In this document: positions 1-64,000 of the stretch, one piece after another
How positions within the stretch are numbered: position 1 is the first letter of the stretch
Layout of the letters: each line of letters starts with the position of its first letter
DNA from: a bacterium ADurb.Bin212
GTDB taxonomy: Bacteria; Patescibacteriota; UBA1384; XYA2-FULL-43-10
Direction of reading: 5' to 3'
Length of the DNA: 64,000 nt
Assembly (NCBI GenBank): GCA_002070055.1
Contig: MWCM01000005.1
Span: 2,015-66,014 of the forward strand
Notes under the pieces: model-generated
What the model was told of the DNA's origin: nothing
Seen by the model: the letters and a program-made list of their open reading frames with translations, nothing else
Database searches by the model: none
Program-made: the position numbers and the translations under genes

Positions 1-1
1 C

Positions 2-667
2 TTGTCGACTCTGTTTTTGGGCTCCATCTCTTTAGGTGAAGATCTAAAAGTTATTCGTGATTTAGGTCTGGCTGGTATTTATATTTTTTCTTTAATAATT
101 GCAATTTTTATGGGCACGTCTCTAATTTACAAAGAGATAGATAAGAGAACCTTATTTATTACTCTCTCCAAACCAGTCTCAAGAAGCGAATTTATTATTG
201 GAAAATTTTTTGGTCTATTTGTCGGTTTGATTATTACAGTACTATTAATGTCAATTATTTATTTCCTTATTGTTGCTTTCAAAGGAGGAGTATTTGACTG
301 GCGAGGTCTAATCTCAATTAGTTTATCCCTAATTGAGATCGCCATATTTATCTCTCTTTCGATTTTATTTTCCACCTTTTCGAAACCATTAGCCTCTACC
401 ATCTATTCTGTGTTAATTCTTTATATCGGCCACTCCCTAAACATGGTTATGAGTCATTTCGAAAAGTCTGGTGGAATATCGTTATATGCGGTTAAATTTG
501 TTTATTATATCTTCCCCAACCTGGAAAAGTTTAACCTTCGAAATCTGGTGATATATGACGCGGCTATCAGTGGCGTTGAGATAACTTTATCGGTATTATA
601 TGGGGTCATTTACTGCATTGTCCTGCTATTATTGGCGATTTGGTCTTTGCGCAAACAGGAACTATAA
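2..667 (+). CDS. ABC-2-type transporter permease-like integral membrane protein (5' end truncated by window edge)
   Basis: Uninterrupted ORF running off the left edge. About 6 hydrophobic helices, with a composition typical of ABC-2/NosY-like permeases. No catalytic motif, so only a family-level call. Confidence 0.45.
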   Translation: MSTLFLGSISLGEDLKVIRDLGLAGIYIFSLIIAIFMGTSLIYKEIDKRTLFITLSKPVSRSEFIIGKFFGLFVGLIITVLLMSIIYFLIVAFKGGVFDWRGLISISLSLIEIAIFISLSILFSTFSKPLASTIYSVLILYIGHSLNMVMSHFEKSGGISLYAVKFVYYIFPNLEKFNLRNLVIYDAAISGVEITLSVLYGVIYCIVLLLLAIWSLRKQEL

Positions 668-706
668 CACATGCGCAAGATTTTTGTTTATTGTTCTTGA
701 ATTACA

Positions 707-1516
707 ATGAAAAATATCATTAAATATTCTACCCTTCTTATCCTTCTCTGTTTAATTGCCGTTCTGCAATATATTTTCGATTCGGCAAAATCAAAGTCAC
801 CCTCTGTCTCTCCATTTGTACCTAAGGCAACCGTTGTTAAAGCAGCTAATTTAGGTTTGGATTCGGCCTCCTCTTCCCTATATTGGTTACTTGCCATCCA
901 ATACTTCGGAGCTCCACAAAAAGACGGCTACCAGAAATTCGACGACTACATTGATTTAGCAACCGATCTAGACCCGAAATTCTCTCACCCCTATGCCTTT
1001 GCTACACTGGTTATGCCGCCACAAGACCTAACGGATGAAGCCATTGTAATAGCCAAAAAGGGCATAGAGAAGGCAGAAACAAAATGGGAGATAGCTTATA
1101 ATCTAGGCTTAGTTTATCACATGCACAAGGAGGACAACGTAAACGCCGCAAAATATTTTGATATCGCAGGACAGGACCCTAAAGCACCGGAAAATATTAA
1201 ATGGATCGCCGCCAATTACGGCTCAAGACCGGACATTCGGGAGCAAACGAAACTAATTTGGCAGGGGATTGCAGAGAGCACCAACGACCCCATGCTTAAA
1301 GAGAGGGCTCTTGCTTATGTATATCACTTTGAGTTAATGAGCTTTCTTGAAGCACAGGCCAAGGTATACAAAACAAGGTTCGGCACCTACCCGGAACGCA
1401 TAGAACAACTTGTAGAAAAAGACATTTTAACCATGATACCAAAAGATCCTTTTGGCTATAATTTTGTTATAGATAGTGACGGCCGAGCAAGAATTATTAT
1501 ATCTACAGAAAAATAA
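707..1516 (+). CDS. hypothetical protein with N-terminal signal/anchor helix
   Basis: 269-aa ORF with an N-terminal hydrophobic segment (LLILLCLIAVL) followed by a soluble domain. No recognisable motif. Confidence 0.4.
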   Translation: MKNIIKYSTLLILLCLIAVLQYIFDSAKSKSPSVSPFVPKATVVKAANLGLDSASSSLYWLLAIQYFGAPQKDGYQKFDDYIDLATDLDPKFSHPYAFATLVMPPQDLTDEAIVIAKKGIEKAETKWEIAYNLGLVYHMHKEDNVNAAKYFDIAGQDPKAPENIKWIAANYGSRPDIREQTKLIWQGIAESTNDPMLKERALAYVYHFELMSFLEAQAKVYKTRFGTYPERIEQLVEKDILTMIPKDPFGYNFVIDSDGRARIIISTEK

Positions 1517-1520
1517 ATAT

Positions 1521-4154
1521 TTATGCGACTGCCGTAGCAATTTGATTTGTGTGTCTTGAACGAAATAATCTAATCTCTTCGATAACAAAAAATAATACTC
1601 CTATTGCAATTACTGTTAGCCAATTACTTGAACTAAGCGGGCTCGTTGCCAAAAAGCCCTGTATCGGAGTCCAATAAAGGACCGCCGCTAAAATTACTAT
1701 TTCTGCAACAATCGCACTGGACAGATAGCGGTTTTTGAACAGGCTATCGACAATGTTAGAAATGCCACCATTTATTGAGATAACATTAACAATCTGGCAA
1801 ACAACCAAAGTAGCAAAAGCCGCAGATGTGGCTTGAGAATATGTTTGACTGTCATTACCGAAGCCTCTGTTTATTAACCAAAAATTGAGCACCGCCCCGC
1901 CACCCATAATAATTCCGACATACAACAATCTGGTTAAATTGCTTTTATTTAATAGCACCTCATCTTTGTGATTGGGACTCTGTGAGGTTAGTTCTTCGCT
2001 ACTCTCTTTATCTGCCGCCAAAGCCAGTGAGGGCAATACATCCGTGCCCAAATCCACGCTTAAAACCTGCACAGCTGTAATTGGTAAGGGCAAGCCCATT
2101 ATTACTCCCAAAAAAGCTGTCATAAACTCACCGGCGTTGGAGGATAGGACGTAAAATAAAAACTTCTTCAGATTGCCCCAAATGGTCCGACCTTCAATAA
2201 CAGCGTTAACAATTGTAGCAAAGTTGTCATCCAGCAGGATCATATCGGCAGCCTCCTTGGCCACATCTGTGCCACTTTTACCCATAGCTATGCCTATGTC
2301 AGCTTTTTTTAAAGCCAAGGCATCGTTTACCCCATCACCGGTAACAGCCACAGTCAAACCCATCTTCTGCAGAGTGTCCACAATACGATATTTCTGCCTT
2401 GGATCAGTTTGATAAAAAATACATGAGTGTAAAAGATTTTCCCTTAACTTCAAATCGTTCATCTCATAAAGCTCTTCTCCAGAGATTATTCTGCTCTCAG
2501 AACCGTTGGATAAGTTTAATGTTCTTCCGGTTGCCTCTGCGGTAACTTTATAATCACCAGTGATCATAATAATTCTAATGCCGGCTTTGTGGCAGTAATT
2601 AACCGCCTTTATCGCCTCTGGCCTTATATCATATTTGATGCCTATCAGGCCATCAAAAATCAGCTCTTTTTCAAAGTTTTTTGGGGAGTGGATTTTATCT
2701 TGAGAAAAGCCAATTAGTTCACGATGGGCAAAAGCTAATACTCTTATGCCTCTTTGGGCCATGTAATCAACACGGGTCATAATATCCTCTTTCTGGCCAT
2801 TTTTTAGTCTGCATTTTTCCAATATGACCTGTGGACTACCTTTTGCATACACATAATGTCCGTTTTCATCCTCTAAAATCACCGACATCATCTTTCTAAC
2901 GGCATTAAAAGAAAACTCATGGATTCTGGGAAAGATTTTTTTATACTTCTCGGGATTGATCTTCTTTTTCATTAGGGCTTCGTAAATAGCGATCTCATTA
3001 GGATTGCCGGACAAACTACCCTCGAGCAATTTAATATTGTGGCAAGATGCCCAATTTATTAAAAGATCACGATGTGCGTAGATATCAAATTGGCTATAGG
3101 GTATCTCTGAATCGCTATCCGCCGGCCAAACACTGGTGAGGCTCATTTTACCATAGGTTAGAGTGCCGGTCTTATCGGTGCAGATTACCTGTGTTCCACC
3201 CAATGTTTCAACGCTGGAGAGCTTTTTAACAACAGCGTTTTTTTTAGCTAACCTCGAGGCACCGAGCGACAGCGCGACAGATACCGTTGCAGGCAAACCC
3301 TCCGGCACCAATGCAGCGCCTAATGCTAAACCGAAGAGAAAAACTTCACGAAAAAAGCTAGGTGTTATGGCTGCTCCGTCAACCAAGCGGTTTCTGATCA
3401 GCTGGTAGGCTATCATTATAAGCATTATGCTAACAGCAATAATAGAAACGGTTTTGCCAACTTGTTTAAGCTTTTTTTGCAAGGGGCTTAGATCTTGACC
3501 CGTGCTTTTTGCTTCTTCGGCAATTTTGCCAAATTCGGTGTTAGAACCGATCGATTTAGTTAATATCTTAGCTTGGCCTTCAAGCACTGAAGTGCCCATA
3601 AACACTAAATTTACTTTAGGGTGATTAATATCCGCCCGATGATGCTTTGTTTGAGGGTTGCTTTCGCCGGTTAGCGAAGATTCATTTACTTTAAGTGAAT
3701 AGGCCTCAATAATCTCACCGTCTGCCGGCACAGCATCACCTGCTTGAATTATCAAAACATCCCCTGGGACAATCTCGGAGGCCAAAATCGATTTTTCGAC
3801 TCCGCCACGCATTACCTTGGCGGTTTGCGGTAAAAGATTCCTTAAGGCGCTGATAATCTTCTCTGTCTTGTATTGTTGCCAGAAACCGATTCCAGCGTTA
3901 AGAAGAACGACCGCATACATAACTTGAGCTGTTCTTGTATCACCCAGAATCCAAGATAGCGTACCTGCAATCAGCAAAATTATTACCAAAAGATCAGAAA
4001 ACTGAGATACAAGATTTTTTATCACTAAAAGCTGATTTTTTTGAGTTATTACATTAAAACCATACTGCTTACGCCTCTCAATAACCTCTGAATCGCTCAA
4101 ACCGCCAAAAGACTCATCTTTAGTAATGGTCTCTTGCTTTTTTACATCTGACAA
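1521..4154 (-). CDS. P-type cation-transporting ATPase (type IIA Ca2+/Mg2+-like)
   Basis: 877 aa. Phosphorylation motif ICTDKTGTLT, hinge motif TGDGVNDALALKKADIGIAMG, a cation-ATPase N-terminal domain and about 10 TM helices. Confidence 0.9.
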   Translation of the reverse strand: MSDVKKQETITKDESFGGLSDSEVIERRKQYGFNVITQKNQLLVIKNLVSQFSDLLVIILLIAGTLSWILGDTRTAQVMYAVVLLNAGIGFWQQYKTEKIISALRNLLPQTAKVMRGGVEKSILASEIVPGDVLIIQAGDAVPADGEIIEAYSLKVNESSLTGESNPQTKHHRADINHPKVNLVFMGTSVLEGQAKILTKSIGSNTEFGKIAEEAKSTGQDLSPLQKKLKQVGKTVSIIAVSIMLIMIAYQLIRNRLVDGAAITPSFFREVFLFGLALGAALVPEGLPATVSVALSLGASRLAKKNAVVKKLSSVETLGGTQVICTDKTGTLTYGKMSLTSVWPADSDSEIPYSQFDIYAHRDLLINWASCHNIKLLEGSLSGNPNEIAIYEALMKKKINPEKYKKIFPRIHEFSFNAVRKMMSVILEDENGHYVYAKGSPQVILEKCRLKNGQKEDIMTRVDYMAQRGIRVLAFAHRELIGFSQDKIHSPKNFEKELIFDGLIGIKYDIRPEAIKAVNYCHKAGIRIIMITGDYKVTAEATGRTLNLSNGSESRIISGEELYEMNDLKLRENLLHSCIFYQTDPRQKYRIVDTLQKMGLTVAVTGDGVNDALALKKADIGIAMGKSGTDVAKEAADMILLDDNFATIVNAVIEGRTIWGNLKKFLFYVLSSNAGEFMTAFLGVIMGLPLPITAVQVLSVDLGTDVLPSLALAADKESSEELTSQSPNHKDEVLLNKSNLTRLLYVGIIMGGGAVLNFWLINRGFGNDSQTYSQATSAAFATLVVCQIVNVISINGGISNIVDSLFKNRYLSSAIVAEIVILAAVLYWTPIQGFLATSPLSSSNWLTVIAIGVLFFVIEEIRLFRSRHTNQIATAVA

Positions 4155-4411
4155 TTTCCCCTCCCTGCAAACTTATAAAATATCTCTAATCGTAAAAATT
4201 GGGTCAAGTTTGCCAGCACAGCTATTTATCTTGATGCTTCTCTCTTTTCAAACGATCCAGATCAAACACGCCCTTGCCGCTTACCATCATCTCCTCTTTT
4301 CTTTTCTCTTCGTCCTCTTTAAGGAGTTTTTCCTCTATTTGGTCCAGATCCTCTTCTGTAAAAGCATCTGAGTAGTATGACATAGTATAATTATATCAAA
4401 GTTTTTTAAGC

Positions 4412-5113
4412 TTAATCAAAACTCTGGCTCAAGCGTCGTTTTGCCCGAATTATAGAATCCGCTCGCAGCTTAACTCGCAGATCACAAGGCAAAAAATCTA
4501 AGGTAAAATCCCTGCCTTCCAGAATAATTTTTTGATTGCACTGATTAGCAACTTTCTCTATCTCCTTAGCCATAAACTCTATAACTAGGGCTTGATTGTT
4601 AGCAGCGACTTCAGGGACCAGGCATGAGAAGTCCGGGTTATTAATATGCTTTGACAAGTGATGGGCAACATCTACGTCTTGATAGTGCAAATCTAAAGAG
4701 TTTTCAGTTAGAACATACGCGCTCTGCTCTAAGTTGTTTTGATGATTTTTCTCCCCCCTAACCATCTCCAAATAGCATAATAATCTGAAAACCTCTCCAA
4801 AGGAAAATGAAAGGGCGGATAATTCCTCTCTCAAAGCCTTAGCAGTTGAGCTTTTGCCCACGCCGCTCAAACCATCAATAGCAATAATTTTTTCATTGTC
4901 TCTTAGCGCTTTTACAATCTCATCAACCACATTAGATATTCCCACCACCGAACCGGTATCAATATTAATCACCCGCTTTGGCGGTATTTGAACCAAGCCT
5001 TTGGCAATCAAATCTTGCTTGTTAGTATTACTAATTTTACTATCCGCCTCGTCCCTCTCAAGAAGCTGTCTATGTGCTTCTGATAAAGAAGTGTTATTAA
5101 ACTGATCATCCAT
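4412..5113 (-). CDS. cmk: cytidylate kinase (CMP/dCMP kinase) with N-terminal extension
   Basis: P-loop IAIDGLSGVGKSS, and a C-terminal EGRDFTLDFLPCDLRVKLRADSIIRAKRR that matches the Cmk GRDiGTvV...K.FL.A....RA.RR region. An extended -10 TGTTATAAT and an AAGGTGG RBS lie upstream on the minus strand. Confidence 0.65.
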   Translation of the reverse strand: MDDQFNNTSLSEAHRQLLERDEADSKISNTNKQDLIAKGLVQIPPKRVINIDTGSVVGISNVVDEIVKALRDNEKIIAIDGLSGVGKSSTAKALREELSALSFSFGEVFRLLCYLEMVRGEKNHQNNLEQSAYVLTENSLDLHYQDVDVAHHLSKHINNPDFSCLVPEVAANNQALVIEFMAKEIEKVANQCNQKIILEGRDFTLDFLPCDLRVKLRADSIIRAKRRLSQSFD

Positions 5114-5160
5114 CTGCCACCTTTCTTAATGCCACTTTAAGGATTATAACAACTTTGCAC

Positions 5161-5187
5161 AAATAAAAAAATGCGGACTCTCCGCAT
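5161..5187 (-). terminator. rho-independent terminator (hairpin ATGCGGAGAGTCCGCAT followed by a T-run on the minus strand)
   Basis: Perfect 7-bp stem with a 3-nt loop, then TTTTTTATTT on the minus strand. Sits between the GC-rich segment and cmk. Confidence 0.5.
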
Positions 5188-5340
5188 TCATATCTTTAAT
5201 ATAAATCATTAGTTTAATTTTTTTCTAAGCCGAATGTAGAGGGACTCGGTCACACGTATCCGCATGCTGGCGGATCGCTCGACCCCGCCTCGGCGACAGC
5301 CTCGCCTGCGGCTTTCTCGCCCTCTCGGCTATCATACCCA
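5188..5340 (-). ncRNA. candidate small structured RNA of unknown class (GC-rich, terminator-bounded)
   Basis: A ~110-nt GC-rich segment in AT-rich surroundings. It lies between the tRNA-Leu hairpin and a downstream intrinsic terminator on the minus strand. Internal stems AGCCGAGAGGG/CCCUCUACAUUCGGCU, GGCGA/UCGCC and GGCGG/CCGCC. The overlapping 76-aa ORF is implausible. Confidence 0.3.
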
Positions 5341-5379
5341 CCAAACCAAAAAACCAAAAAAATTGGTTTTTTGGTTTGG
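5341..5379 (-). terminator. A/T-only perfect palindrome (15-bp stem, 9-nt loop) abutting the tRNA-Leu 3' end
   Basis: ccaaaccaaaaaacc / ggttttttggtttgg pair perfectly. The encoded CCA of the tRNA is part of the stem. Confidence 0.4.
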
Positions 5380-5461
5380 TGGGCGTAGAGGGACTCGAAC
5401 CCCCATGTCTTGCGACACTAGTTCCTAAGACTAGCGTGTCTACCAATTCCACCATACGCCC
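5377..5461 (-). tRNA. tRNA-Leu (anticodon UAG), type II with long variable arm
   Basis: Manual cloverleaf: acceptor GGGCGTA/TACGCCC, D-stem GTG/CAC with loop GAATTGGTAGA, anticodon stem CTAGT/ACTAG with loop CTTAGGA. Variable arm TGTCGCAAGACAT, T-arm GGGGG-TTCGAGT-CCCTC, discriminator A, encoded CCA. Strongly resembles canonical bacterial tRNA-Leu. Confidence 0.85.
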
Positions 5462-5498
5462 AAAACTTTATCGATTATAGCAGTTTTTTTGTCCTCTG

Positions 5499-6515
5499 TC
5501 ACTCAATATCTCTAACATCACCATACTTTACATATTTAAGTAGAACAAACATCACAGGGTAAACAATTAATCGACCCATTTCACTTTCCAACATAGAAAG
5601 CAAAATCTCTTGCCTCTTTTTTCTTCTAAGCCACTTTTCAATTAGATTCACCCTAAACCTCTCACCCGATATCTCTTTGGCAACCTGCTGTGCGGAGATT
5701 ATTGCCGCGTGCATACCTTTACCGGTTAAGCCTGAGATTAAACCGGCAGCATCGCCTATTAAGAAAATGTCGCCGAAACGATATCCTCTGTAATCGTAGT
5801 TAAGTGTTGCTGCCTGAAATTGACCTTGACTTATATCGATATTCTTCTCTTTTAACCATTTTTCGAAATTACTTCTCAAAAGGGAGCCGGAGATCGACTT
5901 TCTGCTTCCGCCGCAACCCACCGATGTAAATCTTTTATTTGGGAATATCCAAGCGTAGCCGCTACCAAATATTCGGCGATCAAGATATATGCTGAATCTA
6001 TCATAGGTCTGCGGTATCAGATATGTCATACCGTAGGCAATTCTATTATTGCCAAGACCCAGATATTTCCTAACGATAGAGTTAGAACCGTCTGCCCCAA
6101 CCAGGTATTGGTATTCAACGCTTTGGCCATTAATTAAGACCGTTTTTTTGTCGGCTATCTTTACTTTAGCCTCCATTATAATTTCAATATTTGGGTATTG
6201 CCTTAAAGTATCTATACAATTATTTAAATATTTGACCCTATCTATCGAAGAGATTATCGCTCCTCTGCCGGAAAAAGGGAAGGACAACTCAGACCGCCCG
6301 TAATTCATTTCTAGCTTTGATAAAGGATAATTAATCTCTTCACGATCAAAGACGTCTAAGTCACCTCTGGTAATACCATGGCCACAAGCTTTTATGCCTA
6401 AGCTGGAAAATTTTTCTGCAACCAATATCTCGAGTCCGCTTTGAGCCAGCTCAAGAGCAAGCTTAGTGCCGGCGATCCCCGACCCAATAATAATCACATC
6501 GTATTTATTTTTCAT
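5499..6515 (-). CDS. FAD-dependent oxidoreductase, geranylgeranyl-reductase family
   Basis: N-terminal dinucleotide-binding motif DVIIIGSGIAGTKLALELAQSGLEILVAEK and a GDAAG motif (LIGDAAGLISGLTGKG). Confidence 0.65.
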   Translation of the reverse strand: MKNKYDVIIIGSGIAGTKLALELAQSGLEILVAEKFSSLGIKACGHGITRGDLDVFDREEINYPLSKLEMNYGRSELSFPFSGRGAIISSIDRVKYLNNCIDTLRQYPNIEIIMEAKVKIADKKTVLINGQSVEYQYLVGADGSNSIVRKYLGLGNNRIAYGMTYLIPQTYDRFSIYLDRRIFGSGYAWIFPNKRFTSVGCGGSRKSISGSLLRSNFEKWLKEKNIDISQGQFQAATLNYDYRGYRFGDIFLIGDAAGLISGLTGKGMHAAIISAQQVAKEISGERFRVNLIEKWLRRKKRQEILLSMLESEMGRLIVYPVMFVLLKYVKYGDVRDIE

Positions 6516-6518
6516 AAC

Positions 6519-7055
6519 TTATATTGTAATCAAATCCTTAATTTTTTCAAAAGTTTTGGATCCAATTCCCTTAATATTTTGGACTTCCGAGATATCTTTA
6601 AAACCTCCGTTATTATTGCGATATTCGATAATCCGGGAAGCGTAAGCGGGACCTATGCCAGGAAGAGTGTCGAGCTGAGAAGCACTAGCGGTATTCAAAT
6701 TAATCTTAGCACTTAGAGGAGAGCTGTTAGCTGTTGTTTTTGTTGCCACACCCGCTACATCTCCGCTGTCTGTAGTAGGCGCGGAAACCTCATTTGTCGT
6801 TGCAATTGTAGCAATGCCGTTGATCTTATTTTCCAGTTCGGCGATTTTTACATTCTGCTCATCAATCTTTTTTGATAATTGCTCTGCTCCTCCATTATTC
6901 ATTATTCTTAATTCATTATTCTCACTCGTTCTCCAATACAAATATCCCCCGCTCAACATAATGCATAAAAGAAGCACGGAGCCGATATACCACCTATAAC
7001 GAAAAATAAATTCATCTGTTTTACTATCTTTTTTCCCGGATTGTTCTGATATCAT
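6519..7055 (-). CDS. comEA: ComEA-like helix-hairpin-helix DNA-binding protein
   Basis: N-terminal TM helix. C-terminal LNTASASQLDTLPGIGPAYASRIIEYRNNNGGFKDISEVQNIKGIGSKTFEKIK is a tandem HhH ComEA signature. Confidence 0.8.
   Translation of the reverse strand: MISEQSGKKDSKTDEFIFRYRWYIGSVLLLCIMLSGGYLYWRTSENNELRIMNNGGAEQLSKKIDEQNVKIAELENKINGIATIATTNEVSAPTTDSGDVAGVATKTTANSSPLSAKINLNTASASQLDTLPGIGPAYASRIIEYRNNNGGFKDISEVQNIKGIGSKTFEKIKDLITI
6892..6921. repeat. AT-rich mini-repeat family 1 copy (CCATTATTCATTATTCTTAATTCATTATTCT), in frame inside comEA
   Basis: 31/31-nt identity with 15607-15637 (iscS). Encodes ELRIMNNGG on the minus strand. Confidence 0.7.
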
Positions 7056-7065
7056 ACCCCCCGCC

Positions 7066-7356
7066 TTAGAAATGTTTTTCCTCGTAGAATCTATCTAATT
7101 TTAGAAATAATTTATGCTTATCCGAGCCTTCTGATACTCGATATAGCTTGTATTCAAATTCTTCGAAATTAATATCTACGGGAGAAATTGTGACCTTAAT
7201 TTCATCTAAACTCCCTAAGTGATATCTTTCAAGAAATTTATCTACACCACTTATGCCATTTTTCTGGCAATATGAATTGATAATATCTACCACATTTCCA
7301 ATTTCATCTTCCGGCATCTCGATACGGGGATACGGGTTTGGCATCTCTCCTGGCAT
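7066..7356 (-). CDS. hypothetical protein (96 aa)
   Basis: ORF only. No motif recognised. Confidence 0.35.
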   Translation of the reverse strand: MPGEMPNPYPRIEMPEDEIGNVVDIINSYCQKNGISGVDKFLERYHLGSLDEIKVTISPVDINFEEFEYKLYRVSEGSDKHKLFLKLDRFYEEKHF

Positions 7357-7376
7357 AACAATCCTTTTATTAAAGA

Positions 7377-9665
7377 TTACTCAAAATGTTTTGAGCTGTT
7401 AAAGACCTCTAATTCATTTTTGATTAGAGGATAAGTATTTTTCCAATTTTCTTCTTTGACAATCATTTCGGAGGTTTTTGTGGCGGCTTGTATCAAATGC
7501 TGATTACTTAAATCTGCAAATTTAAGATTTAAATAACCGCTTTGCTCTAAACCAAATATATCACCGCCACCGCGATTATTTAAGTCCTGCTCTGCTAAAC
7601 GGAAGCCATCGTCAATCTGCTCTAGCGCTTTTAGCCGAGACATAACTTTCTCCGAGTCCGAAGAAGTAAAGAGAAAGCAAAATGATTGGTGTTCGCCTCT
7701 ACCCACTCTGCCTCTAAATTGATGAAGCTGAGCTAAACCAAACCTCTCCGCATCTTCAATCATCATTATGCTGGCGTTCGGCACATCCACACCTACCTCG
7801 ACCACCGATGTGCTAACTAGAATATCAAGTTCAGCAAAAGAGAATTCAGACATGATTTTCTCTTTCTCTTTTGCTTTCATTTTGCCATGCAACATACCAA
7901 TTCTCAAATCTGAAAACACGTTGTTGCTTAGATTCTCGAATTCACCAACCACCGTCTTGCGGTCAATTTCTAACAGATCCATTCCATAATTTTGATTTTT
8001 GATATTTGATTTTTGATCTTCAGAATTCTCATCAATAAGTGGAACAACCACAAAAACCTGCCTGCCCGCTTTAACATGGGCTCTGATAAAATCGTAGGCT
8101 TTTGGGCGGTTTATCTCATCAACCACTCTGGTCTTTATTGGCTTGCGATTTTTAGGCTTCTCTCTTATCACACTTACATCCAGCTCCCCAAACACAATCA
8201 ATTGTAAAGATCGGGGTATGGGAGTAGCAGTCATGGAAAGAAAATGAGGAACCAGACCAGGATTTAGCTTGTTAGCTTGTAGCTTTTTAGGATCAAAGTT
8301 AGCTTCTAACAGTACTCCAGTTCCTTTGTTTTGATCCCTCGAAGCTACTCGGGACAAGTTTTTGATTTTTACACTTTTATTTTCTCTCAGTGCCTGGCGC
8401 TGATTCACTCCAAATCTGTGTTGTTCGTCAACAACAACTAAAGCCAAATTCGGAATCTTTTCCAGAAAGAGTAAAGCATGGGTGCCTATGAGAATCTTTG
8501 GCTTATCAAGGTTTATGCCAGCTCTCAGTTTTTTGTTTGACGATACTATCAGCTCCGCCTCAACATCTTTTGGTAACAAAGATTTAAAAGTCATAAAGTG
8601 TTGTGATGCTAAAATTTCTGTTGGGGCCATTATGGCGGAACTTTTCCCTTCGTTATATGCAGAATAAGCGGCCATCACAGCCAAAACTGTTTTTCCGCTA
8701 CCCACGTCACCGTTTAGCAAACGATTCATCGGAGTATCTGTTGCCAAATCGCCCGCAATATCTTGCCAGGCGCTTTGTTGGTCGGCGGTCAGTGCAAAAG
8801 GCAAATTCTCCATCAACCGCCGCACTGCTTCTGTGCCGGTATTAATTTTTGGGGCTTGATCTTTTTTAAGCTCCTGCTTTATTACCTTACCGCGCAAAGA
8901 TATAAGGAACAATTCATTAAAAGCCATTCTGCTTTTGGCTTCTTCTAGTTCTTGCATATTCTTTGGCTCGTGCAAAATCCTTATTGCCTTATCCAGCGGC
9001 AACAATTCATTTTGTTCAAGAATACCCTCTGGCAAATAATCTTTAATGTCTTCAATTTTATTTATTAGACTTTTTATTAGCTTTGCTATGTAATGAGTAG
9101 TTACCCCATTTGTTTCTCTGTAGACAGCAACAATCTTAGGCCTGTCTGCCCAATCCGGTGATTCCATAACATAATCTTGCCCGAAGGGGTCAAATTTTAC
9201 CTTGCCGTTTAGAATGATTTCTCTACCTAAACCAAGCATTTTAGAGAGGTAGGGTTGATTAAACCAGACTACTTTTATAATGCCCGTTTCATCTTCGACT
9301 ATCGCCTCGGTAACAGTAAAACCCCGCCTGCGCGTTTTTTTATTGGCAATGCCTACAATCCTAGCTTTAATTGTTAAATTGCTAGAATTGTTAAATTGCT
9401 CTCCTGTTATTCCAGAAGAAACCCCAGCACCCTCTTTTGTCACTTTGATGCTTGATGTTTCATTGGTTATTGAATATTGATTATTGGATCTTGCGATATC
9501 CGAAATTTTGCTGATATCGCTATAGTTCAAATACTTCCGCGGAAAATAGTAGATTAAATCACCAATCGTCTCTACGCCCATTTTAGCCAATTTCTTGGCT
9601 GTTTTCGGCCCCACCCCGGGCAAATACTGCACCGGAGTATCAAATTTTTCTTTCTGTGTGTCCAC
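7377..9665 (-). CDS. recG: ATP-dependent DNA helicase RecG (with low-complexity insertions)
   Basis: HhH LPGVGPKTAKKL at the N-terminus, Walker A DVGSGKT, DEQHRFGV (DExH), and FRGRVGRG motif VI. Insertions encoding NIKNQNYG and similar. Confidence 0.9.
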   Translation of the reverse strand: MDTQKEKFDTPVQYLPGVGPKTAKKLAKMGVETIGDLIYYFPRKYLNYSDISKISDIARSNNQYSITNETSSIKVTKEGAGVSSGITGEQFNNSSNLTIKARIVGIANKKTRRRGFTVTEAIVEDETGIIKVVWFNQPYLSKMLGLGREIILNGKVKFDPFGQDYVMESPDWADRPKIVAVYRETNGVTTHYIAKLIKSLINKIEDIKDYLPEGILEQNELLPLDKAIRILHEPKNMQELEEAKSRMAFNELFLISLRGKVIKQELKKDQAPKINTGTEAVRRLMENLPFALTADQQSAWQDIAGDLATDTPMNRLLNGDVGSGKTVLAVMAAYSAYNEGKSSAIMAPTEILASQHFMTFKSLLPKDVEAELIVSSNKKLRAGINLDKPKILIGTHALLFLEKIPNLALVVVDEQHRFGVNQRQALRENKSVKIKNLSRVASRDQNKGTGVLLEANFDPKKLQANKLNPGLVPHFLSMTATPIPRSLQLIVFGELDVSVIREKPKNRKPIKTRVVDEINRPKAYDFIRAHVKAGRQVFVVVPLIDENSEDQKSNIKNQNYGMDLLEIDRKTVVGEFENLSNNVFSDLRIGMLHGKMKAKEKEKIMSEFSFAELDILVSTSVVEVGVDVPNASIMMIEDAERFGLAQLHQFRGRVGRGEHQSFCFLFTSSDSEKVMSRLKALEQIDDGFRLAEQDLNNRGGGDIFGLEQSGYLNLKFADLSNQHLIQAATKTSEMIVKEENWKNTYPLIKNELEVFNSSKHFE
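7990..8018. repeat. TTTTGAT/ATTTGAT heptamer tract in frame inside recG
   Basis: TTTTGATTTTTGATATTTGATTTTTGATC. Encodes QKSNIKNQNYG on the minus strand. Confidence 0.6.
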
Positions 9666-9672
9666 AATTATG

Positions 9673-9703
9673 CTTAATCCTTAATTCTGTATTCTTAATT
9701 CTC
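9673..9703. repeat. TTCTTAATTC-type repeat immediately upstream of the recG start
   Basis: CTTAATCCTTAATTCTGTATTCTTAATTCTC. Confidence 0.5.
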
Positions 9704-9783
9704 TATTCCATTTCGCTTTTTGCATAATACATTTTGCATTTTGCATTAAGCATTGTATTAATTATACCCTCAAGCTCCGTAAA

Positions 9784-9812
9784 TTGACAAACTTTGATTT
9801 TTATTATATAAT
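9784..9812 (+). promoter_or_regulatory. consensus sigma70-type promoter TTGACA-N17-TATAAT upstream of the Lnt-like gene
   Basis: Exact TTGACA (9784-9789), a 17-nt spacer, exact TATAAT (9807-9812). Followed by a leader with a 12-bp inverted repeat (CCTTTGAGCCTA...TAGGCTCAAAGG) and AGGAGG 6 nt before the ATG at 9975. Confidence 0.5.
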
Positions 9813-9974
9813 GATATAATTCGCACGCAGCGAAGTGTGTTTTTTGTGTACCTTAACAACTTTTCCTTTGAGCCTAATTAGGAATTAGGCTTTAGGTCTT
9901 AGCTTTTTTGGATAACCTAATTTCCAGCTAGGCTCAAAGGAGTAAAAACAAATCCCCTCAGGAGGGACGCCGCC

Positions 9975-11288
9975 ATGATCGAAACACTGCACATCGCGGC
10001 CGCCTTGGCGGCCATCCTGTCGTTTCACGTCGCATTCAGGTGGGAGAAGGCGGGCGGGCTGATTGTTGTGTACATGGCCTGCCTCTTCTTCCTAACCGGA
10101 GTCCCCGACCCCTTGCGGGCGGGGACGTTGGGCATGGCCATCGGGTTGGGCACTGTGCCCTTCCAGATGTGGTTTATGCTCAGATTCCTGGGAGGGAAGG
10201 CGCTTGGCCTGTGGCTCTACATGAGCTCACTGCCGGCGATCTTTCTCCTGCTGTCCTCGTACCTTAGGGGCAGCCACGAACTTATGGTGCTCGCTGTCCC
10301 CTTCGTTTGGAGCATCATCGAAGTGGGAAGGAGCGAGTGTGGCAGGTTGCGCTACAGCTGGCTCATACCGGCTCATGCGCTTTCCGCTAGGCCGTGGATC
10401 AAGCTCCTCGGAGCAGGTGTCTACGGTTTCAGCTTCCTCGTCATGGCAGCCCTTGCGCTCTGCGCGGTGCTGCCGGCCTACCTCTGGCCGGTCGTCGTTG
10501 GGGCAGCCCTTGGCGCCTTGATCGTTCGGCAGAGCCCCTTCTGGACGCATAAGCACCTTCAGGTGGCCGGCTTCCAGATTGAGGCAGGCGTGGACGGCGG
10601 CACGGGCCTGCGTTTTGCAGGATACGACGAAATCCTGCGCCAACTCCACCGCTGCCTCCACCGCCACCCCAACGCCGAACTGGTAGTGGCACCCGAGTAC
10701 GCGCTACCAGACCAACCCGAGGCAATGCTTCTGGCATGGTGCCGAAAGTTCGGCAAGTGGCTGCTTATCGGCGGCCGGGAACACCTTGACGACGATGGCG
10801 GGTTCAGAAACACCGCCTATCTCGTCTCCCCCCTCGGAGAGGTATTCCGGCAGGGCAAAATGGTGCCCATACCCACGGCACCGGACGGTCTGCCCGCCAC
10901 CGAGCAGAAGCCGCTTCGTAACTCCTTGGGCACTCTTGGCATCTGCATCTGCTACGACCTAAGCTTCGCCTCGGTCGTAGCACCGCTCGTTGAGAGTGGT
11001 GTGCAGGCGCTGGTGGTGCCATCAATGGACCTTGCGGAGTGGGGTCCGCACGAGCACCGGCTTCACGAGAAGTGGGCGAGGATTATGTCCTACGTCTACT
11101 CCTTGTCGGTGTTCCGTGTGGTCTCCTCCGGCCAGTGCCAACTGGTTGATTGCGGAGATGTCCTTGCGGTCAGCCAGGACGGCACCATCGGCGACAACTT
11201 GCCCATGCACTTGGGCGAAGTGCCTACCGACTGGAGGATCCTCCGCCACCTCCTTCCTCCGCTCGTGCGCGCGCCGAGTGAGGAGTAA
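9975..11288 (+). CDS. lnt: apolipoprotein N-acyltransferase (Lnt)-like: polytopic N-terminal domain plus C-terminal CN-hydrolase domain; high-GC
   Basis: About 6 TM helices, then a nitrilase-superfamily domain. Candidate catalytic residues are Glu in LVVAPEYALP, Lys in FRQGKMVPIP and Cys in LGICICYDLSF. Visibly GC-rich relative to the flanks. Confidence 0.7.
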   Translation: MIETLHIAAALAAILSFHVAFRWEKAGGLIVVYMACLFFLTGVPDPLRAGTLGMAIGLGTVPFQMWFMLRFLGGKALGLWLYMSSLPAIFLLLSSYLRGSHELMVLAVPFVWSIIEVGRSECGRLRYSWLIPAHALSARPWIKLLGAGVYGFSFLVMAALALCAVLPAYLWPVVVGAALGALIVRQSPFWTHKHLQVAGFQIEAGVDGGTGLRFAGYDEILRQLHRCLHRHPNAELVVAPEYALPDQPEAMLLAWCRKFGKWLLIGGREHLDDDGGFRNTAYLVSPLGEVFRQGKMVPIPTAPDGLPATEQKPLRNSLGTLGICICYDLSFASVVAPLVESGVQALVVPSMDLAEWGPHEHRLHEKWARIMSYVYSLSVFRVVSSGQCQLVDCGDVLAVSQDGTIGDNLPMHLGEVPTDWRILRHLLPPLVRAPSEE

Positions 11289-11312
11289 CAACTTCTGCGC
11301 ACAGAACACGGA

Positions 11313-11352
11313 AGCCCCGCTCTACCTCGTAGAGTGGGGCTTCTTGCTTTTC
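11313..11352 (+). terminator. intrinsic terminator after the Lnt-like gene
   Basis: GCCCCGCTCTAC-CTC-GTAGAGTGGGGC hairpin followed by TTCTTGCTTTTC. Confidence 0.5.
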
Positions 11353-11392
11353 TATCTTGATTTTTTCGGTGATTGTGTTAATATGCGGTTAC

Positions 11393-11640
11393 TTGCAAGA
11401 GGTTTGAGGGCGGCGCTTCGGCGGCATCTCCAGCGGTAGCCTTGGCATCACAAAGGACATCCGCACGAGCTAAGTTTGCTCGGGAGGCCCAAGTAAACCG
11501 CAGCCATTCCTTTTGCAAGGAGGTCAGCCCGCCTTTCGGGTGAACCGGGGTAGAGAGCGTTGTAGCAATGTTGCTGTTACACCCCGCCAGCACTCATTGC
11601 TGCTCTCTACCCACCTTTTTTAAGTCAAGAGCTAGCGGCT
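11393..11640 (+). ncRNA. candidate structured RNA or leader (GC-rich, promoter-like start, tandem terminators at the 3' end)
   Basis: Promoter-like TTGATT-N16-TAATAT (11359-11386). About 250 nt of GC-rich sequence with long inverted repeats. Ends with a GGGTAGAGAGC...GCTCTCTACCC hairpin plus TTTTTT, and a second hairpin AGAGC-TAGCG-GCTCT plus T8. Class not identified. Confidence 0.3.
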
Positions 11641-11711
11641 CTTTTTTTTGTTTTAAAAATAGATTCCATGTTATGATTTGAATAATAGATCAATTAAATA
11701 GTGAGGTATAA

Positions 11712-12083
11712 ATGCCAGGCGAAACAATCGGACCCGTATTAGAAGCAGAAACAAACAACCCAGAGAAAGAAGAGCAGCCAATAGGTGCTGGACCATATTT
11801 TTTAGCAGGAAAACCAAAAAATGAAAGCTATTTAGGAGATAATACCATAATTACTCTAGCTGTATGGCACGGCACACCGGTTTTAGCTCCCAGCAGCCAA
11901 CTGGATCGTGGCCTAGAGCTAGATGTAACAGTTGCCACAGACGAAAAAGAAGAACTAAGAACCGAAAACGGTGGTTATGATATCGGTGGTATATATAAGC
12001 TGGAAGACGGAGAACTTATCACCAAAAGAGCATACGAAAATAAATACGGCACAACTAATAGAACCGAAGAAATAGCCGCTTAA
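11712..12083 (+). CDS. hypothetical protein (123 aa)
   Basis: ORF with RBS GTGAGGT before the ATG. Followed by a terminator. No motif. Confidence 0.4.
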   Translation: MPGETIGPVLEAETNNPEKEEQPIGAGPYFLAGKPKNESYLGDNTIITLAVWHGTPVLAPSSQLDRGLELDVTVATDEKEELRTENGGYDIGGIYKLEDGELITKRAYENKYGTTNRTEEIAA

Positions 12084-12090
12084 AATTATT

Positions 12091-12119
12091 AAAAAATGAG
12101 CTTTTAAGCTCATTTTTTA
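12091..12119 (+). terminator. intrinsic terminator (ATGAGCTT..AAGCTCAT hairpin plus T-run), potentially bidirectional
   Basis: Palindrome flanked by an A-run and a T-run. Confidence 0.5.
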
Positions 12120-12159
12120 AATTATGTAATTACTTTTGTGATATTTGATATTTGATATT

Positions 12160-13404
12160 TTATTTTTCTATCGTTCCCCCGCCGATCACTTCGTCTCCAA
12201 TAAAAAACACAGCGCTCTGGCCGGGGGTGACGGCTCTCTGTGGTTCATCAAATATTACCTTAATCGTTCCTTGCTTAATTCTTAATCCTGAGTTCTTAAT
12301 CTTGCAACCCACACTTTTCGCCTGTGATCGGATTTTGACTGATAAGTTAGTAGCGGGTAGCGGGTAGTGAGTAGGGACATTGATCCAACTTAAATTAGAT
12401 ACAACCATCTCTTTCTTATAAATCTCGCTATCTTCCCCGACTATTAACCGGTTTTTTGACCGATCAAACCCAGCCACATACAAAGGTTTTTTATCATAAA
12501 GGGATTCCTCGGCTTCTCGCAAAACCTGCGAGTCGCTCGGAATGACAGTATTAACGTTCTTCAGTTCTTTGGTTTCTCGGTTCTTAAGTTGTTGGTTAAT
12601 TCCCCTCCTCTGTCCTATCGTATAATTAATCAACCCTTCATGCCTTCCCACAATATTACCTCCTGTATCAACAATATCTCCTGACTCAATACAGCTGTCT
12701 TTTACCTCATTCTTTAAAAATTCCCGATAATCCGTATTTTGCAAAAAACATATCTCTTGACTCTCTTTTTTTTCGGCAACTGGTAAATCCCATTTTTTCG
12801 CCAGCTCCCTCACCTCTTTTTTGGTTAATTCACCAAGAGGAAAGATTACTTTAGATAGTTGCTCTTGATTAAGCCGGTAAAGCATATAAGACTGGTCTTT
12901 GGAGTTATCGAATCCAGCAAGTAAATGATAAATTGTTGTATTGTTAAATTGTTTTTTATTCGAATAATTAGAATTTGGATATTTATTGGTTATTGCGCCT
13001 TGGTTATTGGTTGTTTCCGAATCTTTGATTCTGGCATAATGTCCTGTTGCCAACTTTGCACATCCAAGTTTCTCTGCCTCACCTATGAGTAGCTTAAATT
13101 TGATCTCCGGATTACAAATCGTGCATGGATTCGGAGTGCGCAAATTTTTGTATTCGGAAACAAAATACTCTACCACTACCCTTTTGAACTCTGCTTCTGC
13201 ATCAATCTCATAGAACGGGATCTTTAGAAACTCTGCCACCTTTCTAGATTCAAGCAGACCATCATCTACGCCATCATGCTTCCACATCTTTAAAAAGAGC
13301 CCGATTACATCGTAGCCCTCATCTTTTAATATTTTTGCTACTGCAGCACTATCTACGCCCCCGCTTAAGGCTACAGCGACTTTTATTTTGGAATTATGAA
13401 TCAT
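12160..13404 (-). CDS. mnmA: tRNA-specific 2-thiouridylase MnmA (with low-complexity insertion)
   Basis: PP-loop VAVALSGGVDSAAVAKIL near the N-terminus, and C-terminal domains typical of MnmA. The longer ORF extension to 13485 runs through mini-repeat sequence, so I prefer the ATG at 13404. Confidence 0.85.
   Translation of the reverse strand: MIHNSKIKVAVALSGGVDSAAVAKILKDEGYDVIGLFLKMWKHDGVDDGLLESRKVAEFLKIPFYEIDAEAEFKRVVVEYFVSEYKNLRTPNPCTICNPEIKFKLLIGEAEKLGCAKLATGHYARIKDSETTNNQGAITNKYPNSNYSNKKQFNNTTIYHLLAGFDNSKDQSYMLYRLNQEQLSKVIFPLGELTKKEVRELAKKWDLPVAEKKESQEICFLQNTDYREFLKNEVKDSCIESGDIVDTGGNIVGRHEGLINYTIGQRRGINQQLKNRETKELKNVNTVIPSDSQVLREAEESLYDKKPLYVAGFDRSKNRLIVGEDSEIYKKEMVVSNLSWINVPTHYPLPATNLSVKIRSQAKSVGCKIKNSGLRIKQGTIKVIFDEPQRAVTPGQSAVFFIGDEVIGGGTIEK
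12274..12305. repeat. TTCTTAATTC-type repeat in frame near the mnmA 3' end
   Basis: CTTAATTCTTAATCCTGAGTTCTTAATCTTGC. Peptide KIKNSGLRIKQG. Confidence 0.5.
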
Positions 13405-13420
13405 GAATAATGAATAATGC
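13391..13420. repeat. family 1-related repeat (GAATTATGAATCATGAATAATGAATAATG) at the mnmA start
   Basis: Same GAATAATGAAT units as the other copies. Overlaps the mnmA start codon region. Confidence 0.5.
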
Positions 13421-13453
13421 AAAATACTATAATTCGCTATTCGCAACCCGTTA

Positions 13454-14266
13454 TTATACTTTTTTCTGCGCGGCAGAAACCACATTCTTCATAAGCATCG
13501 CTACCGTTACCGGACCAATTCCACCTGGCACTGGCGTATAATATGAAGCTTTTTTATAACAAGCCCCATCCACATCACCGGCTAACTTTCCGCCCACTTC
13601 GGTTGTTCCGGCATCAATTAGTACAGCACCCGTCTTGATCATATTTGGTTTAATAATATCGGCCACTCCGGTTGCCGAAATTATAATATCTGCATCAAGG
13701 GTTATTGTGCCCAAATATGGCGTGTCCTTGTAGGCGATTCTAACCTCATTAGCGGTTCTCTCCAACATCCTGGCAATAGGCGAACCAACCAAGAAACCCT
13801 TACCAATAATAGCTACCTTTGAATCTGCCAGATTAACACCGGATCTTTCTATAGCTTGCATTATCGATAAAGTAACAGGAGGGCGGAAATCGCAACTCAG
13901 ATTGCTACAAAACCTAAGTCCATCAACATCTTTTTCTGGAGAGATAATTGAAATAATATCAACAAGATCAAATTTTTTCGGCATCGGAACCTGAACCATT
14001 ACTCCCACGACTTTTTGATTTTCGTTCAACTCCTTGATACGTGTTTCTATCTCTGTTTTTTCGACATTATCAGAATACTTAATTAAGTCAAAATGAATCC
14101 CAACTTTCTCGGCGGCACGTTGCTTGACCTCAATGTAACGAGCGCTGGCGAAATCATCACCGACCCAAATAACAGCCAAGACCGGCTCGACCCCTAATTG
14201 ATCAACCTGAACTTTAAGTTGATCTAAGATTTCATCCCTAATTTTTTTGCCATCAAAGTAATTCAT
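13454..14266 (-). CDS. folD: bifunctional methylenetetrahydrofolate dehydrogenase/cyclohydrolase FolD
   Basis: YIEVKQRAAEKVGI, GKGFLVGSPIARML and PVPGGIGPVTVAMLMKNVV motifs. Start taken at MNYFDGKK. Confidence 0.9.
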   Translation of the reverse strand: MNYFDGKKIRDEILDQLKVQVDQLGVEPVLAVIWVGDDFASARYIEVKQRAAEKVGIHFDLIKYSDNVEKTEIETRIKELNENQKVVGVMVQVPMPKKFDLVDIISIISPEKDVDGLRFCSNLSCDFRPPVTLSIMQAIERSGVNLADSKVAIIGKGFLVGSPIARMLERTANEVRIAYKDTPYLGTITLDADIIISATGVADIIKPNMIKTGAVLIDAGTTEVGGKLAGDVDGACYKKASYYTPVPGGIGPVTVAMLMKNVVSAAQKKV

Positions 14267-14346
14267 GATTCGTAATTCAAACACAAATCTGTAACACAAA
14301 TCTTCACAAATGGGGAATAAATAATGATTGGTGATAATTTGCCTAA

Positions 14347-14760
14347 TTATTTGAGTTGTAATCTCCTCTTATAATCCTCAATTGCTTTCTTTATAGCATC
14401 TGCAGACAATATTGAACAGTGATATTTTTGCGCTGGTAATTTTCCCAGACTGTCATTAATGTCGTCACGGGTAATCTTTTCAGCTGATTCTAAACTCTTT
14501 CCCTTAGCCAACTCCGTCATCATACTACTTGCTGCAATAGCCGCAGCACAGCCAAGAGTTTTAAACTTAATATCAGAGATGTAATCTTCCACTTTTTCCT
14601 TTCCACTTTTTCCTTTTACCTTGCGAGTTTTTATTTTAATAAAAACTCGCATCACGTCTCCGCACTTAAGATTGCCAACTTCACCGACACCATCAGCGTC
14701 TTTTATCTCCCCGACATTCCGCGGGTTTTCAAAATGATCTAAAACTTCTTTTGTATACAT
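14347..14760 (-). CDS. iscU: Fe-S cluster assembly scaffold IscU/NifU-like (with Lys-rich insertion)
   Basis: LKCGDVMRVFIKI and FKTLGCAAAIAASSMMTE, the conserved Cys ligands of U-type scaffolds. Confidence 0.85.
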   Translation of the reverse strand: MYTKEVLDHFENPRNVGEIKDADGVGEVGNLKCGDVMRVFIKIKTRKVKGKSGKEKVEDYISDIKFKTLGCAAAIAASSMMTELAKGKSLESAEKITRDDINDSLGKLPAQKYHCSILSADAIKKAIEDYKRRLQLK

Positions 14761-14828
14761 CTTTTTATTCTAAGTTATTGATTATTGATAATTTGGATAT
14801 TCATCGGTTATTGTTTCTTGAATATTGA

Positions 14829-16163
14829 TTATTTGCCATATGGGCTCATTTGCCTTAATTTTTTTATGATGCCGGGAAGTATTTCTATTACACGATCGAT
14901 TTCCTCCTCCGTATTATGTTTCCCTAAACTAAAACGAATCGAGCCGTGGGACCACTCTGGTGATACGCCTATAGCTGTTAAAACATGGCTTGGTTCCAGC
15001 GATCCCGATGTACAAGCGCTCCCACTAGATGCCGCTATGCCCTCTTTATCAAGCATTAATAGAATTGATTCCCCTTCGGCATTCTTAAAACTTACATTAA
15101 CATTATTTGGGGATCTTCTTTTGAGGCAACCGTTGACTCTGGTATCAGGAATCTTCATTAAACCTTTAATTAATTTATCTCTGAGTTGCTTTAATCGTTT
15201 AGTTTCATCGTATAAAATCAATTCCGGCAAAAGTTTTCCAGATTCCTCGATTTTGCTATCAGCTTTGGCTTTATGCATCTTAACCAGTGCAGCACTCAAA
15301 CCGGCGATGCCGGCCACATTCTCTGTTCCGGCACGCATTTTATTCTCTTGGTTGCCACCGACTATCTGCCTGATTATTGGCGTGCCATTTTTAACGAACA
15401 GCGCGCCCACGCCTTTTGGTCCGTAAAATTTGTGAGCAGAGAAAGTAAGCAAATCAACACCCAAATATCTGACACCGGTTTGGAAATATTCCATTGCTTG
15501 CACCGCATCGGTGTGGAAATAAATTTGCTTTGCAAATTTATTTCCCGAATTATGAATAAAGAATGAAGAATTATGTTTATTCGGCTCAGTAACATTAGAC
15601 TTTTTCCCATTATTCATTATTCTTAATTCATTATTCTTCGCTATCATCTGTGCGATTTGCTTAATTGGTTGCACTGTGCCTATCTCGTTATTAACATACA
15701 TAATGCTCACCAAAACCGTGTTGTCTTTAATCTCCGCGTCTATATCCTCAACTCGTATCACACCGTTTTTCTGCGGAGTTACATAGCTAGCCTCTATCAG
15801 GCCCTGTTTCTCTAACTCCTTCACAGTATCCAAAACAGAGTGGTGTTCTACGGCACTTGTTATAACATGAGGCGTCGCTCTATTATTTTTCTGATCTGTG
15901 TTACTATGATATGCGTCAATCAAACCTTTTATAGCTAAGTTATTGCTTTCGGAGCCACCAGAGGTGAAAATAACCTCTTCGGGCTGGCAATTGAGACTAA
16001 AGGCTACAGTGTCCCTTGCTTCGTTTAAGATATTTCTAGCTCCCAAACCAAAGCTATGTGCAGATGATGCATTGCCCCAAAATTCCTTCTGAACCTTGTT
16101 CATAAGCAGAGCTACCTCCGGATCAGGAGGAGTTGTCGCCGAATGATCTAAATATATCTTCAT
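14829..16163 (-). CDS. iscS: cysteine desulfurase (group I IscS/NifS type) carrying an in-frame mini-repeat insertion
   Basis: IYLDHSATTP, PLP-lysine motif SAHKFYGPKGVGALFV, and active-site loop SSGSACTSGSLEPSHVL. Start taken at MKIYLDH (16163). Confidence 0.9.
   Translation of the reverse strand: MKIYLDHSATTPPDPEVALLMNKVQKEFWGNASSAHSFGLGARNILNEARDTVAFSLNCQPEEVIFTSGGSESNNLAIKGLIDAYHSNTDQKNNRATPHVITSAVEHHSVLDTVKELEKQGLIEASYVTPQKNGVIRVEDIDAEIKDNTVLVSIMYVNNEIGTVQPIKQIAQMIAKNNELRIMNNGKKSNVTEPNKHNSSFFIHNSGNKFAKQIYFHTDAVQAMEYFQTGVRYLGVDLLTFSAHKFYGPKGVGALFVKNGTPIIRQIVGGNQENKMRAGTENVAGIAGLSAALVKMHKAKADSKIEESGKLLPELILYDETKRLKQLRDKLIKGLMKIPDTRVNGCLKRRSPNNVNVSFKNAEGESILLMLDKEGIAASSGSACTSGSLEPSHVLTAIGVSPEWSHGSIRFSLGKHNTEEEIDRVIEILPGIIKKLRQMSPYGK
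15547..15575. repeat. inverted, diverged partner of family 1 repeat (GAATTATGAATAAAGAATGAAGAATTATG) inside the cysteine desulfurase gene
   Basis: Imperfect reverse-complement of the 15606-15637 copy, about 30 nt away. Together they form a ~90-nt MITE-like unit encoding SSFFIHNSGNK...NNELRIMNNG. Confidence 0.5.
15606..15637. repeat. AT-rich mini-repeat family 1 copy, in frame inside the cysteine desulfurase gene
   Basis: Identical core to 6892-6921. Encodes NNELRIMNNGKK. A partner in inverted orientation lies at 15547-15575. Confidence 0.7.
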
Positions 16164-16177
16164 TTGTCTTCTATCCT

Positions 16178-16387
16178 TTAGTCCTTGAGTCTTTTTGTAA
16201 TCTTCCTCAAATCTTCCACGCACTTTTTGCAATTCTCTCCACTAACTAACTTGTCGTAGCAATCTTTAGGAACTAAGTAGGCCACCGGAGTCGAGTATCG
16301 CATAACTTCATATACCTCGCCTTCTTCGGTTTCACGAATCACCTTTGATAGCTCGTTTTGTAATTTATTGGTTGTTATTCTTTTCAT
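16178..16387 (-). CDS. small protein with Phd/YefM-type antitoxin-like N-terminus (orphan)
   Basis: KRITTNKLQNELSKVIRETEEGEVYEVMRYSTPVAYLVPKDCYDKL follows the Phd/YefM pattern (..LS..i...e.GE...v.R...PVA.LVP..Y..L). No toxin partner is seen. Confidence 0.35.
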   Translation of the reverse strand: MKRITTNKLQNELSKVIRETEEGEVYEVMRYSTPVAYLVPKDCYDKLVSGENCKKCVEDLRKITKRLKD

Positions 16388-16453
16388 AATTATCGTTAAA
16401 TATATGTTACATGTAATGTAACATTTGTAATTAGCTCTGTCAACTTTGTCGAT

Positions 16454-17257
16454 CTATTCCATGCCAAAAAATTGCAACGATTTTTTACTGGTGCTTTGTT
16501 CAACGGTCGCTACGGGTATTTGTTTAATTTCCGCAATCTTTTTTGCCACTTCAATCACATAAGCAGGTTCGTTTCTTTCACCACGGTAAGCCTCGGGGGC
16601 AAGATATGGGCAATCCGTTTCAATCATTATTGAACCAAGTGGTGTCTTTTTAATCACCTCTTCAATATCTTTGGATTTTGAGTAAGTTATATTACCAGTA
16701 AAAGAGATTAAAAAATTTAAGTCCAAGATCTTTTTTGCAAAATCATAATCGCCGCTAAAACAATGTACAACACCACGCAAAGCACCAGAGTAACTTTTTA
16801 ATATGGCATAAATATCCGCCTCTGCCTCCCTAGAATGGACAATAACCGGTAACCTTAATTCAAGAGCTAAGTCCAACATCTGCTCAAAACAGAAGATCTG
16901 ATCTTCACGCTTTGGATAATTGGCAAATTTTGAAGATCTTTTTAAATAGTAGTAATTAAGGCCTATCTCACCGACGGCGATAACCTTGCGATTTTTTGCC
17001 AAATCGGTGAGATACGGTCTAGTCTCCATATCCAAATCTAACGAAGAGTGGGGATGTAGACCCACAGCGGCATAGATCTCGGGGTAATGTCTGGCAATCT
17101 CCACAGATCTCTTTGATGTGCCTAAGTCTACTCCGACATTGATGATTTTTTCGACACCAAAACTCTTGGCTCGTGCAATAGCCGAGCCTATTTCTCCTTT
17201 AAACTCAGGAAAATCCAAATGTGCGTGGGTATCAATGAACATAATCTTCAGTTTCAA
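16454..17257 (-). CDS. tatD: TatD-family metal-dependent DNase/hydrolase
   Basis: MFIDTHAHLDF, VGLHPH, IGEIGLNYYY, PVIVHSREA and IETDCPYLAP motifs. An alternative start sits at 17242. Confidence 0.9.
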   Translation of the reverse strand: MKLKIMFIDTHAHLDFPEFKGEIGSAIARAKSFGVEKIINVGVDLGTSKRSVEIARHYPEIYAAVGLHPHSSLDLDMETRPYLTDLAKNRKVIAVGEIGLNYYYLKRSSKFANYPKREDQIFCFEQMLDLALELRLPVIVHSREAEADIYAILKSYSGALRGVVHCFSGDYDFAKKILDLNFLISFTGNITYSKSKDIEEVIKKTPLGSIMIETDCPYLAPEAYRGERNEPAYVIEVAKKIAEIKQIPVATVEQSTSKKSLQFFGME

Positions 17258-17329
17258 GTTAAAAGTTCATCAAGTTTGAAAGTTGGTGGATTTTGCTTTA
17301 TGAACTTAATAGGCATTCCGCTTTATAAA

Positions 17330-18166
17330 TTATTTAAAGGTTACGAATAAGATACAGGATATCAAAACAATAAAGGCAAAAACATCTCTTTTGAACAGTT
17401 TCTCTCTAAACCAAAAGAACGACAAGAAATAGACTAAAAAAGGACCCAAAACAAGAATCATAGTGGTTTCGGTCACGCCAAGTTTATCGAAACCATAAAA
17501 TTTTAAAACCATCTGAACAACCCCTAGCATAGCAGTTAGTAGCAACAAAAAGAATGATGATTTCGAAAAGCCTAACATTTTGGGTCTGTAGGCAAACACA
17601 AAAACTATTGCCAATATTGTAGTTCTTAAAAAATATAACGACACCGGCGACAAGACATCTAAAAGCATTTTGATGAAAATTGATTCAATAGACATCAGGA
17701 ACATGGCCAGCATTGTCATCCAGGCAATTTTGCCGATTTGTACATGATGATGACGAAAACGTGTGAGCAGCAAGGCCAAAGAGGCCACGACTCCTGCTAA
17801 AAAAGTTTGCCAATTACGTTCCTGTGGTAAAAATATCTCTGCCAAGATAATTGTAACCATTGGAGACAGCAACATAATAAGCTCAAACTCGTGGATATCT
17901 TCTTGTTGGATTCCCCTATAATACAGGATATTCCATGTCACAGCGGTTGCCACCATAATTATGACCAAAAAGAGATATTTGGGTGTAAGCAACAAATCCA
18001 GATTAACAGAACCCCACTTTGCCAACAAAATTGCCGTAAAAATTGCTAAAAACACAAACAACATCGGGACAAAACGAAATAGTGGAATCTTTCTTTTGCT
18101 CAGCAGTATCTTGTCGGTTACTATCCCGCCGGCATAACCTATCGAAGCAATAATAGCGTTTAACAC
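17330..18166 (-). CDS. EamA/DMT-superfamily membrane transporter
   Basis: About 10 TM helices arranged as two EamA-like halves. Confidence 0.55.
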   Translation of the reverse strand: MLNAIIASIGYAGGIVTDKILLSKRKIPLFRFVPMLFVFLAIFTAILLAKWGSVNLDLLLTPKYLFLVIIMVATAVTWNILYYRGIQQEDIHEFELIMLLSPMVTIILAEIFLPQERNWQTFLAGVVASLALLLTRFRHHHVQIGKIAWMTMLAMFLMSIESIFIKMLLDVLSPVSLYFLRTTILAIVFVFAYRPKMLGFSKSSFFLLLLTAMLGVVQMVLKFYGFDKLGVTETTMILVLGPFLVYFLSFFWFREKLFKRDVFAFIVLISCILFVTFK

Positions 18167-18238
18167 TAACCCTCCAAAGTAATTTTCAATTTAAAATTTA
18201 TAATTTAAAATAAATGTTGAATGAGGAAAATAATAAAA

Positions 18239-19669
18239 CTAGGATTCAATTCTTGGGAAAAGAGGTTCTGGCTTGAGTGTTTCCAGCTGTATTTTCATTT
18301 TTTCAGCGGTTTCAGGCATAAACACATCGAGGCTCGATGCTATTTGCTTTAACTCACTATATGCTTGGTTAAGGGTGGCTTCCGCAGCTTTATTTTCCCC
18401 GCTCTTTATCTTCTCCCAGGGCTTTTCGTCATCTATCATACGGTTTACTTGACCAACAGAGTTAATTACCTGCTCAAGACCCTCAGCGAATTTAAACTTT
18501 TCGATATACTCTGCAGTATTAATTGGATCAGATTCAAAGGTGTGTAATTCTATTCCGTAGCGGTTGATCATTGACAGCACCCTCTGATTCAAATTGCCTA
18601 TTCCATTACATAGATCAGCAGTGTATTTGGCGTCCATCTTCTCCCATGTAAGATCGCCGTCACTGTTATAAGGAAGAGATGACAGTAATATATATCTGGT
18701 TGCGTCCCGACCATATCTGTCAATTATCTCTTGAGGAAAAATAACATTACCGATACTTTTTGACATCTTCTTGCCGTCTATAGTCAGATATTCGTGGACA
18801 TAAATCTTTTTGGGCAACCTTAGACCGGCAGATAAGAGTAGCGCGATCCAGTATACCGCATGGAAACGCATTATTCCTTTACCTATCATGTGGGTGATGT
18901 TGTCCCCATTTAACCAGAACTTTTTGTACTCATCGTCATCCGATGAATACCCAAGGGCGGTAATATAATTAGCCAAGGCGTCCACCCAAACATACATTAT
19001 TTGATCTTCATCACCAGGAACAGGAACACCCCAGTTCTGCGCACGCTCTTTGGATCGTGATACAGAGAAATCTTCTAGTCCGCCTCTAATAAAGCTCAGT
19101 GTTTCATTTCTGCGGAAACTAGGAATAATTTCTATCTCATCATTTTCAATCAATTCTAGTAGCTTTTCCTGATAATTTGATAGTTTAAAAAAGTAATTCT
19201 CCTCCTCCACTATCTCCAATGGCGAATCATGCTCTGGACATTTGCCGTCGCAAAGATCGGCCTCCGTTTTGAATTCCTCACAGCCGACACAGTAATAACC
19301 TTTGTAGTTTTTCTTATATAGATCTTCCGGTTTCAACGCCTGCCACATCTTTTTACAGCCATCAAAATGCTGTTTGCTGGTGGTGTGAATAAACTTGTCG
19401 TAAGACAAATTTAAAAGCTCTTTTAGCCCCTCAAACTCGCTACTATTTTTAGCTACAAAATCAGCCGTATCCATACCTGCTTTTTTGGCGGCCAATACAT
19501 TTTTAAGGCTGTTTTCGTCTACACCTGATAAAAAAAAGACGTCATTTTTTTGACGGTATTGGCGGGCCAAAACATCTGCTTGAATCTTCTCCACAGCATG
19601 GCCCACATGTGGGATAGAATTAACATAATCAATAGCAGTGGTAATATAAACGGTTTTATTCTCTGACAT
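18239..19669 (-). CDS. metG: methionyl-tRNA synthetase (short form)
   Basis: HIGH-type motif PHVGHA, KMSKS present, and a Cys-rich zinc knuckle CVGCEE...CPEH. Confidence 0.9.
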   Translation of the reverse strand: MSENKTVYITTAIDYVNSIPHVGHAVEKIQADVLARQYRQKNDVFFLSGVDENSLKNVLAAKKAGMDTADFVAKNSSEFEGLKELLNLSYDKFIHTTSKQHFDGCKKMWQALKPEDLYKKNYKGYYCVGCEEFKTEADLCDGKCPEHDSPLEIVEEENYFFKLSNYQEKLLELIENDEIEIIPSFRRNETLSFIRGGLEDFSVSRSKERAQNWGVPVPGDEDQIMYVWVDALANYITALGYSSDDDEYKKFWLNGDNITHMIGKGIMRFHAVYWIALLLSAGLRLPKKIYVHEYLTIDGKKMSKSIGNVIFPQEIIDRYGRDATRYILLSSLPYNSDGDLTWEKMDAKYTADLCNGIGNLNQRVLSMINRYGIELHTFESDPINTAEYIEKFKFAEGLEQVINSVGQVNRMIDDEKPWEKIKSGENKAAEATLNQAYSELKQIASSLDVFMPETAEKMKIQLETLKPEPLFPRIES

Positions 19670-19728
19670 AAAAATTGCTCCGGATTAGGGACTCAATAAT
19701 CACAGGATAACAAATTAACTGTATATTC

Positions 19729-20307
19729 TCAAATATATTTGATCATCTCAAAATCATCACAGGAGCACGGGTTACCACAAACTGTGCACTCAAAGTTATC
19801 AATGCCGACTTTTTTTGAATGTTCATACCAGGTTTTTTTATGAAGTTTAAGTGGTTCAAAGCCAAAACTTTCGAACAATTTCTGTGAGGCATTACCAGGA
19901 GAAGACTGCCAGCAGTGTACGCCAACTGCCTTAGCTCCGATGTTTTTTTGCTCGATCAATGACTTTTTTAATAGTTTTTTACCTATACCCATGCCTTGAT
20001 ATTTTTCATGAACTGCGATTAAAACCACGTAGCCATAGTTTTTCTTGTCGCAAATAATTTTGTCTAATGAAAAATATTTGTCTTCCATCTCCTCAAAAAT
20101 TCGTCCCGGATATCTTTGAACGATAACTCCTACAATATCAGGCCCTATTTTTGCAATAAGCATCTCACCAACCGAGAGTGATTTGAAGTAATCAATTCCC
20201 CAATCGCTATCACGCACAACTTGGCAATTTATTATATCATTAGCCTGAATAAAGTCATTCTCTGTAACAGGTAAAGATATCCTAATTTTTGAATTTCTAT
20301 CTGCCAT
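19729..20307 (-). CDS. GNAT-family N-acetyltransferase with Cys-rich C-terminus
   Basis: Acetyl-CoA binding motif QGMGIGKKLLKK. C-terminal CTVCGNPCSC. Confidence 0.8.
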   Translation of the reverse strand: MADRNSKIRISLPVTENDFIQANDIINCQVVRDSDWGIDYFKSLSVGEMLIAKIGPDIVGVIVQRYPGRIFEEMEDKYFSLDKIICDKKNYGYVVLIAVHEKYQGMGIGKKLLKKSLIEQKNIGAKAVGVHCWQSSPGNASQKLFESFGFEPLKLHKKTWYEHSKKVGIDNFECTVCGNPCSCDDFEMIKYI

Positions 20308-20308
20308 T

Positions 20309-21031
20309 TTAATTTTTAATTTTTGATCTTTTAATTATTAATACGAATTCACCTTTTAGTTTATGATCATTTAGATCTTCAGCTACTTCTTTGATTGTGC
20401 CGCCCCAATACTCCTCGAACATTTTTGTCATCTCGCGAGCGATAAAGACCTGTGTTTCTGCTCCAAAATATTCTTTTATGTCGTCTAAAGTTTTTTCTAT
20501 CCTGAAAGCCGACTCGTAAATAACAATAGGTACATCAACAACTGAAAGATGTTTTAACTGTGTTTGGCGCCCTTTCTTCTTGGGCAAGAAACCAGCAAAA
20601 TAGAACTCTTTATCGACCAATCCACTCACAGATATTGCCGAAGTTACAGCTGAAGCTCCCGGTATTGGAATAATTTTGATATTTTCATTGTCATTTTGAT
20701 TTTTGATATTTACATTTTGAATTAATTTTTGTCCCGGATCCGATATTCCAGGCGTTCCGTTGTCGGTAACATATGCGACACTCCTGCCAGCCAAGAGTTC
20801 AGCTATGACTTCATCAATTGACTTCTCAAGCGAATGTTGATGAATCGCTTTCAGCGGTTTTTTTATTTCGAGCTTATGAAGTAATAGCCCTGAAACCCGT
20901 GTATCTTCACACACCACTAAATCGACGCTCTTTAAAATTTCGATTGCGCGCAAAGTAATATCCCCCATATTACCAATGGGAGTGGCTACAATATATAAGT
21001 TCCCAATTGTTTCATTGTTAAATTGTTTCAT
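20309..21031 (-). CDS. rsmI: 16S rRNA (cytidine1402-2'-O)-methyltransferase RsmI (tetrapyrrole-methylase fold)
   Basis: GNLYIVATPIGNMGDITLRAIEILKSVDLVVCEDTR, the canonical RsmI N-terminus. Confidence 0.85.
   Translation of the reverse strand: MKQFNNETIGNLYIVATPIGNMGDITLRAIEILKSVDLVVCEDTRVSGLLLHKLEIKKPLKAIHQHSLEKSIDEVIAELLAGRSVAYVTDNGTPGISDPGQKLIQNVNIKNQNDNENIKIIPIPGASAVTSAISVSGLVDKEFYFAGFLPKKKGRQTQLKHLSVVDVPIVIYESAFRIEKTLDDIKEYFGAETQVFIAREMTKMFEEYWGGTIKEVAEDLNDHKLKGEFVLIIKRSKIKN
20671..20731. repeat. TTTTGAT-type tract in frame inside rsmI
   Basis: Encodes NIKNQNDNENIKII. Similar tracts at 23295-23329 (rsmA), 12137-12167 (downstream of mnmA) and 20307-20336. Confidence 0.55.
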
Positions 21032-21151
21032 TGTTCAATTTTCTATCAGTGACAATCAGTGAAATAAATCAGTGGTGGTGCTCTCCTTATGAAGAAACTC
21101 TAGCATATTCACGCCTAAAATGCTATTCTATATTCGCGCTCGAGGTGAAAA

Positions 21152-21490
21152 ATGAAAAACGACAACGGTCTTGCTGATGGATTCGGGGTGGCAACCTTTA
21201 GTACACCTCCGATTTCCAATGATGCGGGTCAGTCTGTGGGCAGGAGTATGATTGTCTATGTCGCCTTCCGGATGGAGGACGGAAGCGACGCTACCGCTAC
21301 AATTGTTGGATGGTGGAGCCTAGTGGGGCTAGCACCCTCTGGCCTTGATCTTAGAGGCTTGAGAATAGCGGGCTATCCCTGCAAGGTGTATGACTCAAAG
21401 AACAGCAATGCGGAAGTTGTCGGATTTCTGGATTTCCAATCCGTCTACTTCTGCAGTGAGCGCAGAACAGAGCCCGCTGATCCTGATTAA
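21152..21490 (+). CDS. hypothetical protein (112 aa) in a short high-GC island
   Basis: ORF preceded by GAGGTGA 5 nt before the ATG. Visibly GC-rich. No motif. Confidence 0.3.
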   Translation: MKNDNGLADGFGVATFSTPPISNDAGQSVGRSMIVYVAFRMEDGSDATATIVGWWSLVGLAPSGLDLRGLRIAGYPCKVYDSKNSNAEVVGFLDFQSVYFCSERRTEPADPD

Positions 21491-21644
21491 TCGGGAGGCG
21501 GGCCAAACCCTAAAATTATTATAGTATTATTATTGTAAGACAATTTTTAGTATTTTGGGATTAGAAATTTAATTATAAATTAGGATTTAAAAATTAGAAA
21601 TTAATAAACCCCATATTCCCAACCGTGTATGTTGTCCGTATAGT

Positions 21645-23015
21645 TTAGAACAACATCGCCCAAATACTGGCAATGCCGGCAATTGACATAAGAGCCACTG
21701 TGATCCAACCCATTATTTTGCCCAGCCAACCGCTTCTTCTTTCGCCCATAACTCTTTTACTGGAAGCTAAAATTACAATACAAACCAAAATCACCGGCGC
21801 AGCTAAACCGTTTGCCACCGCTGAATATATCAAAGCTTTTATCGGGTCTATGCCGGTAAAATTTATGCCTATGCCGATAAGCATCGAAATTATTATTATT
21901 CCATAAAAAGCATAGGCTTGCTTTAGTTTTAGATGTAAACCTTGCCTCCAACCAAAACTTTCCGCTATGGCATAAGAGCTGGAACCGGCTAAGACCGGTA
22001 TACCAAGAAGGCCCGTGCCGATAATGCCAAGCGCGAATAAAAAGTAAGAATAATCTCCGGCAAACGGCCTTAAGGCCTCCGCAGCTTGAGCCGCTGTATC
22101 TATATTTGTAATGCCATTTGCATTTAAAGCTGCTGCACAAGTTACGATAATAAAGAACATTACCAAGTTCGACAAAAACATGCCGCTCCAAACATCTGTC
22201 CGCATGTTCTTTACCTCTTCGTTATTCACATCATTTTGACGCAATTTTATATTGGTTAGACCTTTTTCTATGCGCTCCTCAACTTCCTGAGATGTCTGCC
22301 AAAAGAATAAATAGGGAGAAATAGTTGTGCCCAAGATGGCACAAATCAGAATGATGCTATCGCGGCTTAAACTCATATTTGGAGTAACTGCGCTTTTTAG
22401 TATCTCGCGCCAGTTTATTCCATCAATCAGTAGCGCAGAGAGCACGTAAGCAAGTAAAATCATCGCCAACCACTTAAGAACATTAGCATATTTTTTATAG
22501 GCACTGTAAATCTGCAAGAAAAGTATAATCAGGGCAAACAAAACCACCGCAAGCAGATAGTTTACCCCCCAAAACAATCTGATCGCCTCCGCCATAGCAC
22601 CCAAATTGGCCCCGATATTTAAAGTGTTGGCAACAAATAGAAGCACCGTGCAAAAAATTAGCACCTTACGGGAAAAATGTATTCGAATGTTTCCGGCCAG
22701 CCCCCTGCCGGTGACCATGCCTATCCTGGCACACATTTCTTGAACCACGGACATTAAAGGATAGGTGAATGCCGCTAACCACAAAAAAGCGTAACCGTAT
22801 TGCGCACCGGTTTGTGAATAGGTAGCAATTCCACTTGGATCATCGTCGCTAGCTCCGGTAGTTAAGCCCGGACCCAAAGAGTGCCAATAGCTACGCAAAG
22901 TAGCAATGGACTTTCCTGCCACCTTCTGCTCCAAACTCTTCGAAACCTCGACTGTTTTTTCGAGACCCTTTGCAGGAGACTCAACAATCTTTTCGAAGAC
23001 ATTCTTCTGATTCAT
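21645..23015 (-). CDS. mntH: NRAMP-family divalent metal (Mn2+/Fe2+) transporter
   Basis: DDDPSGIATYSQTGAQYGYAFLWLAAFTYPLMSVVQEMCARIGMVTGRGLA aligns with the NRAMP DPGN..TD..GAQFGY...LSARLG.VTG signature. Multi-pass membrane protein. Confidence 0.8.
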   Translation of the reverse strand: MNQKNVFEKIVESPAKGLEKTVEVSKSLEQKVAGKSIATLRSYWHSLGPGLTTGASDDDPSGIATYSQTGAQYGYAFLWLAAFTYPLMSVVQEMCARIGMVTGRGLAGNIRIHFSRKVLIFCTVLLFVANTLNIGANLGAMAEAIRLFWGVNYLLAVVLFALIILFLQIYSAYKKYANVLKWLAMILLAYVLSALLIDGINWREILKSAVTPNMSLSRDSIILICAILGTTISPYLFFWQTSQEVEERIEKGLTNIKLRQNDVNNEEVKNMRTDVWSGMFLSNLVMFFIIVTCAAALNANGITNIDTAAQAAEALRPFAGDYSYFLFALGIIGTGLLGIPVLAGSSSYAIAESFGWRQGLHLKLKQAYAFYGIIIISMLIGIGINFTGIDPIKALIYSAVANGLAAPVILVCIVILASSKRVMGERRSGWLGKIMGWITVALMSIAGIASIWAMLF

Positions 23016-23032
23016 TTGTGCCCCTCCGCCAC

Positions 23033-23069
23033 GAATATAGAATAACGAATAATGAATTATGAATAATGG
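23033..23069. repeat. family 1-related repeat (GAATATAGAATAACGAATAATGAATTATGAATAATGG), intergenic between the NRAMP gene and rsmA
   Basis: Shares the GAATAATGAATTATGAATAATGG core. Confidence 0.55.
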
Positions 23070-23082
23070 TTTATTGCATAAC

Positions 23083-24042
23083 TTAATACTGGCTATTCTC
23101 TATTTCTCTTGCTAACATAACCCATTGCTCGATTGTAAGCTCCTGAGCCCTAGCGTTTCTACCTATATTCATCTTATCTAATAGTTCTATGGTCTGTCCA
23201 CTACTTAAATTGGTGCCAGCCTTTAAGTTATTAAATAAGGTCTTTCTCCTCGCCCTAAACCCAGCTTTCACTATTTTAAAAAAGTTTTTTTCATCAATTT
23301 TTGATTTTTGATATTTAATATTTGATATCTTTATGATCGCACTATCAACTGTTGGCACAGGAAAAAAAGAATCGCGTTTTACGATATCAACAATCTCCGG
23401 ATCACCATAATATTGCACCGAAACACCTAGCAGCGATAAATCGCCGTTCTTAGCACATACCCGCTCCGCCACCTCTTTTTGCACCAAAAGAACGATAAGC
23501 ACTGGCTTATTGTCGGCAGTTAGAAATTTCTCAAGAATTTTCGAGGTAATATAGTAAGGAATGTTGGCTACTAGCTTGTAGGGAACAGGTTCTAGGTTTA
23601 AGGTTTCAGATTCTAGTGATTCCTGCATCAAATCTGTCCCTTTTCCTTTGTCATCCCGAGCGACTCGCAGATTTTGTGAGGAGTCGAGGGATCCCTTTAT
23701 TATTGATTCAGGATCAAATTCTAAGGCATCTTCGCAAATTATTTCCGCGTCTATACTTAATTCTGAATTCTTAATTCTTAATTCTAGTAAATTTGCCAGC
23801 TTCTCATCCTTCTCAATCGCCACTACCCTTCCGGCTTTTATAACCAGCTCCTCTGTTAACGCCCCAACCCCTGGGCCGATCTCCAATACCAGATCTGACA
23901 GCTTAAGATCAGCAGCTGTTACAATTTTATCGAGCACCCCTCGGTCAACTAAAAAATTCTGGCCCAAGCTTTTTTTAGCCCAGAGCCCATTTTGTTTTAA
24001 ATAACTTATTAGTTCGTTCTTATTGGTTAAATCCATAGTCAT
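23083..24042 (-). CDS. rsmA: 16S rRNA (adenine1518/1519-N6)-dimethyltransferase RsmA/KsgA (with ~60-aa insertion)
   Basis: LGQNFLVDRGVLDKIV, SAM motif VLEIGPGVGALTEEL, and LVANIPYYITS. Start taken at MTMDL (24042). The longer ORF runs into GC-rich non-coding sequence. Confidence 0.9.
   Translation of the reverse strand: MTMDLTNKNELISYLKQNGLWAKKSLGQNFLVDRGVLDKIVTAADLKLSDLVLEIGPGVGALTEELVIKAGRVVAIEKDEKLANLLELRIKNSELSIDAEIICEDALEFDPESIIKGSLDSSQNLRVARDDKGKGTDLMQESLESETLNLEPVPYKLVANIPYYITSKILEKFLTADNKPVLIVLLVQKEVAERVCAKNGDLSLLGVSVQYYGDPEIVDIVKRDSFFPVPTVDSAIIKISNIKYQKSKIDEKNFFKIVKAGFRARRKTLFNNLKAGTNLSSGQTIELLDKMNIGRNARAQELTIEQWVMLAREIENSQY
23295..23329. repeat. TTTTGAT-type tract in frame inside rsmA
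   Basis: CAATTTTTGATTTTTGATATTTAATATTTGATATC. Encodes ISNIKYQKSKID. Confidence 0.55.
23756..23787. repeat. TTCTTAATTC-type repeat (CTTAATTCTGAATTCTTAATTCTTAATTCTAG) in frame inside rsmA
   Basis: Encodes LELRIKNSELSI on the minus strand. Related copies at 12274-12305 (mnmA, KIKNSGLRIKQG) and 9673-9703 (upstream of recG). Confidence 0.55.
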
Positions 24043-24045
24043 TTT

Positions 24046-24330
24046 GGTGTGGCCGACTACCCGCCTCGGGGGCGGGTGTCGGCCGGTGTGCGGTCTCTCC
24101 TCGGTGACACACAAACCTCAAGGCTGTATTCAGGGTCGGTGTACTCCGTTGATGCAGCGTCGGGGTTGATACCATGAGATCTTAGCTCATGTTTACCGGA
24201 ACACTCCAAGCACTGAACATTCTGTAGCTTCCAACAACCACATCTTGGACGTGGCATATGGGCCCTCCCGTGACATGTTGCTATAGACCACAGGAATTAC
24301 ATACAAAATAATCAATATAAGCAATAACCC
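24046..24330 (-). other. GC-rich structured intergenic segment (candidate ncRNA or leader) between the G5/DPBB gene and rsmA
   Basis: About 280 nt of GC-rich sequence in an AT-rich genome. Hairpins GGCCGAC-ACCCGCCCCCGAGGCGGGTA-GTCGGCC and CATGAG-ATCTTAG-CTCATG. The overlapping 66-aa ORF is implausible. Confidence 0.3.
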
Positions 24331-24332
24331 TT

Positions 24333-25319
24333 TTACTCTTCGGAATAATATTTTTCAATCCTGATACTTTCCAACTTTCCAGTGCCCAGGGAGGCACCCA
24401 ATGCCTTAAAAGCGGCAGTTGAAAGATCAATTATCACTCCAGAATCTGAGTGGCTTATACCACCGCCTTTTATGGTCACTGTTACTCTTTTACCATTATT
24501 CTGGTTAACTACCACTACTTTCGTGCCGCGTGGCAAAGAGTTGTGAGCCGCAATCATCTCATTTGTGGCAACATACCACGTAGCTTTGCCCGTTCCATAC
24601 ACAATTACTTTGCTTCCGATTCTAACCACTTCATCAACACTTTCTGTAACAATTTTTGTAGAAATGTATGATTTTGACACCTCTTCTCCATCTACCCTTG
24701 TTACCAAATACGAAAGCTCTTTAACCCCGGCCAAACCTTTTTGTTCAACGACCTTATTCCCCTTCTCCATTGTTGGGTCTTCTTTCTTAACAACTTTATA
24801 TTTAATCTCTTCGCTTTCAACAATAACTGTTTTGGCGACTCTGCTGATTTTTATCTGCATGTTGTCCTCAATTTTGGAATCAAGAGGCAAAGATGTTTTA
24901 TCCTCCATGCCGAGAGCAATGTCTTTTTCCTTAAAAAGCTCTTCAATAGTTGATGACCAGCTGTGAAGCAACTGATATTTTTTACCATCGTATAGATTTA
25001 CCCTCGGCGCACGCTTGATAGTTATCTTGCCACCCATCTCTAAATATAAATCAGGGAAAACAGATATTTTGTCCTCGGGGAAAGAGATTATTTGCAGGTC
25101 GTTTAAAATTTCATTCAAGTTGCCGCCGTTACTGAATCCGTTCGATTCGATGATCTGACCATTCGGTCTTACGTCAACAACAAAATATGCTCTCTCCGGC
25201 AAGAAATCTGCGCGAGATTCGTAGTGATTAATATTCTTTGAATATGCTGTTGCCGAAAAAAATAAAACCGGCACAGCGACTAATGTTATGAAAAGACGCG
25301 AAATGTTCATACTCTGCAT
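24333..25319 (-). CDS. secreted cell-wall protein with G5 domain and C-terminal RlpA/3D-like double-psi beta-barrel
   Basis: Signal peptide MNISRLFITLVAVPVLFFSATAYS. Mid-region G5-like. C-terminal GKATWYVATNEMIAAHNSLPRGTKVVVVNQNNGKRVTVTIKGGGI...IIDLSTAAFKALG matches the RlpA-like DPBB pattern (ASWYG...TA.GE...TAAH.TLP.GT.V.V.N..NG.S..V..NDRGP...IDLS.AA...LG). Confidence 0.6.
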   Translation of the reverse strand: MQSMNISRLFITLVAVPVLFFSATAYSKNINHYESRADFLPERAYFVVDVRPNGQIIESNGFSNGGNLNEILNDLQIISFPEDKISVFPDLYLEMGGKITIKRAPRVNLYDGKKYQLLHSWSSTIEELFKEKDIALGMEDKTSLPLDSKIEDNMQIKISRVAKTVIVESEEIKYKVVKKEDPTMEKGNKVVEQKGLAGVKELSYLVTRVDGEEVSKSYISTKIVTESVDEVVRIGSKVIVYGTGKATWYVATNEMIAAHNSLPRGTKVVVVNQNNGKRVTVTIKGGGISHSDSGVIIDLSTAAFKALGASLGTGKLESIRIEKYYSEE

Positions 25320-25396
25320 ACATAATAACAGAAAAATATCCCTTTGCTTAATTGGCACAATTTAGATACAATATAGTTGTGCAGTAATGGAGGGAG

Positions 25397-25978
25397 ATGA
25401 AAGCAAGTGTCATCCTAAAAAGCAGCCTGATTGCTATTTTTGCAGTGGTGTTAACTGCAACCTTTTTATGGTTAACAAAACTCGATTCAAAAAATGATTT
25501 AGACAGAATGGCTTCTGCATCTGACATATCTGATGCTAAGGGCTTATTGCTAACCAAAAATTACTCAGAGTGTGTGGACAAACTCAAATACAGTGATTTT
25601 GAGAGTGATAGTGATATAGCACAAGCCAATAATGTTCTGGGACAATGCAATTACGCTCTTAAAGATTACGCTTCAGCATTGGAACATTTTGAAAGAACAG
25701 AATCGCTTTTGAAGGATAAAAAACAGTTATCAAGCCTGCAAAACCTTATGGCCAACACATACCGCGATATGGGAGAAAAAAACCAGGCCGCCATTTACTA
25801 TCAAAAAGCCCTAGACAACAATCCCGCAAATCAACAAGCGTCAATTAATTACTCTTATTCCCTGTTAGCCGAGGGAGATAAAATCAATGCCCAAAATGTC
25901 ATAAATGAAGCAATGTTAATTTCTCCCAACAATGAAGAACTTATCAAAATTAAGCTAAGTATCGAAAATGGCGCTTAA
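25397..25978 (+). CDS. TPR-repeat protein with N-terminal membrane anchor
   Basis: N-terminal TM helix, then TPR-like repeats (ALEHFERTESLL, AIYYQKALDNNPANQQASINYSYSLLAEGD). Confidence 0.6.
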   Translation: MKASVILKSSLIAIFAVVLTATFLWLTKLDSKNDLDRMASASDISDAKGLLLTKNYSECVDKLKYSDFESDSDIAQANNVLGQCNYALKDYASALEHFERTESLLKDKKQLSSLQNLMANTYRDMGEKNQAAIYYQKALDNNPANQQASINYSYSLLAEGDKINAQNVINEAMLISPNNEELIKIKLSIENGA

Positions 25979-26987
25979 AGACATATTTAAAAAATCCTCT
26001 TCACGAAGAAAAATCGATAGATCTGAAGGAGAAGAAAAAACTCCGGATATTATTTTGAGCACAAACAAGGCCATTGAGATTTTGTCGACACAAAAGCAAC
26101 ATCTAAATTCCAAGCAAGTTGAATTAAGTCTAGACAAAAAGCGTCTTAATAGAAAATTAGACCGCCAGATATTAAGAATCCACAGAACAAAAGAGCAAGT
26201 TGAAAAAAGGATAGAGTTTGTTCGAAACGGCGGCGCCAGGATTTCAATTCCATTCTTAAAGAATTCTGATCTATTTCTGCGCAGAAGACTTCTCTGGTAT
26301 AGGAATTGGCACAACAATTCAATCTCACCCAAACTTCACTTAACCGCCCTTGGGTCTTATCTAATAATCTCTGTCTTTTTAGCTATCATATTTATGCAGG
26401 GTGTGCCCAATAACACCTCCGCCCTTAATTCTGAACACCGTAAAACCTCTTTAGTATCTGCCATCTACACACCAGATAATCTGTCGCTTAAAAATAGCAA
26501 AGTGCAACTGCCTCAAGACGAGAAGCCGATATCTACTTTATATGAAGACAATTTAGCCGTTGACTTTTCCGATAAATCAAGCAAATTGGCCAGTGCTAAA
26601 ATTCGAACCATGGACAAGAACAAGCAAGAGCAATGGGTTGAATTTGTCTTGTTGCAACCGAAGGATTTACAACAACCCAGCTCTGAAAATATCAGCTCGA
26701 ACTCTTTAGTAAGCGCTTCAGCACATGCCGAACCGGACAATAGCCTGGTTGAGGCAAATATCGTTGATGTCACCAAAGAGATCAATAACAGTATAGTAAC
26801 CCTGAATGTTAATAATGCTGTTGCCGCAAAATATGAGGTCTCAAGCAACAATAGTCAAGCCACAGTTAAAGAGACTTTAATTATAGAAGACATTAGCGCA
26901 TTTAGTAAAAATCCCGACTATACGATCTCTTTTAGAGTAAAAACTCAAGGTCTAGCAATAATTCAAAAAGAAAACGGTGCCTATTAG
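25968..26987 (+). CDS. hypothetical coiled-coil/single-TM protein, translationally coupled on both sides
   Basis: Overlaps the TPR gene by 11 nt and the giant gene by 11 nt. Charged coiled-coil N-terminus and TM helix LHLTALGSYLIISVFLAIIFMQGV. Confidence 0.4.
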   Translation: MALKDIFKKSSSRRKIDRSEGEEKTPDIILSTNKAIEILSTQKQHLNSKQVELSLDKKRLNRKLDRQILRIHRTKEQVEKRIEFVRNGGARISIPFLKNSDLFLRRRLLWYRNWHNNSISPKLHLTALGSYLIISVFLAIIFMQGVPNNTSALNSEHRKTSLVSAIYTPDNLSLKNSKVQLPQDEKPISTLYEDNLAVDFSDKSSKLASAKIRTMDKNKQEQWVEFVLLQPKDLQQPSSENISSNSLVSASAHAEPDNSLVEANIVDVTKEINNSIVTLNVNNAVAAKYEVSSNNSQATVKETLIIEDISAFSKNPDYTISFRVKTQGLAIIQKENGAY

Positions 26988-29900
26988 CTTATCTGATTCT
27001 AATGGTTTAACGGTAATGAACATTGAGCCGCCAGTAATTGAAGACAACCGTGGTACCAAAGGTCAAATTAGCCTTGAAATAGTTGACGATGTCGCAACTT
27101 ACTTTATTGATAAAGACTACATCGAAAACGCTGAATATCCGATATTTCTTGACCCTACCGTAACGGTATCAACTTCAACTATCACAAATCCTAATTCATA
27201 TGCCAAAGACCGTACACTCTTAGAAACCAGTGACGGGACATTGGTGAATATATATTCTGACGGTGCCGCCATTAATTATCGCACCTCGTCAGACAAAGGA
27301 GCCAACTGGAGTTCCGCAACAAAAATAACAGATTCAGCAAATGCCGACGATAACGGCTTCTCCGCATGGATTGATGTGGATGATAATATCCATCTTACTT
27401 ACTCGGACAACAACACGAATCCTTACATATTTTACCGTCGCTTGTCTTACAGTTTTGCCACAACTGTCGTCTCAATCGGTGCAGAAAAAACCGTGGAATC
27501 ATCAGGGACCAGCCGTATGTATCCCTCAATTGTAGCCACAGAGTCATCAAACACTATTCACGTCGCTTACCGTTATTACGACGGAAGTGATTACACAATT
27601 AAAGTTAAGTCTAGCAGTGATTTTGGTGATAATTGGAGCGCCGCCTCTACTCTCTCTCCCGCTACCAATGCCAACGCCGCAACCTATCCCTGCGCAATTC
27701 TTTGGAACGACAAACCGGCAATTATTTATAATTATCAAAACGCCTCATTACGTTGGAATTATTACAACGGTAGCAGTTGGCAATCAGAAGGCTGGGACAA
27801 TGAATTGATAACAGCTGAAGTTGATGCTGATACCGGGCTAGAATTTACTGCAATAGAGTCGCCATTCAACAACTATCTACATCTTTCGTGGAGAGGAAGC
27901 GGCACTAACGGCATCAGGTATCTAAAAAACAACAATTCCGTAGCCGGTTGGGATGGAACCTCAACCGCCATAACTGCAGACCATAACGATAGATTTCCAA
28001 GTATTGGCGCCGGCACAAATGATTATATTAACCTTTATTACTCTGATTATGTTGGAGCTAATTCATATAATATCAAGTATATCTCTAAAAGTAGCGCAGG
28101 GTCTTTCGGGGCTGTTAACTCTGTGACCACGGATGACGCAAATAATTTAGTCTCTCATGCTGCCCAGAAAGCAACTTATTACAGGAACAATTCTTTGCTT
28201 TTTGATGGCACAGACGACCATGCCGACCTGCCAGATGGATTCTCCGATTTTACCGGAGGTTTAACATTGGAGTTGTGGGCATATCCTACCGCAGCGCAAA
28301 ATTACGCAAGATTTTTTAATTTTAGCAACGGCGCTCCAAATAACAACATTGTTTTTGGACGCACCGGCACAACGACGAATTTAGCATTTATTGTATGCAA
28401 CGGCACGAGCAGTTGCCCCACGGCAGTGACTGCCACTGGGGTACTTGAACTTAACAAGTGGCAGCATTTTGTCGTCACTCAAAGCGCAGCCGGAGCTGTG
28501 ACCATATATAAAAATGGAGTAAGCGTTGCCACCGGGACTCAGAATATCCCTACAAACATTACTCGCACCATAAATTATATCGGCCGAGGCGCTTGGGTAA
28601 CCGATTCATATTATAAAGGCAACATAGATGGGGTAAGAATTTACAATCGCAGCATTAGTTCAGGAGAGGTTACAGCACATTACCGTAGCGGAATCGGACC
28701 TAAAAAAATCCCCACAGATACAAATCAACTCGCGGCATATAATTTTGATGAGACCAGTGGCACCTCTGGCGCAGACGCTTCGGGAAATTCTATGACTGCC
28801 ACCCTTGTTTCTGGCCCCTCAAATCAGCACAATAGTGTGCCTTATAAAAATTCTAATAATTACGCAATCTACTCCCCCAACTCAAACGGCTACATTTCCA
28901 TTCCCGCCAATGCCTCAACCAATACCAACACAACCAATTTTACAATGGAAGCGTGGGTAAAGGCTAAATCTACCGGCGCTTGGCGTTGGATAATGGGCAA
29001 AAATAATAGTGGTAATTGGCTTGGCATTAACTCGGGCGGATATTTAAACTTTTCCACTGCCGGAGGAGCCAATAATATCTCCTCTACTGCTTATGTTACC
29101 GACGAAAAATGGCACCACGTGGCTGCAACCTTCGACACCGGCACTCTTAAGTTATATATGGACGGCAAAAACACCGATACTTGGACAGGGAAAAGTGTAT
29201 CTGCCCAAACCGGGGCAACTTATATCGGCTATAACGGATATGAATATTATTACGGTTGGATTAACGAAGCAAGGCTTTGGACAAAAACACTATCGGCCGC
29301 TGACATACTTAATCGATTTTCTGCCGGCTTGTTTGCAACTGGTGCACCAGAGGCTAATTTAGGCGGTGGCTGGTCTATGAACGATGCTTCCGGCACTACC
29401 GTAGCCGACTTTAGCGGTAATGGTAATACTGGATCGTTTGTTAACACCCTCTATTTCGATAACGTATTAAAAACCACTCTTTCGACTCCTTCCGTTACTT
29501 TTGTTGAGGGCACAGGTTCACCATACAATATTAAGTGGGGGCCTAAAGCAAAAGTATGGACTGGCATGGGAGCCAACACCAACTGGACAACCGCAGAGAA
29601 TTGGAGCGACGGTGTTGCACCAGTAGGCGGTGACAACCTGTTGTTTGACGGCCCAACCGGTGGCAGTTCGGTTGCCGATTCAGTACCGGACAACCTTGGT
29701 TCCATAGAAATTGTTAAGGAGAGCAGCATAACATTATATTTCAGCAAACATCCATCTACAAACGTTGACACTTTTAAAATTAACTTAACCGGTGATTGTA
29801 TTTTTAATGGGGGCATAGTTCAATCTGAAGGTGATACTACCGTCATGCACGCAGGAATTACAGATGGCCAAGGCAACGAACTATCCGCGTCCAATATTTT

Positions 29901-32900
29901 TGTCGGCCCCTCTGGCATCATTAATTTAGATGGTCTTGGCTTTCCTGCCAGGCAAGGTCCGGGACGCATATACCTGACAAACGACGAGAGAGGTTCCGGG
30001 CATGGCGGACAAGGTGGCGGGAGCCCCTATGGCGGCACAGCTTATGGCGACTTCTCGGACCCTGTTTCACTGGGCAGTGGAAACTACCGTGTAGCCGGAG
30101 GAGGCGCTTTAAAACTTAACGCCAGCCAGTCAATTATATTAGATGGTTCGCTAAGCGCCAACGGCTTAAGTAATTATGGCGGAAGCGCCGGAGGATCTTT
30201 TAATATAAGCGGAACCTATATTGCTGGAGTGGGTAGTGTTAAGGTTAATGGCGGAGCCGGAGACTATGGGACCGGCGGTGGCGGAAGAATTAAATTATCC
30301 TCAAACACTAATAATTTTATCGGCACATTACAGGCCAAAGCAGGAAATCAATCCGCCGGTATCAACGGAGGCGCAGGCACGATATTTAAAAAACTAGCTT
30401 CACAGACTTACGGCGATTTAATTATCGATAACGGCGACGCCACTCAGAACGGGCGCAACCAAACCTCAGCCTATTTAAAAGGCTCAAGTGGCGATACGGG
30501 CAGTTACCAATTTGATTCAATTACATTTAATAACTACGGCAAACTCGAGATTATCTCCGGACAAAGTTTAGCACTTAACAGTGGCACTATTACTGGTACC
30601 AAAACAGCGGGAGTAATAAATGCCGGAACAGTAAGCGTGCCGGACAACTGGTCTCTCAACTACTTCTATTCACATAAAAATGGCACATTATCCGGATGGA
30701 CTCAAACAAATTTAACAATAACCTCTGCCGGTAAATTAACTCATTATATCAATGATTCTACAGACACCTATGGCCTTAATCTAACACTAGATAGTCTAAC
30801 CGTAGATAGTGGAGGTGAGATTGACGTTAGTGAAGTAGGATATGCTTCGCAACAAGGCACAGGCAAAGGTAAGGTTATTACTGGTGGTTATGGCGATGGT
30901 GGTGGTTACGGAGGAGAGGGAGGACGAAACGACACCGATATGACTAGAAGTAACCCTTATGGAGATTATTCTAATCCAACTGAACTTGGTAGTGGCGGCG
31001 CTTACTCAGGTGGCGGCGGCAAAGCTTTATTAACCATAACTGGGACAGCCACAATTAATGGCAGTCTGCTCGCAAACGGACAATCAGCAAACTCCGGAGG
31101 GTCGGGTGGAAGTATTAATTTATCGGCTGCCACAATCACCGGCGGCGGCACAATCACGGCCAATGGTGGTTCGGGTGGCACAATTTACTCCGGTGGCGGC
31201 GGTGGTGGCAGGATACGTCTTGCCTCTACGGCCAACACTTTTAGCGGTACTCTAACCGCCCGAGGAGGCACAGGCTATAGTAGCAATTATTCAGGTGGGC
31301 CAGGAACTATCTATAAAAAACTTTCCAGCCAAAGCTATGGCGATCTAATTATTGATGATAACGGCAATACTCACCACAATAGATATTTTATGGGGGCATA
31401 CTTAAAAGATAAAGCTGACAGCGGTAGCTATCAATTTGATTCAATACAATTCTCTAATTATGGAAAACTTGAAGTTTTAGGAAGTCAGATAATTAATGCA
31501 ACTGCAACAACTATTACCGGCGACAAAAATTCCGGTTTTTCAAACGCTGGCACAATTAATCTACCCTCTACATGGAACCTCTCCTATTTATATATGCACA
31601 AAGGGGGCACAATAAGTGATCTTGCTAATAAATCGATTGTAGTGACATCAACCGGCTTCCTGACACATTATTTTAACAACTCCGAAGAGACATATTCAAT
31701 AAATTGGACATTAAATTCAGTTGAGGTGCAGACTAACGGCGAAATTAATACTACAAACAATGGTTATGCCGCCAATAATGGCCTCGGGCCCGGAGCATCA
31801 GCTGGCACGCCTTCTGGCTCTGGTGGTGGTGCATACGGCGGAAACGGTGCTGCTGGCACAGTTGGTGCAGGCGGAACTGCCTACGGCTCGGTAACAAACC
31901 CGACCAATCTTGGTTCAGGTGGCGGTGGCGGAGCTAATGCCGGTGGCGGTGCAATTATTCTAAATGTTAATACTCTGAATTTGTCCGGAACACTTGCCGC
32001 AAACGGAGCTGATAGTGCCGCCAATGATTACGCAGGAGGTGGTGCAGGGGGCAGCATAAATATCACTGCTAATACAATCAGTGGTTCTTCTGGCTCAATT
32101 ACTGCTAACGGCGGCTACAGTAAATGGAGAGGTGGCGGTGGCGGTGGCGGTAGAATTGCCATAAATTACACCACTGACTCATACACAGGCGGTCTATCGT
32201 CTCTAGCAATCTCCGCCAAAGGCGGCATGAACGGAGTGACTTGGGGTGAAGATGGTACACGCAAAGGTGCCGCCGGAACTATATATATCAAAAAAACCTC
32301 CGATGCTTACGGCAGTCTGAAGATTGATAATGCTGTAGCCACCACTACTGTAGCTAGGACCCCTTTGACTCTTCCATTGGCTTATAGCAATGTTACAATT
32401 TCTAATTACGGCAAAGCTACCATATCGACCAACGCTGATACGGCTCAGAACACTTTGGCCGTGAACGGAAATTTAACCGTGGGTGCAAACTCCGAGCTGA
32501 TACTCAACTCCGATAACGATGGCACTCCTGCCGCTGGGGCTTGGCCAATTATTACTGTGACTGGTGATGCTAATATTTCCGGTTCTGTTACCTCTAACGC
32601 TACCGGCTATATACATGATCTGGGCAGTGGCAAGGGCAACATAAGCGGTTCTTATGGTTCTGGTGCAGGGTATGGCGGCAGTGGTGGCAATTCCGCCAAC
32701 GGAGCAATTGGTGGGGTAACTTATGGCACAGAACGTGACAATAACTATATTGGAAGCGGAGGCGGTGGGGCAAATGGTGGGGCAGGTGGCGGCATGATAA
32801 AAATGTCGGTATCCGGATCTCTTGATCTAAGCAACACCGGAACTATTGCAAGCAACGGTGGAGCTGGGGGCACAGACGGTGGCGGTGGTTCTGGAGGTTC

Positions 32901-35900
32901 AATTCAGATCGTTTGCACTACTCTATCCGGCTCGGCTGGTAGCACCATCTCAAGCAATGGCGGAGCCGGAGGAGCAAATGGTGGCGGAGGCGGTGGTGGT
33001 AGAATAACAATTTATCCATCCAATGATAGTTATCTTGGCACTCTAACGGCAACCGGCGGTTCCGCCGGTTCTGGTGGAGCCACTGCTGGAACAAACGGCA
33101 CAGCAATTATTCAACACACACCTGGCTCCCTGACTATGAACTCACCTAACGACGCCGCTACTGATCAAATACAAAAAACAGTATTTCGCTTTAACTCGAC
33201 AGACATCGACAACGACTGGATACAATACAAATTACAGATTGCCGCAGATATAAACTTCAGCGATGGCGTTTCCACCTTTGACCAAACTCTCTCTCAAAAC
33301 CCAAGTAGTGGAGGTAGAAGCGCAATATTCTCCAATCAAGACAGAACCACGGGCAATGTCGCCGGAAGTGACGGATACTCTTCGGGCAGAGAAGCAATTC
33401 TCACACTGCAAACAAATCTGACTCAGGCAAGAACATACTATTGGAGATTCTACGCTTATGATCCAGAAGGAGTCGACTCTTTTGACGGCAGCCAGCACTG
33501 GTCACCAGCTTCAAGCATCAGATCGTTTACTGTTGCAAGCATCGACCATATTTCGTTCTCGACACCCCAACAAGAGAGCGTTGTTACTTTCTGTTCTGCA
33601 GTTATGACTGTAAATTTAAGAGACTCGAGTAATAACAATATCTACTTAACAGAGGACGACGGCCCCACAGCACTACAACTTAGCGCTGATTCAGCTTCAG
33701 GCTCATTTTATTCCGATTCAGATTGTGAGACGGCTATACCTAGCGATCAGGTTATAGTTGCAGTTTCTGGTAACTCTGCCAGTTTTTTCTACAAGGACAA
33801 CCAACCTTCGCCGGTAAACAATTATTTTACAATCACGGTTGCTGAAACACCATCTGAAGGATTAACAGATGCTACTCAACAGATAAGAATTAAGCCAGGC
33901 GATTTAGGGTCTTTTGAAATATCAGGGGCTCCGGTATCAATAGTTGCCGGTGCGGCTTTCTCTTCTCCAACAAACGACATTACCGTAACTGTAAAAGATA
34001 TTTTTGGGAACACAAAGAACGATTGGACCGGGCAAATCTGGTTCTATTCCTCCGATTCGCAAGCTGATTTAGTCTATGACGACTCAAATAAATATTCATT
34101 CACTTCCGGCGAAGGTCTGGATAACGGCACACACACTTTTGATGGCGGAAACTTCGTCTTAAAAACCAAAGGTAATCAATCTTTAGTAGTCCACAACTCA
34201 AGTGGTGGTGAATACGACGAAGTGGTAGCTATAACCGTTAACCCTGCGGCTATAGACCACTTCTCTCTCAGCGACTACCCACGCACAGCCAGCGGAAAAT
34301 TCGCCATGAGTTCTTTTTCTTGGGACACACCAGGATATTCAGACGCTCCATACGACCCGATTGTCACAGCATACGACCTTTACGGAAACATAAAAGATGA
34401 TTATGTTGGAGAAACATGGTTTGAACTCTACAAATCCACCGATGCGGCCGGTAATCCTTTGGATTCTAGCGCAAATTATGCCTTTGATTACGATTATACT
34501 AATCACTATACTTTTACCTCGGGTGACGGATTAGATAATGGCACTCACACTTTTGATGGCTCCGGCTTTACAGTAGTAACCGCAGCCAACGATCTACGCC
34601 TCAGAGTAAAAACTTCGGCGAATGGAGGTGTTTACACCGACTTTACGATAACAGTGAAGCCTCAATCGATTGACCACTTCCTTATTAGCTCAACTCCAAC
34701 CCTCTCCAGAAATGGAATAGATTGGGACAAAGAAGTAGACGAGGAGTTCATCGAAGACATCACCGTCACTGCATACGATACCTTTGGCAATGTAAAAACA
34801 GATTATTATTATAACGACGCAACAAAAGCCGGCATGATCTACTTCTATTCAAGCGACCCGCGCGCCGTACTTCCCTATTCCAAAACAGTCAGCACAGATT
34901 CCTCTGCCTGTTTAGCCTTCCCGCAAGCTGCCAACGGTTCTTATACTTTAGATACAACCAACACCCCCTTAAACTACTTTAAATTCTTAACAGGGGGGCC
35001 ACAAACGATCTCAGTTTCAGAATGTATTGATCCTACCTCTGCATACGCCACTGGAACTGATAATAAATATGACCCTAGGCTCGAAGGAGTAAATCCGCTC
35101 AAAGTTATGGCCGCAACGGGCCAAATCCCCGCCACAGGTGATGATCCAAATAAAATATTTGTAGCTAATCATGTGCCCGGCTCAACCCACACAGCAGTCG
35201 ACCATTCTGACGATTCGAACGATCTTATCGAAGCTGGACCAGGCCATGAGCAGGCAACTCTTTCTTGGACTAATCCCTTTGATATCCCAAGCGACCCCGC
35301 TCTTGACGCTCAGGCATATATTTATCGTTGCACAACAAACTGTGAAAATATCGCAAACTTTAGTAGGATTATTACAGATCCGGCCACAATTAGCGTAACC
35401 GCTGGAGAAGTTTCTGAATACACCGATACAGGGCTAACAAATGGAACCGAATATTTTTACAAGCTCTCTTATGCTTATAAACGACAGGATGATAGTTATA
35501 TCGAGAGCAACAAATCAATCACAGTCAGCACAACTCCGGCAGACATTGCACCAAGAAATATCTCTGCCTCACAACTTGATATAAGTGACAGCACAAACCC
35601 GGGCAAGGTAAGAGTGGACTATCAACTACGTTGGGATTCGACTGTTTCCTTGGCATACTATAACCCTGCCACCAACTCATGGCATAATGCATCACCTAGC
35701 GCCATGAGCGGAGATGTGGGCCCCGGCATCACTGGAGATGAAGCACTAATATCTCACACCGCTTATTTGGACCCTAACATTGATTTCGACGGTCAATATT
35801 TAACCGATACCTTTAAGGTTAGGGTTAAGGTAACAGTCAACTCAGCCAGCACTTATGCCGATTCAGCGACTCTTGATCTTGATTCAAAAAATCCGGCTGG

Positions 35901-37689
35901 CGCCACCCTGGTTGTGGATGCGACAGACGGCAACAGCGCCGATCTTACCTTTTCTGCCTCGGATAATAATGAGCTATCCATGAAAGTCGCTGGAGATCCC
36001 GACTTTACTGGAGTAGACTGGCAAGCGTTTACCGAAACAATCGAAGATTTTGGAATCAACGGTATGAACTCTGTCTATGTAATTTATAGAGATTCTTTTA
36101 ATAACACCACAACAGTAGAACAAGAAATTTTTAGCGCGCCACAAAACGTAAGCATTAAGGACGGTTCAAGCGCGGCGTCACAGACATATCGGCTACTTAT
36201 TACTTGGGATGATCTAATACCAATGCCGGAACATTACAATGTTTTTCGTTCAATAGATGGCGAAAATTACTCTCACTACGACACCACTGTTAAAAACGCC
36301 GCAATTGATATTAATCTTGATCCGGATACGCTTTACTCATATAAAATTCAAGCAGAAGATGGGGCCGGCAATAAATCAGCTCTATCGGATGCCGTTTCGT
36401 CACGTCCGGGAACCGCCCCCGACGTAACCGCAGACCCGGCAGTTGAGTTGTTTGGCTGGAAACAAGATGTGGGAGTAAGAGCAAGGATTACTTGGGATAC
36501 CGACCAGAACTCCGATTCTTTTGTCGCTTTTGCCAAAGAGCCGATTAAAAGCGGTTCCGTATTAGATACCGAGTCAGGCAACGAAGATGCAGTCTCTGTA
36601 GTTGGATCCCCCGATATGGTAACATCGCACGAGATAAATCTCTCCAATCTGGAGCCATCGACTAAATATTATTTTAAGGTATTATCTAAAAACGAAATTC
36701 AGATCACCGGCTACTCAGATGTGTTTGAGTTTACTACCCCGGAAAGAGTTTTGCTGTTAATTTCTGGCATGAAAATTACCGACATTACCAATAATTCAGC
36801 ATTTATCTCTTGGACCACATCAAAAATATCAACCAGCTTGGTTGAATATGGGCAAACCAGCCAGTATGGTGAAACAATTGAGGACCTGAGCCAGAACACC
36901 GAGCATAAATTCAAGCTGGAAAATCTGATATCAGGAGACTACCATCTTCGGGTCAGCGCCAGAGATGTAGATGGCAATTTAACTATCTCTGACGAATATA
37001 TCTTCAATATTCCACCAACCCCTACTATTACAGATATAGCCATCACTGACATTAGCGACAACACTGCAAAAGTTTCTTGGAGCACAAATGTGTCATGTAA
37101 TTCAAATGTCGATATTGAGAGCGATAGTGGCAACGGCTCACAAGGCAATGCTAGTTATACTACAAGCCATTCTGTAAACCTTGTGGGGTTAAGCGCCAAA
37201 ACCAACTATACCTTGAAGATAAGATCAGTTGACACATACGGTAATACTGCTATCTCGGAGAGCAGACAGATTACTACCACCGCAGACTTGTTTGCCCCAA
37301 AAATTATTAACCCTAAATCAGAGATAACTTCAACCGGATCAGGTGAAAACATTAAATATCAGTTGATTGTATCGTGGGAAACAGATGAGCCGTCTACCAG
37401 CAAAGTTGAGTTCGGCCAGGGTGTTGGTAATGCCTACGAATCATCCAGCAAAGAGGAGTTGTCCTTAAATATGACTCATACAATAATTGTTACTGATCTA
37501 AAACCAAACTCTGTTTATCACTTTAGAATAAAAAGTGGCGATAAAGCCAATAATGTCGCATACTCTGATGATTACACTATTACCACCCCACCCAAAGAAA
37601 AAGACATTATTAGCATAATAATAAACGCTATTGTCGGGCCTATGAACGATATCTACCAGGGAGTAATTAATAAGTTATTCAAAAGGTAA
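26977..37689 (+). CDS. giant (3570 aa) multidomain surface protein: BNR/sialidase-like N-terminus, LamG-like lectin domains, three Gly-rich beta-helix-like super-repeats, four C-terminal FN3-like domains
   Basis: A single uninterrupted 10.7-kb ORF. Asp-box/BNR repeats ([18 protein letters not shown]). LamG-like blocks ([13 protein letters not shown]...LELWAYP...[17 protein letters not shown]...[10 protein letters not shown]...LKLYMDGK). Periodic [11 protein letters not shown]...TANGGSGG...[10 protein letters not shown] units. C-terminal FN3-like modules ([17 protein letters not shown]..., [16 protein letters not shown]..., [19 protein letters not shown]...). Confidence 0.8.
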
Positions 37690-37690
37690 T

Positions 37691-38446
37691 ATGGCCAAAA
37701 CCGTTGTAATCAGTGCCAAAAATTTAATCAAAACTTTTCAGGCCGGCGGAAGCGACCTGACTGTTGTAAACGATGTTTCTTTTGAAATCGAATCTGGTGA
37801 TTTTGTGATGTTCTTCGGTCCTTCCGGTTGTGGTAAATCCACTTTATTAAATATAATCTGTGGCTTAGAGAAACCGACAAGCGGAAAAATTAAGATCAGA
37901 GATGAATCTCTTGGCGATTTAAGGGATGATAAACTAGCCTTTTACCGACGCACAAAAATTGGCATTGTCTTTCAACAGTTTAACCTGTTGAAAACCATGA
38001 CTAACCTGAAAAACGTAGCACTACCCCTAATCTCAAATGGAGAGCCGGCCGGTAAAGCCTTTCATCGTGCAGCACAGATATTAAAAATGGTAGGGCTGGA
38101 GAAACACCTCAAAAAAAGACCTACCGAACTTTCGGGCGGGCAGCAGCAACGTGTCGCAATTGCAAGAGCCTTGGCGGCGAACCCATGGATTATTGTTGCA
38201 GATGAGCCAACCGGCAATCTGGACTCAAAATCAGCAGATGAGGTGGTAGAGATTCTGAACATATTGAATCAGAGATCAAAAAGAACGGTAATTATGGTTA
38301 CCCATAATCCGGAGTATTTAAAATTTGCTAACAAGATTTTTCACCTCAAAGACGGGCAGATTATAAAAAGTGAACATAATCACAATCAACCCAAGATAAA
38401 AGACATCGAGGGATTTAAAATCAGTGAGCATAACATAGAAAGTTAA
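37691..38446 (+). CDS. ABC transporter ATP-binding protein (MacB/LolD-like)
   Basis: Walker [10 protein letters not shown], signature [15 protein letters not shown], Walker [13 protein letters not shown]. The start codon is 2 nt after the giant-gene stop. Confidence 0.9.
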
Positions 38447-38454
38447 TAATTGGT

Positions 38455-39639
38455 ATGAAATTTTCACAAATCATCGCTACCACTTGGGAAAACCTTATGG
38501 GCAATAAGATGCGCACCCTACTAACGGTCAGCGGCATCTCAATTGGAATCGCCACAATAATATTCCTGGTTTCTTTGGGCTATGGTCTGCAGGAGTTTTC
38601 TGTTAAAAGAGTTAGCTCACTAGACGCGCTCTCAACACTGGATGTTTCTCAAGGCAAAACTGCAAGTTTTAAGCTCGATAAATCCAGTATCGAAAATATC
38701 TCCAAGATTAAGTATGTAGAAAAAGTCAGTCCAATTATCTCGCTTGGCGGAAAAGCGAGCTACAACGACAAAAAAACCGACCTTGTAACCACAGCAGTTT
38801 ATGATAATTTTTTTAACTACGAAGACGTAAAAATTGCCGAAGGCGGAGTATTTAGTAACTCAGAAGAGAAGATTCTTATTTCTAGCGCTCTTGCTAAGAC
38901 CTTGGGGGCAGATAATAAGGCATTAATCGGTCAACAGCTAGATTTGTCGGTTTTATTACCAAAGGCCGATAAAGATGCGCCACCCCTCAAACTTAAACTA
39001 ACCATATGTGGGGTAGTCCAAGACAACAGTTCAACTTTCGCCTACATCTCCCAAAATTTAATTGAAAATGAGCTGGAAGACGGCACTATTTATACTGCCC
39101 TTAAAGTTAAGCTGCAATCTCAAGACAATCTAAATCAGGTCAAAAATGAGATAGAAGCAAGCGGCTTTTCGGTCAGCTCTGTTGCTGATACCGTATCTCA
39201 AATTAGCCAGGTCTTCGCAATAGTAAGAATTGTCTTAGCTTTGTTCGGTGGTTTTGCTTTGTTGGTGGCCGCTATTGGCATGTTTAACACCATGACTGTT
39301 GCCCTGCTTGAAAGGACAAGAGATATCGGTATCATGAAATCAATTGGAGTAAACAATAAAGATGTATATTTAATGTTCTTATCTGAGGCAGTAATAATAT
39401 CTATACTGGGTGGAATGCTAGGAGTTGGACTTGGCGCGCTAATCTCCGCATTGATTAATGTTATTATTACCGGACTCGCCAACTTAGTGGGAGCAGAACC
39501 GGTAACACTCTTTTATACTCCGCTCTGGTTTTCGATGTCTGTTTTTGCTTTCTCGGTGCTAGTAGGAGCTTCCACTGGTTTTTATCCCGCCAGAAGGGCC
39601 TCGAAGCTAAACCCGCTTGATGCCTTAAGATACGAGTAA
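38455..39639 (+). CDS. ABC transporter permease, FtsX/MacB-like (large periplasmic loop plus C-terminal FtsX domain)
   Basis: TM1, then a ~220-aa extracytoplasmic domain, then 3 TM helices of an FtsX-type domain. Paired with the upstream ATPase. Confidence 0.85.
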   Translation: MKFSQIIATTWENLMGNKMRTLLTVSGISIGIATIIFLVSLGYGLQEFSVKRVSSLDALSTLDVSQGKTASFKLDKSSIENISKIKYVEKVSPIISLGGKASYNDKKTDLVTTAVYDNFFNYEDVKIAEGGVFSNSEEKILISSALAKTLGADNKALIGQQLDLSVLLPKADKDAPPLKLKLTICGVVQDNSSTFAYISQNLIENELEDGTIYTALKVKLQSQDNLNQVKNEIEASGFSVSSVADTVSQISQVFAIVRIVLALFGGFALLVAAIGMFNTMTVALLERTRDIGIMKSIGVNNKDVYLMFLSEAVIISILGGMLGVGLGALISALINVIITGLANLVGAEPVTLFYTPLWFSMSVFAFSVLVGASTGFYPARRASKLNPLDALRYE

Positions 39640-39687
39640 GCGAGCAAAATTCTTTGTTTTAAAGATCAAAAAATTACTAGAACCACT

Positions 39688-41712
39688 TTATATTCTATCT
39701 ACTAGCCCTTCCGGAATATGAGCAATAAAACGTGATTCAGGATTAGCCTGAAACCTGCCATATAAGTTTCGCTCAAAGGTAGAAATTAAATAAAGCCGCT
39801 TTTTGGCTCTGGTTATCCCGACATAACAAAGACGTCTCTCTTCCTCCATCTCGCTGGCATCTTGTAGCGAACGCGAATGAGGGAATATCCCCTCCTCCAT
39901 ACCAGCAATAAAAACATTCTCAAACTCGAGGCCCTTCGCAGAATGTAAAGTCATAAGAGTAACCGTGTTTCCTGATTTGTCTAAGCTATCAGTGTCTTGA
40001 ATTAACGCTACTCGTTCTAAAAAATTCGAGAGTTGTTCCAGCTGTTGGTTGTGTTTGGAAATTTCATCAGAATTTATGAATTCTTCATTTGGAATTATCT
40101 GGAGCTGAGATGCGACAGTAGAAAGCTCAAGCACATTTTCCCATCTACCTTCACCCTCAGGAGTCCCATCTAAAAGATATTTTTTATAGCCGCTCTTAGT
40201 TGCCACATGTTGAATTAAGTCTCCTAGTTCCATATCTTTAGCCACTTCTCTTATCTCCGCAATCATTACAAGAAATTCTACCAGTTTTTTGGAAATTTGC
40301 AGATTTGAAATTTCATTAGGATTTAGAAACTCAGATTTAGATATTTCCCTAACTTGCTCAAGCGTTTTCTCTCCAATTCCCCTGCTTGGGGCGCCTGAAG
40401 CGCGACTTAAAGACTCAAAATCCATCGGGTTCAAAATCAGGCGCAAATAGGCGATAATATCTTTAATCTCCTTGCGATCATAGAATCTGACACCGCCCAC
40501 AACCCGATAAGGAATGTTCATACGCATAAAAGACTCCTCCAGAGCCCTCGACTGGGCATTAGTGCGATAAAGCACGGCAAAATCCGTATAGTTCCCCTTA
40601 CTTTCACCTTTTCCCTTTTCCCTTTTCCCTCGCATTAGAGATCCGATCTCTAAAGCGATAAATTCTGCCTCATCCTTCTCGTTTAAAGCTTGGTAAATTG
40701 TAATTGGACAGCCGCTTCCTAACTCGGTCCAAAGAACCTTATCGGTTCTGTTTTTATTTTGTCTTATCACCTCGTTTGCCGCAGAAAGAATTGTATCTGT
40801 GGAGCGATAATTTTGTTCTAGTTTAATAACTTTTGCCCCCGGCCAATCACGTTCAAAGTTTAATATATTGCGAAAGTTTGCTCCCCTCCAACCATATATT
40901 GCCTGATAGTCATCACCGACCACCATAATATTTTTGTGTTTCCTTGCCAACAGCTTAACCCAAACATATTGAGCTTGGTTCGTATCCTGATATTCGTCAA
41001 TCATAATATACTTAAATTGGCCTTGGTATCTATCTAAAATCTCCGGATTTTTTTGGAGTAACTCTACACATTTCATAATTAGATCATCGAAGTCGAATGC
41101 ATTGGCCTTGCGCAAATATTGTTGATATCGGACATAAACATCAGCCACTACCCTCTCCATCGGAGAATTAACATATTTTTTATACTCTTTTTCATCAATT
41201 AATTCATTTTTTGCCCCACTGATAAAATATTGCACCGCCTGAGGGTTATAATTCTTTTCGTCGATGTCAAGTTCACGCATTGTTCTTTTTATTATTGATT
41301 TTTGATCGCTGGAATCATAAATTGTAAAATCTCTTTCGAAACCGATATTATGCGCCTCGCGACGCAAAATGCGCACACAAATCGAATGAAATGTGCCGAG
41401 CCACGGTAGCCGTAAAATATCAGTTTTCAGGTTATTGGTATCAGGTTGCAGTCCGGCATTCTGGTTTTGAGTTTGTGTTTTTTTGGTTAATAAATCACTC
41501 ACACGATTTGCCATTTCCCCTGCCGCCTTATTGGTAAAAGTTACCGCTAAAATATTAAATGGGGAAACTTTTTTTTCGCGCACTAAATAAGCTATGCGAT
41601 GAGTTAGGGCTTTTGTTTTACCGCTACCGGCGCCCGCAAGCACAAGTACAGGCCCCTCAGTTTGCAGAACGGCCTTCTTTTGCTCGGAATTTAAGTTTTC
41701 AATAATATCCAT
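39688..41712 (-). CDS. UvrD/PcrA-family ATP-dependent DNA helicase (with low-complexity insertions)
   Basis: Walker A AGAGSGKTKALTHRIAYLV, DEYQDTN (DExx), motif VI VGITRAKKRLYL. Insertions KKTQTQNQNAGLQPDTNNL and GKREKGKGESKGN. Confidence 0.85.
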   Translation of the reverse strand: MDIIENLNSEQKKAVLQTEGPVLVLAGAGSGKTKALTHRIAYLVREKKVSPFNILAVTFTNKAAGEMANRVSDLLTKKTQTQNQNAGLQPDTNNLKTDILRLPWLGTFHSICVRILRREAHNIGFERDFTIYDSSDQKSIIKRTMRELDIDEKNYNPQAVQYFISGAKNELIDEKEYKKYVNSPMERVVADVYVRYQQYLRKANAFDFDDLIMKCVELLQKNPEILDRYQGQFKYIMIDEYQDTNQAQYVWVKLLARKHKNIMVVGDDYQAIYGWRGANFRNILNFERDWPGAKVIKLEQNYRSTDTILSAANEVIRQNKNRTDKVLWTELGSGCPITIYQALNEKDEAEFIALEIGSLMRGKREKGKGESKGNYTDFAVLYRTNAQSRALEESFMRMNIPYRVVGGVRFYDRKEIKDIIAYLRLILNPMDFESLSRASGAPSRGIGEKTLEQVREISKSEFLNPNEISNLQISKKLVEFLVMIAEIREVAKDMELGDLIQHVATKSGYKKYLLDGTPEGEGRWENVLELSTVASQLQIIPNEEFINSDEISKHNQQLEQLSNFLERVALIQDTDSLDKSGNTVTLMTLHSAKGLEFENVFIAGMEEGIFPHSRSLQDASEMEEERRLCYVGITRAKKRLYLISTFERNLYGRFQANPESRFIAHIPEGLVDRI

Positions 41713-41902
41713 TGTCTTCCTTTTGTGGTTGAGATTTATATTATACTAATAAAAACCTCTTTCGCGCCACCTATATATATCCATAACATGATTTGTTATA
41801 CAAACAACAACGCCTCCCACATGGGGAAGCGTCGATTCCTCTGCGTCCAGATCACAGGAACACGCACTACGCAGATAAGCGCCCACTCCTATTGCCGCCC
41901 AG

Positions 41903-42709
41903 CTAAACGAACAAGAGGGCGACCAACACCAAAGCCATCACTACATCTACTCTGCTCTTGATCCGGCTGGCCTCTTTGGCCGACATACTACCACGCACAG
42001 CTAGCTGAACCACAGTCGGCACCCAAAGCAGGGCCACTAACCTCACCCAACCCAAGGCTTGCAGAAGAACCAACCATGTGGCAAGGCAAGCGACCGCCAG
42101 ACTCAGTGCCGCCACCCTTTTGGCCCCCGTTTCACCCACAGCCTGGATCCATGTCCATTTGTGGCCAATGTCGTGGGGGTGGTCTTCGAAGTCCTTTAGG
42201 ATCTCGCGGCCGTGGATCACAGATGCTACCGCCACAAACAGCAACAGCACTCCAGAATCTTCATTACCTTGACCCAGAGTTACCAAGAGCACCGTTAGAC
42301 TGGAAGCCCCGGCAACCAGTAGGTTCGGCAGTACCGGAACAGTTAACAGCTCAGAGTAGAGAAGACCGGTGACGATGCAAAGGAATATCAGAGCCCCTGA
42401 TTGCCAGCCCAGATCCAACCAGACTGCCATCGCCAACAAGCCGGAGAGTAGCCACAGAGTTGTGGCATACAGCCGGTATTGCCGGGGGTTTTGGGCAGCA
42501 TGGCGCTTGCCCATCCTTGCATCGTGCTGCCGATCACGCAGGTCATTCTGGACCATGGTGGCACACAGCACTACAAACACCGCCACAGCCGGCAAGACAG
42601 AGGCTGAGAGATCGCCGCCGGCATATTTTACGCTAACAATCACGAGCAGCACGGCAAAGAGGTTAATCCTCCACCGTGTCGCCTCGATATAAGGCCGGAT
42701 ACTCTTCAC
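41903..42709 (-). CDS. UbiA-family membrane prenyltransferase (high-GC island)
   Basis: Polytopic. First Asp-rich motif NDLRDRQHDAR (NDxxDxxxD) and second DFEDHPHD. GTG start preceded by GAGGTGA. Visibly GC-rich. Confidence 0.65.
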   Translation of the reverse strand: MKSIRPYIEATRWRINLFAVLLVIVSVKYAGGDLSASVLPAVAVFVVLCATMVQNDLRDRQHDARMGKRHAAQNPRQYRLYATTLWLLSGLLAMAVWLDLGWQSGALIFLCIVTGLLYSELLTVPVLPNLLVAGASSLTVLLVTLGQGNEDSGVLLLFVAVASVIHGREILKDFEDHPHDIGHKWTWIQAVGETGAKRVAALSLAVACLATWLVLLQALGWVRLVALLWVPTVVQLAVRGSMSAKEASRIKSRVDVVMALVLVALLFV

Positions 42710-42825
42710 TTCGCATCACCTCACACGGTGGATAATGCCCCACAAGGAGCTAGTGCTATTTTACATCATTATATAATTATGACAATCGATTATCATAAAC
42801 AAAACTTTTTTAAACTTGGATTATC

Positions 42826-42855
42826 AATAAATGAGGCCTTTCGGCCTCACTTATT
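42826..42855 (-). terminator. intrinsic terminator (TGAGGCC-TTTC-GGCCTCA) downstream of the surface-protein gene; possibly bidirectional
   Basis: 7-bp GC stem with a tetraloop, flanked by AATAAA and TTATT. Confidence 0.5.
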
Positions 42856-42875
42856 ATTTAGATATTAGCTATATC

Positions 42876-45074
42876 TTACAATACTAACTTCTTGTTTCTG
42901 GTCCTAAAGTAATATAAACCAACCAACAATGAAGCCAATGCAACAAAAGCGGCTATTGCATAAACATAAATATTATCGTAAGTGTTGGGATTGCTCGGAG
43001 TATCGCTATAGGCTATAGCATAGGTAGAATAAGAGTCAGTATCGAAGGACAATATACCTGTTGTCTCGTTATAGGAGCTATCTAATTTGGTTACAGTGCC
43101 ATCGTGATCTCTGAGCACAGAATAATTAGAGTGGCCTTTTAAACTGTCTGCCAACTGCAAGTTAACTGACATATCTTGGCCCAGCTCAGTGATATTAGTC
43201 TTCCATGCTTCGTCAGATGATCCTTTTAAAACTACTTCATTTAGAGTTAAATCGACCAAGCCTCCGATAGTGGACCCACTGGCAAGCGGTTGAAAAACAC
43301 TATTATCTCCGTTATTGCTATCCGTTACGGAAAATTCGGCATTGCCATTAATTTCTCCCTCCGGCATGGCTATTGAGGCGCCGGAAACCTTACCACTAAC
43401 AACTGAGATAATATCACTGGATCGCTCAAAGATTGCGCTTAGATGCAGATGGTTGTTTGGCATTGTAAAGGTATACGATGCTTTGCCCTCATCCGGCACA
43501 GTTTGATTACCGTTTAAACCGCCTGAAACATATTGATAACCGTAATCTGGTAACAGCTCAATTGTAACAGTGCTTCCCGCTTCCAAAGAGTAATCCGTAT
43601 AACCACCAGAGGTAAATCTGTAACCATTTGCCGCAATCACTCTCACCGTTCCGTTTGTAACAATTGAATCGTCTGCCCCTGGAATGTTCCAGCCTAACTG
43701 ATACAAAGTTCCGGCCGTTGACTCTAATAGGAAATTTCCCTCTGTTGATGTCATGCGATATTTGTTAGTAGCGTCGGTTCCTTCCTCGCATGTGACAGTG
43801 GTCGGCAGTGGATTTTCCTCCTCTGTGCCAGTCATGTCGGTCCATGGCCAATGTGATGCTTCTGGTGTAAAATCTCCCAAGGAAGACGTATAAGACAAAT
43901 CTACTGTTCCGCCGCCGGATACTCGAACCGAGTTAACGTTAGCAGTTGCAATATCACTTGATGCCACTGTTAAAGTCTTGCCGGCACCAGATTCCACTAT
44001 CATTCCATCACCTTCTGCCGGAGTTTCATCATAATACTGAAGAGCAGTACCAGTAGTGTAAATCGTTAAGTCCCCCATATGAACTTCCACTTCGCTTGCC
44101 ATAATACCCTTTGAACTTGGTGTTTCGGCTGATCCGATGGTAAAAGCTCTATCGTAAGTGTTAATCATACCCTGTGTAAATATACCGCCTGCCAGATTTA
44201 TGTCACCCGCAACATCACTCTCACCACCGGATATATTTACCCTACCATTCATGTTTATCGAAAATCCGTCTTCATTTTCAGCGATATTCGCATCCCCAGT
44301 AATAATTAACATCCCATCTCCAATACCGGTAATATATCCAAGAGTAATGCCCTGATCAATATTTAATCCGTAACTACCCATAAAACCCGGTTCAATGCTC
44401 CAACCCTCACCACTTGCCGAAGTTACTGGAGGCTCAGCGGTTTCATCAATTACCAAGGTTCCGTCTATTGATAATTGCAACGGGTCACCAGGGGGAGGGC
44501 CTTCTGGGTCTCCGGGACCACCGGGACCGGGGGCACCATCATAGTTATAAACATTATCCCCAACTATAAAGGTGTCATCGGTATTAACATTAGTTCCACT
44601 CAAAATGCTAACCGTTATAATATCATTTAAGCTTGTTTCGTCACCAATAGTAAGTCTTTTGCCTTCACCAATTCTTATGGCTGTGTTGTCGGCGCTGAAA
44701 GCACTAATAGAAAGAGAAGATTCATCACCTTTAATGGTCACATTACCCGCTACTGATCTAATTGCAGGATCAGGGCTAGTGCTGACGACTGTATTCGTCC
44801 CAACAAGGTCGATAATCAGATCATCGTCGGCAGAGATATTTGCAATATCCGCGTTATTTAAAGTTAAAGTCATTGTTGGCACATCAAAGGACACACCAGC
44901 TATGCCATGGTCACTATTATATCCTCCGGCTTGGGTGTAAATTGAAGTTCCGTTGACAGTAATAGAGGTCGAGTCCAAGGCAGACACCATTCTAAATGAT
45001 ACCGCCCCCAAAGCCAAAAACGCGACAAAAGTTACAAGCGTGATTAGCTTGTTAGAAAAAAACTTTCTCATCAT
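42876..45074 (-). CDS. secreted surface protein with C-terminal hydrophobic anchor and basic tail (candidate sortase substrate)
   Basis: Signal peptide MMRKFFSNKLITLVTFVAFLALGAVSF. Pro/Gly stretch GAPGPGGPGDPEGPPPGDP. C-terminus IYVYAIAAFVALASLLVGLYYF followed by RTRNKKLVL. GGAGG RBS. Confidence 0.55.
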   Translation of the reverse strand: MMRKFFSNKLITLVTFVAFLALGAVSFRMVSALDSTSITVNGTSIYTQAGGYNSDHGIAGVSFDVPTMTLTLNNADIANISADDDLIIDLVGTNTVVSTSPDPAIRSVAGNVTIKGDESSLSISAFSADNTAIRIGEGKRLTIGDETSLNDIITVSILSGTNVNTDDTFIVGDNVYNYDGAPGPGGPGDPEGPPPGDPLQLSIDGTLVIDETAEPPVTSASGEGWSIEPGFMGSYGLNIDQGITLGYITGIGDGMLIITGDANIAENEDGFSINMNGRVNISGGESDVAGDINLAGGIFTQGMINTYDRAFTIGSAETPSSKGIMASEVEVHMGDLTIYTTGTALQYYDETPAEGDGMIVESGAGKTLTVASSDIATANVNSVRVSGGGTVDLSYTSSLGDFTPEASHWPWTDMTGTEEENPLPTTVTCEEGTDATNKYRMTSTEGNFLLESTAGTLYQLGWNIPGADDSIVTNGTVRVIAANGYRFTSGGYTDYSLEAGSTVTIELLPDYGYQYVSGGLNGNQTVPDEGKASYTFTMPNNHLHLSAIFERSSDIISVVSGKVSGASIAMPEGEINGNAEFSVTDSNNGDNSVFQPLASGSTIGGLVDLTLNEVVLKGSSDEAWKTNITELGQDMSVNLQLADSLKGHSNYSVLRDHDGTVTKLDSSYNETTGILSFDTDSYSTYAIAYSDTPSNPNTYDNIYVYAIAAFVALASLLVGLYYFRTRNKKLVL

Positions 45075-45134
45075 AACCCTCCTACACTAAAATATGATAA
45101 AATTATTTATATATTGAGGACACAAAAAACTATT

Positions 45135-45971
45135 ATGCCAGTTCAAAGACATTATAAACCCAGGAAAAGAATAAAGCAAAGAAAGCGATTTTTTTGGGTT
45201 TTCTTCTTTATATTTATCATCATATTTATATACTCTGTGTTCCGCGTCACAGTCTGGATTATCGATTCAATGAATATTTCTAAATTACTTACTTCAATCA
45301 ACCAAAACACGCAAATTAGCGAAGTAGACGGTCGACAGGGACAACAATTCAATCCGCCGCAAGATAAGTTCGACCCTTATTGGGATTATATTAACACTAA
45401 TTTGCTTGATGTTAATTTGGACGAACTAACCAAGATTAATCAACAAACAAAGGGGTGGGTTCAGATAAAGGGAACGAATATAAATTATCCCTTTGTTCAG
45501 GCAGAGGATAACAATTATTACCTTAACCACTCTTTTAGCAAAAAGTATAATCAAGCCGGCTGGATATTTTTAGATTATAGAAATAACATTGATAGCTTGG
45601 GAGAAAATACAATATTGTACGGACATGGCAGAGTCGGCAACACCATGTTTGGCACTCTTAAAAATATCGTAAAAAGTAGCTGGTACTCAAACAAAGAAAA
45701 TCACTTGATCAGAGTTTCCAGCCATAAACACAACTCTCTGTGGCAAGTATTTAGTGTTTATCAGATAGATACAACCAATGATTATCTTCAAACATCCTTT
45801 TCTAAGGAAAAAGATTTCTCCGAATTTCTCGACATGATTCGCTCCAGATCCGAACTTAATTTTAACACCAGCACAAATTACAAAGACAAGATATTAACTC
45901 TATCAACCTGTTTGAATAGTTCAAAAAAAACAGTCATGCACGCCAAGCTAATAAATATTCAATATAAGTAA
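45135..45971 (+). CDS. sortase-family transpeptidase (membrane-anchored)
   Basis: N-terminal TM FFWVFFFIFIIIFIYSVF. Catalytic-Cys motif ILTLSTC resembling the sortase TLxTC, and an upstream His in ILYGHGRVGN. A TTG at 45114 is an alternative start. Confidence 0.6.
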   Translation: MPVQRHYKPRKRIKQRKRFFWVFFFIFIIIFIYSVFRVTVWIIDSMNISKLLTSINQNTQISEVDGRQGQQFNPPQDKFDPYWDYINTNLLDVNLDELTKINQQTKGWVQIKGTNINYPFVQAEDNNYYLNHSFSKKYNQAGWIFLDYRNNIDSLGENTILYGHGRVGNTMFGTLKNIVKSSWYSNKENHLIRVSSHKHNSLWQVFSVYQIDTTNDYLQTSFSKEKDFSEFLDMIRSRSELNFNTSTNYKDKILTLSTCLNSSKKTVMHAKLINIQYK

Positions 45972-45993
45972 CTAACCTAATAACTAAACAAAT

Positions 45994-46025
45994 AGCGCCC
46001 CCTATGCGTTGGGGGCGCTTTTGTT
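45994..46025 (+). terminator. intrinsic terminator after the sortase gene
   Basis: AGCGCCCCC-TATGCGTT-GGGGGCGCT hairpin followed by TTTGTT. Confidence 0.55.
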
Positions 46026-46319
46026 CTTTGGGATATCATCCCCTTTCTTCGGCCGCTTGCACCACGGCCAGTGATACTGCCCGCAATACGGGCAGGGTTG
46101 CTTGCGCCGGTTGGGGTAACCTACCGGACGCGGGGGCACTACGGGTCCAACGGGCCCGATCGGCATAGTATCCAACCCCTTTCATTTTCAACGGTTCTGA
46201 ATTGGCAACTTTTTATAACATTTTTTGACGATATTCGCAACATTTTTTGCTTTACAAATTTTGCAAAAAGTTATAGTATTACTTATCGTCGCAACATCGA
46301 CTCCAAGCGAGGTAAAGCC

Positions 46320-47036
46320 ATGCCCGAATTGACTATCGCCACATTCCTGACACTGCCGTTCACGATGGGCACAAGAGTGGCTATCTCCCAAGGGTGGCTA
46401 TACTCCATGGACGAGGTAGTCATTCACCCTGGCATTACCCACCACAACGGGGTGGACTTCGCCTGCCCATGGGGTACACGCGTACTGGTGCCGGCCGACG
46501 GTGTGGCAGTAGCCAGCTACCACACCTACTACATGGGTGATTTCCATGGTCGTCTGATCGGCTATGGGCTAGGGTTGTTTGTGCAGATCTGGCACCCCGA
46601 GGCCCAACTCTTCACCTCTTACGCACACCTATCCAAGGCGTCTAAGGAGATTCCCTACATCTCACCGGTCCGCCAGGGCGACAGTTGGCAACCGGCGGCA
46701 GCCATCTATGTGCCGCTGGAGGTGTTTCTGGCGCAAGGTGTTGAGGTGAAACGGGGTGACTATCTTGGCGAAGTTGGCCGCACAGGCCTACTGCTCCACG
46801 ACGAGACACCCAGCAACCCCCCAGCAACCAAGGCGACCGACCCCACTTGGGATCCTGCAGGTGATCACTTGCACTGGGAGTGCTACAGACGCACACTCGA
46901 CGGCCTCCGCAAGGACCCTGAGGCGCGCTGCGACCCCTTCGGTGTCTATGGCCTCCGCGAGGCCTACAACATCAACAAAGCTAGCGGTCTGTTGCTGGCC
47001 GGCCCCAAGGGCAGACCCCTATGGGCCAACGAGTGA
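46320..47036 (+). CDS. M23-family (LytM-like) metallopeptidase (high-GC island)
   Basis: HPGITHHNGVDFACPWGTRVLVPADGVAVASY (HxxxD ... GT.V.A...G.V) and GDHLHWE (HxH). RBS GAGGT before the ATG at 46320. The longer upstream ORF extension is non-coding GC-rich sequence. Confidence 0.7.
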   Translation: MPELTIATFLTLPFTMGTRVAISQGWLYSMDEVVIHPGITHHNGVDFACPWGTRVLVPADGVAVASYHTYYMGDFHGRLIGYGLGLFVQIWHPEAQLFTSYAHLSKASKEIPYISPVRQGDSWQPAAAIYVPLEVFLAQGVEVKRGDYLGEVGRTGLLLHDETPSNPPATKATDPTWDPAGDHLHWECYRRTLDGLRKDPEARCDPFGVYGLREAYNINKASGLLLAGPKGRPLWANE

Positions 47037-47130
47037 CAGTCGCGAAATGTCGAACCAGCGGCCCCGATCAATCGGGGCCGCGCCGCATTTTAGCTTTACT
47101 TTCAAGACTAATAAGGATATATTTTTAGGT

Positions 47131-47610
47131 ATGGGCAATCGCAAGAAGCTTTCAATTTGTTTTTTATGTACTGACAATGTCGGACGCAGCATAGTAGCAG
47201 AGTATTGTCTGCGGAATTATTTAACAAAGAACAATATTAAAGAGATCAACGTATCCTCTGCAGGAACTGATGCAGCTAGCGACACCTCCAGCTTTTCTAT
47301 GGCTCATGTAGATGAGATGAAAAAAATGGGCATTAATGCTTCGAAGCACGCAAGAATTCAAATGAATCAAAATATTGTGAACAATACCGACCTGATCATC
47401 TGCATGGATAGCTGGCACCAGACTTGGCTTAAGGAGCATTATGGCATAGATGCACCTTTGTTTAATGAGATATATAATAAAGAATCTAGTTCCATCCGCG
47501 TCTCTGACCCGGAACAGAAAACTAGCCTAGACAATCGGATGATAGAAATCACACACTATATCAATAACGCGATTCCACAGCTGGTCAATAATATTAATAA
47601 GTTTAGGTAA
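47131..47610 (+). CDS. low-molecular-weight protein-tyrosine phosphatase / ArsC-like
   Basis: P-loop CFLCTDNVGRSIVAE (CX5R(S)) at the N-terminus. Low-GC, native-like. The 5' part of ORF 46756..47610 is an out-of-frame overlap with the M23 gene and is rejected. Confidence 0.75.
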   Translation: MGNRKKLSICFLCTDNVGRSIVAEYCLRNYLTKNNIKEINVSSAGTDAASDTSSFSMAHVDEMKKMGINASKHARIQMNQNIVNNTDLIICMDSWHQTWLKEHYGIDAPLFNEIYNKESSSIRVSDPEQKTSLDNRMIEITHYINNAIPQLVNNINKFR

Positions 47611-47622
47611 TTCGGGATTCTT

Positions 47623-48723
47623 ATGTCATTACAAATAGGAATTGTTGGCCTTCCAAATGTAGGTAAATCGACGTTGTTTAACGCCCTTATTCGTGGTGCC
47701 AAAGCAGAGGCAGCCAATTATCCTTTTTGCACCATTGAGCCGAACGTAGGCGTGGTTGAGGTGCCAGATGAGCGACTAAAACCTCTTTCAGAGGTATCAA
47801 AATCTAAAAAAATCGTGTCGGCTGTGGTTGAATTTGTTGATATCGCAGGATTAGTGCGCGGAGCAAATAAAGGAGAGGGACTTGGTAATCAGTTTTTGGC
47901 ACACATTCGTGAATGTGATGCGATTGCAATGGTGGTGCGCTTTTTTGAAGATGAGAATATCGTTCATGTAGAAGGTAAAATTAACCCCGAAGAAGATATT
48001 AAAACCATCGAAATTGAGCTGCAACTTGCCGATATTTCTACAGTAGAGAAACGCCTTTTTGGTGTAGAGAAAGAGATGAAAACCGGTTCCAAAGAATCAG
48101 CTTTAGTCCACAAGGCGCTACAAAAGATTAAAGATATTTTGCATCAAGGCAAGAATGCTCGTGAGGCAGATTTGAACGAAGAGGAGCTAAAAGAGGTTAA
48201 AGGCCTTAGCCTACTGACCATGAAACCAGTGCTCTATATCGCTAATTGCTCAGAAGAGCAATTAACTAATAACCAAGATACAATAACCAATAATCAAAAC
48301 AATTTAACAATTGAACAATCTAACAATTTCATCCCAATTAGTGCCAAAGTTGAAGAGGAATTAAACAGTCTCAAAGAGGAAGAAAAGGCTGAATACCTCG
48401 ACTCACTAGGCCTAAAGGAATCAGGGCTTAATCGTTTAATAAAAGAAGCATATAAAACACTTGGATTAATTACCTACTTCACTAGCGGAGAACCAGAAAC
48501 CAGAGCATGGACAATAAAAAAAGGCTTCACCGCCCCGCAAGCCGCAGGTGTAATTCACACCGATTTCGAGCGTGGCTTTATAGCCGCTGATGTGGTTGGT
48601 TGGTTAGACCTTGTAAACCAAGGCAGCTGGACCTCTGCCCGCGCCAAGGGCCTAGTAAGAACCGAGGGCAAAAACTACATCTTTAAGGACGGCGACGTAA
48701 CCTTATTTAAATTTAATGTTTAG
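47623..48723 (+). CDS. ychF: ribosome-binding ATPase YchF (Obg-family), with Asn/Gln-rich insertion
   Basis: IGIVGLPNVGKSTLFNAL, NYPFCTIEPNVGVV, and a C-terminal TGS domain. Insertion NNQDTITNNQNNLTIEQSNNF. Confidence 0.9.
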   Translation: MSLQIGIVGLPNVGKSTLFNALIRGAKAEAANYPFCTIEPNVGVVEVPDERLKPLSEVSKSKKIVSAVVEFVDIAGLVRGANKGEGLGNQFLAHIRECDAIAMVVRFFEDENIVHVEGKINPEEDIKTIEIELQLADISTVEKRLFGVEKEMKTGSKESALVHKALQKIKDILHQGKNAREADLNEEELKEVKGLSLLTMKPVLYIANCSEEQLTNNQDTITNNQNNLTIEQSNNFIPISAKVEEELNSLKEEEKAEYLDSLGLKESGLNRLIKEAYKTLGLITYFTSGEPETRAWTIKKGFTAPQAAGVIHTDFERGFIAADVVGWLDLVNQGSWTSARAKGLVRTEGKNYIFKDGDVTLFKFNV

Positions 48724-48748
48724 GGGTTTGTTCTAATATTAATAATTT

Positions 48749-48781
48749 GAGCCCAAAGATTGAAGAATTGGGCTATTTTTG
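48749..48781 (+). terminator. intrinsic terminator after ychF
   Basis: GAGCCCAA-agattgaagaa-TTGGGCT hairpin followed by ATTTTTG. Confidence 0.5.
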
Positions 48782-48836
48782 TTAGTGTAGCACCGAGCTT
48801 TAAAGCTCACCATCACATCACTCTACCCTGAAGGGG

Positions 48837-50693
48837 GTGGCTGAGTTGTTTGAGTTTCTTGCAGTTGCGCTGTCGTACATATGGGGGTCGCTCCCCTTTG
48901 GGTACACGGTGGGGAAGCTCGCCGTAGGGAAGGGCTTCGACATCAGAAACCATGGCTCCGAAAGCATCGGTTTCACCAATGTCTGGCGAGTACTGGGCAT
49001 GAAGGTAGCAATACCAGTGCTCATCCTCGACCTGCTCAAGGGATACCTGCCTGTGGCGATCGCCATGCACACGCTTGGTGTTACAGCCGCCTGGCTCTGT
49101 CTGATCGCGGTAATGATCGGGCATGCCAAGTCGCTCTACTTCCGACTCACCGAAGGTCATTTCAGCGGCGGTAAGTCGGCGGCTTCTGCGATGGGTGGCA
49201 TCGTTGCTCTTCAACCAGTGCTCGCCGGATGGGTGTTCCTGTTCTTCCTGGCAGTACTGCTTGTGAGCAGAACAATGTCGGTATCTTCGATGCTTGCGAG
49301 TTTCTGTGCAGTCTGGCTATCCTACCACTACGAACTGGGACACGGATGGCACACTCTGTTCTGGGTTGTTGCAGTGCTGATTATGTACACGCACCGCCGC
49401 AACCTAGGGCGCTTGGCTCATGGCACCGAGAACAAGATGTTCGAGTGGTCGGACATGCGGTGGCCATGGCAGAAAAAGCCAACGACTAAAGAGCAACCCG
49501 AGATCCTGGCAGGGTTCGTGATTCACGCCATGGACTGGAGAGATCTCCTGCAATCCATCTTCTCATGGTGGATAGGCTTTCTCGGGATGTGGGAACGCAC
49601 GAGACCCATCGCAACGTGGATATTGGCTCACGTACCGGTCATCGAGAACGCCGAGATCAGAAACATCCGACTCAAAGATGGCCGAAGGGTTAGAGTCCTG
49701 GTGTTGGCGATTCCTTGGGTGTCCAGCATGATCAAGCAGGTCCGGTATGCCAACGAGATTGACGAAAGAGAGGAAAAGATCCCGTCGGGATCGGAAGGAG
49801 CCGAAGCCAGAGATGAGGTGAAGAGAGCCAAACAAGCTCCGGAGTATAGGAGGTCGAAGTGGTTCCGTGATAGGCTCTGGCAAAGGCTTCGAAGCACAGC
49901 GGTGCAGACCAGACGTAGGGGTTGTTCGGTGTTAGGTCTTGGCGCTCTACTTTCGACCGAGTTCAACGGAGGTGCAGACCTACAGAAGTGGTGCAACGCG
50001 AGAGGCCTTGACCTGACCGTAGACAACGGAGCGGCCTACACAGCCGTTTCCACGGTACAGGCGGTGATTAAAGAGACACCCATGCCCCTCGACCAAGCTA
50101 AGGTCAAGGTAGTAGGTGCCAGCGGCTTCATCGGTCGCATTACCGCCAAGTACATGGAGAAACTAGCCGCTCAAGTGACCGTAATAGGCAGGGACGAGGC
50201 CAAGTTAACCGGGTTCAGTCAATCCACGGCAATCTCAACCGCGCTGGAAGACGCTTACGACGGCGACGTTGTAGTGCTTCTTACCAGCGCGCCCGGACAG
50301 GTGGTGAACCTCGAGAACTGCACCAAGTTCAAGCCTGGCGCTACCTTCATGGACGGCGCTAGGCCTGTTGACTTCGACGAGCAAATACTCAAAGAACACC
50401 CCGAACTCAACTTCAAGCTGGTGCGCTGTGGGGTCATCAAGTTTCCACAAGAAGAAGGCAGAGACGTTCTGTGTGGTGTGGATTTCCACTTCGATGGCTA
50501 CTACCCAGCTTGCGTCGCCCAGTGTGTAATGGTGGCGGCCGGAGGAGAAGAGGGAAGATCGAACGCCACCAACGGAGCGTCAATCAGGCCAGCCAAGTAT
50601 GAGTACTTCGCAAATAGTGCCGAGGCATGTGGCTTGGAGGTCATAACCTCGCGAAGATCGGAGGGAGATGTATTCGAGGGCAATTACAACTAG
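48837..50693 (+). CDS. plsY: glycerol-3-phosphate acyltransferase PlsY fused to a ~400-aa C-terminal extension with Rossmann-like NAD(P)-binding motif (high-GC island)
   Basis: N-terminal ~200 aa: LSYIWGSLPFGYTVGKLAVGKGFDIRNHGSESIGFTNVWRVLG, 5 TM helices, typical PlsY. The same frame continues without a stop for 618 aa and includes VKVVGASGFIGRITAKYM...VTVIGRD. GTG start. Visibly GC-rich. Confidence 0.6.
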   Translation: MAELFEFLAVALSYIWGSLPFGYTVGKLAVGKGFDIRNHGSESIGFTNVWRVLGMKVAIPVLILDLLKGYLPVAIAMHTLGVTAAWLCLIAVMIGHAKSLYFRLTEGHFSGGKSAASAMGGIVALQPVLAGWVFLFFLAVLLVSRTMSVSSMLASFCAVWLSYHYELGHGWHTLFWVVAVLIMYTHRRNLGRLAHGTENKMFEWSDMRWPWQKKPTTKEQPEILAGFVIHAMDWRDLLQSIFSWWIGFLGMWERTRPIATWILAHVPVIENAEIRNIRLKDGRRVRVLVLAIPWVSSMIKQVRYANEIDEREEKIPSGSEGAEARDEVKRAKQAPEYRRSKWFRDRLWQRLRSTAVQTRRRGCSVLGLGALLSTEFNGGADLQKWCNARGLDLTVDNGAAYTAVSTVQAVIKETPMPLDQAKVKVVGASGFIGRITAKYMEKLAAQVTVIGRDEAKLTGFSQSTAISTALEDAYDGDVVVLLTSAPGQVVNLENCTKFKPGATFMDGARPVDFDEQILKEHPELNFKLVRCGVIKFPQEEGRDVLCGVDFHFDGYYPACVAQCVMVAAGGEEGRSNATNGASIRPAKYEYFANSAEACGLEVITSRRSEGDVFEGNYN

Positions 50694-50725
50694 GCTGCGG
50701 CAGCAAGTTGCAGTCGACGAATCGC

Positions 50726-50768
50726 GCACCCCCTTTCCCACGCGGAGAGGGGGTGCTCGCATTTTTAC
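50726..50768 (+). terminator. intrinsic terminator after the PlsY-fusion gene
   Basis: GCACCCCCT...AGGGGGTGC stem followed by TCGCATTTTT. Confidence 0.5.
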
Positions 50769-50797
50769 TTAATTATCTTTTCTGCTAGTATATATTT

Positions 50798-51841
50798 ATG
50801 AAAAAAATAGCAATTATGGGTGCAGGTGGATTCGGTACGGCCTTGGCTTTTGTTCTATCCCGTAACAGTCAAAGTGTAAGCCTTTGGGATCAAGACGAAG
50901 CATTAATAGCCAAATGGAGAAAGCAAAATTTTAGCGACAGATACCCATATCTCAAAAAACATAAGTTTAATAAGAACATTAAATTGATCTCAGGTAGTGT
51001 GAACGCTGACGACCACGACTATGTAATTGTTTCAACCTCAACCAGCGGTATCACTGGCGCACTAAATAGTCTAAATACCAACGGCAAAACTCCGATAGTT
51101 TTGATCCAAAAGGGTATGCTGGATGGACTGATCTCCCCTCACGATTTAGCAAAAAAGATTTTCCCAAAAGAGACCATTATGCAATTCACCGGGGCCGGTT
51201 TTGCCAAGGATTTGGTGGGCAGATCTCCAGCAGGAATGATTGTGTTGCATGAAACTAAAGATACATCCACCGCCAGTGATTTCGCCTCCGTGTTTAAGGG
51301 TAGCAACATCTGGCCTACACTCTGTTCGGATCTCTTTGGGGTCAACATCCATAACTCTCTTCGCACCATTGCTTCTTTTGAACAAGGCTTTGTATATGGA
51401 TATTTTGAACACAAGTTTCGCAAAAAACCTCCTGTTTCTACAATCGCGATTACCTTTTCTGCTATCAACCAAGAAACTAAATTAATTGCCAGAAATCTTG
51501 GAGCGACAAAAGAAATTCACGATATAGAATCGAAAGTCCACAGAATTTTAGAAGCCGATTTAATGCTTTGCCAGTCCGACTCCAGCCGAAACTTCGCTTT
51601 AGGTCATTTTGTAGGCAAAGGCTATTGTTTAGATGAAGCAAAGAAAAAGGTAACAGAGGGAGTGGCAGAGTGCCTAAACAATATCAGCTCGATATTCGCC
51701 GCCATTAGCGAAAAGGTAATTAAGGACACAATTGAGGACAGTTTCCCATATTTACTGGCTGCAAAAAATTTAACAGAAAAAGGAGAGATAGAAAGCCAGA
51801 TGAAAAGAATATTGTCCCACCACGAAAACTATATAGCTTAG
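50798..51841 (+). CDS. gpsA: NAD(P)H-dependent glycerol-3-phosphate dehydrogenase GpsA
   Basis: KIAIMGAGGFGTALAFVL N-terminal dinucleotide-binding/GpsA signature. Low-GC. Canonical position downstream of plsY. Confidence 0.85.
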   Translation: MKKIAIMGAGGFGTALAFVLSRNSQSVSLWDQDEALIAKWRKQNFSDRYPYLKKHKFNKNIKLISGSVNADDHDYVIVSTSTSGITGALNSLNTNGKTPIVLIQKGMLDGLISPHDLAKKIFPKETIMQFTGAGFAKDLVGRSPAGMIVLHETKDTSTASDFASVFKGSNIWPTLCSDLFGVNIHNSLRTIASFEQGFVYGYFEHKFRKKPPVSTIAITFSAINQETKLIARNLGATKEIHDIESKVHRILEADLMLCQSDSSRNFALGHFVGKGYCLDEAKKKVTEGVAECLNNISSIFAAISEKVIKDTIEDSFPYLLAAKNLTEKGEIESQMKRILSHHENYIA

Positions 51842-51875
51842 TTTTTTTGTGCTGTGGTTTGTGAGCGTGTTCAGA

Positions 51876-51904
51876 TTGACTTAAATTGTATTTTGTGCTA
51901 TAAT
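51876..51904 (+). promoter_or_regulatory. near-consensus sigma70 promoter TTGACT-N17-TATAAT upstream of the muramidase-amidase gene
   Basis: TTGACT 51876-51881, a 17-nt spacer, TATAAT 51899-51904. AAGGAGG RBS at 51985-51991, 8 nt before the ATG at 52000. Confidence 0.5.
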
Positions 51905-51999
51905 TGCTTAATTCTCTAAAGCAGAGATATATTTTTTGTTGCATAAAAATACTCCCTGCTTCAGCAGGACAAGCATCACAATCGAAGGAGGCGAGGCGC

Positions 52000-54009
52000 A
52001 TGAAAGCGCTCTCCTACGCCGTATTTGTTGTTCGGTTGTTGTGGTACATGGTGTGGGGAGGGGCTTACGCCATATCCTCCTTCATCATTGTGCCATTCTT
52101 CATCGCGCTGGCACGGCTACTAGTTGCCGTGCTAAAGCAGTGCTGGGGCAACCTGGCCTGCTTCTACAAGAGGTGGGTCAAGAGGAGTGGCCTGGGCCGT
52201 GTGCTTCTTTGGCACGGTGCCGCCTTCGTCGTAATCATGGTTGTCGTCGGCTCATGGGGAGACGCACCGCGCACGCCCCAAGCCGGAAGCAACCAGGCAA
52301 AGGAGCAGGTGGCACCCGCTACCACTCCCGAGCCCATGGACAAAAAGCCCGAGGAGAAGCCTGCGCCTGCAGAGGTAAAGGATACTTCTCCGAAGGGGGC
52401 GCTAGGCAAGGGCGCATGGATCATCGAGCTGGACGAGGCCGAACTTGGCCAAGTCAAACAGATCAAAGATCCGGAGGCTCGCCAGAGTGCGCAGGTAAAG
52501 GCGGTTGTGGCTAAGGCCAAGAAAAACGGCCTGGGGCATATCATCGTCAAGACTGCCCACTTCGGTAAGCCGTATGGCAGCTGCCCGCCCGAGATGGCGC
52601 GTGAACTTGGCGAAGCCTGCCGCAAGGCTGGCATCCGCTGCTTCGGCTACGGCCGAATTCTAGCGGACGATGCTGATGCCGAAGCGGAGATGGCCAAGCG
52701 AGCCATGCGCCCTGCCAGAGATGGCGGGCTCGGGCTCGATGGCTACGTCTTTGACGCCGAAGGAGAGGTTAAGGGCAAAGATAAGAATCTGCGCCTAATC
52801 CTCGCTGATGTCAAAAGCTGGCTTAAGGCTGCGGCGCCTAATAAGCGCCTTGGCTACTCCAGCTTCGGCATCCCCTCCTACCACAGAGGACTCGCTTGGG
52901 ACACACTCAACGAGTTCTGTCACTACGCCATGCCTCAGTTGTATTGGCGCAGTTGGCAGAGTACTCAGAAGTGGTCCTTGGATGAGTCCCTTGGCAAGTC
53001 GCTCGCCTCTTGGCGCGACTGCCCTCTGCCGGTGGTGCCCACCGTGCAGAGCTACTCAGGAAAGCTTGGCGGCGTAGCCCGTGTCGAACCAGCCAAGATG
53101 AAGAAGTTCCTGGCCGGCCTCGACACAAGCTCCGGCTTCAACTCCTTCCGCTGGGACTATACGGGCCCAGAGCAGTGGCAGGTAATCCGCGACTTTAAGT
53201 GCGGGCAACCTAGTTACAAGCTCAAAGTTCCGGCGGAAGGCAAGCAGACTAGTGCCGCCTCGACCACCATGCCCAAGATGCCGCTTGAGCCAACTGGCAA
53301 AGGCGACCTCACCGGCATGGTTGTGGTCATCGACCCCGGCCACGGTGGCACCGACCCCGGCATGGGTTGGAAGGTGGAATGGAAGAAGAGCGGCAAGGCC
53401 CACAAACTCAAAGCGTGGGAAGCCGCCGTCACCTACCCCACCTCCTGGCAACTGGCCGCCACCCTACGATCCCGAGGTGCTTACGTCTACCTCACCGCCT
53501 GGGACCCGATCATGGCCCAGGTGCCGACGGGCGCTCGGGATCTACCGTTGCCGAGGAAAGCAACCTTCACGGACGACTGCAAGAAAGTCCGCGGAGGCAT
53601 GTTTTCGCAGCGCTTTGCCACAGTTTCGACTGCGGTTAAGCGCTTCGACGCCTCCGGAAAGAAACTGGGCTGGCGCCATGTTGCCTTCGTCAGCATCCAT
53701 GTGGACTCGCTCGGTGGAAATGTGAGCGGTGCCCACGCTGTTTGCTGGCCGGGAGATGTTGACCTTGGCGAACCGATCGCAGCTGAACTTGCAAAGATCG
53801 GCGTTGCCACACCCGGCAGACCACTCTGGGAGAAGACGAAGAGGATGGGCATCATTGCCCCAAGTAACGTTCCCCTTCGTCTCCGACTGGTGGTCGAGAT
53901 GGGAGTCCCGGCCAACGATGGCGGTGACTCATGGCGACTGCGATCACAAAAGCATCGACAGAAAATCATCGATGCCATCGCCAACGGCCTCGCCGCCGTT
54001 AACGACTAG
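52000..54009 (+). CDS. membrane-anchored bifunctional peptidoglycan hydrolase: GH25-like muramidase domain plus C-terminal N-acetylmuramoyl-L-alanine amidase (Amidase_3) (high-GC island)
   Basis: N-terminal TM/signal anchor, then a Pro/Ala/Lys linker. GH25-like blocks LGHIIVKTAHFGKPYG, GIRCFGYG, LDGYVFDAEGE and MPQLYWRSWQ, compared with the GH25 pattern FVIIKATEG...G.YHF...LWLD.E...PLWIA.Y. Amidase_3 signature MVVVIDPGHGGTDPGM. Confidence 0.6.
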   Translation: MKALSYAVFVVRLLWYMVWGGAYAISSFIIVPFFIALARLLVAVLKQCWGNLACFYKRWVKRSGLGRVLLWHGAAFVVIMVVVGSWGDAPRTPQAGSNQAKEQVAPATTPEPMDKKPEEKPAPAEVKDTSPKGALGKGAWIIELDEAELGQVKQIKDPEARQSAQVKAVVAKAKKNGLGHIIVKTAHFGKPYGSCPPEMARELGEACRKAGIRCFGYGRILADDADAEAEMAKRAMRPARDGGLGLDGYVFDAEGEVKGKDKNLRLILADVKSWLKAAAPNKRLGYSSFGIPSYHRGLAWDTLNEFCHYAMPQLYWRSWQSTQKWSLDESLGKSLASWRDCPLPVVPTVQSYSGKLGGVARVEPAKMKKFLAGLDTSSGFNSFRWDYTGPEQWQVIRDFKCGQPSYKLKVPAEGKQTSAASTTMPKMPLEPTGKGDLTGMVVVIDPGHGGTDPGMGWKVEWKKSGKAHKLKAWEAAVTYPTSWQLAATLRSRGAYVYLTAWDPIMAQVPTGARDLPLPRKATFTDDCKKVRGGMFSQRFATVSTAVKRFDASGKKLGWRHVAFVSIHVDSLGGNVSGAHAVCWPGDVDLGEPIAAELAKIGVATPGRPLWEKTKRMGIIAPSNVPLRLRLVVEMGVPANDGGDSWRLRSQKHRQKIIDAIANGLAAVND

Positions 54010-54112
54010 GCCGATTCCGCGGAGCCTAGCAACAAAAATCCGCGTTTTCAGAGCCGCCCTCGCAAGGGGCGGCTCTTAGTATTTAAAACCAGACAGAACA
54101 ACAAGAAAAATG

Positions 54113-54141
54113 TTGACAAACACACTCTCTTCTGTTAGTAT
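54113..54141 (+). promoter_or_regulatory. sigma70-like promoter (TTGACA-N17-TAGTAT) for the rpsF-ssb-rpsR operon
   Basis: Exact -35 TTGACA. The -10 TAGTAT matches 4 of 6 positions. Preceded by the hairpin AGAGCCGCCC-TCGCAAG-GGGCGGCTCT, which terminates the upstream gene. Confidence 0.4.
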
Positions 54142-54470
54142 AACTATGCTTATCGGCAGCAGATAAGGCGCCGTGAACTATCACACGGAGGGAAACTGGG
54201 AGGTTTCTCGGTAGTTCACGGCGTTTGCCCGACCCCTCAGCCCATATTGCATAATACTTATTGCATTTTGCTGTGTTCGATCTTCAATACTCAATGTTCG
54301 AGATTCGAAAATTGCTATTGGAAATTGAAATTCCCCCGCTTCTTTAGCTGGGGGAACTCGCGGCCGACCTAAATTGGCCAACATTATGCGAGTGCCAAAT
54401 TATAAAACGTATTAATTTACCACTGAAAATCATTTAACGGAATACATGGAAATTCTGTGTTTTCTGTGAA
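54142..54470 (+). promoter_or_regulatory. long structured 5' leader of rpsF (candidate S6:S18 autoregulatory element)
   Basis: Hairpins CTTATC-GGCAGCA-GATAAG, GCCGTGAACTA...TAGTTCACGGC (about 60 nt with internal GGAGGGAAACTGGGAGG), CCCCCGC...GCTGGGGG, and ACTCGC-GGCC...GGCC-GCGAGT. A ~360-nt untranslated region is unusual in this compact genome. Confidence 0.35.
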
Positions 54471-54506
54471 GATAATTATGTGGAAGAAAATAACATAGGA
54501 GTTTTT

Positions 54507-55286
54507 ATGCGACAGTATGAAATGACTTATCTCTTATCAGACAAAGTCAATGATAACGAGATTACCGCCACTACTGGCAAAATTAACGGAATTATTACCG
54601 GACGCAAGGGCAGAATATTAGGAGAGGAAAACTGGGGCCGTCGCAAATTGGCCTATCCGATTGTAAAACAGGATTTTGCAACCTATATTACCCTAAACTT
54701 TGAACTCGAACCGGACCAATTGGCAAAGATTATTCGCGATCTAAAGTTAACCAAAGAGGTTATTCGCCATTTAATTGTGGTTAAAGATTACGGCAAAGAG
54801 GAGCTTAAGCTCTCTGTAGATGAGATTGCTGAAACAGAGGAAATAGAGGAAGTTGTTGGTGGAGAGAAAAGTTTTGAAGCGATTGAAGGGGAAACAGAGC
54901 AAAGCTATGATCTTATGGCTAAGAGGGAGGAGACCTCCGAAGAATCTGAAGGTGATGCAGATACGGCCGACAAAGAAATTGAAGCAGAGAAAAAACCGGA
55001 AACAGAAGAGAAAGTAACAGAAGCAGAAGCAAAACCAGAATCAGAAACCATAAAAGAGGAAGAAAAAGTAGAGGTTGAGGAAGCGGAAGCATCAAAACCA
55101 AAGAAAAGAACTGTCAAAAAAGAGAAAAGTCTTGAAGCTGAAGTTGAGAAGGAAGATAAAAAAATAGCCAAAAAAACCATTAAGGCCGAAGCAGTAGATG
55201 ACAAAAAACAAAAAGCTGAGGCTGAGGCTGATCGTTTGGCAAAATTAGACGAAGAGATTGAGGGCATTTTAGGAGACGATCTCTAA
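54507..55286 (+). CDS. rpsF: 30S ribosomal protein S6 with long acidic/Lys-Glu-rich C-terminal extension
   Basis: MRQYEMTYLLSDKV...GRKGRILGEENWGRRKLAYPI, the S6 core. GGAG RBS. An ~150-aa EK-rich tail. Confidence 0.9.
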   Translation: MRQYEMTYLLSDKVNDNEITATTGKINGIITGRKGRILGEENWGRRKLAYPIVKQDFATYITLNFELEPDQLAKIIRDLKLTKEVIRHLIVVKDYGKEELKLSVDEIAETEEIEEVVGGEKSFEAIEGETEQSYDLMAKREETSEESEGDADTADKEIEAEKKPETEEKVTEAEAKPESETIKEEEKVEVEEAEASKPKKRTVKKEKSLEAEVEKEDKKIAKKTIKAEAVDDKKQKAEAEADRLAKLDEEIEGILGDDL

Positions 55287-55404
55287 TCAATTAGAGATCG
55301 CATCGGGTTTTGAAATTTTATGGTATTTCTATCCGGCCAGGCAGGCAGAACTTACCAAGACGCAAGCATTATGGTAAAGTTGAGGTAATTAACTAAGGAG
55401 TCCA

Positions 55405-55890
55405 ATGTTAAATCTAAATCGTGCACAGATATTAGGCAACCTGACCAGAGACCCCGAGATGAGGTTTACGCCAAATGGTCAAGCAGTATCAAACTTTGCA
55501 GTAGCCACCAACAGAAGATGGAAAAATCAAGACGGTAGCGCTGGAGAAGCAACAGAGTATCATGATGTTGTAGTGTGGGGCAAACAGGCAGAAAGCGTAT
55601 CGCCAATGCTCAAAAAAGGTCAGCCTGTTTTCATTGAAGGACGTTTACAAACAAGAAGCTGGGAAGGTCAAGACGGCGCCAAAAGATATAAAACAGAAAT
55701 AGTAGCCGAGAGTGTTATTGTATTGGGTAGCAAAGGCATGTCCGGATCAGACAATTATGCATATGAAAATGAGACAAACCCTGTAGAAAGCATCAGTAAA
55801 TCATCAAGCAACAAAGCAGATACCAAGGGAGATATTGCGCAAAATGCCAACGCAGACGACGAAATAGACATTGAAGAGATTCCATTCTAA
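55405..55890 (+). CDS. ssb: single-stranded DNA-binding protein
   Basis: MLNLNRAQILGNLTRDPEMRFTPNGQAVSNFAVATNRRWKNQDG OB-fold. Acidic C-terminus ending DIEEIPF. Confidence 0.9.
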   Translation: MLNLNRAQILGNLTRDPEMRFTPNGQAVSNFAVATNRRWKNQDGSAGEATEYHDVVVWGKQAESVSPMLKKGQPVFIEGRLQTRSWEGQDGAKRYKTEIVAESVIVLGSKGMSGSDNYAYENETNPVESISKSSSNKADTKGDIAQNANADDEIDIEEIPF

Positions 55891-55929
55891 TAATATTAAT
55901 TAATAATAACCGGATTTGTAAGGAATTAA

Positions 55930-56172
55930 ATGAAAAGAGAATTCAGAAAATCACAGAACGAGCCTAAGTTCAACAAAAAATGTTACTTTTGCGTCAACAA
56001 AATTAAAGATGTTGACTATAAAGACGTGCCAACACTTAGCAAATATTTGAACCGTTGGTCAAAAATTGAATCGAAAGACAGAAACGGCAACTGTGCCAAG
56101 CACCAAAGATGGCTGACAACAGCCATCAAGAGAGCAAGATTTTTAGCTCTTTTACCATACATAAGCAGATAA
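55930..56172 (+). CDS. rpsR: 30S ribosomal protein S18
   Basis: [60 protein letters not shown], the S18 signature. Confidence 0.9.
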
Positions 56173-56282
56173 TTTTCAATTTACAATTTACAAAAAATAT
56201 CCAGATATCAAATATGATTTTTTTGGGAATTGAGTAGTTGGCTATTAACTGAAAATTGACTATTGATCATTGGGAATTCACC

Positions 56283-56840
56283 ATGTTAGCAATCACCGAT
56301 TTAAAAAACGGCACTAAGTTTATCTATGAAGGAGACCCCTTTGTAGTTTTGAGTTACTCTCAAAGTAAAATGGGGCGTGGTGGTAGTGTGGTCAAGGTCA
56401 GAATTAAAAATCTTAAAAATGGCAACGTTTTAACAAAAACTTTCCAAGGTGCCGACAAATTTGAATCTGCTGATCTTGCAAGGCGCAAAGCTAATTTTCT
56501 TTACAGCGACGAAAAAGAAGCTAATTTTATGGATTTAGAAAATTTTGATCAATTCTCGATTCCTATTTCGCAAATTGGCGATCAAAATATCTACCTCAAA
56601 GAGGGCACAGACATCGATATATTACTGTTTAATAACACCCCTATAAACATCGAACTACCAATTAAAATGAAATTTATGGTTGTAGATGCTCCTCCTGCCA
56701 TAAAAGGCAATAGTGCCGGAGCAGTCACCAAAAAAGCAAGAATTGAAGGCGGTGGGGAGATCGACGTTCCAATCTTTATCAAGCAAGGTGATATAATTGT
56801 TGTAGACACTCGGGACGGGAGCTACGTAGAAAGAGGTTAG
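56283..56840 (+). CDS. efp: translation elongation factor P
   Basis: ITDLKNGTKFIYEGDPFVVLSYSQSKMGRGGSVVKVRIKNLKNG, the EF-P KOW-like N-domain. Start taken at MLAITDL. Confidence 0.9.
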   Translation: MLAITDLKNGTKFIYEGDPFVVLSYSQSKMGRGGSVVKVRIKNLKNGNVLTKTFQGADKFESADLARRKANFLYSDEKEANFMDLENFDQFSIPISQIGDQNIYLKEGTDIDILLFNNTPINIELPIKMKFMVVDAPPAIKGNSAGAVTKKARIEGGGEIDVPIFIKQGDIIVVDTRDGSYVERG

Positions 56841-56945
56841 AAAAAGTAAAGACCAAGAACCAAGAATTTTTGGATCCTAGATAATAATTTGATTGAGAAT
56901 TTTGGGTTTTGAATTTTATGTATTTGGTTTAATAATGGAGCGGGG

Positions 56946-57452
56946 ATGATAGTCAGCTACTCACAAATTATTGGTAGCGAGATATTGGCCATAAATGAGC
57001 AAAAAACTGTTGGCAAGGTTTCCGACGTTGTAATACAAAAAAATGACCTAAAAATTAAGGGATTTTTGCTACACTCTCCCTTCTTTTTTGTGCCACCCAA
57101 AGCAATCGCTTTCGGTGATATCTTAGAAATAGATAACAGAGCTGTTGTGACTCAAAAAGACGAAAATATTTTGCCTCTTAAAGAGCTGGTCTCAATCGAA
57201 AAATCCATAAAATCAAAACTTTGTGGCGTTAAACAAAGGGTAGTGACAAAGTCAGGAACTGCTGTTGGTGTTGTATATGACTACACAATAGAATCGAGCA
57301 CCGGCCTGATATACTCGCTCTATGTCAAAAAGTTTTTGACAGAGAAAATTATTCCCAGATCGATAATTTTAGAACTTAAAGAGAACATATATACTATCGA
57401 AGACGACTATGAACTAATAAAAAACAGCGCTACCATGCCCGAAACCGCCTAA
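56946..57452 (+). CDS. PRC-barrel-like domain protein (hypothetical)
   Basis: Two ~80-aa segments with PRC-barrel-like composition. No catalytic motif. Confidence 0.45.
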   Translation: MIVSYSQIIGSEILAINEQKTVGKVSDVVIQKNDLKIKGFLLHSPFFFVPPKAIAFGDILEIDNRAVVTQKDENILPLKELVSIEKSIKSKLCGVKQRVVTKSGTAVGVVYDYTIESSTGLIYSLYVKKFLTEKIIPRSIILELKENIYTIEDDYELIKNSATMPETA

Positions 57453-57483
57453 TTAACCTCAAGATGTTCATAATAAAAATCCC

Positions 57484-57519
57484 CCCTTCTTTCGAATCGG
57501 GGATTTTTATTTATTTTAG
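57484..57519. terminator. bidirectional intrinsic terminator between the PRC-barrel gene and groEL
   Basis: AAAAATCCCC...GGGGATTTTT: A-run, GC stem, T-run. Confidence 0.55.
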
Positions 57520-57537
57520 GTTTTGGGTTTGCGTGGC

Positions 57538-59208
<1,671 letters not shown>

Positions 59209-59283
59209 TTATTAATGTTTTAATGAAAAATGATTATTATTTTAATATTTTAAAAAAATTCTAAATTATATATTTTAAATTAT

Positions 59284-59562
59284 TTACAAAATTCCAAGAA
59301 TATCTTCTTCTTTCATAACTTTATATTCTACTCCGTCAATTTTAATCTCATCGCCGGAATATTTGCCGTAAACAACCTTATCGCCCTTTTTGACGCTAAA
59401 ATCATACTTTTTACCGTCTTTTTGTTTGCCTGTTCCTAAAACTATAACCTCTCCCTCGGCCTTTTCTTCTTTTGCAGTATCAGGAATATAAATACCTGAT
59501 TTGGTTTTTTCTTCAGCGCTAACCGGTTTGATTAGAACCTTGTCTCCAAGTGGCTGTAACAT
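59284..59562 (-). CDS. groES: co-chaperonin GroES (Cpn10)
   Basis: MLQPLGDKVLIKPVSAEEKTKSGIYIPDTAKEEKAEGEVIVLGTG... Confidence 0.9.
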   Translation of the reverse strand: MLQPLGDKVLIKPVSAEEKTKSGIYIPDTAKEEKAEGEVIVLGTGKQKDGKKYDFSVKKGDKVVYGKYSGDEIKIDGVEYKVMKEEDILGIL

Positions 59563-59701
59563 AGTTTCTCCTTAATATATTAATTGATACTACAACACAG
59601 ATCTCTCACGCGAATATTCACAAACTATAACGAAATATTTATAAGCTATTTGTGTCGATTTGTGTGGTGATTTGTGTTCTAATCTCTCTTACCGCTTTCC
59701 C

Positions 59702-59731
59702 ATTGTAAAGCATACTTTACATTTATGTCAA
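59702..59731 (-). promoter_or_regulatory. groES-groEL promoter TTGACA-N18-TACAAT (minus strand) with overlapping palindromic operator TGTAAAG-N4-CTTTACA
   Basis: -35 TTGACA at 59731-59726 and -10 TACAAT at 59707-59702 on the minus strand. The 18-bp palindrome 59704-59721 overlaps the spacer and -10. It does not match the canonical CIRCE TTAGCACTC-N9-GAGTGCTAA. Confidence 0.5.
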
Positions 59732-59742
59732 GAGTCTCAAAT

Positions 59743-59764
59743 AAAAAAAGGCTTTACAGCCCTC
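59743..59764 (-). terminator. intrinsic terminator of the upstream nucleotidyltransferase gene
   Basis: Minus strand: AGGGCTGTAAAGCCT hairpin followed by TTTTTTTATTT. Confidence 0.4.
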
Positions 59765-59851
59765 CAAGCCATTAACTTAAGATGAGGTGATGACGCAAGG
59801 GGGTAACGTCAAGCACCTCACATACCATACTACTATTGTTTGCGCTCTAAA

Positions 59852-60559
59852 TCAAGTCCTCTTTACATTAGCATTACTCTTTTTGGGCGGGTGGAAACGC
59901 ATTTCATTGTCGTTTACCACAATTAAATGAGGATACTTTTTTATTCGAGGATCATTGTTGATACGATTAATTTGTAACCCTTTGAGCCACATTTCGATTC
60001 TTTGTCCAAATATCCCGGACAACAATCTTTCGAATACTAATTTTGCTTTTGGCTGATTGCTTGAAACCATCATTTTTTGGGTTTGGGGTCTTATATTTTG
60101 GGCTGTAACATATTTCTGCATCCACCCATGATTGGTTTCAATCAACTTTTCAAAGACTATATGATCACCCGCCATTAGCAAAGACTGCGAATAGTTTTTG
60201 GCACAATATCTGTCCATTTCCTCTCCCCTATTATGAGGAATTATTAAGAATTCATCAGTTAGAAAATAATTCAAGCAAATCCTACCCCCATGATACTTGG
60301 ACTCATTAGAAGATCTTTTCAAGCCGGTTAGCCAAACCAATATTGTAGACAAAAAACGAGCAGTAAATATTCTGCCACTTTTACAAATTATTAACAGATC
60401 GATGTCTGATGTTCTCTTGCTTCTTCCTTGAGCCAACGAACCGTTTAGAATTACACAACGCACAAAAGGCACCCCAAAAATAAGGGTCGATATAATTTTT
60501 GCTACTCTGATACGTTTTTTTGTCAAATAATCGTTACTCATAAAGACAAAATATTGCAC
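59852..60559 (-). CDS. nucleotidyltransferase-fold protein (Pol-beta-like NTase superfamily)
   Basis: GSLAQGRSKRTSDIDLLII, the GS...DxD NTase motif. Confidence 0.5.
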   Translation of the reverse strand: MQYFVFMSNDYLTKKRIRVAKIISTLIFGVPFVRCVILNGSLAQGRSKRTSDIDLLIICKSGRIFTARFLSTILVWLTGLKRSSNESKYHGGRICLNYFLTDEFLIIPHNRGEEMDRYCAKNYSQSLLMAGDHIVFEKLIETNHGWMQKYVTAQNIRPQTQKMMVSSNQPKAKLVFERLLSGIFGQRIEMWLKGLQINRINNDPRIKKYPHLIVVNDNEMRFHPPKKSNANVKRT

Positions 60560-60761
60560 TTTTGATATTTTTTTTCAATTCCCATAACCTCATGTTACAA
60601 TATTATCGTAATAATAAAATAGAATCTAAAAAAAACCCCTTTAAAAACTGAAATTAAGGAGTTTTTTGTTTTTATAACAGTCATTAATATTATTAGTTGC
60701 TATATACTCGGTGCTTAGGCAAACAGTGGCACCATAAGTAACAAGTTCTTTGGAGGACAGA

Positions 60762-62408
60762 ATGGCTAAATACATCTTCGTAGTAGGTGGCGTTATGAGC
60801 GGTGTGGGCAAAGGAGTCGCGGCTGCCAGCATCGGCACAATTTTAAAAAGCAAGGGCTTCAAAGTCACTGCTATCAAAGCAGACCCTTATATCAACGTAG
60901 ACGCCGGCACAATGAACCCGACCGAACATGGAGAGGTATTTGTTACCCTGGACGGAGATGAGACAGATCAAGACATGGGCAACTACGAGAGATTCCTGAA
61001 TGTCGATCTAAATCGCGATAATTACATGACAACTGGCAGAGTCTATCAATCAGTCATAAATAAAGAAAGGAATTTGGAGTACGAAGGCCGCTGCGTCCAG
61101 GTAGTTCCACATATCCCCGAAGAGATTATCAGCCGCATAAAAAGAGCCGCCGAAAAAAATGATAATGATTTTGTGATCACTGAAATCGGCGGAACGGTTG
61201 GAGAGTATGAAAATGTGTTATTTCTGGAAGCAATTAGAATTTTAAAGATGCAACAACCACAGGATGTTTGCATTGTTATGGTTTCTTATTTGCCCATTCC
61301 ATACCATATTGGAGAGATGAAAACTAAGCCGACACAGATGGCCGTTAGATCTCTTAACTCCACCGGATTACAGCCTGATTTTATCCTCTGCCGGAGTGAA
61401 AAGCCAATTGATGATAAACGGCGCGAGAAATTAGCAATCTTCTGCAACATAAAACCAAACCACGCGGTATCGGCTCCTGATGTAAAGTCTATATATGACA
61501 TCCCGCTGAATTTTGAAAAAGAGGATCTTGGCAATAAGATCATTAAGCACCTTGGATTAAAAGCAAGACCGTCTAATCTTAAAAAATGGCAGGATTTTGC
61601 GAACAAGGCCAATTCAAAATTAAATAAAAGCGTAAAAATTGGCATAGTAGGAAAATATTTTACCACCGGCGACTATGTGCTTGCAGACTCATACATCTCA
61701 ATTATTGAGTCGGTAAAGCATGCCTCATGGAATAATAATTTGTCCTGTGATATAGAATGGCTATCCAGTGATGACTACGAGAGGGATCCTGAAAAGCTTG
61801 CCGAACTCTCTAAATACGATGGCATTATTGTGCCAGGTGGATTTGGCTCTAGAGGAGTAGAGGGCAAGATAGCCACAGCTAAATACTGCCGCGAAAACAA
61901 CATCCCCTATTTAGGTCTTTGCTACGGCATGCAAATAGCCACAATCGAGTTTGCCCGCAATGTGGCTGGTCTTAAAGATGCCAACACAACAGAGATTAAC
62001 CCAAACACCCCACATCCGGTAATTCATTTAATGCAAGAGCAAGAAAAAAAGATGGCAGAGCATAACTACGGCGGTTCAATGAGATTGGGCGGTTATCAAT
62101 GTAAATTAACAAGGGGATCAATATCATACGAAGCCTATAAAAAACATGCGGCAGATAAAGTTAATAAAGATACCATTATTGAAAGACATCGCCATCGCTA
62201 CGAATTTAATAATGATTACAGAGAAAAGTTAGAAAAACTTGGCTTGGTAATCGCCGGTCTTAACCCAAGCCAAAAACTAGTAGAAATTATTGAGATCAAA
62301 AACCATCCGTTTTTTGTTGGGACTCAGTTTCACCCGGAACTACAATCGCGCCCGCTACACCCGCATCCTCTATTTATGAGATTTATTGAAACGGCCGCCA
62401 ATAAATAG
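60762..62408 (+). CDS. pyrG: CTP synthase
   Basis: KYIFVVGGVMSGVGKGVAAASIG...DPYINVDAGTMNPTEHGEVFVTLDGDETDQDMGNYERFL. C-terminal GATase with GLCYGMQ. GGAGG RBS. Confidence 0.95.
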   Translation: MAKYIFVVGGVMSGVGKGVAAASIGTILKSKGFKVTAIKADPYINVDAGTMNPTEHGEVFVTLDGDETDQDMGNYERFLNVDLNRDNYMTTGRVYQSVINKERNLEYEGRCVQVVPHIPEEIISRIKRAAEKNDNDFVITEIGGTVGEYENVLFLEAIRILKMQQPQDVCIVMVSYLPIPYHIGEMKTKPTQMAVRSLNSTGLQPDFILCRSEKPIDDKRREKLAIFCNIKPNHAVSAPDVKSIYDIPLNFEKEDLGNKIIKHLGLKARPSNLKKWQDFANKANSKLNKSVKIGIVGKYFTTGDYVLADSYISIIESVKHASWNNNLSCDIEWLSSDDYERDPEKLAELSKYDGIIVPGGFGSRGVEGKIATAKYCRENNIPYLGLCYGMQIATIEFARNVAGLKDANTTEINPNTPHPVIHLMQEQEKKMAEHNYGGSMRLGGYQCKLTRGSISYEAYKKHAADKVNKDTIIERHRHRYEFNNDYREKLEKLGLVIAGLNPSQKLVEIIEIKNHPFFVGTQFHPELQSRPLHPHPLFMRFIETAANK

Positions 62409-62417
62409 CCTCTTAGG

Positions 62418-64000
62418 CTATGCGGCCTTCTTATCTTTATAGTATCTAATAAATTCAACACCAAATAGGGTGGTTATTACTACTGCAATTATTGCAACTA
62501 TCTCTTTTGTGCTTAGCAACTCTAAACCAAAAACCTCTCTAATATTTGGGATTAGAGTTACGAATTGCACCAACAAGGCCAAAATAATTCCAATGTTTAA
62601 AGATCGACTGGAAAAGAATCCTTTAAAATCTTGCCATATCCTTTTCTTGGCTTTGATTGATAGCACTAAAGCCATTTGAGACCAGCCCATGGCAAAAAAT
62701 ACTAAAGTTCTGGCATGCGCCACCGACTGATACAGCCCCCAGATATATATAGCCATGCAAAACACCAAAACAACCAAGCCTGAGATAAGCGACAGACTAA
62801 CAGAGCTCTTAATCGAATCTTTATCTTTGTCGCGGGGCAGATCGCGGACCATTCGCTTCGGCAAACCACCAAAAGCCAAAGCTAAAGAGGGAAAAGAATC
62901 TGATATCAAATTTATCCAAAGTATCTGTAAAGCGGTTAGCGGAGCTGGCAAACCGAATAGCATTGCTAAAGAGATAAGAAGAATTTCCGCAAAATTGCCG
63001 GCAATCAAAAAGGTCATGGCGTTTTTTATGTTGTCGTAGATTGCCCGACCATACGCGATGGCATTAATTATAGTAGCATAATTATCATCAACCAAAATGA
63101 TATCAGAGGCCTCCCTTGCTACATCTGTGCCCCTATTGCCCATAGCAATGCCCACAGTCGCCGCTTTTAAGGCAGGTGCGTCATTTACGCCATCCCCAGT
63201 TACGGCCACAATGTAACCACAACTTTCCATAGCTTCAACAATTTTTAATTTATCTTTAGGAGAAACACGCGCAAATATTTTGACGTGTTCTAACTTCTTT
63301 TTCAATTGTGCTTTAGTCAGGTTGCTAAAATCCTCACCGCTTACTAGATCTTGGTCAGAAACGTGCCATCCAATTCTCTCGGCTATGTATCTGGCGGTTT
63401 CGGGATGGTCACCGGTAATAATGATGGGCCTAACACCAAGCTTGATTGTCTCCTGCAACGCTTCTCCGACTCCCGGTACAGGTGCATCGGCAAAGGCCAT
63501 AATTGATAAGAAAGTCATCACTTTTAAATCAGAGGCACTGTTGCTGTTCATCTTTTTTTCAGCAACCGCAACAGTTCTAAAGCCCAAAGAGCCCAACCTC
63601 TCCGCTTCAGCCAATATGTCCTTCCTCTCCTTATAAGTAAGTTTGCAAAATCCAACAATCTTTTCTACTGCTCCCTTGGCAACGAGAATTTTTGATCTGT
63701 TGTGTAACAATATGACTGAGTTATATTTGTTGTCTGAGCTAAACGGAATTTCAGAGAGTCTGTTGAATTCGGTTCTCGAAATAAATGTCTCCTGACAATT
63801 AGAAATAAGGTAATTCGCAATAGCCACTTCCAAAGGGTCCCCAATAAATTCATTTACCTCTTCCCCGGACACGTTAGAAGCCAAAAGGCTAAGCAGCAAT
63901 GATCTTGTTGTTATCGATTCCATCTCTGAAGAGTCACTTTCAAAAAGCTGACCTTTGTGAAAATACGCAATTTTTGCCAAACTAAGTTCATTCTTGGTAA
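62418..64000 (-). CDS. P-type cation-transporting ATPase, paralog of 1521..4154 (N-terminus beyond window edge)
   Basis: TGDGVNDAPALKAATVGIAMG, DHPETARYIAERIGW, and C-terminal TM helices. The ORF runs off the right edge. Confidence 0.8.
   Translation of the reverse strand, partial: TKNELSLAKIAYFHKGQLFESDSSEMESITTRSLLLSLLASNVSGEEVNEFIGDPLEVAIANYLISNCQETFISRTEFNRLSEIPFSSDNKYNSVILLHNRSKILVAKGAVEKIVGFCKLTYKERKDILAEAERLGSLGFRTVAVAEKKMNSNSASDLKVMTFLSIMAFADAPVPGVGEALQETIKLGVRPIIITGDHPETARYIAERIGWHVSDQDLVSGEDFSNLTKAQLKKKLEHVKIFARVSPKDKLKIVEAMESCGYIVAVTGDGVNDAPALKAATVGIAMGNRGTDVAREASDIILVDDNYATIINAIAYGRAIYDNIKNAMTFLIAGNFAEILLISLAMLFGLPAPLTALQILWINLISDSFPSLALAFGGLPKRMVRDLPRDKDKDSIKSSVSLSLISGLVVLVFCMAIYIWGLYQSVAHARTLVFFAMGWSQMALVLSIKAKKRIWQDFKGFFSSRSLNIGIILALLVQFVTLIPNIREVFGLELLSTKEIVAIIAVVITTLFGVEFIRYYKDKKAA

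Follow-up and report, generated by a model that had tools for sequence, protein, structure and literature searches.

A GC-rich accessory island encoding a leaderless M23-family peptidase in a Berkelbacteria-like bacterium

Layout of the island and its two genes

In the 64-kb stretch of DNA analysed here (the window), a gene for an M23 zinc metallopeptidase lies on a GC-rich island of about 1.09 kb (Table 1). Both neighbours named in the preliminary description, the sortase and LMW-PTP genes, were confirmed. The GroEL protein of the window is 75–76% identical to GroELs labelled Patescibacteria group or Candidatus Berkelbacteria, and the host is therefore taken to be a Berkelbacteria-like CPR bacterium. 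The GC content of the island is 0.57–0.63, compared with about 0.35–0.42 in the flanks; the rise starts from about 0.34. Relative to the empty site of the related L075, the left flank runs up to ...AAAAGGCGCC and the right flank picks up again at ATTTTAGCTTTACTTT, a sequence common to the window and L075; these breakpoints are also the GC boundaries. The hairpin at the left edge is terminator-like on both strands, for the sortase gene on the plus strand and for a small ORF on the minus strand. A T-run directly follows the 11-bp hairpin at the right edge.

Table 1. Features of the island and its borders (positions in the window)
Feature	Position	Strand	Remarks
Sortase gene	45135-45971		Neighbour of the island; confirmed
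Bidirectional terminator hairpin	45994-46019	both	AGCGCCCCC-N8-GGGGGCGCT; inverted repeat I6; left island edge
GC-rich accessory island	~46000-47085		~1.09 kb; bordered by sortase B and the LMW-PTP/ychF promoter; from GC content and comparison with L075
Mini-protein ORF	46002-46166	-	Unannotated; 54 aa; ATG 46166; conserved in L023/L024
25-nt block	46204-46228	-	100% conserved with L023 (alignment A2); minus strand reads TGTTATAAA; extended -10
Sigma-70-like promoter of the M23 gene	46251-46279	+	TTTACA-17-TAGTAT; pattern match in the window
Shine-Dalgarno sequence of the M23 gene	46309-46313	+	GAGG(T); 7-nt spacer to ATG; read from the sequence
M23 zinc metallopeptidase ORF	46320-47036	+	238 aa; leaderless; intact, 238 codons
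HxxxD motif	46443-46457	+	H42-N-G-V-D46
Intervening catalytic His	46626-46628	+	H103 in YAHLS
HxH motif	46866-46874	+	H183-L-H185
Terminator hairpin	47058-47081	+	GCGGCCCCGAT-CA-ATCGGGGCCGC, then GCCGCATTTT; perfect 11-bp inverted repeat I11; right island edge
LMW-PTP gene	47131-47610		Neighbour of the island; confirmed

The coordinates of the M23 reading frame are the same in the public gene call on JAKJEL010000001.1 (GCA_022705445.1), and 'Peptidase family M23' is the name given to an identical protein of the MAG bacterium ADurb.Bin212. A GTG at 46071 opens a longer in-frame version, the extra part of which is AT-rich promoter sequence. Two observations favour the start at ATG 46320: a GAGG lies at 46309-46312, and the orthologue in L023, which is 76% identical, agrees with it at the N-terminus. 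The promoter pattern upstream of this start has a single match in the 64-kb window, against 0.03 expected by chance, and its hexamers are largely kept in the alignment with L023.

The product of the minus-strand ORF begins MPIGPVGPVVPPRPVGYPNRRKQPCPYCGQYHWPWCKRPKK, is rich in proline and lysine/arginine, and contains a C-x2-C-x3-H-x3-C motif, CPYCGQYHWPWC. It gave no match in Pfam, NCBIfam or PHROG. Nevertheless, several observations indicate a coding sequence. The 54-aa protein is 76% identical between the window and L023/L024, and 19 of the 32 nucleotide differences fall at third codon positions. The frame has a pN/pS of 0.28, compared with 1.2–2.2 in four other frames; the sixth frame has a value of 0.36 but contains stop codons. 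A ribosome-binding site precedes the gene in both the window and L023. A structured RNA at 46020-46170 was considered and rejected, since nothing relevant was found in Rfam and the minus strand is protein-coding by codon position.

The spacer between the two divergent genes is AT-rich and holds the 25-nt conserved block, a probable promoter for the mini-protein gene. L023 has one more GC-rich ORF, of 111 aa and with no recognized family, 7 nt upstream of the M23 gene. This ORF is absent from the window.

Comparison of the M23 gene with its syntenic orthologue in L023 (234 codons, 76% amino acid identity) gave a dS of 0.93 and a dN/dS of 0.17. The sortases of the two genomes are 72% identical, with a dS of 1.6 and a dN/dS of 0.10. 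Neither copy of the M23 gene carries a frameshift or stop codon at a dS of about 0.9 between the lineages. This substitution pattern indicates that the M23 gene is under purifying selection and is functional rather than a relic.

Family, active site and relatives of the peptidase

The gene product matches Pfam Peptidase_M23 (PF01551) with a score of 44.3 bits, above the gathering cutoff of 28.7 (E 2e-11), in agreement with the family originally proposed. The match spans profile positions 2–66 of 96, no more than two-thirds of the model, as the domain is broken up by inserts. The HxxxD and HxH motifs described earlier are both present and are accompanied by the intervening catalytic histidine (Table 1). 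H42, D46, H103, H183 and H185 are invariant in an alignment of 23 close homologues (23/23), and each is kept in 141–151 of 154 subfamily representatives. A PDB search with the profile of the 23 homologues matched zoocin A, ShyA, NMB0315 and Csd-type M23 enzymes; the HxxxD, YAHLS and HLH blocks align with those of zoocin A and ShyA. The LytM-type β-sheet fold of family M23 was also found. The product is an M23 (LytM-family) peptidase with all active-site residues intact.

M23 peptidases are textbook enzymes, with LytM, lysostaphin, ShyA and MepM as the established basis of the zinc mechanism. By analogy with LytM numbering, H42, D46 and H185 would be the zinc ligands responsible for water activation, while H103 and H183 would assist catalysis. 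The reaction is predicted to be the hydrolysis of one peptide bond in peptidoglycan stems or cross-bridges, and characterized M23 enzymes suggest that the peptide stems or cross-links of peptidoglycan are the most likely substrate. Two inserts are common to the subfamily (query residues ~105–140 and ~157–180), and both are confidently modelled. These inserts lie around the groove and probably shape it. The wall attacked by the predicted enzyme could be the bacterium's own, in remodelling, or that of a partner.

A word-indexed search of 5.8 billion proteins identified only 24 clusters related to the window protein. When 1.84 billion representatives were scanned in full with HMMER, 458 matches were obtained at E ≤ 1e-3, of which 170 reached ≤ 1e-10 and 69 reached ≤ 1e-30; almost all are full-length (220–340 aa). 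The members P0002–P0023 show full-length homology to the window protein with 51–76% identity, and the uncharacterized metagenomic subfamily comprises these and about 170 clusters at 50% identity. An N-terminal P-F-L-x-L-P-F segment is conserved across it, together with further invariant positions (P13, G25, Y28, E32, W177-D178, R191 and D205-P206). Among the 185,579 GTDB species representatives, close relatives with 53% identity occur only in a Candidatus Berkelbacteria MAG and on one other contig, which is short and probably mis-binned. On sequence criteria, the window protein belongs to a small, divergent, uncharacterized M23 subfamily that is known from metagenomes only, of Berkelbacteria-like Patescibacteria. 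A search of the literature found no experimental study of any member of this subfamily.

The preliminary description had looked toward actinobacterial LytM homologues, and this link found no support. The Rhodoglobus and Salinibacterium proteins among the GTDB representatives share only about 28% identity with part of the domain. The close relatives are metagenomic proteins of Patescibacteria/Berkelbacteria type, and an actinobacterial donor is unsupported.

LytM and lysostaphin are Staphylococcus glycyl-glycine endopeptidases, and that specificity is not implied for the window protein. Structure-based identity to these enzymes (MEROPS M23B; PDB 1qwy, 2b0p and 4lxc) is 17–25%. The window protein is about 100 residues longer, owing to the two inserts and a C-terminal tail, and is without the signal peptide, pro-region and SH3b targeting domain; neither an SH3b nor a LysM domain was found in the Pfam search. 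As a single domain at 17–25% identity, it falls outside the glycyl-glycine endopeptidases in the narrow sense.

Of the proteins with solved structures, the Gram-negative DD-endopeptidases ShyA, MepM, NMB0315 and Csd3 match best, both by sequence and in Foldseek. For ShyA, the profile match has an E of 7e-4 and the Foldseek match an E of 2.5e-6, and the catalytic motifs align. The NCBIfam ShyA and MepM models scored weakly, at about 21 bits against equivalog cutoffs of 341–700. These enzymes are periplasmic multi-domain proteins of 350–440 aa with autoinhibitory N-terminal domains, whereas the window protein is a single leaderless domain of 238 aa. The catalytic domain of Streptococcus zoocin A (PDB 5kvp) is the top PDB match for the subfamily profile (E 4.9e-4). 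Its HxxxD and YAHLS blocks align with the window protein, although the likeness is limited to the core. Zoocin A differs in being a secreted protein with its own domain for target recognition.

A signal-peptide prediction from the start at 46320 had been suggested, and the N-terminus proved to contain no signal peptide, lipobox or transmembrane segment. There is no cysteine before C49, residue 3 is a glutamate, and no basic residue precedes R19. The maximum 12-residue hydropathy is 1.57, compared with 2.0–3.4 in exported homologues. Most close homologues in the 23-sequence alignment open with an L-x-G-C lipobox or another hydrophobic leader, as lipoproteins or signal-peptide proteins, whereas the window protein and its 76%-identical sister in L023 are leaderless. 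The Sec or lipoprotein signal of extracytoplasmic autolysins and lipoprotein M23 endopeptidases is thus missing.

A hidden upstream signal peptide was rejected because the in-frame upstream region is AT-rich promoter sequence without a hydrophobic segment; the presence of a different ORF after the same region in L023 also argues against it. One nominally leaderless homologue, P0006, does have a plausible in-frame hydrophobic start upstream. In about half of the wider subfamily representatives, the start lies a few residues ahead of PFLxLPF and no hydrophobic leader is present; for this reason the leaderless forms look like a genuine variant rather than mis-called starts.

Distribution and base composition of the island

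In L075 the sortase gene is followed after 165 nt by ychF, and both the island and the LMW-PTP gene are missing. The L075 sortase gene is 95.5% identical at the nucleotide level to that of the island-bearing L023, and uvrD, Flg_new_2 and YchF are collinear with the window. The GC-rich UbiA gene, placed between uvrD and Flg_new_2 in the window, is also absent from L075. In L078 and L079, whose GroELs are 93–94% identical, ychF adjoins rpsF, and a 5.4-kb segment is absent that carries gpsA and two GC-rich genes, the PlsY-fusion and Amidase_3. The conspecific L077 is 98.3% identical over 19.6 kb, with all islands present. Its gpsA and ychF genes are 18.5% and 6% divergent from those of the window, compared with less than 1% for the other genes, which shows local recombination. 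The island junctions are the same in the independent assemblies L001, L002 and L077. An assembly chimera was rejected on the basis of the L077 contig and of identical junctions in NCBI, ADurb.Bin212 and two Logan assemblies.

The M23 island is accessory. It is present or absent at a conserved site, with L075 empty, a pattern that fits either gain or loss. The window and L023 carry the island at one and the same site, although their sortases are only 72% identical. As the site is shared, a single acquisition before the split of the two, followed by loss in L075, is the simplest history, and the island may be old, with a deletion in L075, and not a recent gain. This distribution may also have arisen from independent gains or because homologous recombination spread the island. 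No integrase, transposase or target-site duplication was found beside the island, and its flanking repeats are imperfect only (75–77%), at chance level.

The separate GC-rich island recognized in the preliminary description is evident in the composition of the gene itself, with 60% GC and a GC3 of 0.70 in a window of 42.7% GC. The distribution of GC3 in the window is bimodal. About 40 ORFs have values of 0.30–0.45, while the outliers are the Lnt-like acyltransferase (0.77), the UbiA prenyltransferase (0.64), the M23 peptidase, the PlsY and reductase-like fusion (0.66) and Amidase_3 (0.69), all of them envelope-building or envelope-cutting enzymes. The amino acid composition is shifted as well: the GARP/FYMINK ratio is 1.65 for the M23 protein and 1.24–1.78 across the five outlier ORFs, compared with 0.27–0.97 for native genes. 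Such a shift points to an origin in a GC-rich genome rather than to codon-level selection. The M23 island lies at a dinucleotide distance (δ*) of 134 from native genes, which differ by 85 among themselves. With a donor common to all islands in mind, these signatures were also compared between islands: the Lnt, PlsY and amidase genes resemble one another (distances of 55–94), and the M23 island differs from them (124–151), the latter values based on 1.1 kb only.

The M23 gene of L023 is equally GC-rich, with GC3 values of 0.71 and 0.70 in two lineages separated by a dS of 0.9–1.6. At 4-fold sites, the window and L023 show proportions of.48 SS,.18 SW,.16 WS and.18 WW. A two-state treatment of these sites is compatible with decay from an ancestral GC4 of about 0.83–0.92. 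The argument that a GC3 of 0.70 cannot outlast the divergence of the window and L023 was dropped as evidence on either side of the import question, since this fit allows amelioration.

The nearest non-sister homologues have 51–58% identity and come from genomes of 39–50% GC; beyond the sister lineage, the searches gave no donor-like homologue with more than 58% identity. At most of about 14 loci of relatives, the M23 gene clearly exceeds the local median in GC3; in L003 the two values are about the same. A donor of high GC of some kind is required. Taken together, the foreign composition and the presence/absence polymorphism argue that the M23 island is an accessory import from a GC-rich donor.

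Composition also bears on the excess of wall hydrolases that had been pointed out in the window. The protein with G5 and DPBB domains was confirmed at 24333-25358. In the protein at 51904-54009, described before as a GH25-amidase, the Amidase_3 domain was found and the GH25 domain was not. The apparent excess is in part due to imports, as the M23 and amidase genes are GC-rich and missing at the same positions in relatives.

Origin and role of the cassette

The reading that we favour, and hold to be likely, is that a catalytically competent M23 enzyme resides on a horizontally acquired 1.09-kb cassette, which came from a GC-rich donor into a Berkelbacteria-like lineage and is variably present there. 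Together with the divergent mini-protein gene, the M23 gene would form a self-contained cassette with its own promoters and terminators. Given the extracytoplasmic substrate, the missing export signal is a point against this explanation.

Horizontal transfer is common in Patescibacteria and takes place mostly within the phylum (PMC12455944). As with the genomic islands described for that phylum, the cassette is a small accessory insert whose composition departs from that of the streamlined CPR genome around it, and the relatives of its M23 protein are mostly in other Patescibacteria. Unlike those islands, it carries a single enzyme, lies about 20 GC points above the host and is devoid of mobility genes; the 64 kb analysed contain at least five such single-gene islands, the cassette included.

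An offensive or lytic role is unlikely. The leaderless enzyme would then be freed by lysis, in vesicles or by dedicated export, or would be the remnant of a lysis module from a phage or mobile element. Endolysins and secreted effectors typically lack a leader, and the share of leaderless subfamily representatives, about half, fits such a role, as does the accessory, variably present gene. Patescibacteria are largely episymbionts and cross-domain parasitism is known, a lifestyle with which a lysin would agree. The 111-aa ORF located 7 nt upstream in L023 could encode a partner or immunity protein, but it is missing from the window. Moreover, no holin, phage, secretion-system or toxin-immunity genes are found nearby, nor were phage genes found in the flanks of the M23 gene.

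The database searches likewise argue against a lysin. A phage or plasmid origin was rejected, as IMG/VR, INPHARED and PLSDB (tblastn), PHROGs and BFVD folds gave generic M23-core similarity only. The best matches in IMG/VR, INPHARED and BFVD were confined to the M23 core, with 16–39% identity. No close relative was found in the IMG/VR viral contigs, INPHARED phages or PLSDB plasmids, in which the best matches are partial and have 25–39% identity, and PHROG matches were weak (E 5e-5 or worse). With no cell-wall-targeting domain, and judged by its neighbourhood and homologues, the window protein does not resemble a phage endolysin or virion-associated lysin.

A broader proposal is that the single-gene GC-rich islands, at least five in number, are an envelope toolkit that a Patescibacteria episymbiont imported bit by bit from a partner or host organism of high GC. 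The leaderless M23 enzyme, perhaps with the CCHC mini-protein, would then cut the wall of the partner and not that of the symbiont. We consider this decidedly unlikely.

It is very unlikely that high GC is intrinsic to the M23 family, through selection or biased conversion, with an ancestral island that was deleted in L075 and others. The GC3 of the M23 gene is at or above the local median at all of the ~14 loci, including those in genomes of 39–48% GC, and the shared site and equal GC3 of the two diverged lineages would also be expected. However, an amino acid shift is not expected from selection at synonymous sites. Five functionally unrelated ORFs share the anomaly, four of which are missing at syntenic sites in relatives, and the pattern of S and W at 4-fold sites is compatible with ongoing decay from the high ancestral GC4.

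It is still more improbable that the gene is a decaying remnant of a lipoprotein gene, deprived of its signal sequence on transfer and no longer of any use. The L-x-G-C lipoboxes of most close homologues, with none here, and the dispensability of the gene in relatives would fit. Nevertheless, the dN/dS of 0.17 over 234 codons and the intact frames in two lineages are those of a constrained gene. The catalytic and subfamily-specific invariant residues are all kept, the promoter and ribosome-binding site are conserved, and leaderless members are common across the subfamily.

LytM factors are defined by loss of metal ligands. A non-catalytic regulator of the EnvC, NlpD or DipM type, activating an amidase such as the Amidase_3 encoded 5 kb downstream, is barely credible here, given that all five catalytic residues are intact and conserved family-wide, that no coiled-coil, LysM, FtsEX-binding or other accessory domain is present, and that the amidase is missing next to other family members.

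The favoured reading of an imported M23 enzyme is largely confirmatory, since both the M23 family and gene import into Patescibacteria were known before. The analysis delineates an uncharacterized M23 subfamily with lipoprotein and leaderless forms, which could be a source of lytic enzymes. In this lineage, envelope enzymes, and not the usual defence or mobile genes, make up the variably present part of foreign composition, an observation of relevance to the way in which ultra-small symbionts construct and reshape their walls.

Two further items came out of the analysis, namely the unannotated conserved mini-protein gene and a nearby unclassified conserved structured RNA. The latter was met at the rpsF promoter, whose -10 element had been likened to that of the M23 gene. 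TAGTAT is indeed shared, as TTGACA-17-TAGTAT at 54113-54141, but the promoter heads a non-coding stretch, 366 nt upstream of rpsF, rather than rpsF itself. The structured block begins at this same distance from rpsF, measures about 270–295 nt and has no Rfam match. It folds with a z of -5.2 and is about 96% identical to L078, while its flanks are unalignable.

Genes beside the M23 gene

The class B sortase upstream of the M23 peptidase gene has its best named homologues outside its own clade at 51-60% identity, and these are labelled Bacilli or Mollicutes, not Patescibacteria. The small Pro/Lys/Arg-rich ORF between the two genes matched no known family. It is kept in L023, the island-bearing contig of a sister lineage, and is under purifying selection. 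L023 carries an extra GC-rich ORF beside its M23 gene, a counterpart of which is absent from the window. On the downstream side, the LMW-PTP gene is also missing from L075, the contig of a relative without the island, despite the native, AT-rich composition of the window copy. In L075 the same promoter region as that of the window LMW-PTP gene (ATTTTAGCTTTACTTT...) stands directly before ychF.

Features of the window and of L023
Feature	Position	Strand	Remark
Lnt-like acyltransferase	9975-11288		GC-rich single-gene island
UbiA prenyltransferase	41903-42709		GC-rich single-gene island
Sortase, class B	45135-45971	+	
Unannotated ORF, 54 aa	46002-46166	-	contains CPYCGQYHWPWC (C-x2-C-x3-H-x3-C motif)
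LMW-PTP	47131-47610	+	
ychF	47623-48723		
PlsY fusion	48837-50693	+	GC-rich single-gene island
gpsA	50798-51841		
Amidase_3 protein	51904-54009		GC-rich single-gene island
Non-coding block, ~295 nt	54108-54405	+	conserved in L078
Extra ORF, 111 aa, family not known	L023 1457-1792	+	7 nt upstream of the L023 M23 gene

Further islands and recombination patches

Besides the M23 island, the window has four islands of this kind (GC3 0.64-0.77), and all four encode envelope enzymes. The UbiA gene is missing from the syntenic site in L075, and the relatives L078 and L079 both lack the PlsY-fusion and amidase genes. The PlsY part of the fusion is a glycerol-3-phosphate acyltransferase scoring above the TIGR00023 cutoff; it is joined to a Rossmann-type domain of about 400 aa with weak similarity to long-chain acyl-ACP reductase. 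Such a fusion is unusual for a lineage thought to be without fatty-acid synthesis.

Compared with the conspecific contig L077, gpsA differs at 18.5% and ychF at 6% of nucleotides, while the assemblies are otherwise >99% identical. The two genes mark patches exchanged with a divergent relative by homologous recombination.

The non-coding block upstream of rpsF

The block shares ~96% identity with L078 (GroEL 93% identical), with unalignable flanks on both sides, and its predicted fold has z = -5.2. A search of Rfam returned no match at E<=1. The block may represent an as yet unclassified structured RNA, or else an unusually long rpsF leader. A strong promoter, TTGACA-17-TAGTAT, marks its start. 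In L078, three copies of the palindrome CACGATAAATCGTG and one degenerate copy lie at ~15280-15570, spaced ~55 nt apart; ychF is on one side of them and the conserved RNA block on the other.

Follow-up and report, generated by a model that had tools for sequence, protein, structure and literature searches.

A gene of the bacterium ADurb.Bin212 encodes a protein in which two putative wall-cleaving domains follow a membrane anchor, and it raises the questions of which part of the wall each domain would cleave and whose wall it would act on. The gene was analyzed within a 64,000-nucleotide stretch of contig MWCM01000005.1, hereafter called the window. With moderate confidence, we regard its product as a two-module, membrane-tethered peptidoglycan-degrading fusion enzyme, encoded by a resident gene, whose likeliest substrate is the producer's own wall.

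Protein architecture and proposed function

The features of the locus are listed in Table 1. The ORF is uninterrupted, in agreement with the initial annotation, and its 669-aa product is 100% identical to the deposited "bacterium ADurb.Bin212" protein P0001.

Table 1. Features of the barrel-amidase locus (window positions)
Feature	Position	Strand	Basis or remark
Sigma-70-type promoter TTGACT-17 nt-TATAAT, TG upstream of the -10 hexamer	51876..51904	+	Consensus scan, 11/12
Leader hairpin TCTCT-AAAGC-AGAGA (51913-51927), then T6 (51932-51937)	51913..51937	+	From sequence
Shine-Dalgarno AAGGAGG	51985..51991	+	From sequence; 8 nt 5' of ATG; identical in L006
CDS (ATG at 52000, stop codon ending at 54009)	52000..54009	+	669 aa + stop; GC 0.599, GC3 0.70
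Membrane anchor	52012..52257	+	Kyte-Doolittle windows >1.5
Pro/Ala/Lys/Glu-rich linker, aa 88-135	52261..52404	+	Composition count
TIM-barrel glycoside-hydrolase-like domain, aa 135-400, unnamed family	52402..53199	+	
D252-x-E254, end of strand 4	52753-52761	+	
Q313-x-Y315, after strand 6	52936-52944	+	
Inter-domain linker including conserved MPKMPLEPTGKGDLTG motif	53200..53322	+	Alignments
Amidase_3 (N-acetylmuramoyl-L-alanine amidase), aa 442-665	53323..53994	+	Pfam PF01520
H448	53341-53343	+	Aligned with S. aureus LytH 7tj4
E474	53419-53421	+	Aligned with S. aureus LytH 7tj4
H567	53698-53700	+	Aligned with S. aureus LytH 7tj4
E633	53896-53898	+	Aligned with S. aureus LytH 7tj4
Intrinsic-terminator-like hairpin, 11 pairs (8 G-C)	54050..54076	+	41 nt past the stop codon

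The N-terminus had been described as a signal anchor. It is indeed hydrophobic, but it is not a simple single anchor, as a hydrophobic stretch (aa ~5-45) is followed by a strongly basic loop (aa 46-67, with KRWVKRSGLGR) and a last transmembrane segment (aa ~68-86). A hydrophobic segment also directly precedes the linker in relatives. According to the positive-inside rule applied to the hydropathy profile, the last transmembrane segment would be oriented such that the rest of the protein lies outside the cell. The linker that follows contains 8 Pro, 8 Ala, and 7 Lys in 48 residues (aa ~88-135), which confirms its earlier description as Pro/Ala/Lys-rich. In the second linker, between the two domains, the MPKMPLEPTGKGDLTG motif was recognized, which also stands ahead of stand-alone amidases in the alignments.

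The C-terminal domain matched the Amidase_3 profile over positions 1-173 of 174 with 39.3 bits (gathering score, 27), as initially proposed. In Amidase_3 enzymes, a His-Glu-His set provides the zinc ligands and a further Glu is catalytic; the corresponding H448, E474, H567, and E633 are all present here and are kept in all full-length relatives and in stand-alone amidases. The best solved relative of the domain was S. aureus LytH 7tj4 (E value, 1.1e-6 with the single sequence and 1.8e-7 with the profile), in which His, Glu, His, and Glu occupy the four aligned positions. LytH is membrane-anchored at its N-terminus and needs the partner protein ActH, and CwlD is likewise a membrane-anchored Amidase_3 enzyme. 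Unlike in LytH and CwlD, the amidase here is fused behind a barrel predicted to cleave glycan, and an insertion of ~50 residues lies between its second and third conserved blocks.

In the proposed mechanism, the N-terminus would tether the enzyme to the membrane such that the catalytic domains face the exterior. The zinc-dependent amidase would strip peptide stems off the glycan strand, and the D252-x-E254 acid pair of the barrel would act on an N-acetylated sugar of the same strand, by hydrolysis or by lytic transglycosylation. The present protein arose by the fusion of two adjacent genes, each encoding an anchored product. The producer's own wall is the likeliest substrate because the linker of ~48 residues would keep the enzyme at the producer's membrane. 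Sortase and M23 peptidase genes were identified in the window, which indicates that the organism has its own peptidoglycan, and the tasks of the enzyme may be growth, turnover, or cell separation. Action on the own wall rather than on a host wall is suggested only by the tether and by the location among housekeeping genes. The substrate could also be a secondary wall polymer, since TIM-barrel glycosidases act on many glycans.

It is conceivable, but unlikely, that the protein is instead a host-directed weapon or feeding enzyme, with which an epibiont would open or digest the host wall at the contact zone for access or for muropeptides and sugars. A neighboring protein shares 62-66% identity with Saccharibacteria MAGs, to which the organism is close, and cultured Saccharibacteria are described as epibiotic parasites (PMC8080830). 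Barrels of this family also serve in endolysin-like, cell-lysing viral proteins, but the protein here is anchored in the producer's membrane, has a linker of only ~48 residues, and carries no recognizable host-binding module. Its modules differ in their histories, as is common for genes of interactions between organisms, and the loss of the ortholog in contig L006 by insertion of an IS element suggests that the gene is not absolutely required; against this, the gene holds a conserved housekeeping position, lacks a nearby secretion system or toxin-immunity partner, and has neither an immunity nor an inhibitor gene in evidence.

The barrel domain and its family

In the model of the middle domain, helices follow strands 6, 7, and 8, as in a classical (beta/alpha)8 barrel. 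The domain represents a family that is probably closest to Cwp19/GHL10 and GH18 and is not a GH25 lysozyme. E254 was invariant among 22 diverse family members and 64 viral members, whereas the Asp of the D-x-E motif was replaced by Asn in 3 of the 22. The conserved first strand, G-x-G-x-W-I-W, contains no Asp.

Cwp19 of Clostridioides difficile (GHL10, PF02638) is a peptidoglycan lytic transglycosylase (PMC6016235) of solved structure (5oq2/5oq3; PMC5765458). Its conserved residues are a W on strand 1, a D on strand 4, an S on strand 5, and Q-x-Y on strand 6, and its pocket residues are W36, D195/D196, S250, Q295, Y297, and G328 (PMC5765458). The putative counterparts here are W140, D252, S287/S288, and Q313-x-Y315, at a sequence identity of only 17%. 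Two residues after the Asp, the family has an invariant Glu (D-x-E), whereas Cwp19 has Asp-Asp-Tyr. The C. difficile enzyme binds the wall through CWB2 repeats instead of being fixed by a membrane anchor, and it lacks an amidase. PF02638 did not match the protein or its close relatives and reached an E value of 0.0044, below the threshold, in one viral family member; Cwp19 was missing from the matches of the family profile to PDB sequences at E <= 10. The GH18 enzymes hevamine (1hvq) and spore cortex-lytic SleL (4s3j) differ by their DxxDxDxE motif, which is missing here, and the Pfam search for GH18 gave no significant match, the sole trace being a weak EndoS TIM-barrel match in single family members.

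The initial annotation had named the middle domain a GH25-like lysozyme domain. If it were a true, very divergent GH25 muramidase, the protein would amount to a lysozyme-plus-amidase autolysin or endolysin of the classical type, which we consider improbable. D-x-E is the catalytic motif of GH25 (PMC7954357), and in GH25 muramidases (Cpl-1, cellosyl, and GHIP 4ff5), as in the barrel here, it stands at the end of a central strand. When the family profile was searched against PDB sequences, the top solved chain was the GH25 protein 4ff5 (E value, 3.8e-4), with D252-A-E254 aligned with D-V-E, but the best matches were marginal and spread over GH25, GH29, and GH18. A Cpl-1 sequence scored 10.4 bits against the family profile, with D-A-E placed on D-Y-E, which is taken as a lead only. 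PF01183 (GH25) gave no match in the whole protein at E <= 1, and none at E <= 10 in the five close family members, the protein and its four close relatives. Matches to PF01183 were found in 4 of 55 distant family members (best E value, 2.5e-4), all sub-threshold, and comparably weak matches were obtained to GHL10, GH85, GH18/EndoS, GH29, and Glyco_hydro_cc. Assignment to GH25 by sequence was rejected, as scanning the protein, the relatives, and the 55 distant members with Pfam yielded sub-threshold matches only. [quoted passage not shown] The lack of an Asp in the first strand also speaks against GH25. The D-x-E motif and the marginal 4ff5 match are the only points in favor of the GH25 name, which was abandoned.

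The family that replaces it comprises at least 1000 clusters at 50% identity and is unnamed in Pfam and NCBIfam. NCBIfam offered no family name for the barrel, a cluster look-up gave no names for its nearest relatives, and PHROGs returned one "endolysin" match among 22 barrel family members and none for the window protein. A pattern scan of GTDB species genomes found no relatives, and a literature search on the barrel family, Saccharibacteria amidases, and GC-rich gene sets found nothing specific. The family is common in viral contigs, where it is joined to SH3_3, SLH, and PG-binding modules. SH3_3 occurred in 17 of the 64 viral homologs, and M23, PG_binding_1, SLH, and PG_binding_3 occurred in one each; the only other Pfam match among the 64 was a weak one to another TIM-barrel family. 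In Anaerolineae, the family is fused to NTF2-like domains, and NCBI labels these proteins only "nuclear transport factor 2 family protein".

Genes for the barrel and the amidase adjoin each other with a 3-5 nt gap in contigs L009, L010, and L011, and in L078 the barrel is fused with SH3_3 and NlpC/P60 and is followed by the amidase gene. In related Patescibacteria-like contigs, the adjacent barrel and amidase genes each have their own membrane anchor. As the two are adjacent separate genes in related contigs, the protein here is their fusion. The anchor, barrel, and amidase modules have different histories, and the amidase segment resembles the amidases found in other lineages more than it does the one in the nearest fused relative, which supports some horizontal exchange at the module level.

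GH25 domains are often joined with amidases and wall-binding modules in endolysins, and the two-enzyme architecture had been called endolysin-like. This description holds insofar as two hydrolase modules are predicted and phages pair the barrel family with wall-binding domains, but it does not extend to phage neighbors. Modular phage endolysins with two catalytic domains resemble the protein here in having two (here predicted) wall-cleaving activities per chain; they differ in that a membrane anchor here takes the place of the wall-binding module and in that the gene has housekeeping neighbors, without a holin or other phage gene nearby.

Genomic position and base composition

The barrel-amidase gene follows ychF-plsY-gpsA and precedes rpsF-ssb-rpsR. 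Its neighbors encode a sortase, an M23 peptidase, a low-molecular-weight phosphatase, YchF, PlsY, and GpsA on one side and S6, SSB, S18, EF-P, and a PRC-barrel protein on the other. The L006 ortholog (83% identity) occupies the same position between gpsA and rpsF, and the L001 ortholog (44% identity) lies downstream of ychF-plsY-gpsA. An insertion sequence interrupts the L006 ortholog, so some populations can lose the gene. A check for flanking phage genes, suggested initially, found housekeeping genes on both sides; neither an integrase nor a phage gene was found near the locus, the sole tRNA of the window is at 5377-5461, and tblastn against GenBank phages (50,697 records) gave no match. The gene is a resident of a conserved chromosomal position and has its own conserved promoter.

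The GC content of the gene, like its GC3, stands out from that of most genes (0.34-0.45 GC and 0.32-0.45 GC3) and from the genome (GC3 about 0.40). The jump reported as a high-GC island is real, but the term island misleads: the rise extends over a single gene from start codon to stop codon and the promoter and leader are AT-rich. The same CDS-limited excess was present in every relative, down to 38% identity, and in four other single genes of the window. Because this excess is conserved, a GC spike alone is no evidence of recent transfer, and the claim of a recent horizontal acquisition, which is at odds with the shared locus in L006 and L001, was dropped. A recent foreign origin of the gene, as a prophage remnant or genomic island, is very improbable: GC3, the frequency of the barrel family in viral contigs, and the affinity of the amidase segment to other lineages would suit it, but the shared position, the excess found in all relatives and in other single genes of the window, the conserved AT-rich promoter before the CDS, and the results for integrase, tRNA, and phage genes all speak against it.

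Genes for envelope proteins with a GC3 near 0.7 in genomes of GC3 0.4 were the Lnt-like, UbiA, M23, PlsY fusion, and barrel-amidase genes. A few envelope genes retain a base composition that looks foreign over a long span of evolution. As a tentative wider reading, to which we give slightly less than even chances, the barrel would be a new family that cleaves the glycan of peptidoglycan, used by phages as an endolysin catalytic module and by Patescibacteria, tethered to the membrane, in partnership with an amidase, and a GC3 of ~0.7 would be kept in envelope genes across deep divergence. Such persistence would imply either a composition-maintaining force of unknown nature or repeated replacement of modules from a GC-rich gene pool.

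Wall hydrolases are tools for growth, division, and possibly host feeding in ultra-small epibiotic bacteria; few have been identified in Patescibacteria, and this locus offers a concrete candidate. A large family missing from Pfam and NCBIfam, which apparently supplies phages with a catalytic domain for endolysins, could also be useful for lysin discovery and for the annotation of "hypothetical" or mis-named proteins.

Transcription signals and leader

The promoter and ribosome-binding site named in the initial annotation are both present. Matches of 11/12 to the promoter consensus occurred 5 times in the window, against 2.1 +/- 1.6 in shuffles, and such a match alone is not rare. In front of the orthologs in L006, L001, and L002, however, the -35 hexamer TTGAC(T/A) is invariant, the -10 hexamer is TATAAT, TATTTT, or TATAGT, and the extended -10 is kept.

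The leader hairpin, possibly a 5' stabilizer or weak attenuator, has tentative counterparts, judged by eye: the 5-bp stems CCTCC/GGAGG in L001 and TGACT/AGTCA in L002 are changed in both arms and again precede T runs. RNAalifold on four leaders missed the TCTCT/AGAGA hairpin because L002 was misaligned, and recovered only a second, weak hairpin. A search of the leader and the downstream region against Rfam gave no match at gathering or E-value thresholds. TTTTTTGT was considered as a specific leader signal and rejected, as its 21 occurrences (8.8 expected), although enriched, are scattered across the window; the motif probably reflects only the local T-run style.

The hydrolase gene and its product

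The hydrolase ORF was intact, running without interruption from its ATG to the stop codon and encoding 669 aa, and the protein deposited for the metagenome-assembled 'bacterium ADurb.Bin212', named only "amidase" in its record, was 100% identical to the product. For a neighbouring protein of the window, the nearest relatives were found in 'Candidatus Saccharibacteria' MAGs (62-66% identity), which makes the earlier guess of a reduced, epibiont-type organism appear reasonable.

The promoter and ribosome-binding site previously proposed for the gene were both present. Promoter matches at 11 of 12 positions are not rare alone in the window (5 observed vs. 2.1 in shuffles). The -35 hexamer and the extended -10 element were kept before hydrolase orthologues in three other assemblies, and such cross-assembly conservation is better evidence for a promoter than the consensus match. 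Approximately 10 nt 3' of the -10 hexamer, the leader contained a 5-bp hairpin and then a T6 run; at two related loci (L001 and L002), both sides of the stem were altered and pairing was retained. A comparable hairpin with TTTTTTGT was observed after a perfect 12/12 consensus promoter at 9784 and before a GC-rich gene at 9975, and TTTTTTGT occurred 21 times in the window against 8.8 expected.

By hydropathy, the N-terminus has one long hydrophobic stretch (aa ~5-45) and, beyond a strongly basic loop, a final hydrophobic segment (aa ~68-86); a 48-residue linker containing 8 Pro, 8 Ala and 7 Lys comes next. The first N-terminal part varied among relatives, and the hydrophobic segment directly before the linker was present in all of them. 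The membrane anchor and the Pro/Ala/Lys-rich linker of the initial annotation stand, and the positive-inside rule would place the catalytic part outside the cell. The C-terminal domain was likewise upheld as a predicted MurNAc-L-Ala amidase: Pfam Amidase_3 matched aa 442-665 with 39.3 bits (cut-off 27), and residues H448, E474, H567 and E633, conserved among all full-length relatives, aligned with the His, Glu, His and Glu of the best solved relative, the S. aureus amidase LytH (7tj4).

Table. Positions of features in the window and at related loci
Feature	Sequence	Coordinates	Strand	Remarks
Hydrolase gene	Window	52000-54009	+	GC3 0.70
Promoter TTGACT-17-TATAAT	Window	51876-51904	+	TG upstream of -10 hexamer
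Leader hairpin and T6 run	Window	51913-51937
Shine-Dalgarno AAGGAGG	Window	51985-51991	+	8 nt 5' of ATG
Terminator-like hairpin	Window	54050-54076	+	3' of hydrolase gene
Promoter, hairpin and TTTTTTGT	Window	9784-9850
Lnt-like CN_hydrolase gene	Window	9975-11288		GC3 0.77
3570-aa ORF	Window	26977-37689		GC 0.45
UbiA prenyltransferase gene	Window	41903-42709	-	GC3 0.64
Peptidase_M23 gene	Window	46071-47036		GC3 0.64
Phosphotyrosine phosphatase ORF	Window	46756-47610
PlsY fusion gene	Window	48837-50693		GC3 0.66
PlsY fusion gene	L001	2963-4708
PlsY fusion gene	L006	1363-3129
Promoter-like site TTGACA-17-TAGTAT	Window	54113-54141		5' of rpsF-ssb-rpsR
rpsF-ssb-rpsR leader	Window	within 54113-54479		335 nt
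Insertion sequence	L006	5696-6835	-	Between barrel and amidase His motif
Barrel-SH3_3-NlpC/P60 gene	L078	2510-3997		GC3 ~0.71
Stand-alone amidase gene	L078	4001-4984		GC3 ~0.71
DUF4015 and subfamily amidase genes	L080	2197-3399 and 4001-4819

The barrel domain and its family

The middle domain had been described as a GH25 lysozyme. Pfam returned no GH25 match for the hydrolase protein, nor for its four relatives at E <= 10, and a profile of these five close sequences had no match in the PDB. An exhaustive profile search over 1.84 billion representatives yielded 1059 clusters when the cut-off was E <= 1e-3 and 428 when it was E <= 1e-10, so the domain is a member of a large family. When 55 members were compared with Pfam, only scattered sub-threshold matches were obtained: four members matched GH25, and one or two members apiece matched Glyco_hydro_cc, the EndoS barrel and GDPD. 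No NCBIfam model matched the family.

An AlphaFold model built from a 22-sequence alignment (pLDDT 95.6, pTM 0.92) predicted eight strand-helix units, as in a classical TIM barrel. A family-invariant Glu lies two residues past an Asp (D252-A-E254), and the barrel profile matched the GH25 protein 4ff5 (E 3.8e-4) with this D-x-E motif aligned. 4ff5 was the sole solved chain of a wall-lytic family matching below E 1e-3; GH29 fucosidases scored equally (7e-4) and GH18 chitinases more weakly (0.03). The motif and the 4ff5 match point towards GH25, an identity that none of the threshold tests returned. We conclude that the middle domain forms a family of its own within the superfamily of TIM-barrel glycosidases. 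Its D-x-E acid pair is of a type found in enzymes acting on N-acetylated sugars, and the domain may be a muramidase, a glucosaminidase or a lytic transglycosylase. In place of 'GH25', it should be called an unnamed family of TIM-barrel glycosidases that carries a D-x-E motif and is closest to Cwp19/GHL10 and GH18. Cwp19 is a peptidoglycan lytic transglycosylase by experiment, with a GHL10 domain (PMC6016235), and the residues conserved in its pocket are W36, D195/196, S250 and Q295-x-Y297 (PMC5765458). On the equivalent strands and in matching order, the hydrolase protein has W140, D252, S287/288 and Q313-x-Y315.

Scanning IMG/VR with a sequence pattern identified 66 viral loci encoding the barrel, with tail-fibre-like, DNA methyltransferase and polymerase genes among the sampled neighbours. 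In the standard layout of an endolysin, a wall-binding domain comes after the catalytic one. SH3_3 was present in 17 of the 64 complete viral barrel proteins, and Peptidase_M23, PG_binding_1, SLH and PG_binding_3 in one each; no other Pfam family was found in the 64 save one weak TIM-barrel-family match. On a cellular contig (L078), barrel, SH3_3 and NlpC/P60 were combined in one 495-aa membrane-anchored protein, with a stand-alone amidase gene directly 3'. The partner domains in viral and cellular proteins are evidence that the barrel would act on the cell wall. In a very large subfamily (P0049, P0154-P0270), whose named members come from Anaerolineae/Anaerolineales MAGs, the barrel is joined to a C-terminal SnoaL_2/NTF2-like domain. 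In NCBI records the proteins are called 'nuclear transport factor 2 family protein', after the small domain only; therefore, the barrel (~250 residues) is unannotated in public records.

Gene fusion, mosaicism and GC content

The closest non-fused barrel relatives (P0006, 39%, and P0007, 32% identity over the domain) were ~305-aa membrane-anchored proteins. Downstream of their genes, at three loci (L009, L010 and L011), and only 3-5 nt away, lay a distinct gene for a ~335-aa Amidase_3 protein, which had its own anchor and Pro/Ala linker and shared 54-61% identity with the amidase domain of the hydrolase. An MPKMPL-PT-G-L-G motif common to these stand-alone amidases forms the inter-domain linker of the hydrolase protein, in which the products of two adjacent genes are thus fused. 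Adjacency and fusion together argue that the two predicted activities cooperate. Judging by wall hydrolases in general, the likeliest order is that the amidase would first strip the peptides and the barrel would then cut the bare glycan strands. On the more distant contig L080, a subfamily amidase is encoded near a Mur ligase gene and two genes downstream from one for a DUF4015 protein (PF13200, another glycoside-hydrolase-like barrel family), which suggests that the pairing of amidase and barrel glycosidase recurs.

The gene had also been assigned to a horizontally acquired high-GC island. The GC shift was confirmed against ~38 other window genes (GC3 0.32-0.45); the island was not, as the rise extended from start codon to stop with an AT-rich promoter and leader. 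The five GC-rich genes of the window were dispersed, single and all envelope-related, with the excess confined to the CDS. Barrel/amidase genes at L001, L002, L006, L009, L011 and L078-L080 had GC3 values of 0.60-0.78 against 0.35-0.5 in their neighbours, an excess that persisted while protein identity dropped to 33-45% and was also kept in PlsY-fusion relatives of other assemblies. At 30 viral loci, the barrel-homologue gene was just 0.03 above its flanks.

Compared with the related protein P0002, the hydrolase protein was 80-95% identical over aa 101-440 and only 20-50% over aa 1-100 and aa 441-620; the last segment resembled the stand-alone amidases of L011 and L009 more strongly (55-70%). 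By these segmental identities the gene is a mosaic, so modules have been exchanged between lineages. Candidate explanations of the GC excess are repeated replacement from a GC-rich pool, and selection or biased conversion acting on the coding sequences. No single recent transfer can account for an excess conserved across such divergent relatives.

The gene was flanked upstream by sortase, M23 peptidase, low-molecular-weight phosphatase, YchF, PlsY fusion and GpsA genes and downstream by S6, SSB, S18, EF-P and PRC-barrel protein genes, rather than by phage genes, and GenBank phages had no match to its product. Upstream gene order was the same in L001 (protein 44% identical) and the whole arrangement in L006 (83%), and the sole tRNA of the window lay 46 kb away. 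A prophage or island is rejected on these grounds, and horizontal acquisition is retained as module exchange. The locus should be described as a gene that is resident and syntenic, whose GC excess is conserved and limited to the CDS, and which is mosaic at the level of modules. The orthologue in L006 was split at codon ~442 by an insertion sequence carrying an rve transposase, the remainder being 88% identical; GGTAGTG flanks the insertion on both sides.

Predicted role and other features of the window

The sortase and M23 peptidase imply that the producer has its own wall. Remodelling of that wall is roughly twice as probable a function as attack on a host: a membrane tether with a short linker, no binding or secretion module and a setting among housekeeping genes all favour the producer's wall over that of a host as the target. 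Action on a host wall would fit the epibiotic lifestyle of relatives, the kinship of the barrel with endolysins, the modular turnover of the gene and the disrupted orthologue in L006. The initial observation was thus largely right and its interpretation partly right. The more interesting by-products are a catalytic family that lacks annotation and a set of envelope genes that stay GC-rich.

The PlsY fusion, kept in two relatives, joins a glycerol-3-phosphate acyltransferase (aa 1-200) to a ~400-aa Rossmann-type domain weakly resembling long-chain acyl-ACP reductase (TIGR04058, E 3.9e-8, far below cut-off; PDB 6jzu, E 0.004). Following a second promoter-like site, the leader of rpsF-ssb-rpsR was strongly structured (MFE -109.9 kcal/mol, z -5.5 vs. 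shuffles) and had no match in Rfam; it may serve in autoregulation by a ribosomal protein. Two small membrane-protein genes precede the single 3570-aa ORF, and ABC transporter-like genes follow it. The M23 peptidase and low-molecular-weight phosphotyrosine phosphatase ORFs overlap by ~280 nt in different frames, and the true phosphatase start is probably further downstream, because its Pfam match starts at aa 134.

Follow-up and report, generated by a model that had tools for sequence, protein, structure and literature searches.

Is the unusually long sequence upstream of rpsF in a Saccharibacteria-like (Patescibacteria) bacterium an S6:S18 autoregulatory leader, as a sequence-only reading of the locus had proposed, and if it is, which part of it is the element? 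Ribosomal-protein leaders are a textbook case of RNA mimicry and feedback, and to our knowledge almost nothing is known of them in the Candidate Phyla Radiation, whose members have reduced ribosomes and genomes. We have compared the leader, which lies in a 64-kb stretch of DNA analysed as a whole (the window), with about 100 related loci, designated here by L numbers. On balance, and with modest assurance, we take the region from 54113 to 54506 to be the promoter and the ~360-nt 5′ untranslated leader of the rpsF-ssb-rpsR operon, the transcription start being deduced from sequence, and we take this leader to be a mosaic in which a clade-specific 5′ domain (module A) is followed by an S6:S18-type junction displaced from the Shine-Dalgarno (module C).

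Results

Gene order in the operon (rpsF, ssb, rpsR) is identical across all related loci (Table 1). The rpsF product has a Ribosomal_S6 domain (Pfam, E 2e-22), and the start codon used here agrees with the public gene call of 259 aa. At 497 nt, the gap before rpsF is among the longest in the window; the median gap on a crude ORF-based gene map of the window is 76 nt, in keeping with the claim that gaps here are typically shorter than 100 nt, and most of the other long gaps contain a small gene or a tRNA. The upstream gene (GC-rich, Amidase_3) ends at 54009, and its intrinsic terminator, also present in L090 and L004, sets the 5′ boundary of the rpsF transcription unit. The promoter that had been noticed before the leader was recovered in a promoter scan with 10/12 matches, and TTGACA together with a -10 box exactly 6 nt 5′ of GCUUAUC is present in the window and in L004, L006, L090, L091, L099 and L102. 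Judging from the position of the -10 box, transcription probably starts at G54148, one nucleotide before the P0 hairpin. A leader spanning 54113-54470 had been described; it is present, but it ends at 54506, since the ATG lies at 54507. The Shine-Dalgarno region is predicted to be about half open (mean unpaired probability 0.53).

Table 1. Positions of the terminator, promoter, leader elements and genes at the rpsF locus, in window coordinates
Feature	Position	Strand	Description and basis
Intrinsic terminator of upstream Amidase_3 gene	54050-54076	+	11-bp stem, 8 G-C pairs, then T-rich tail; terminator scan
Promoter	54113-54141	+	sigma-70-type; -35 TTGACA 54113-54118, 17-nt spacer, TG-extended -10 TAGTAT 54136-54141
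Module A	54148-54233	+	5′-terminal structured domain, begins at inferred +1; includes the ~60-nt stem-loop noted earlier
Module A, invariant GCUUAUCGG	54148-54156	+	
Module A, P0 hairpin	54149-54154 with 54162-54167	+	
Module A, alternative closing helix Pc	54155-54159 with 54225-54229	+	candidate
Module A, P1	54169-54182 with 54210-54223	+	
Module A, 5′ internal loop ACACGGA	54183-54189	+	
Module A, P2	54190-54196 with 54203-54209	+	
Module A, apical loop UGGGAG	54197-54202	+	
Module A, tail GCCCGA	54227-54232	+	
Spacer B	54234-54328	+	AT-rich; predicted A/U hairpin; conserved only among closest relatives
Module C	54329-54406	+	S6S18CBM-like junction of helices P1, Ha, Hb/Hi; model R1, covariation, fold
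Module C, weak P1	54329-54332 with 54398-54401	+	four A-U pairs, AAUU/AAUU
Module C, Ha	54332-54340 with 54346-54355	+	
Module C, Hb outer stem	54356-54361 with 54388-54393	+	
Module C, inner hairpin Hi	54362-54367 with 54374-54379	+	loop CCUAAA
Module C, unpaired junction GCCA	54394-54397	+	CCA 54395-54397 is the CCR; after Hb, before P1 3′ strand
Spacer D	54407-54496	+	AT-rich, hypervariable; between module C and ribosome-binding site
Shine-Dalgarno and rpsF start codon	54497-54509	+	AGGAG 54497-54501, ATG 54507-54509; sequence, public gene call
Regulated operon	54507-56172	+	rpsF 54507-55286, ssb 55405-55890, rpsR 55930-56172; Pfam Ribosomal_S6, SSB, Ribosomal_S18

Within the leader (54148-54506) we found no terminator-like site, the sole + strand one between 53800 and 55500 being that of the upstream gene, and the arrangement that defines a transcription attenuator (an intrinsic terminator hairpin with a U-tract inside the leader, and an alternative antiterminator) was not found there. 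Scanning the 64-kb window at Rfam gathering thresholds matched only a tRNA, and the window holds no 16S gene of the genome.

The sequence upstream of rpsF is confirmed as a real, conserved and folded mRNA leader. As a whole it folds at -116.7 kcal/mol, compared with -87.1 ± 5.6 kcal/mol for shuffled sequences (z = -5.3; 0/100 shuffles as good), which upholds its description as an unusually long structured leader; the hairpins seen earlier are also predicted here, but at least five of them rather than four. The elements of the leader recur 5′ of rpsF in nine other loci, whose upstream genes differ. Related loci were anchored on EF-P after a search for the S6 protein at a strict E-value had given 6 matches and no usable loci; many of the contigs anchored in this way stop inside or just 5′ of rpsF, and five such contigs gave no leader. 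Copies with apical insertions (L004, L094) and leaders of differing junction length were misaligned by MAFFT, and alignments were grown from small, well-aligned seeds, to which the remaining copies were aligned with Infernal. The comparison resolves the leader into two conserved RNA modules, A and C, split by unalignable AT-rich spacers. Spacer B can be aligned in L090, L091 and L005, but not in L004, L006, L094, L099 or L102. Spacer D measures 100-228 nt in the clade in which module C is displaced and 3 nt in L099, and its version differs even between the window and L090, which share 97% identity in EF-P. We considered and rejected a coding role for the leader: ORFs of 41 aa (+ strand) and 67 aa (- strand) are confined to the closest relatives, other loci lacking them or having them interrupted. 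A long-range pairing between the joint of Ha and Hb (GGAACUC) and the Shine-Dalgarno region was likewise dropped, not being conserved in L090 or L091.

The published S6:S18 motif, S6S18CBM, always precedes rpsF and has a CCR in a bulge 2-3 nt before the Shine-Dalgarno within a basal stem (Matelska et al., 2013, PMC3854524; Fu et al., 2014, PMC3895269). Module C lies in the 5′ untranslated region of rpsF, in an operon that also encodes S18. It is the single match in the 64-kb window to R1, a covariance model built from three outgroup loci only (L012, L015 and L016), with a score of 38.4 bits (E 2.5e-7 in 416 kb) over model positions 1-78. R1 also recovers sites in L004, L005, L006, L090, L091, L094 and L099, all of them 5′ of rpsF on the + strand, and with filters off it picks the sites that had been located by eye in L011, L013, L017 and L021. 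In alignments fitted to the model, some rows of which are misaligned, the proportion of paired cells is 94% (slid controls, 38-55%), and none of 500 shuffles reaches the level of 94% and 18 pairs. Changes on both sides, which are compensatory, were counted in 18 of the 24 pairs of helices P1, Ha, Hb and Hi, and the covariation across related rpsF leaders that had been named as a check is present. Within the displaced clade itself, Hb occurs as CUCGC/GCGAG, CCCAA/UUGGG and GCUUG/CAAGC. Module C folds with z = -4.4; GCC or ACC stands at the place of GCCA in all copies that are properly aligned or were inspected by eye, and none of the seven displaced copies has lost the CC or the Hi loop. As far as sequence comparison reaches, these results show module C to be the homologue of the rpsF leaders of relatives, and we consider it a candidate S6:S18 autoregulatory element, which would be this lineage's version of the known S6:S18 feedback site.

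It follows that the sequence-only reading chose the right class for the leader, through module C and its R1 match, but the wrong hairpin. The ~60-nt stem-loop which it had singled out does exist, formed by pairing of GCCGUGAACUA (54170-54180) with UAGUUCACGGC (54212-54222) and with GGAGGGAAACUGGGAGG at 54187-54203, but it belongs to module A, and the element homologous to the rpsF leaders of relatives consists instead of the hairpins at 54332-54393 and the unpaired GCCA that follows them. The match to the Rfam rpsF-leader model that might have been expected was found nowhere: RF02893 (RpsF_leader, gathering score 37 bits) has no match in the window leader at the gathering threshold or at E ≤ 10, none in L004-L008 at E ≤ 1 and none in the outgroup leaders and L091 at E ≤ 10, and permissive Rfam scans of the window leader, L004-L008 and the outgroup leaders gave nothing beyond snoRNA or miRNA matches attributable to chance. 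On E. coli, run as a positive control, RF02893 reached 115 bits and all positions agreed with its consensus, for which reason it looks enterobacterial, or at least narrow, and its silence is therefore weak evidence. R1 in turn gave no match to the E. coli leader. The outcome that had been named as refuting, no Rfam match together with no conserved hairpins, was encountered in its first half only, the hairpins being conserved in relatives.

A common layout was found in 14-16 patescibacterial rpsF loci: AACUUUU(U), Ha, Hb enclosing YCGAWCUMA...GGR (with or without a variable insert), GCC(A/G), GAAAGGA, ~6 nt and the start codon. In relatives (L010-L024, L049 and L099) the CCR lies 0-3 nt before a GAAAGG Shine-Dalgarno that is held in the 3′ strand of P1. 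In the window, module C is displaced: the CCR lies 100 nt upstream of the Shine-Dalgarno AGGAG, and P1 does not contain the Shine-Dalgarno. P1 covaries as the Shine-Dalgarno is lost, from CUUUUU/GAAAGG to AUAACU/GGUUAU in L102, UAUUUU/AAAAUA in L094 and AAUU/AAUU in the window. L099 carries module A and, 70 nt away, a module C that abuts the Shine-Dalgarno, so that both modules stand in one 5′ untranslated region. A single clade presents a series of positions for the same junction: at the Shine-Dalgarno itself in L099, adjoining it in L102 and 100-230 nt off in the window. A similar displacement is seen in another lineage (L025-L027).

Module A is restricted to a narrow clade and is absent from most of the relatives that carry the rpsF leader motif (14-16 loci). 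Model R2 finds one copy per locus, always 5′ of rpsF, in eight species-level loci and nowhere else in 436 kb; the proportion of paired cells in these copies is 97%, as against 38-45% in slid controls. Folding of the module gives z = -4.1 for the + strand and -1.2 for the - strand. The upper five pairs of its P1 have compensatory changes, and the lower sequence of P1 is invariant in 7/8 copies; in L102, P1 is rewritten with complementarity remaining full. If transcription starts where the -10 box indicates, the second and third nucleotides are, by prediction, mostly paired in each of the eight leaders. No Rfam family matches module A, and no terminator was found after it in the window, nor a conserved one in relatives. 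We rejected the possibility that module A is a dispersed repeat or mobile element, as it is single-copy both in the 64-kb window and in each related locus that carries it, and in every case precedes rpsF; an exact-pattern search of viral contigs gave no match. A leader peptide after GGAGGU in module A was also rejected, since an AUG follows only in L094, and 16S-like strings (GAAUUCC, for example in L004; CUGGGAGG...CGG) are not conserved among the copies and were treated as chance. Module A is an undescribed 5′-end domain, separate from the S6:S18-type junction. Our best guess is that it most likely serves to sequester the 5′ end as an mRNA stabiliser, and it may offer a second protein-binding surface.

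Discussion

It seems that the leader of this operon combines a conserved junction with a clade-specific 5′ domain. We infer that, whenever the supply of S6 and S18 exceeds that of 16S rRNA, their heterodimer would bind the CCR junction of its own mRNA and lower expression. In relatives the P1 3′ strand is the Shine-Dalgarno, and binding would therefore lock the ribosome-binding site. In the window genome and its closest relatives, an AT-rich insertion has shifted the junction 100-230 nt upstream of the Shine-Dalgarno, and P1 has been rebuilt from A/U pairs which no longer include it. The junction remains under selection in this displaced clade, so that any repression must act at a distance, by mRNA decay, elongation through the leader or long-range folding, or would be attenuated. 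At the other end of the leader, the invariant first nucleotides of module A are always paired to a GAUAAG partner, which may sequester the 5′ end of the mRNA.

Some observations count against this explanation. The feature on which the accepted mechanism depends, a CCR by the Shine-Dalgarno, is absent in the window, and no covariance model links the leader to the characterised S6:S18 leader family. Moreover, transcript continuity is inferred, and a weak promoter-like site lies 3′ of module C (54447-54476).

It is possible, although we hold this view only tentatively and think it rather unlikely, that module A belongs to a hitherto undescribed class of structured RNA domain, serves as a receptor for the 30S subunit or for some protein, and was acquired at the 5′ end of the rpsF mRNA by the Saccharibacteria-like family. 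The S6:S18 junction would have become detached in the same lineage, and feedback would proceed by means other than occlusion, such as regulated mRNA decay or refolding over a long range between A and C. A receptor is suggested by the conserved, Shine-Dalgarno-like purine tract that is exposed in the apical loop. If this were true, the detachment in L025-L027 would make action at a distance general for this ribosomal-protein leader in Patescibacteria.

The leader of the window genome might instead be a relic whose feedback was lost after the AT-rich insertion; expression of rpsF would then depend on an accessible ribosome-binding site and perhaps on a proximal promoter, and the upstream structures would have no regulatory role at present. 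The distance of 100 nt between the CCR and a Shine-Dalgarno predicted to be about half open, the hypervariability of spacer D, which is even swapped between near-identical genomes, the promoter-like site within it and the similar displacement in L025-L027 are all in line with such a loss. However, modules A and C are intact in the displaced clade while the spacers that flank them cannot be aligned, and members of this clade differ by compensatory helix changes, which argues for continuing selection on structure; the seven displaced copies all retain the CC and the Hi loop, which points the same way, and the promoter-like site is a weak match (9/12) that is not conserved. We regard a relic as unlikely.

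We give still less credence to the proposal that module A's long hairpin (54169-54223) acts as the S6:S18 mimic, or as an additional S6:S18 site, where the heterodimer would read the conserved helix and an unpaired GCCCR tail. Every copy does end in a helix followed by GCCC(G/A) (window UUUGCCCGA, L099 CAGCCCAA, L102 CUGCCCCUAA), which echoes the helix followed by GCC(R) in module C; the module always travels with rpsF, and its lower P1 sequence is nearly invariant, as described above. Yet that sequence is wholly replaced in L102 and is therefore not a fixed recognition sequence, the module is missing from the 14-16 relatives with the rpsF leader motif and from Rfam, the likeness of single copies to 16S h22/h23 is not common to the other copies, and the tail has neither a 3′ stem nor a Shine-Dalgarno.

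Equally improbable is a reading of module A as an independent small RNA gene or as a DNA operator, with CTTATC-N7-GATAAG at +2 to +20 as a palindromic repressor site, since against the strong promoter immediately 5′ of it, the CTTATC/GATAAG arms that are invariant in 7 copies around a variable centre, as in a DNA palindrome recognised by a protein, and the module C that works without module A in most relatives must be set the lack of a terminator between A and C in any locus, the 70 nt that separate A from the rpsF-proximal C in L099, the GAUAAGC partner which in L102 lies 120 nt downstream rather than adjacent, so that RNA pairing is preserved and the DNA palindrome is not, and the covariation of P1 and the candidate Pc through G-U pairs that exist only in the + strand RNA.

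Taken as a displaced S6:S18-type junction behind a clade-specific 5′ domain, the leader provides a testable patescibacterial version of the widespread S6:S18 leader, one that current Rfam models miss, along with a natural series of junction-to-Shine-Dalgarno distances within one clade (L099, L102 and the window) and a new conserved 5′ domain. If the junction still acts at a distance, the accepted occlusion mechanism is incomplete; if regulation has been lost, the series shows an autoregulatory circuit decaying while its RNA fold persists. Covariance models such as R1 and R2 would improve the annotation of these genomes.

Comparison with known systems

Stem-loops at the 5′ terminus that stabilise bacterial mRNAs are well known from the E. 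coli ompA and the B. subtilis aprE and ermC leaders, where pairing of the first nucleotides protects against RNases that depend on the 5′ end. Module A would resemble these stabilisers in that it starts at the inferred +1 and its first nucleotides are predicted to be paired in every copy; however, it greatly exceeds, in size and in sequence conservation, what simple end protection by a hairpin would require.

Module C shares with S6S18CBM (Matelska et al., 2013, PMC3854524; Fu et al., 2014, PMC3895269; RF02893) its place in the 5′ untranslated region of an rpsF...rpsR operon and its architecture, a basal stem around a hairpin of variable length with an unpaired 3′ junction containing a conserved CC(A/G). 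The relatives of the window genome also share a CCR placed 0-3 nt before the Shine-Dalgarno that forms the 3′ strand of the basal stem, and the surrounding sequence is similar as well: near the CCR, the E. coli leader ...UCCGUAAGGAGCAAUUCGAUG resembles that of L019, ...GCCGUGAAAGGAGCAAUUUUG, and the sequence of relatives around the CCR and the Shine-Dalgarno resembles that of E. coli (CCGUAAGGAGC vs CCGUGAAAGGAGC). In contrast, covariance models do not match in either direction, and two hairpins rather than one lie inside the basal stem of module C, Ha being extra with respect to the published hairpin and bulge. Moreover, Hb has its own conserved inner hairpin (the YCGAWCUMA loop region) and a variable third arm, and the junction of the window stands 100 nt away from the Shine-Dalgarno, which its P1 lacks. 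With the 16S rRNA junction of helices 22, 23a and 23b around C719/C720, module C shares, as far as we have noted, only the CC(G).

Lineage-specific ribosomal leaders, among them an S6:S18 leader of the Chlorobi, have been found by comparative genomics (Eckert & Weinberg, 2020, PMC7247131). The Chlorobi leader is likewise a phylum-restricted replacement or variant of a ribosomal-protein leader before rpsF-ssb-rpsR; it belongs to another phylum, however, and no Rfam family, including those from that study, matches here at E ≤ 10. In alpha-proteobacteria the rpsF 5′ untranslated region is long, about 200 nt in Sinorhizobium meliloti (cited in PMC3854524), and reportedly lacks S6S18CBM. Compared by description, it resembles the window leader in being unusually long and in having a structure that departs from the standard motif, whereas the window leader differs in retaining the CCR junction and adding a second module.

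Materials and methods

Loci bearing rpsF were taken from a genome collection (L004-L008), from metagenomes (L010-L089) and from EF-P-anchored look-ups (L090-L103). Two covariance models were built: R1, for a junction designated module C, was seeded with leaders L012, L015 and L016 only, one U being trimmed from L016, and searched against 416 kb (the window and 89 loci); R2, for a domain at the 5' end of the leader designated module A, was seeded with the window, L090, L091 and L006 and searched against 436 kb. Spacer B separates modules A and C, and spacer D separates module C from the Shine-Dalgarno.

Results

Two blocks of the rpsF leader, modules A and C, are conserved across related loci, and the intervening sequence is unalignable. 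In the genome collection, the nearest relatives of the window bear the label uncultured Candidatus Saccharibacteria or Patescibacteria. With rpsF starting at ATG 54507, behind AGGAG, the untranslated leader extends from ~54148 to 54506, roughly 360 nt. The sequence-only reading had described an unusually long, highly structured leader in a genome of typically short intergenic gaps, and both points are borne out: the folding energy of the leader is -116.7 kcal/mol, whereas dinucleotide shuffles give -87.1 +/- 5.6 (z = -5.3), and the 497-nt gap before rpsF is among the longest without a small gene inside, the median being 76 nt in a crude gene map of the window. The ~60-nt stem-loop that it noticed is present as well, as a 14-15-bp helix (54169-54182 with 54210-54223), a 7-nt 5' internal loop and a 7-8-bp apical helix. 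The leader was also considered as coding sequence and rejected, its ORFs not being kept outside the nearest relatives. On the + strand before rpsF, no terminator-like site was found besides that of the upstream gene; this hairpin, GAGCCGCCCUCGCAAGGGGCGGCUC, is nearly identical in L004 (2318-2345), where the upstream gene differs, and also occurs in L090 (about 1185-1212). The C-terminal tail of the encoded S6, about 165 aa long, is rich in Glu and Lys. In L103, rpsF is called as two ORFs (104 and 114 aa), and contigs end within or right before the gene in several other assemblies among L093-L101.

Features of the rpsF locus in the window
Feature	Position	Strand	Remarks
Amidase_3 gene	51904-54009		GC-rich; upstream of rpsF leader
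Terminator of upstream gene	54050-54076	+	
Promoter, near-consensus	54113-54141		TTGACA, 17 nt, TG-extended TAGTAT
Module A	54148-54233	+	includes the ~60-nt stem-loop
Module C	54329-54406	+	R1 match
AGGAG before start codon	54497-54501		
rpsF	54507-55286		start ATG 54507; 259 aa; S6 domain, residues 3-91
ssb	55405-55890		
rpsR	55930-56172		
efp	56283-56840		

A single layout, within the last 70-120 nt before rpsF, is common to 14-16 Patescibacterial loci, in which S6 shares 45-57% identity with the window protein. AACUUUU(U) and hairpin Ha come first; next is hairpin Hb, in which the outer stem surrounds a conserved inner hairpin (YCGAWCUMA...GGR) and a variable third arm is present in some loci and missing from others; GCC(A/G), GAAAGGA, about 6 nt and the start codon follow. 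In these relatives the basal helix P1 of module C forms between the 5' CUUUU(U) and GAAAGG; P1 therefore includes the Shine-Dalgarno, with an unpaired CC(A/G), or CCR, 0-3 nt before it. R1 gave one match in the window, full length (38.4 bits, E 2.5e-7), and also matched L004, L005, L006, L090, L091, L094, L099 and ten outgroup loci, all just 5' of rpsF; with filters off, the sites located by eye in L021, L011, L017 and L013 ranked first. In a 19-sequence model-fitted alignment, 94% of cells were paired against 38-55% with partners slid 1-3 columns, 18 of 24 pairs had changes on both sides and the observed values were reached by none of 500 shuffles, counts that are upper estimates, since the alignment favours the structure and places a few rows wrongly in the variable arm. 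Compensatory changes are obvious by eye, also within the window's own clade; the outer stem of Hb occurs as CUCGC/GCGAG, CCCAA/UUGGG and GCUUG/CAAGC, and Ha as CCCCCGC/GCUGGGGG versus CCUUCGCC/GGCGAAGG.

Module C is thus homologous to the Shine-Dalgarno-embedded leaders of its relatives, and it is detached from the Shine-Dalgarno in the window clade. From its end to the start codon there are 101 nt in the window and in L091, 100 nt in L094, 119 nt in L090, 139 nt in L004, 205 nt in L005, 228 nt in L006 and 3 nt in L099; in L102, the start codon follows GCC by about 25 nt. Spacer D is AT-rich and non-homologous across the displaced clade. One version (...CACUGAA...AUUCUGUGUUUUCUGUG...) is found in the window (54407-54496), L091 (519-618) and L094 (274-372), and a second in L090 (1535-1652) and L005 (2797-3000); judged by EF-P, L090 is the nearest genome (97% identity), yet its version differs from that of the window. 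This mosaic points to recombination or repeated replacement. P1 of module C persists as a helix in new sequences without the Shine-Dalgarno (AUAACU/GGUUAU in L102, UAUUUU/AAAAUA in L094, AAAUU/AAUUU in L006 and AAUU/AAUU in the window). Predictions leave the true Shine-Dalgarno of the window unpaired about half of the time. Kept despite displacement, the fold and the CCR are therefore under selection independently of Shine-Dalgarno occlusion, and nothing else at the locus seems to us as interesting. Set beside such retention, the alternative that the leader is a functionless relic is disfavoured. In another lineage (L025-L027; S6 46% identical), a simpler motif resembling the published S6:S18 complex-binding motif (S6S18CBM) lies 70-150 nt from the real Shine-Dalgarno. 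The element there reads AACUUC, hairpin, ...ACCAAAG and GAAGUU, and it includes a fossil Shine-Dalgarno-like strand; its sites (L025 2400-2500, L026 1380-1476, L027 2290-2500) are all upstream of the real Shine-Dalgarno, with a tandem TATAGAT repeat between the two in L027.

Module A lies at the other end of the leader. Because the -10 box is exactly 6 nt 5' of GCUUAUC in every copy, transcription would start at G54148, and we infer that the RNA begins with the invariant GCUUAUCGG. R2 found exactly one + strand copy each in the window, L004, L005, L006, L090, L091, L094 and L099, and elsewhere in the 436 kb there were only reverse-strand echoes of the same hairpins; it also picked up a diverged copy in L102/L103 (27 bits). 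No viral contig matched in an exact-pattern scan. The domain folds with z = -4.1 on the + strand versus -1.2 on the - strand, and the possibility that it is a small RNA gene or a DNA operator, rather than part of the rpsF leader, is disfavoured. Its helix P1 can be taken as a true one; its upper five pairs have changed in a compensatory manner among seven copies, and in L102 the entire helix is rewritten (CGUUGUCGAUUUU/AAAAUCGACAACG). Insertions of 35-60 nt are tolerated at the apex in L004 and L094. All copies keep the 5' GCUUAUCGG, a G.UAA.G segment and the tail GCCC(R), and at the 3' edge of their apical loop is a tract rich in purines that resembles a Shine-Dalgarno (GGAG, GAGG or AAGG). 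A complement GAUAAG(C) to the 5' GCUUAUC is always present, being adjacent in the window clade, where it makes hairpin P0, and in all eight leaders the predicted fold has nucleotides 2-3 mostly paired; the 5'-end pairing appears to be conserved while the topology changes. In L102, the most diverged copy, GCUUAUC (1413-1419) has a perfect complement, GAUAAGC (1537-1543), 120 nt downstream, which the minimum-free-energy fold uses. A candidate closing helix, Pc, joins GGCAG (54155-54159) with UUGCC (54225-54229) in the window; it is the minimum-free-energy solution for isolated module A, covaries by inspection (GGUAG/CUAUC in L004, GGAGA/UCU(G)CC in L102, GGCGA/UC(A)GCC in L099) and competes sterically with P0.

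Since L099 has module A, a 70-nt spacer and then an rpsF-proximal module C, the modules are part of one leader, A having been added upstream of an already functional C. L024 bears an unrelated GC-rich hairpin (CCCGCCUGCAUCAGCUGUCGCUUCAGCGACUGCGGACAGGC, 2330-2384) at module A's place, between promoter and module C, which suggests that the 5' end of the rpsF leader repeatedly gains structured add-ons.

Spacers B and D are similar in flavour to AT-rich quasi-repeats in intergenic spacers of the window, such as CCATTATTCATTATTCTTAATTCATTATTCT (two identical 31-mers) and TTTTGATTTTTGATATTTGAT, found at 6892-6922 and 15607-15637 and also at 7989-8036, 9437-9485, 12136-12166, 20307-20337 and 23285-23326; this resemblance suggests that such sequence is inserted or expanded by a process acting across the genome. 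An inverted-repeat pair (12493-12547 and 23649-23703; 55 nt, 87% complementary, 11 kb apart), each arm with its own GC-rich palindrome, may be a repeated terminator or a small dispersed element. Segments of 51-62% GC (10001-12000, 46001-47000, 49001-51000 and 52001-54000; about 36-46% in the rest of the genome) include the Amidase_3-domain gene, which is also the neighbour in L090, and may be foreign in origin or stem from a strong bias in the composition of certain surface/cell-wall genes. The sole Rfam gathering-level match in the 64-kb window is a tRNA with a long variable arm (5380-5461, - strand, 59 bits).

Discussion

The analysis establishes a conserved promoter and two conserved + strand RNA folds that always accompany rpsF. 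We lean, by a little, towards reading the whole as an rpsF leader with an S6:S18-feedback-type module C and a separate 5' module A, and hold the purely structural and comparative parts of this reading with high confidence. The class of explanation first put forward, an S6:S18 autoregulatory leader, therefore survives, but the hairpin chosen for it sits in module A, and module A itself as the S6:S18 site is disfavoured. If E. coli and B. subtilis are a guide (PMC3895269; PMC4647458), excess S6:S18 would bind the CCR junction and give negative feedback. The effect of such binding in the window genome would have to be indirect or weakened, and module A may protect the 5' end and/or bind a factor.

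S6S18CBM is a hairpin plus a bulged loop with CCR 2-3 nt 5' of the Shine-Dalgarno, which is the 3' side of the basal stem; it occurs specifically in rpsF 5' UTRs, is regarded as a mimic of the 16S junction around C719/C720, and loses S6:S18 binding when the CC is mutated (PMC3854524; PMC3895269). The Patescibacterial leaders agree with it in every sequence-level feature, and the likeness to the E. coli leader extends around the CCR (E. coli UCCGUAAGGAGCAAUUCGAUG, L019 GCCGUGAAAGGAGCAAUUUUG); what sets them apart is a second hairpin within P1, making two. The Rfam counterpart, RF02893 (RpsF_leader), scores 115 bits on E. coli and matches no Patescibacterial leader, nor does R1 match the E. coli leader. 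Because E. coli agrees with RF02893 at every consensus position, it is probably a narrow enterobacterial model whose silence is weak evidence. Module C works like S6S18CBM and probably descends from it or converges on it, and we file it as a candidate rather than a demonstrated member because no covariance model joins the two. The structured leader is real and of moderate interest; missed by Rfam, it is a lineage-specific variant of a known r-protein leader class in which module C is unusually detached from the ribosome-binding site and an undescribed 5' domain has been added.
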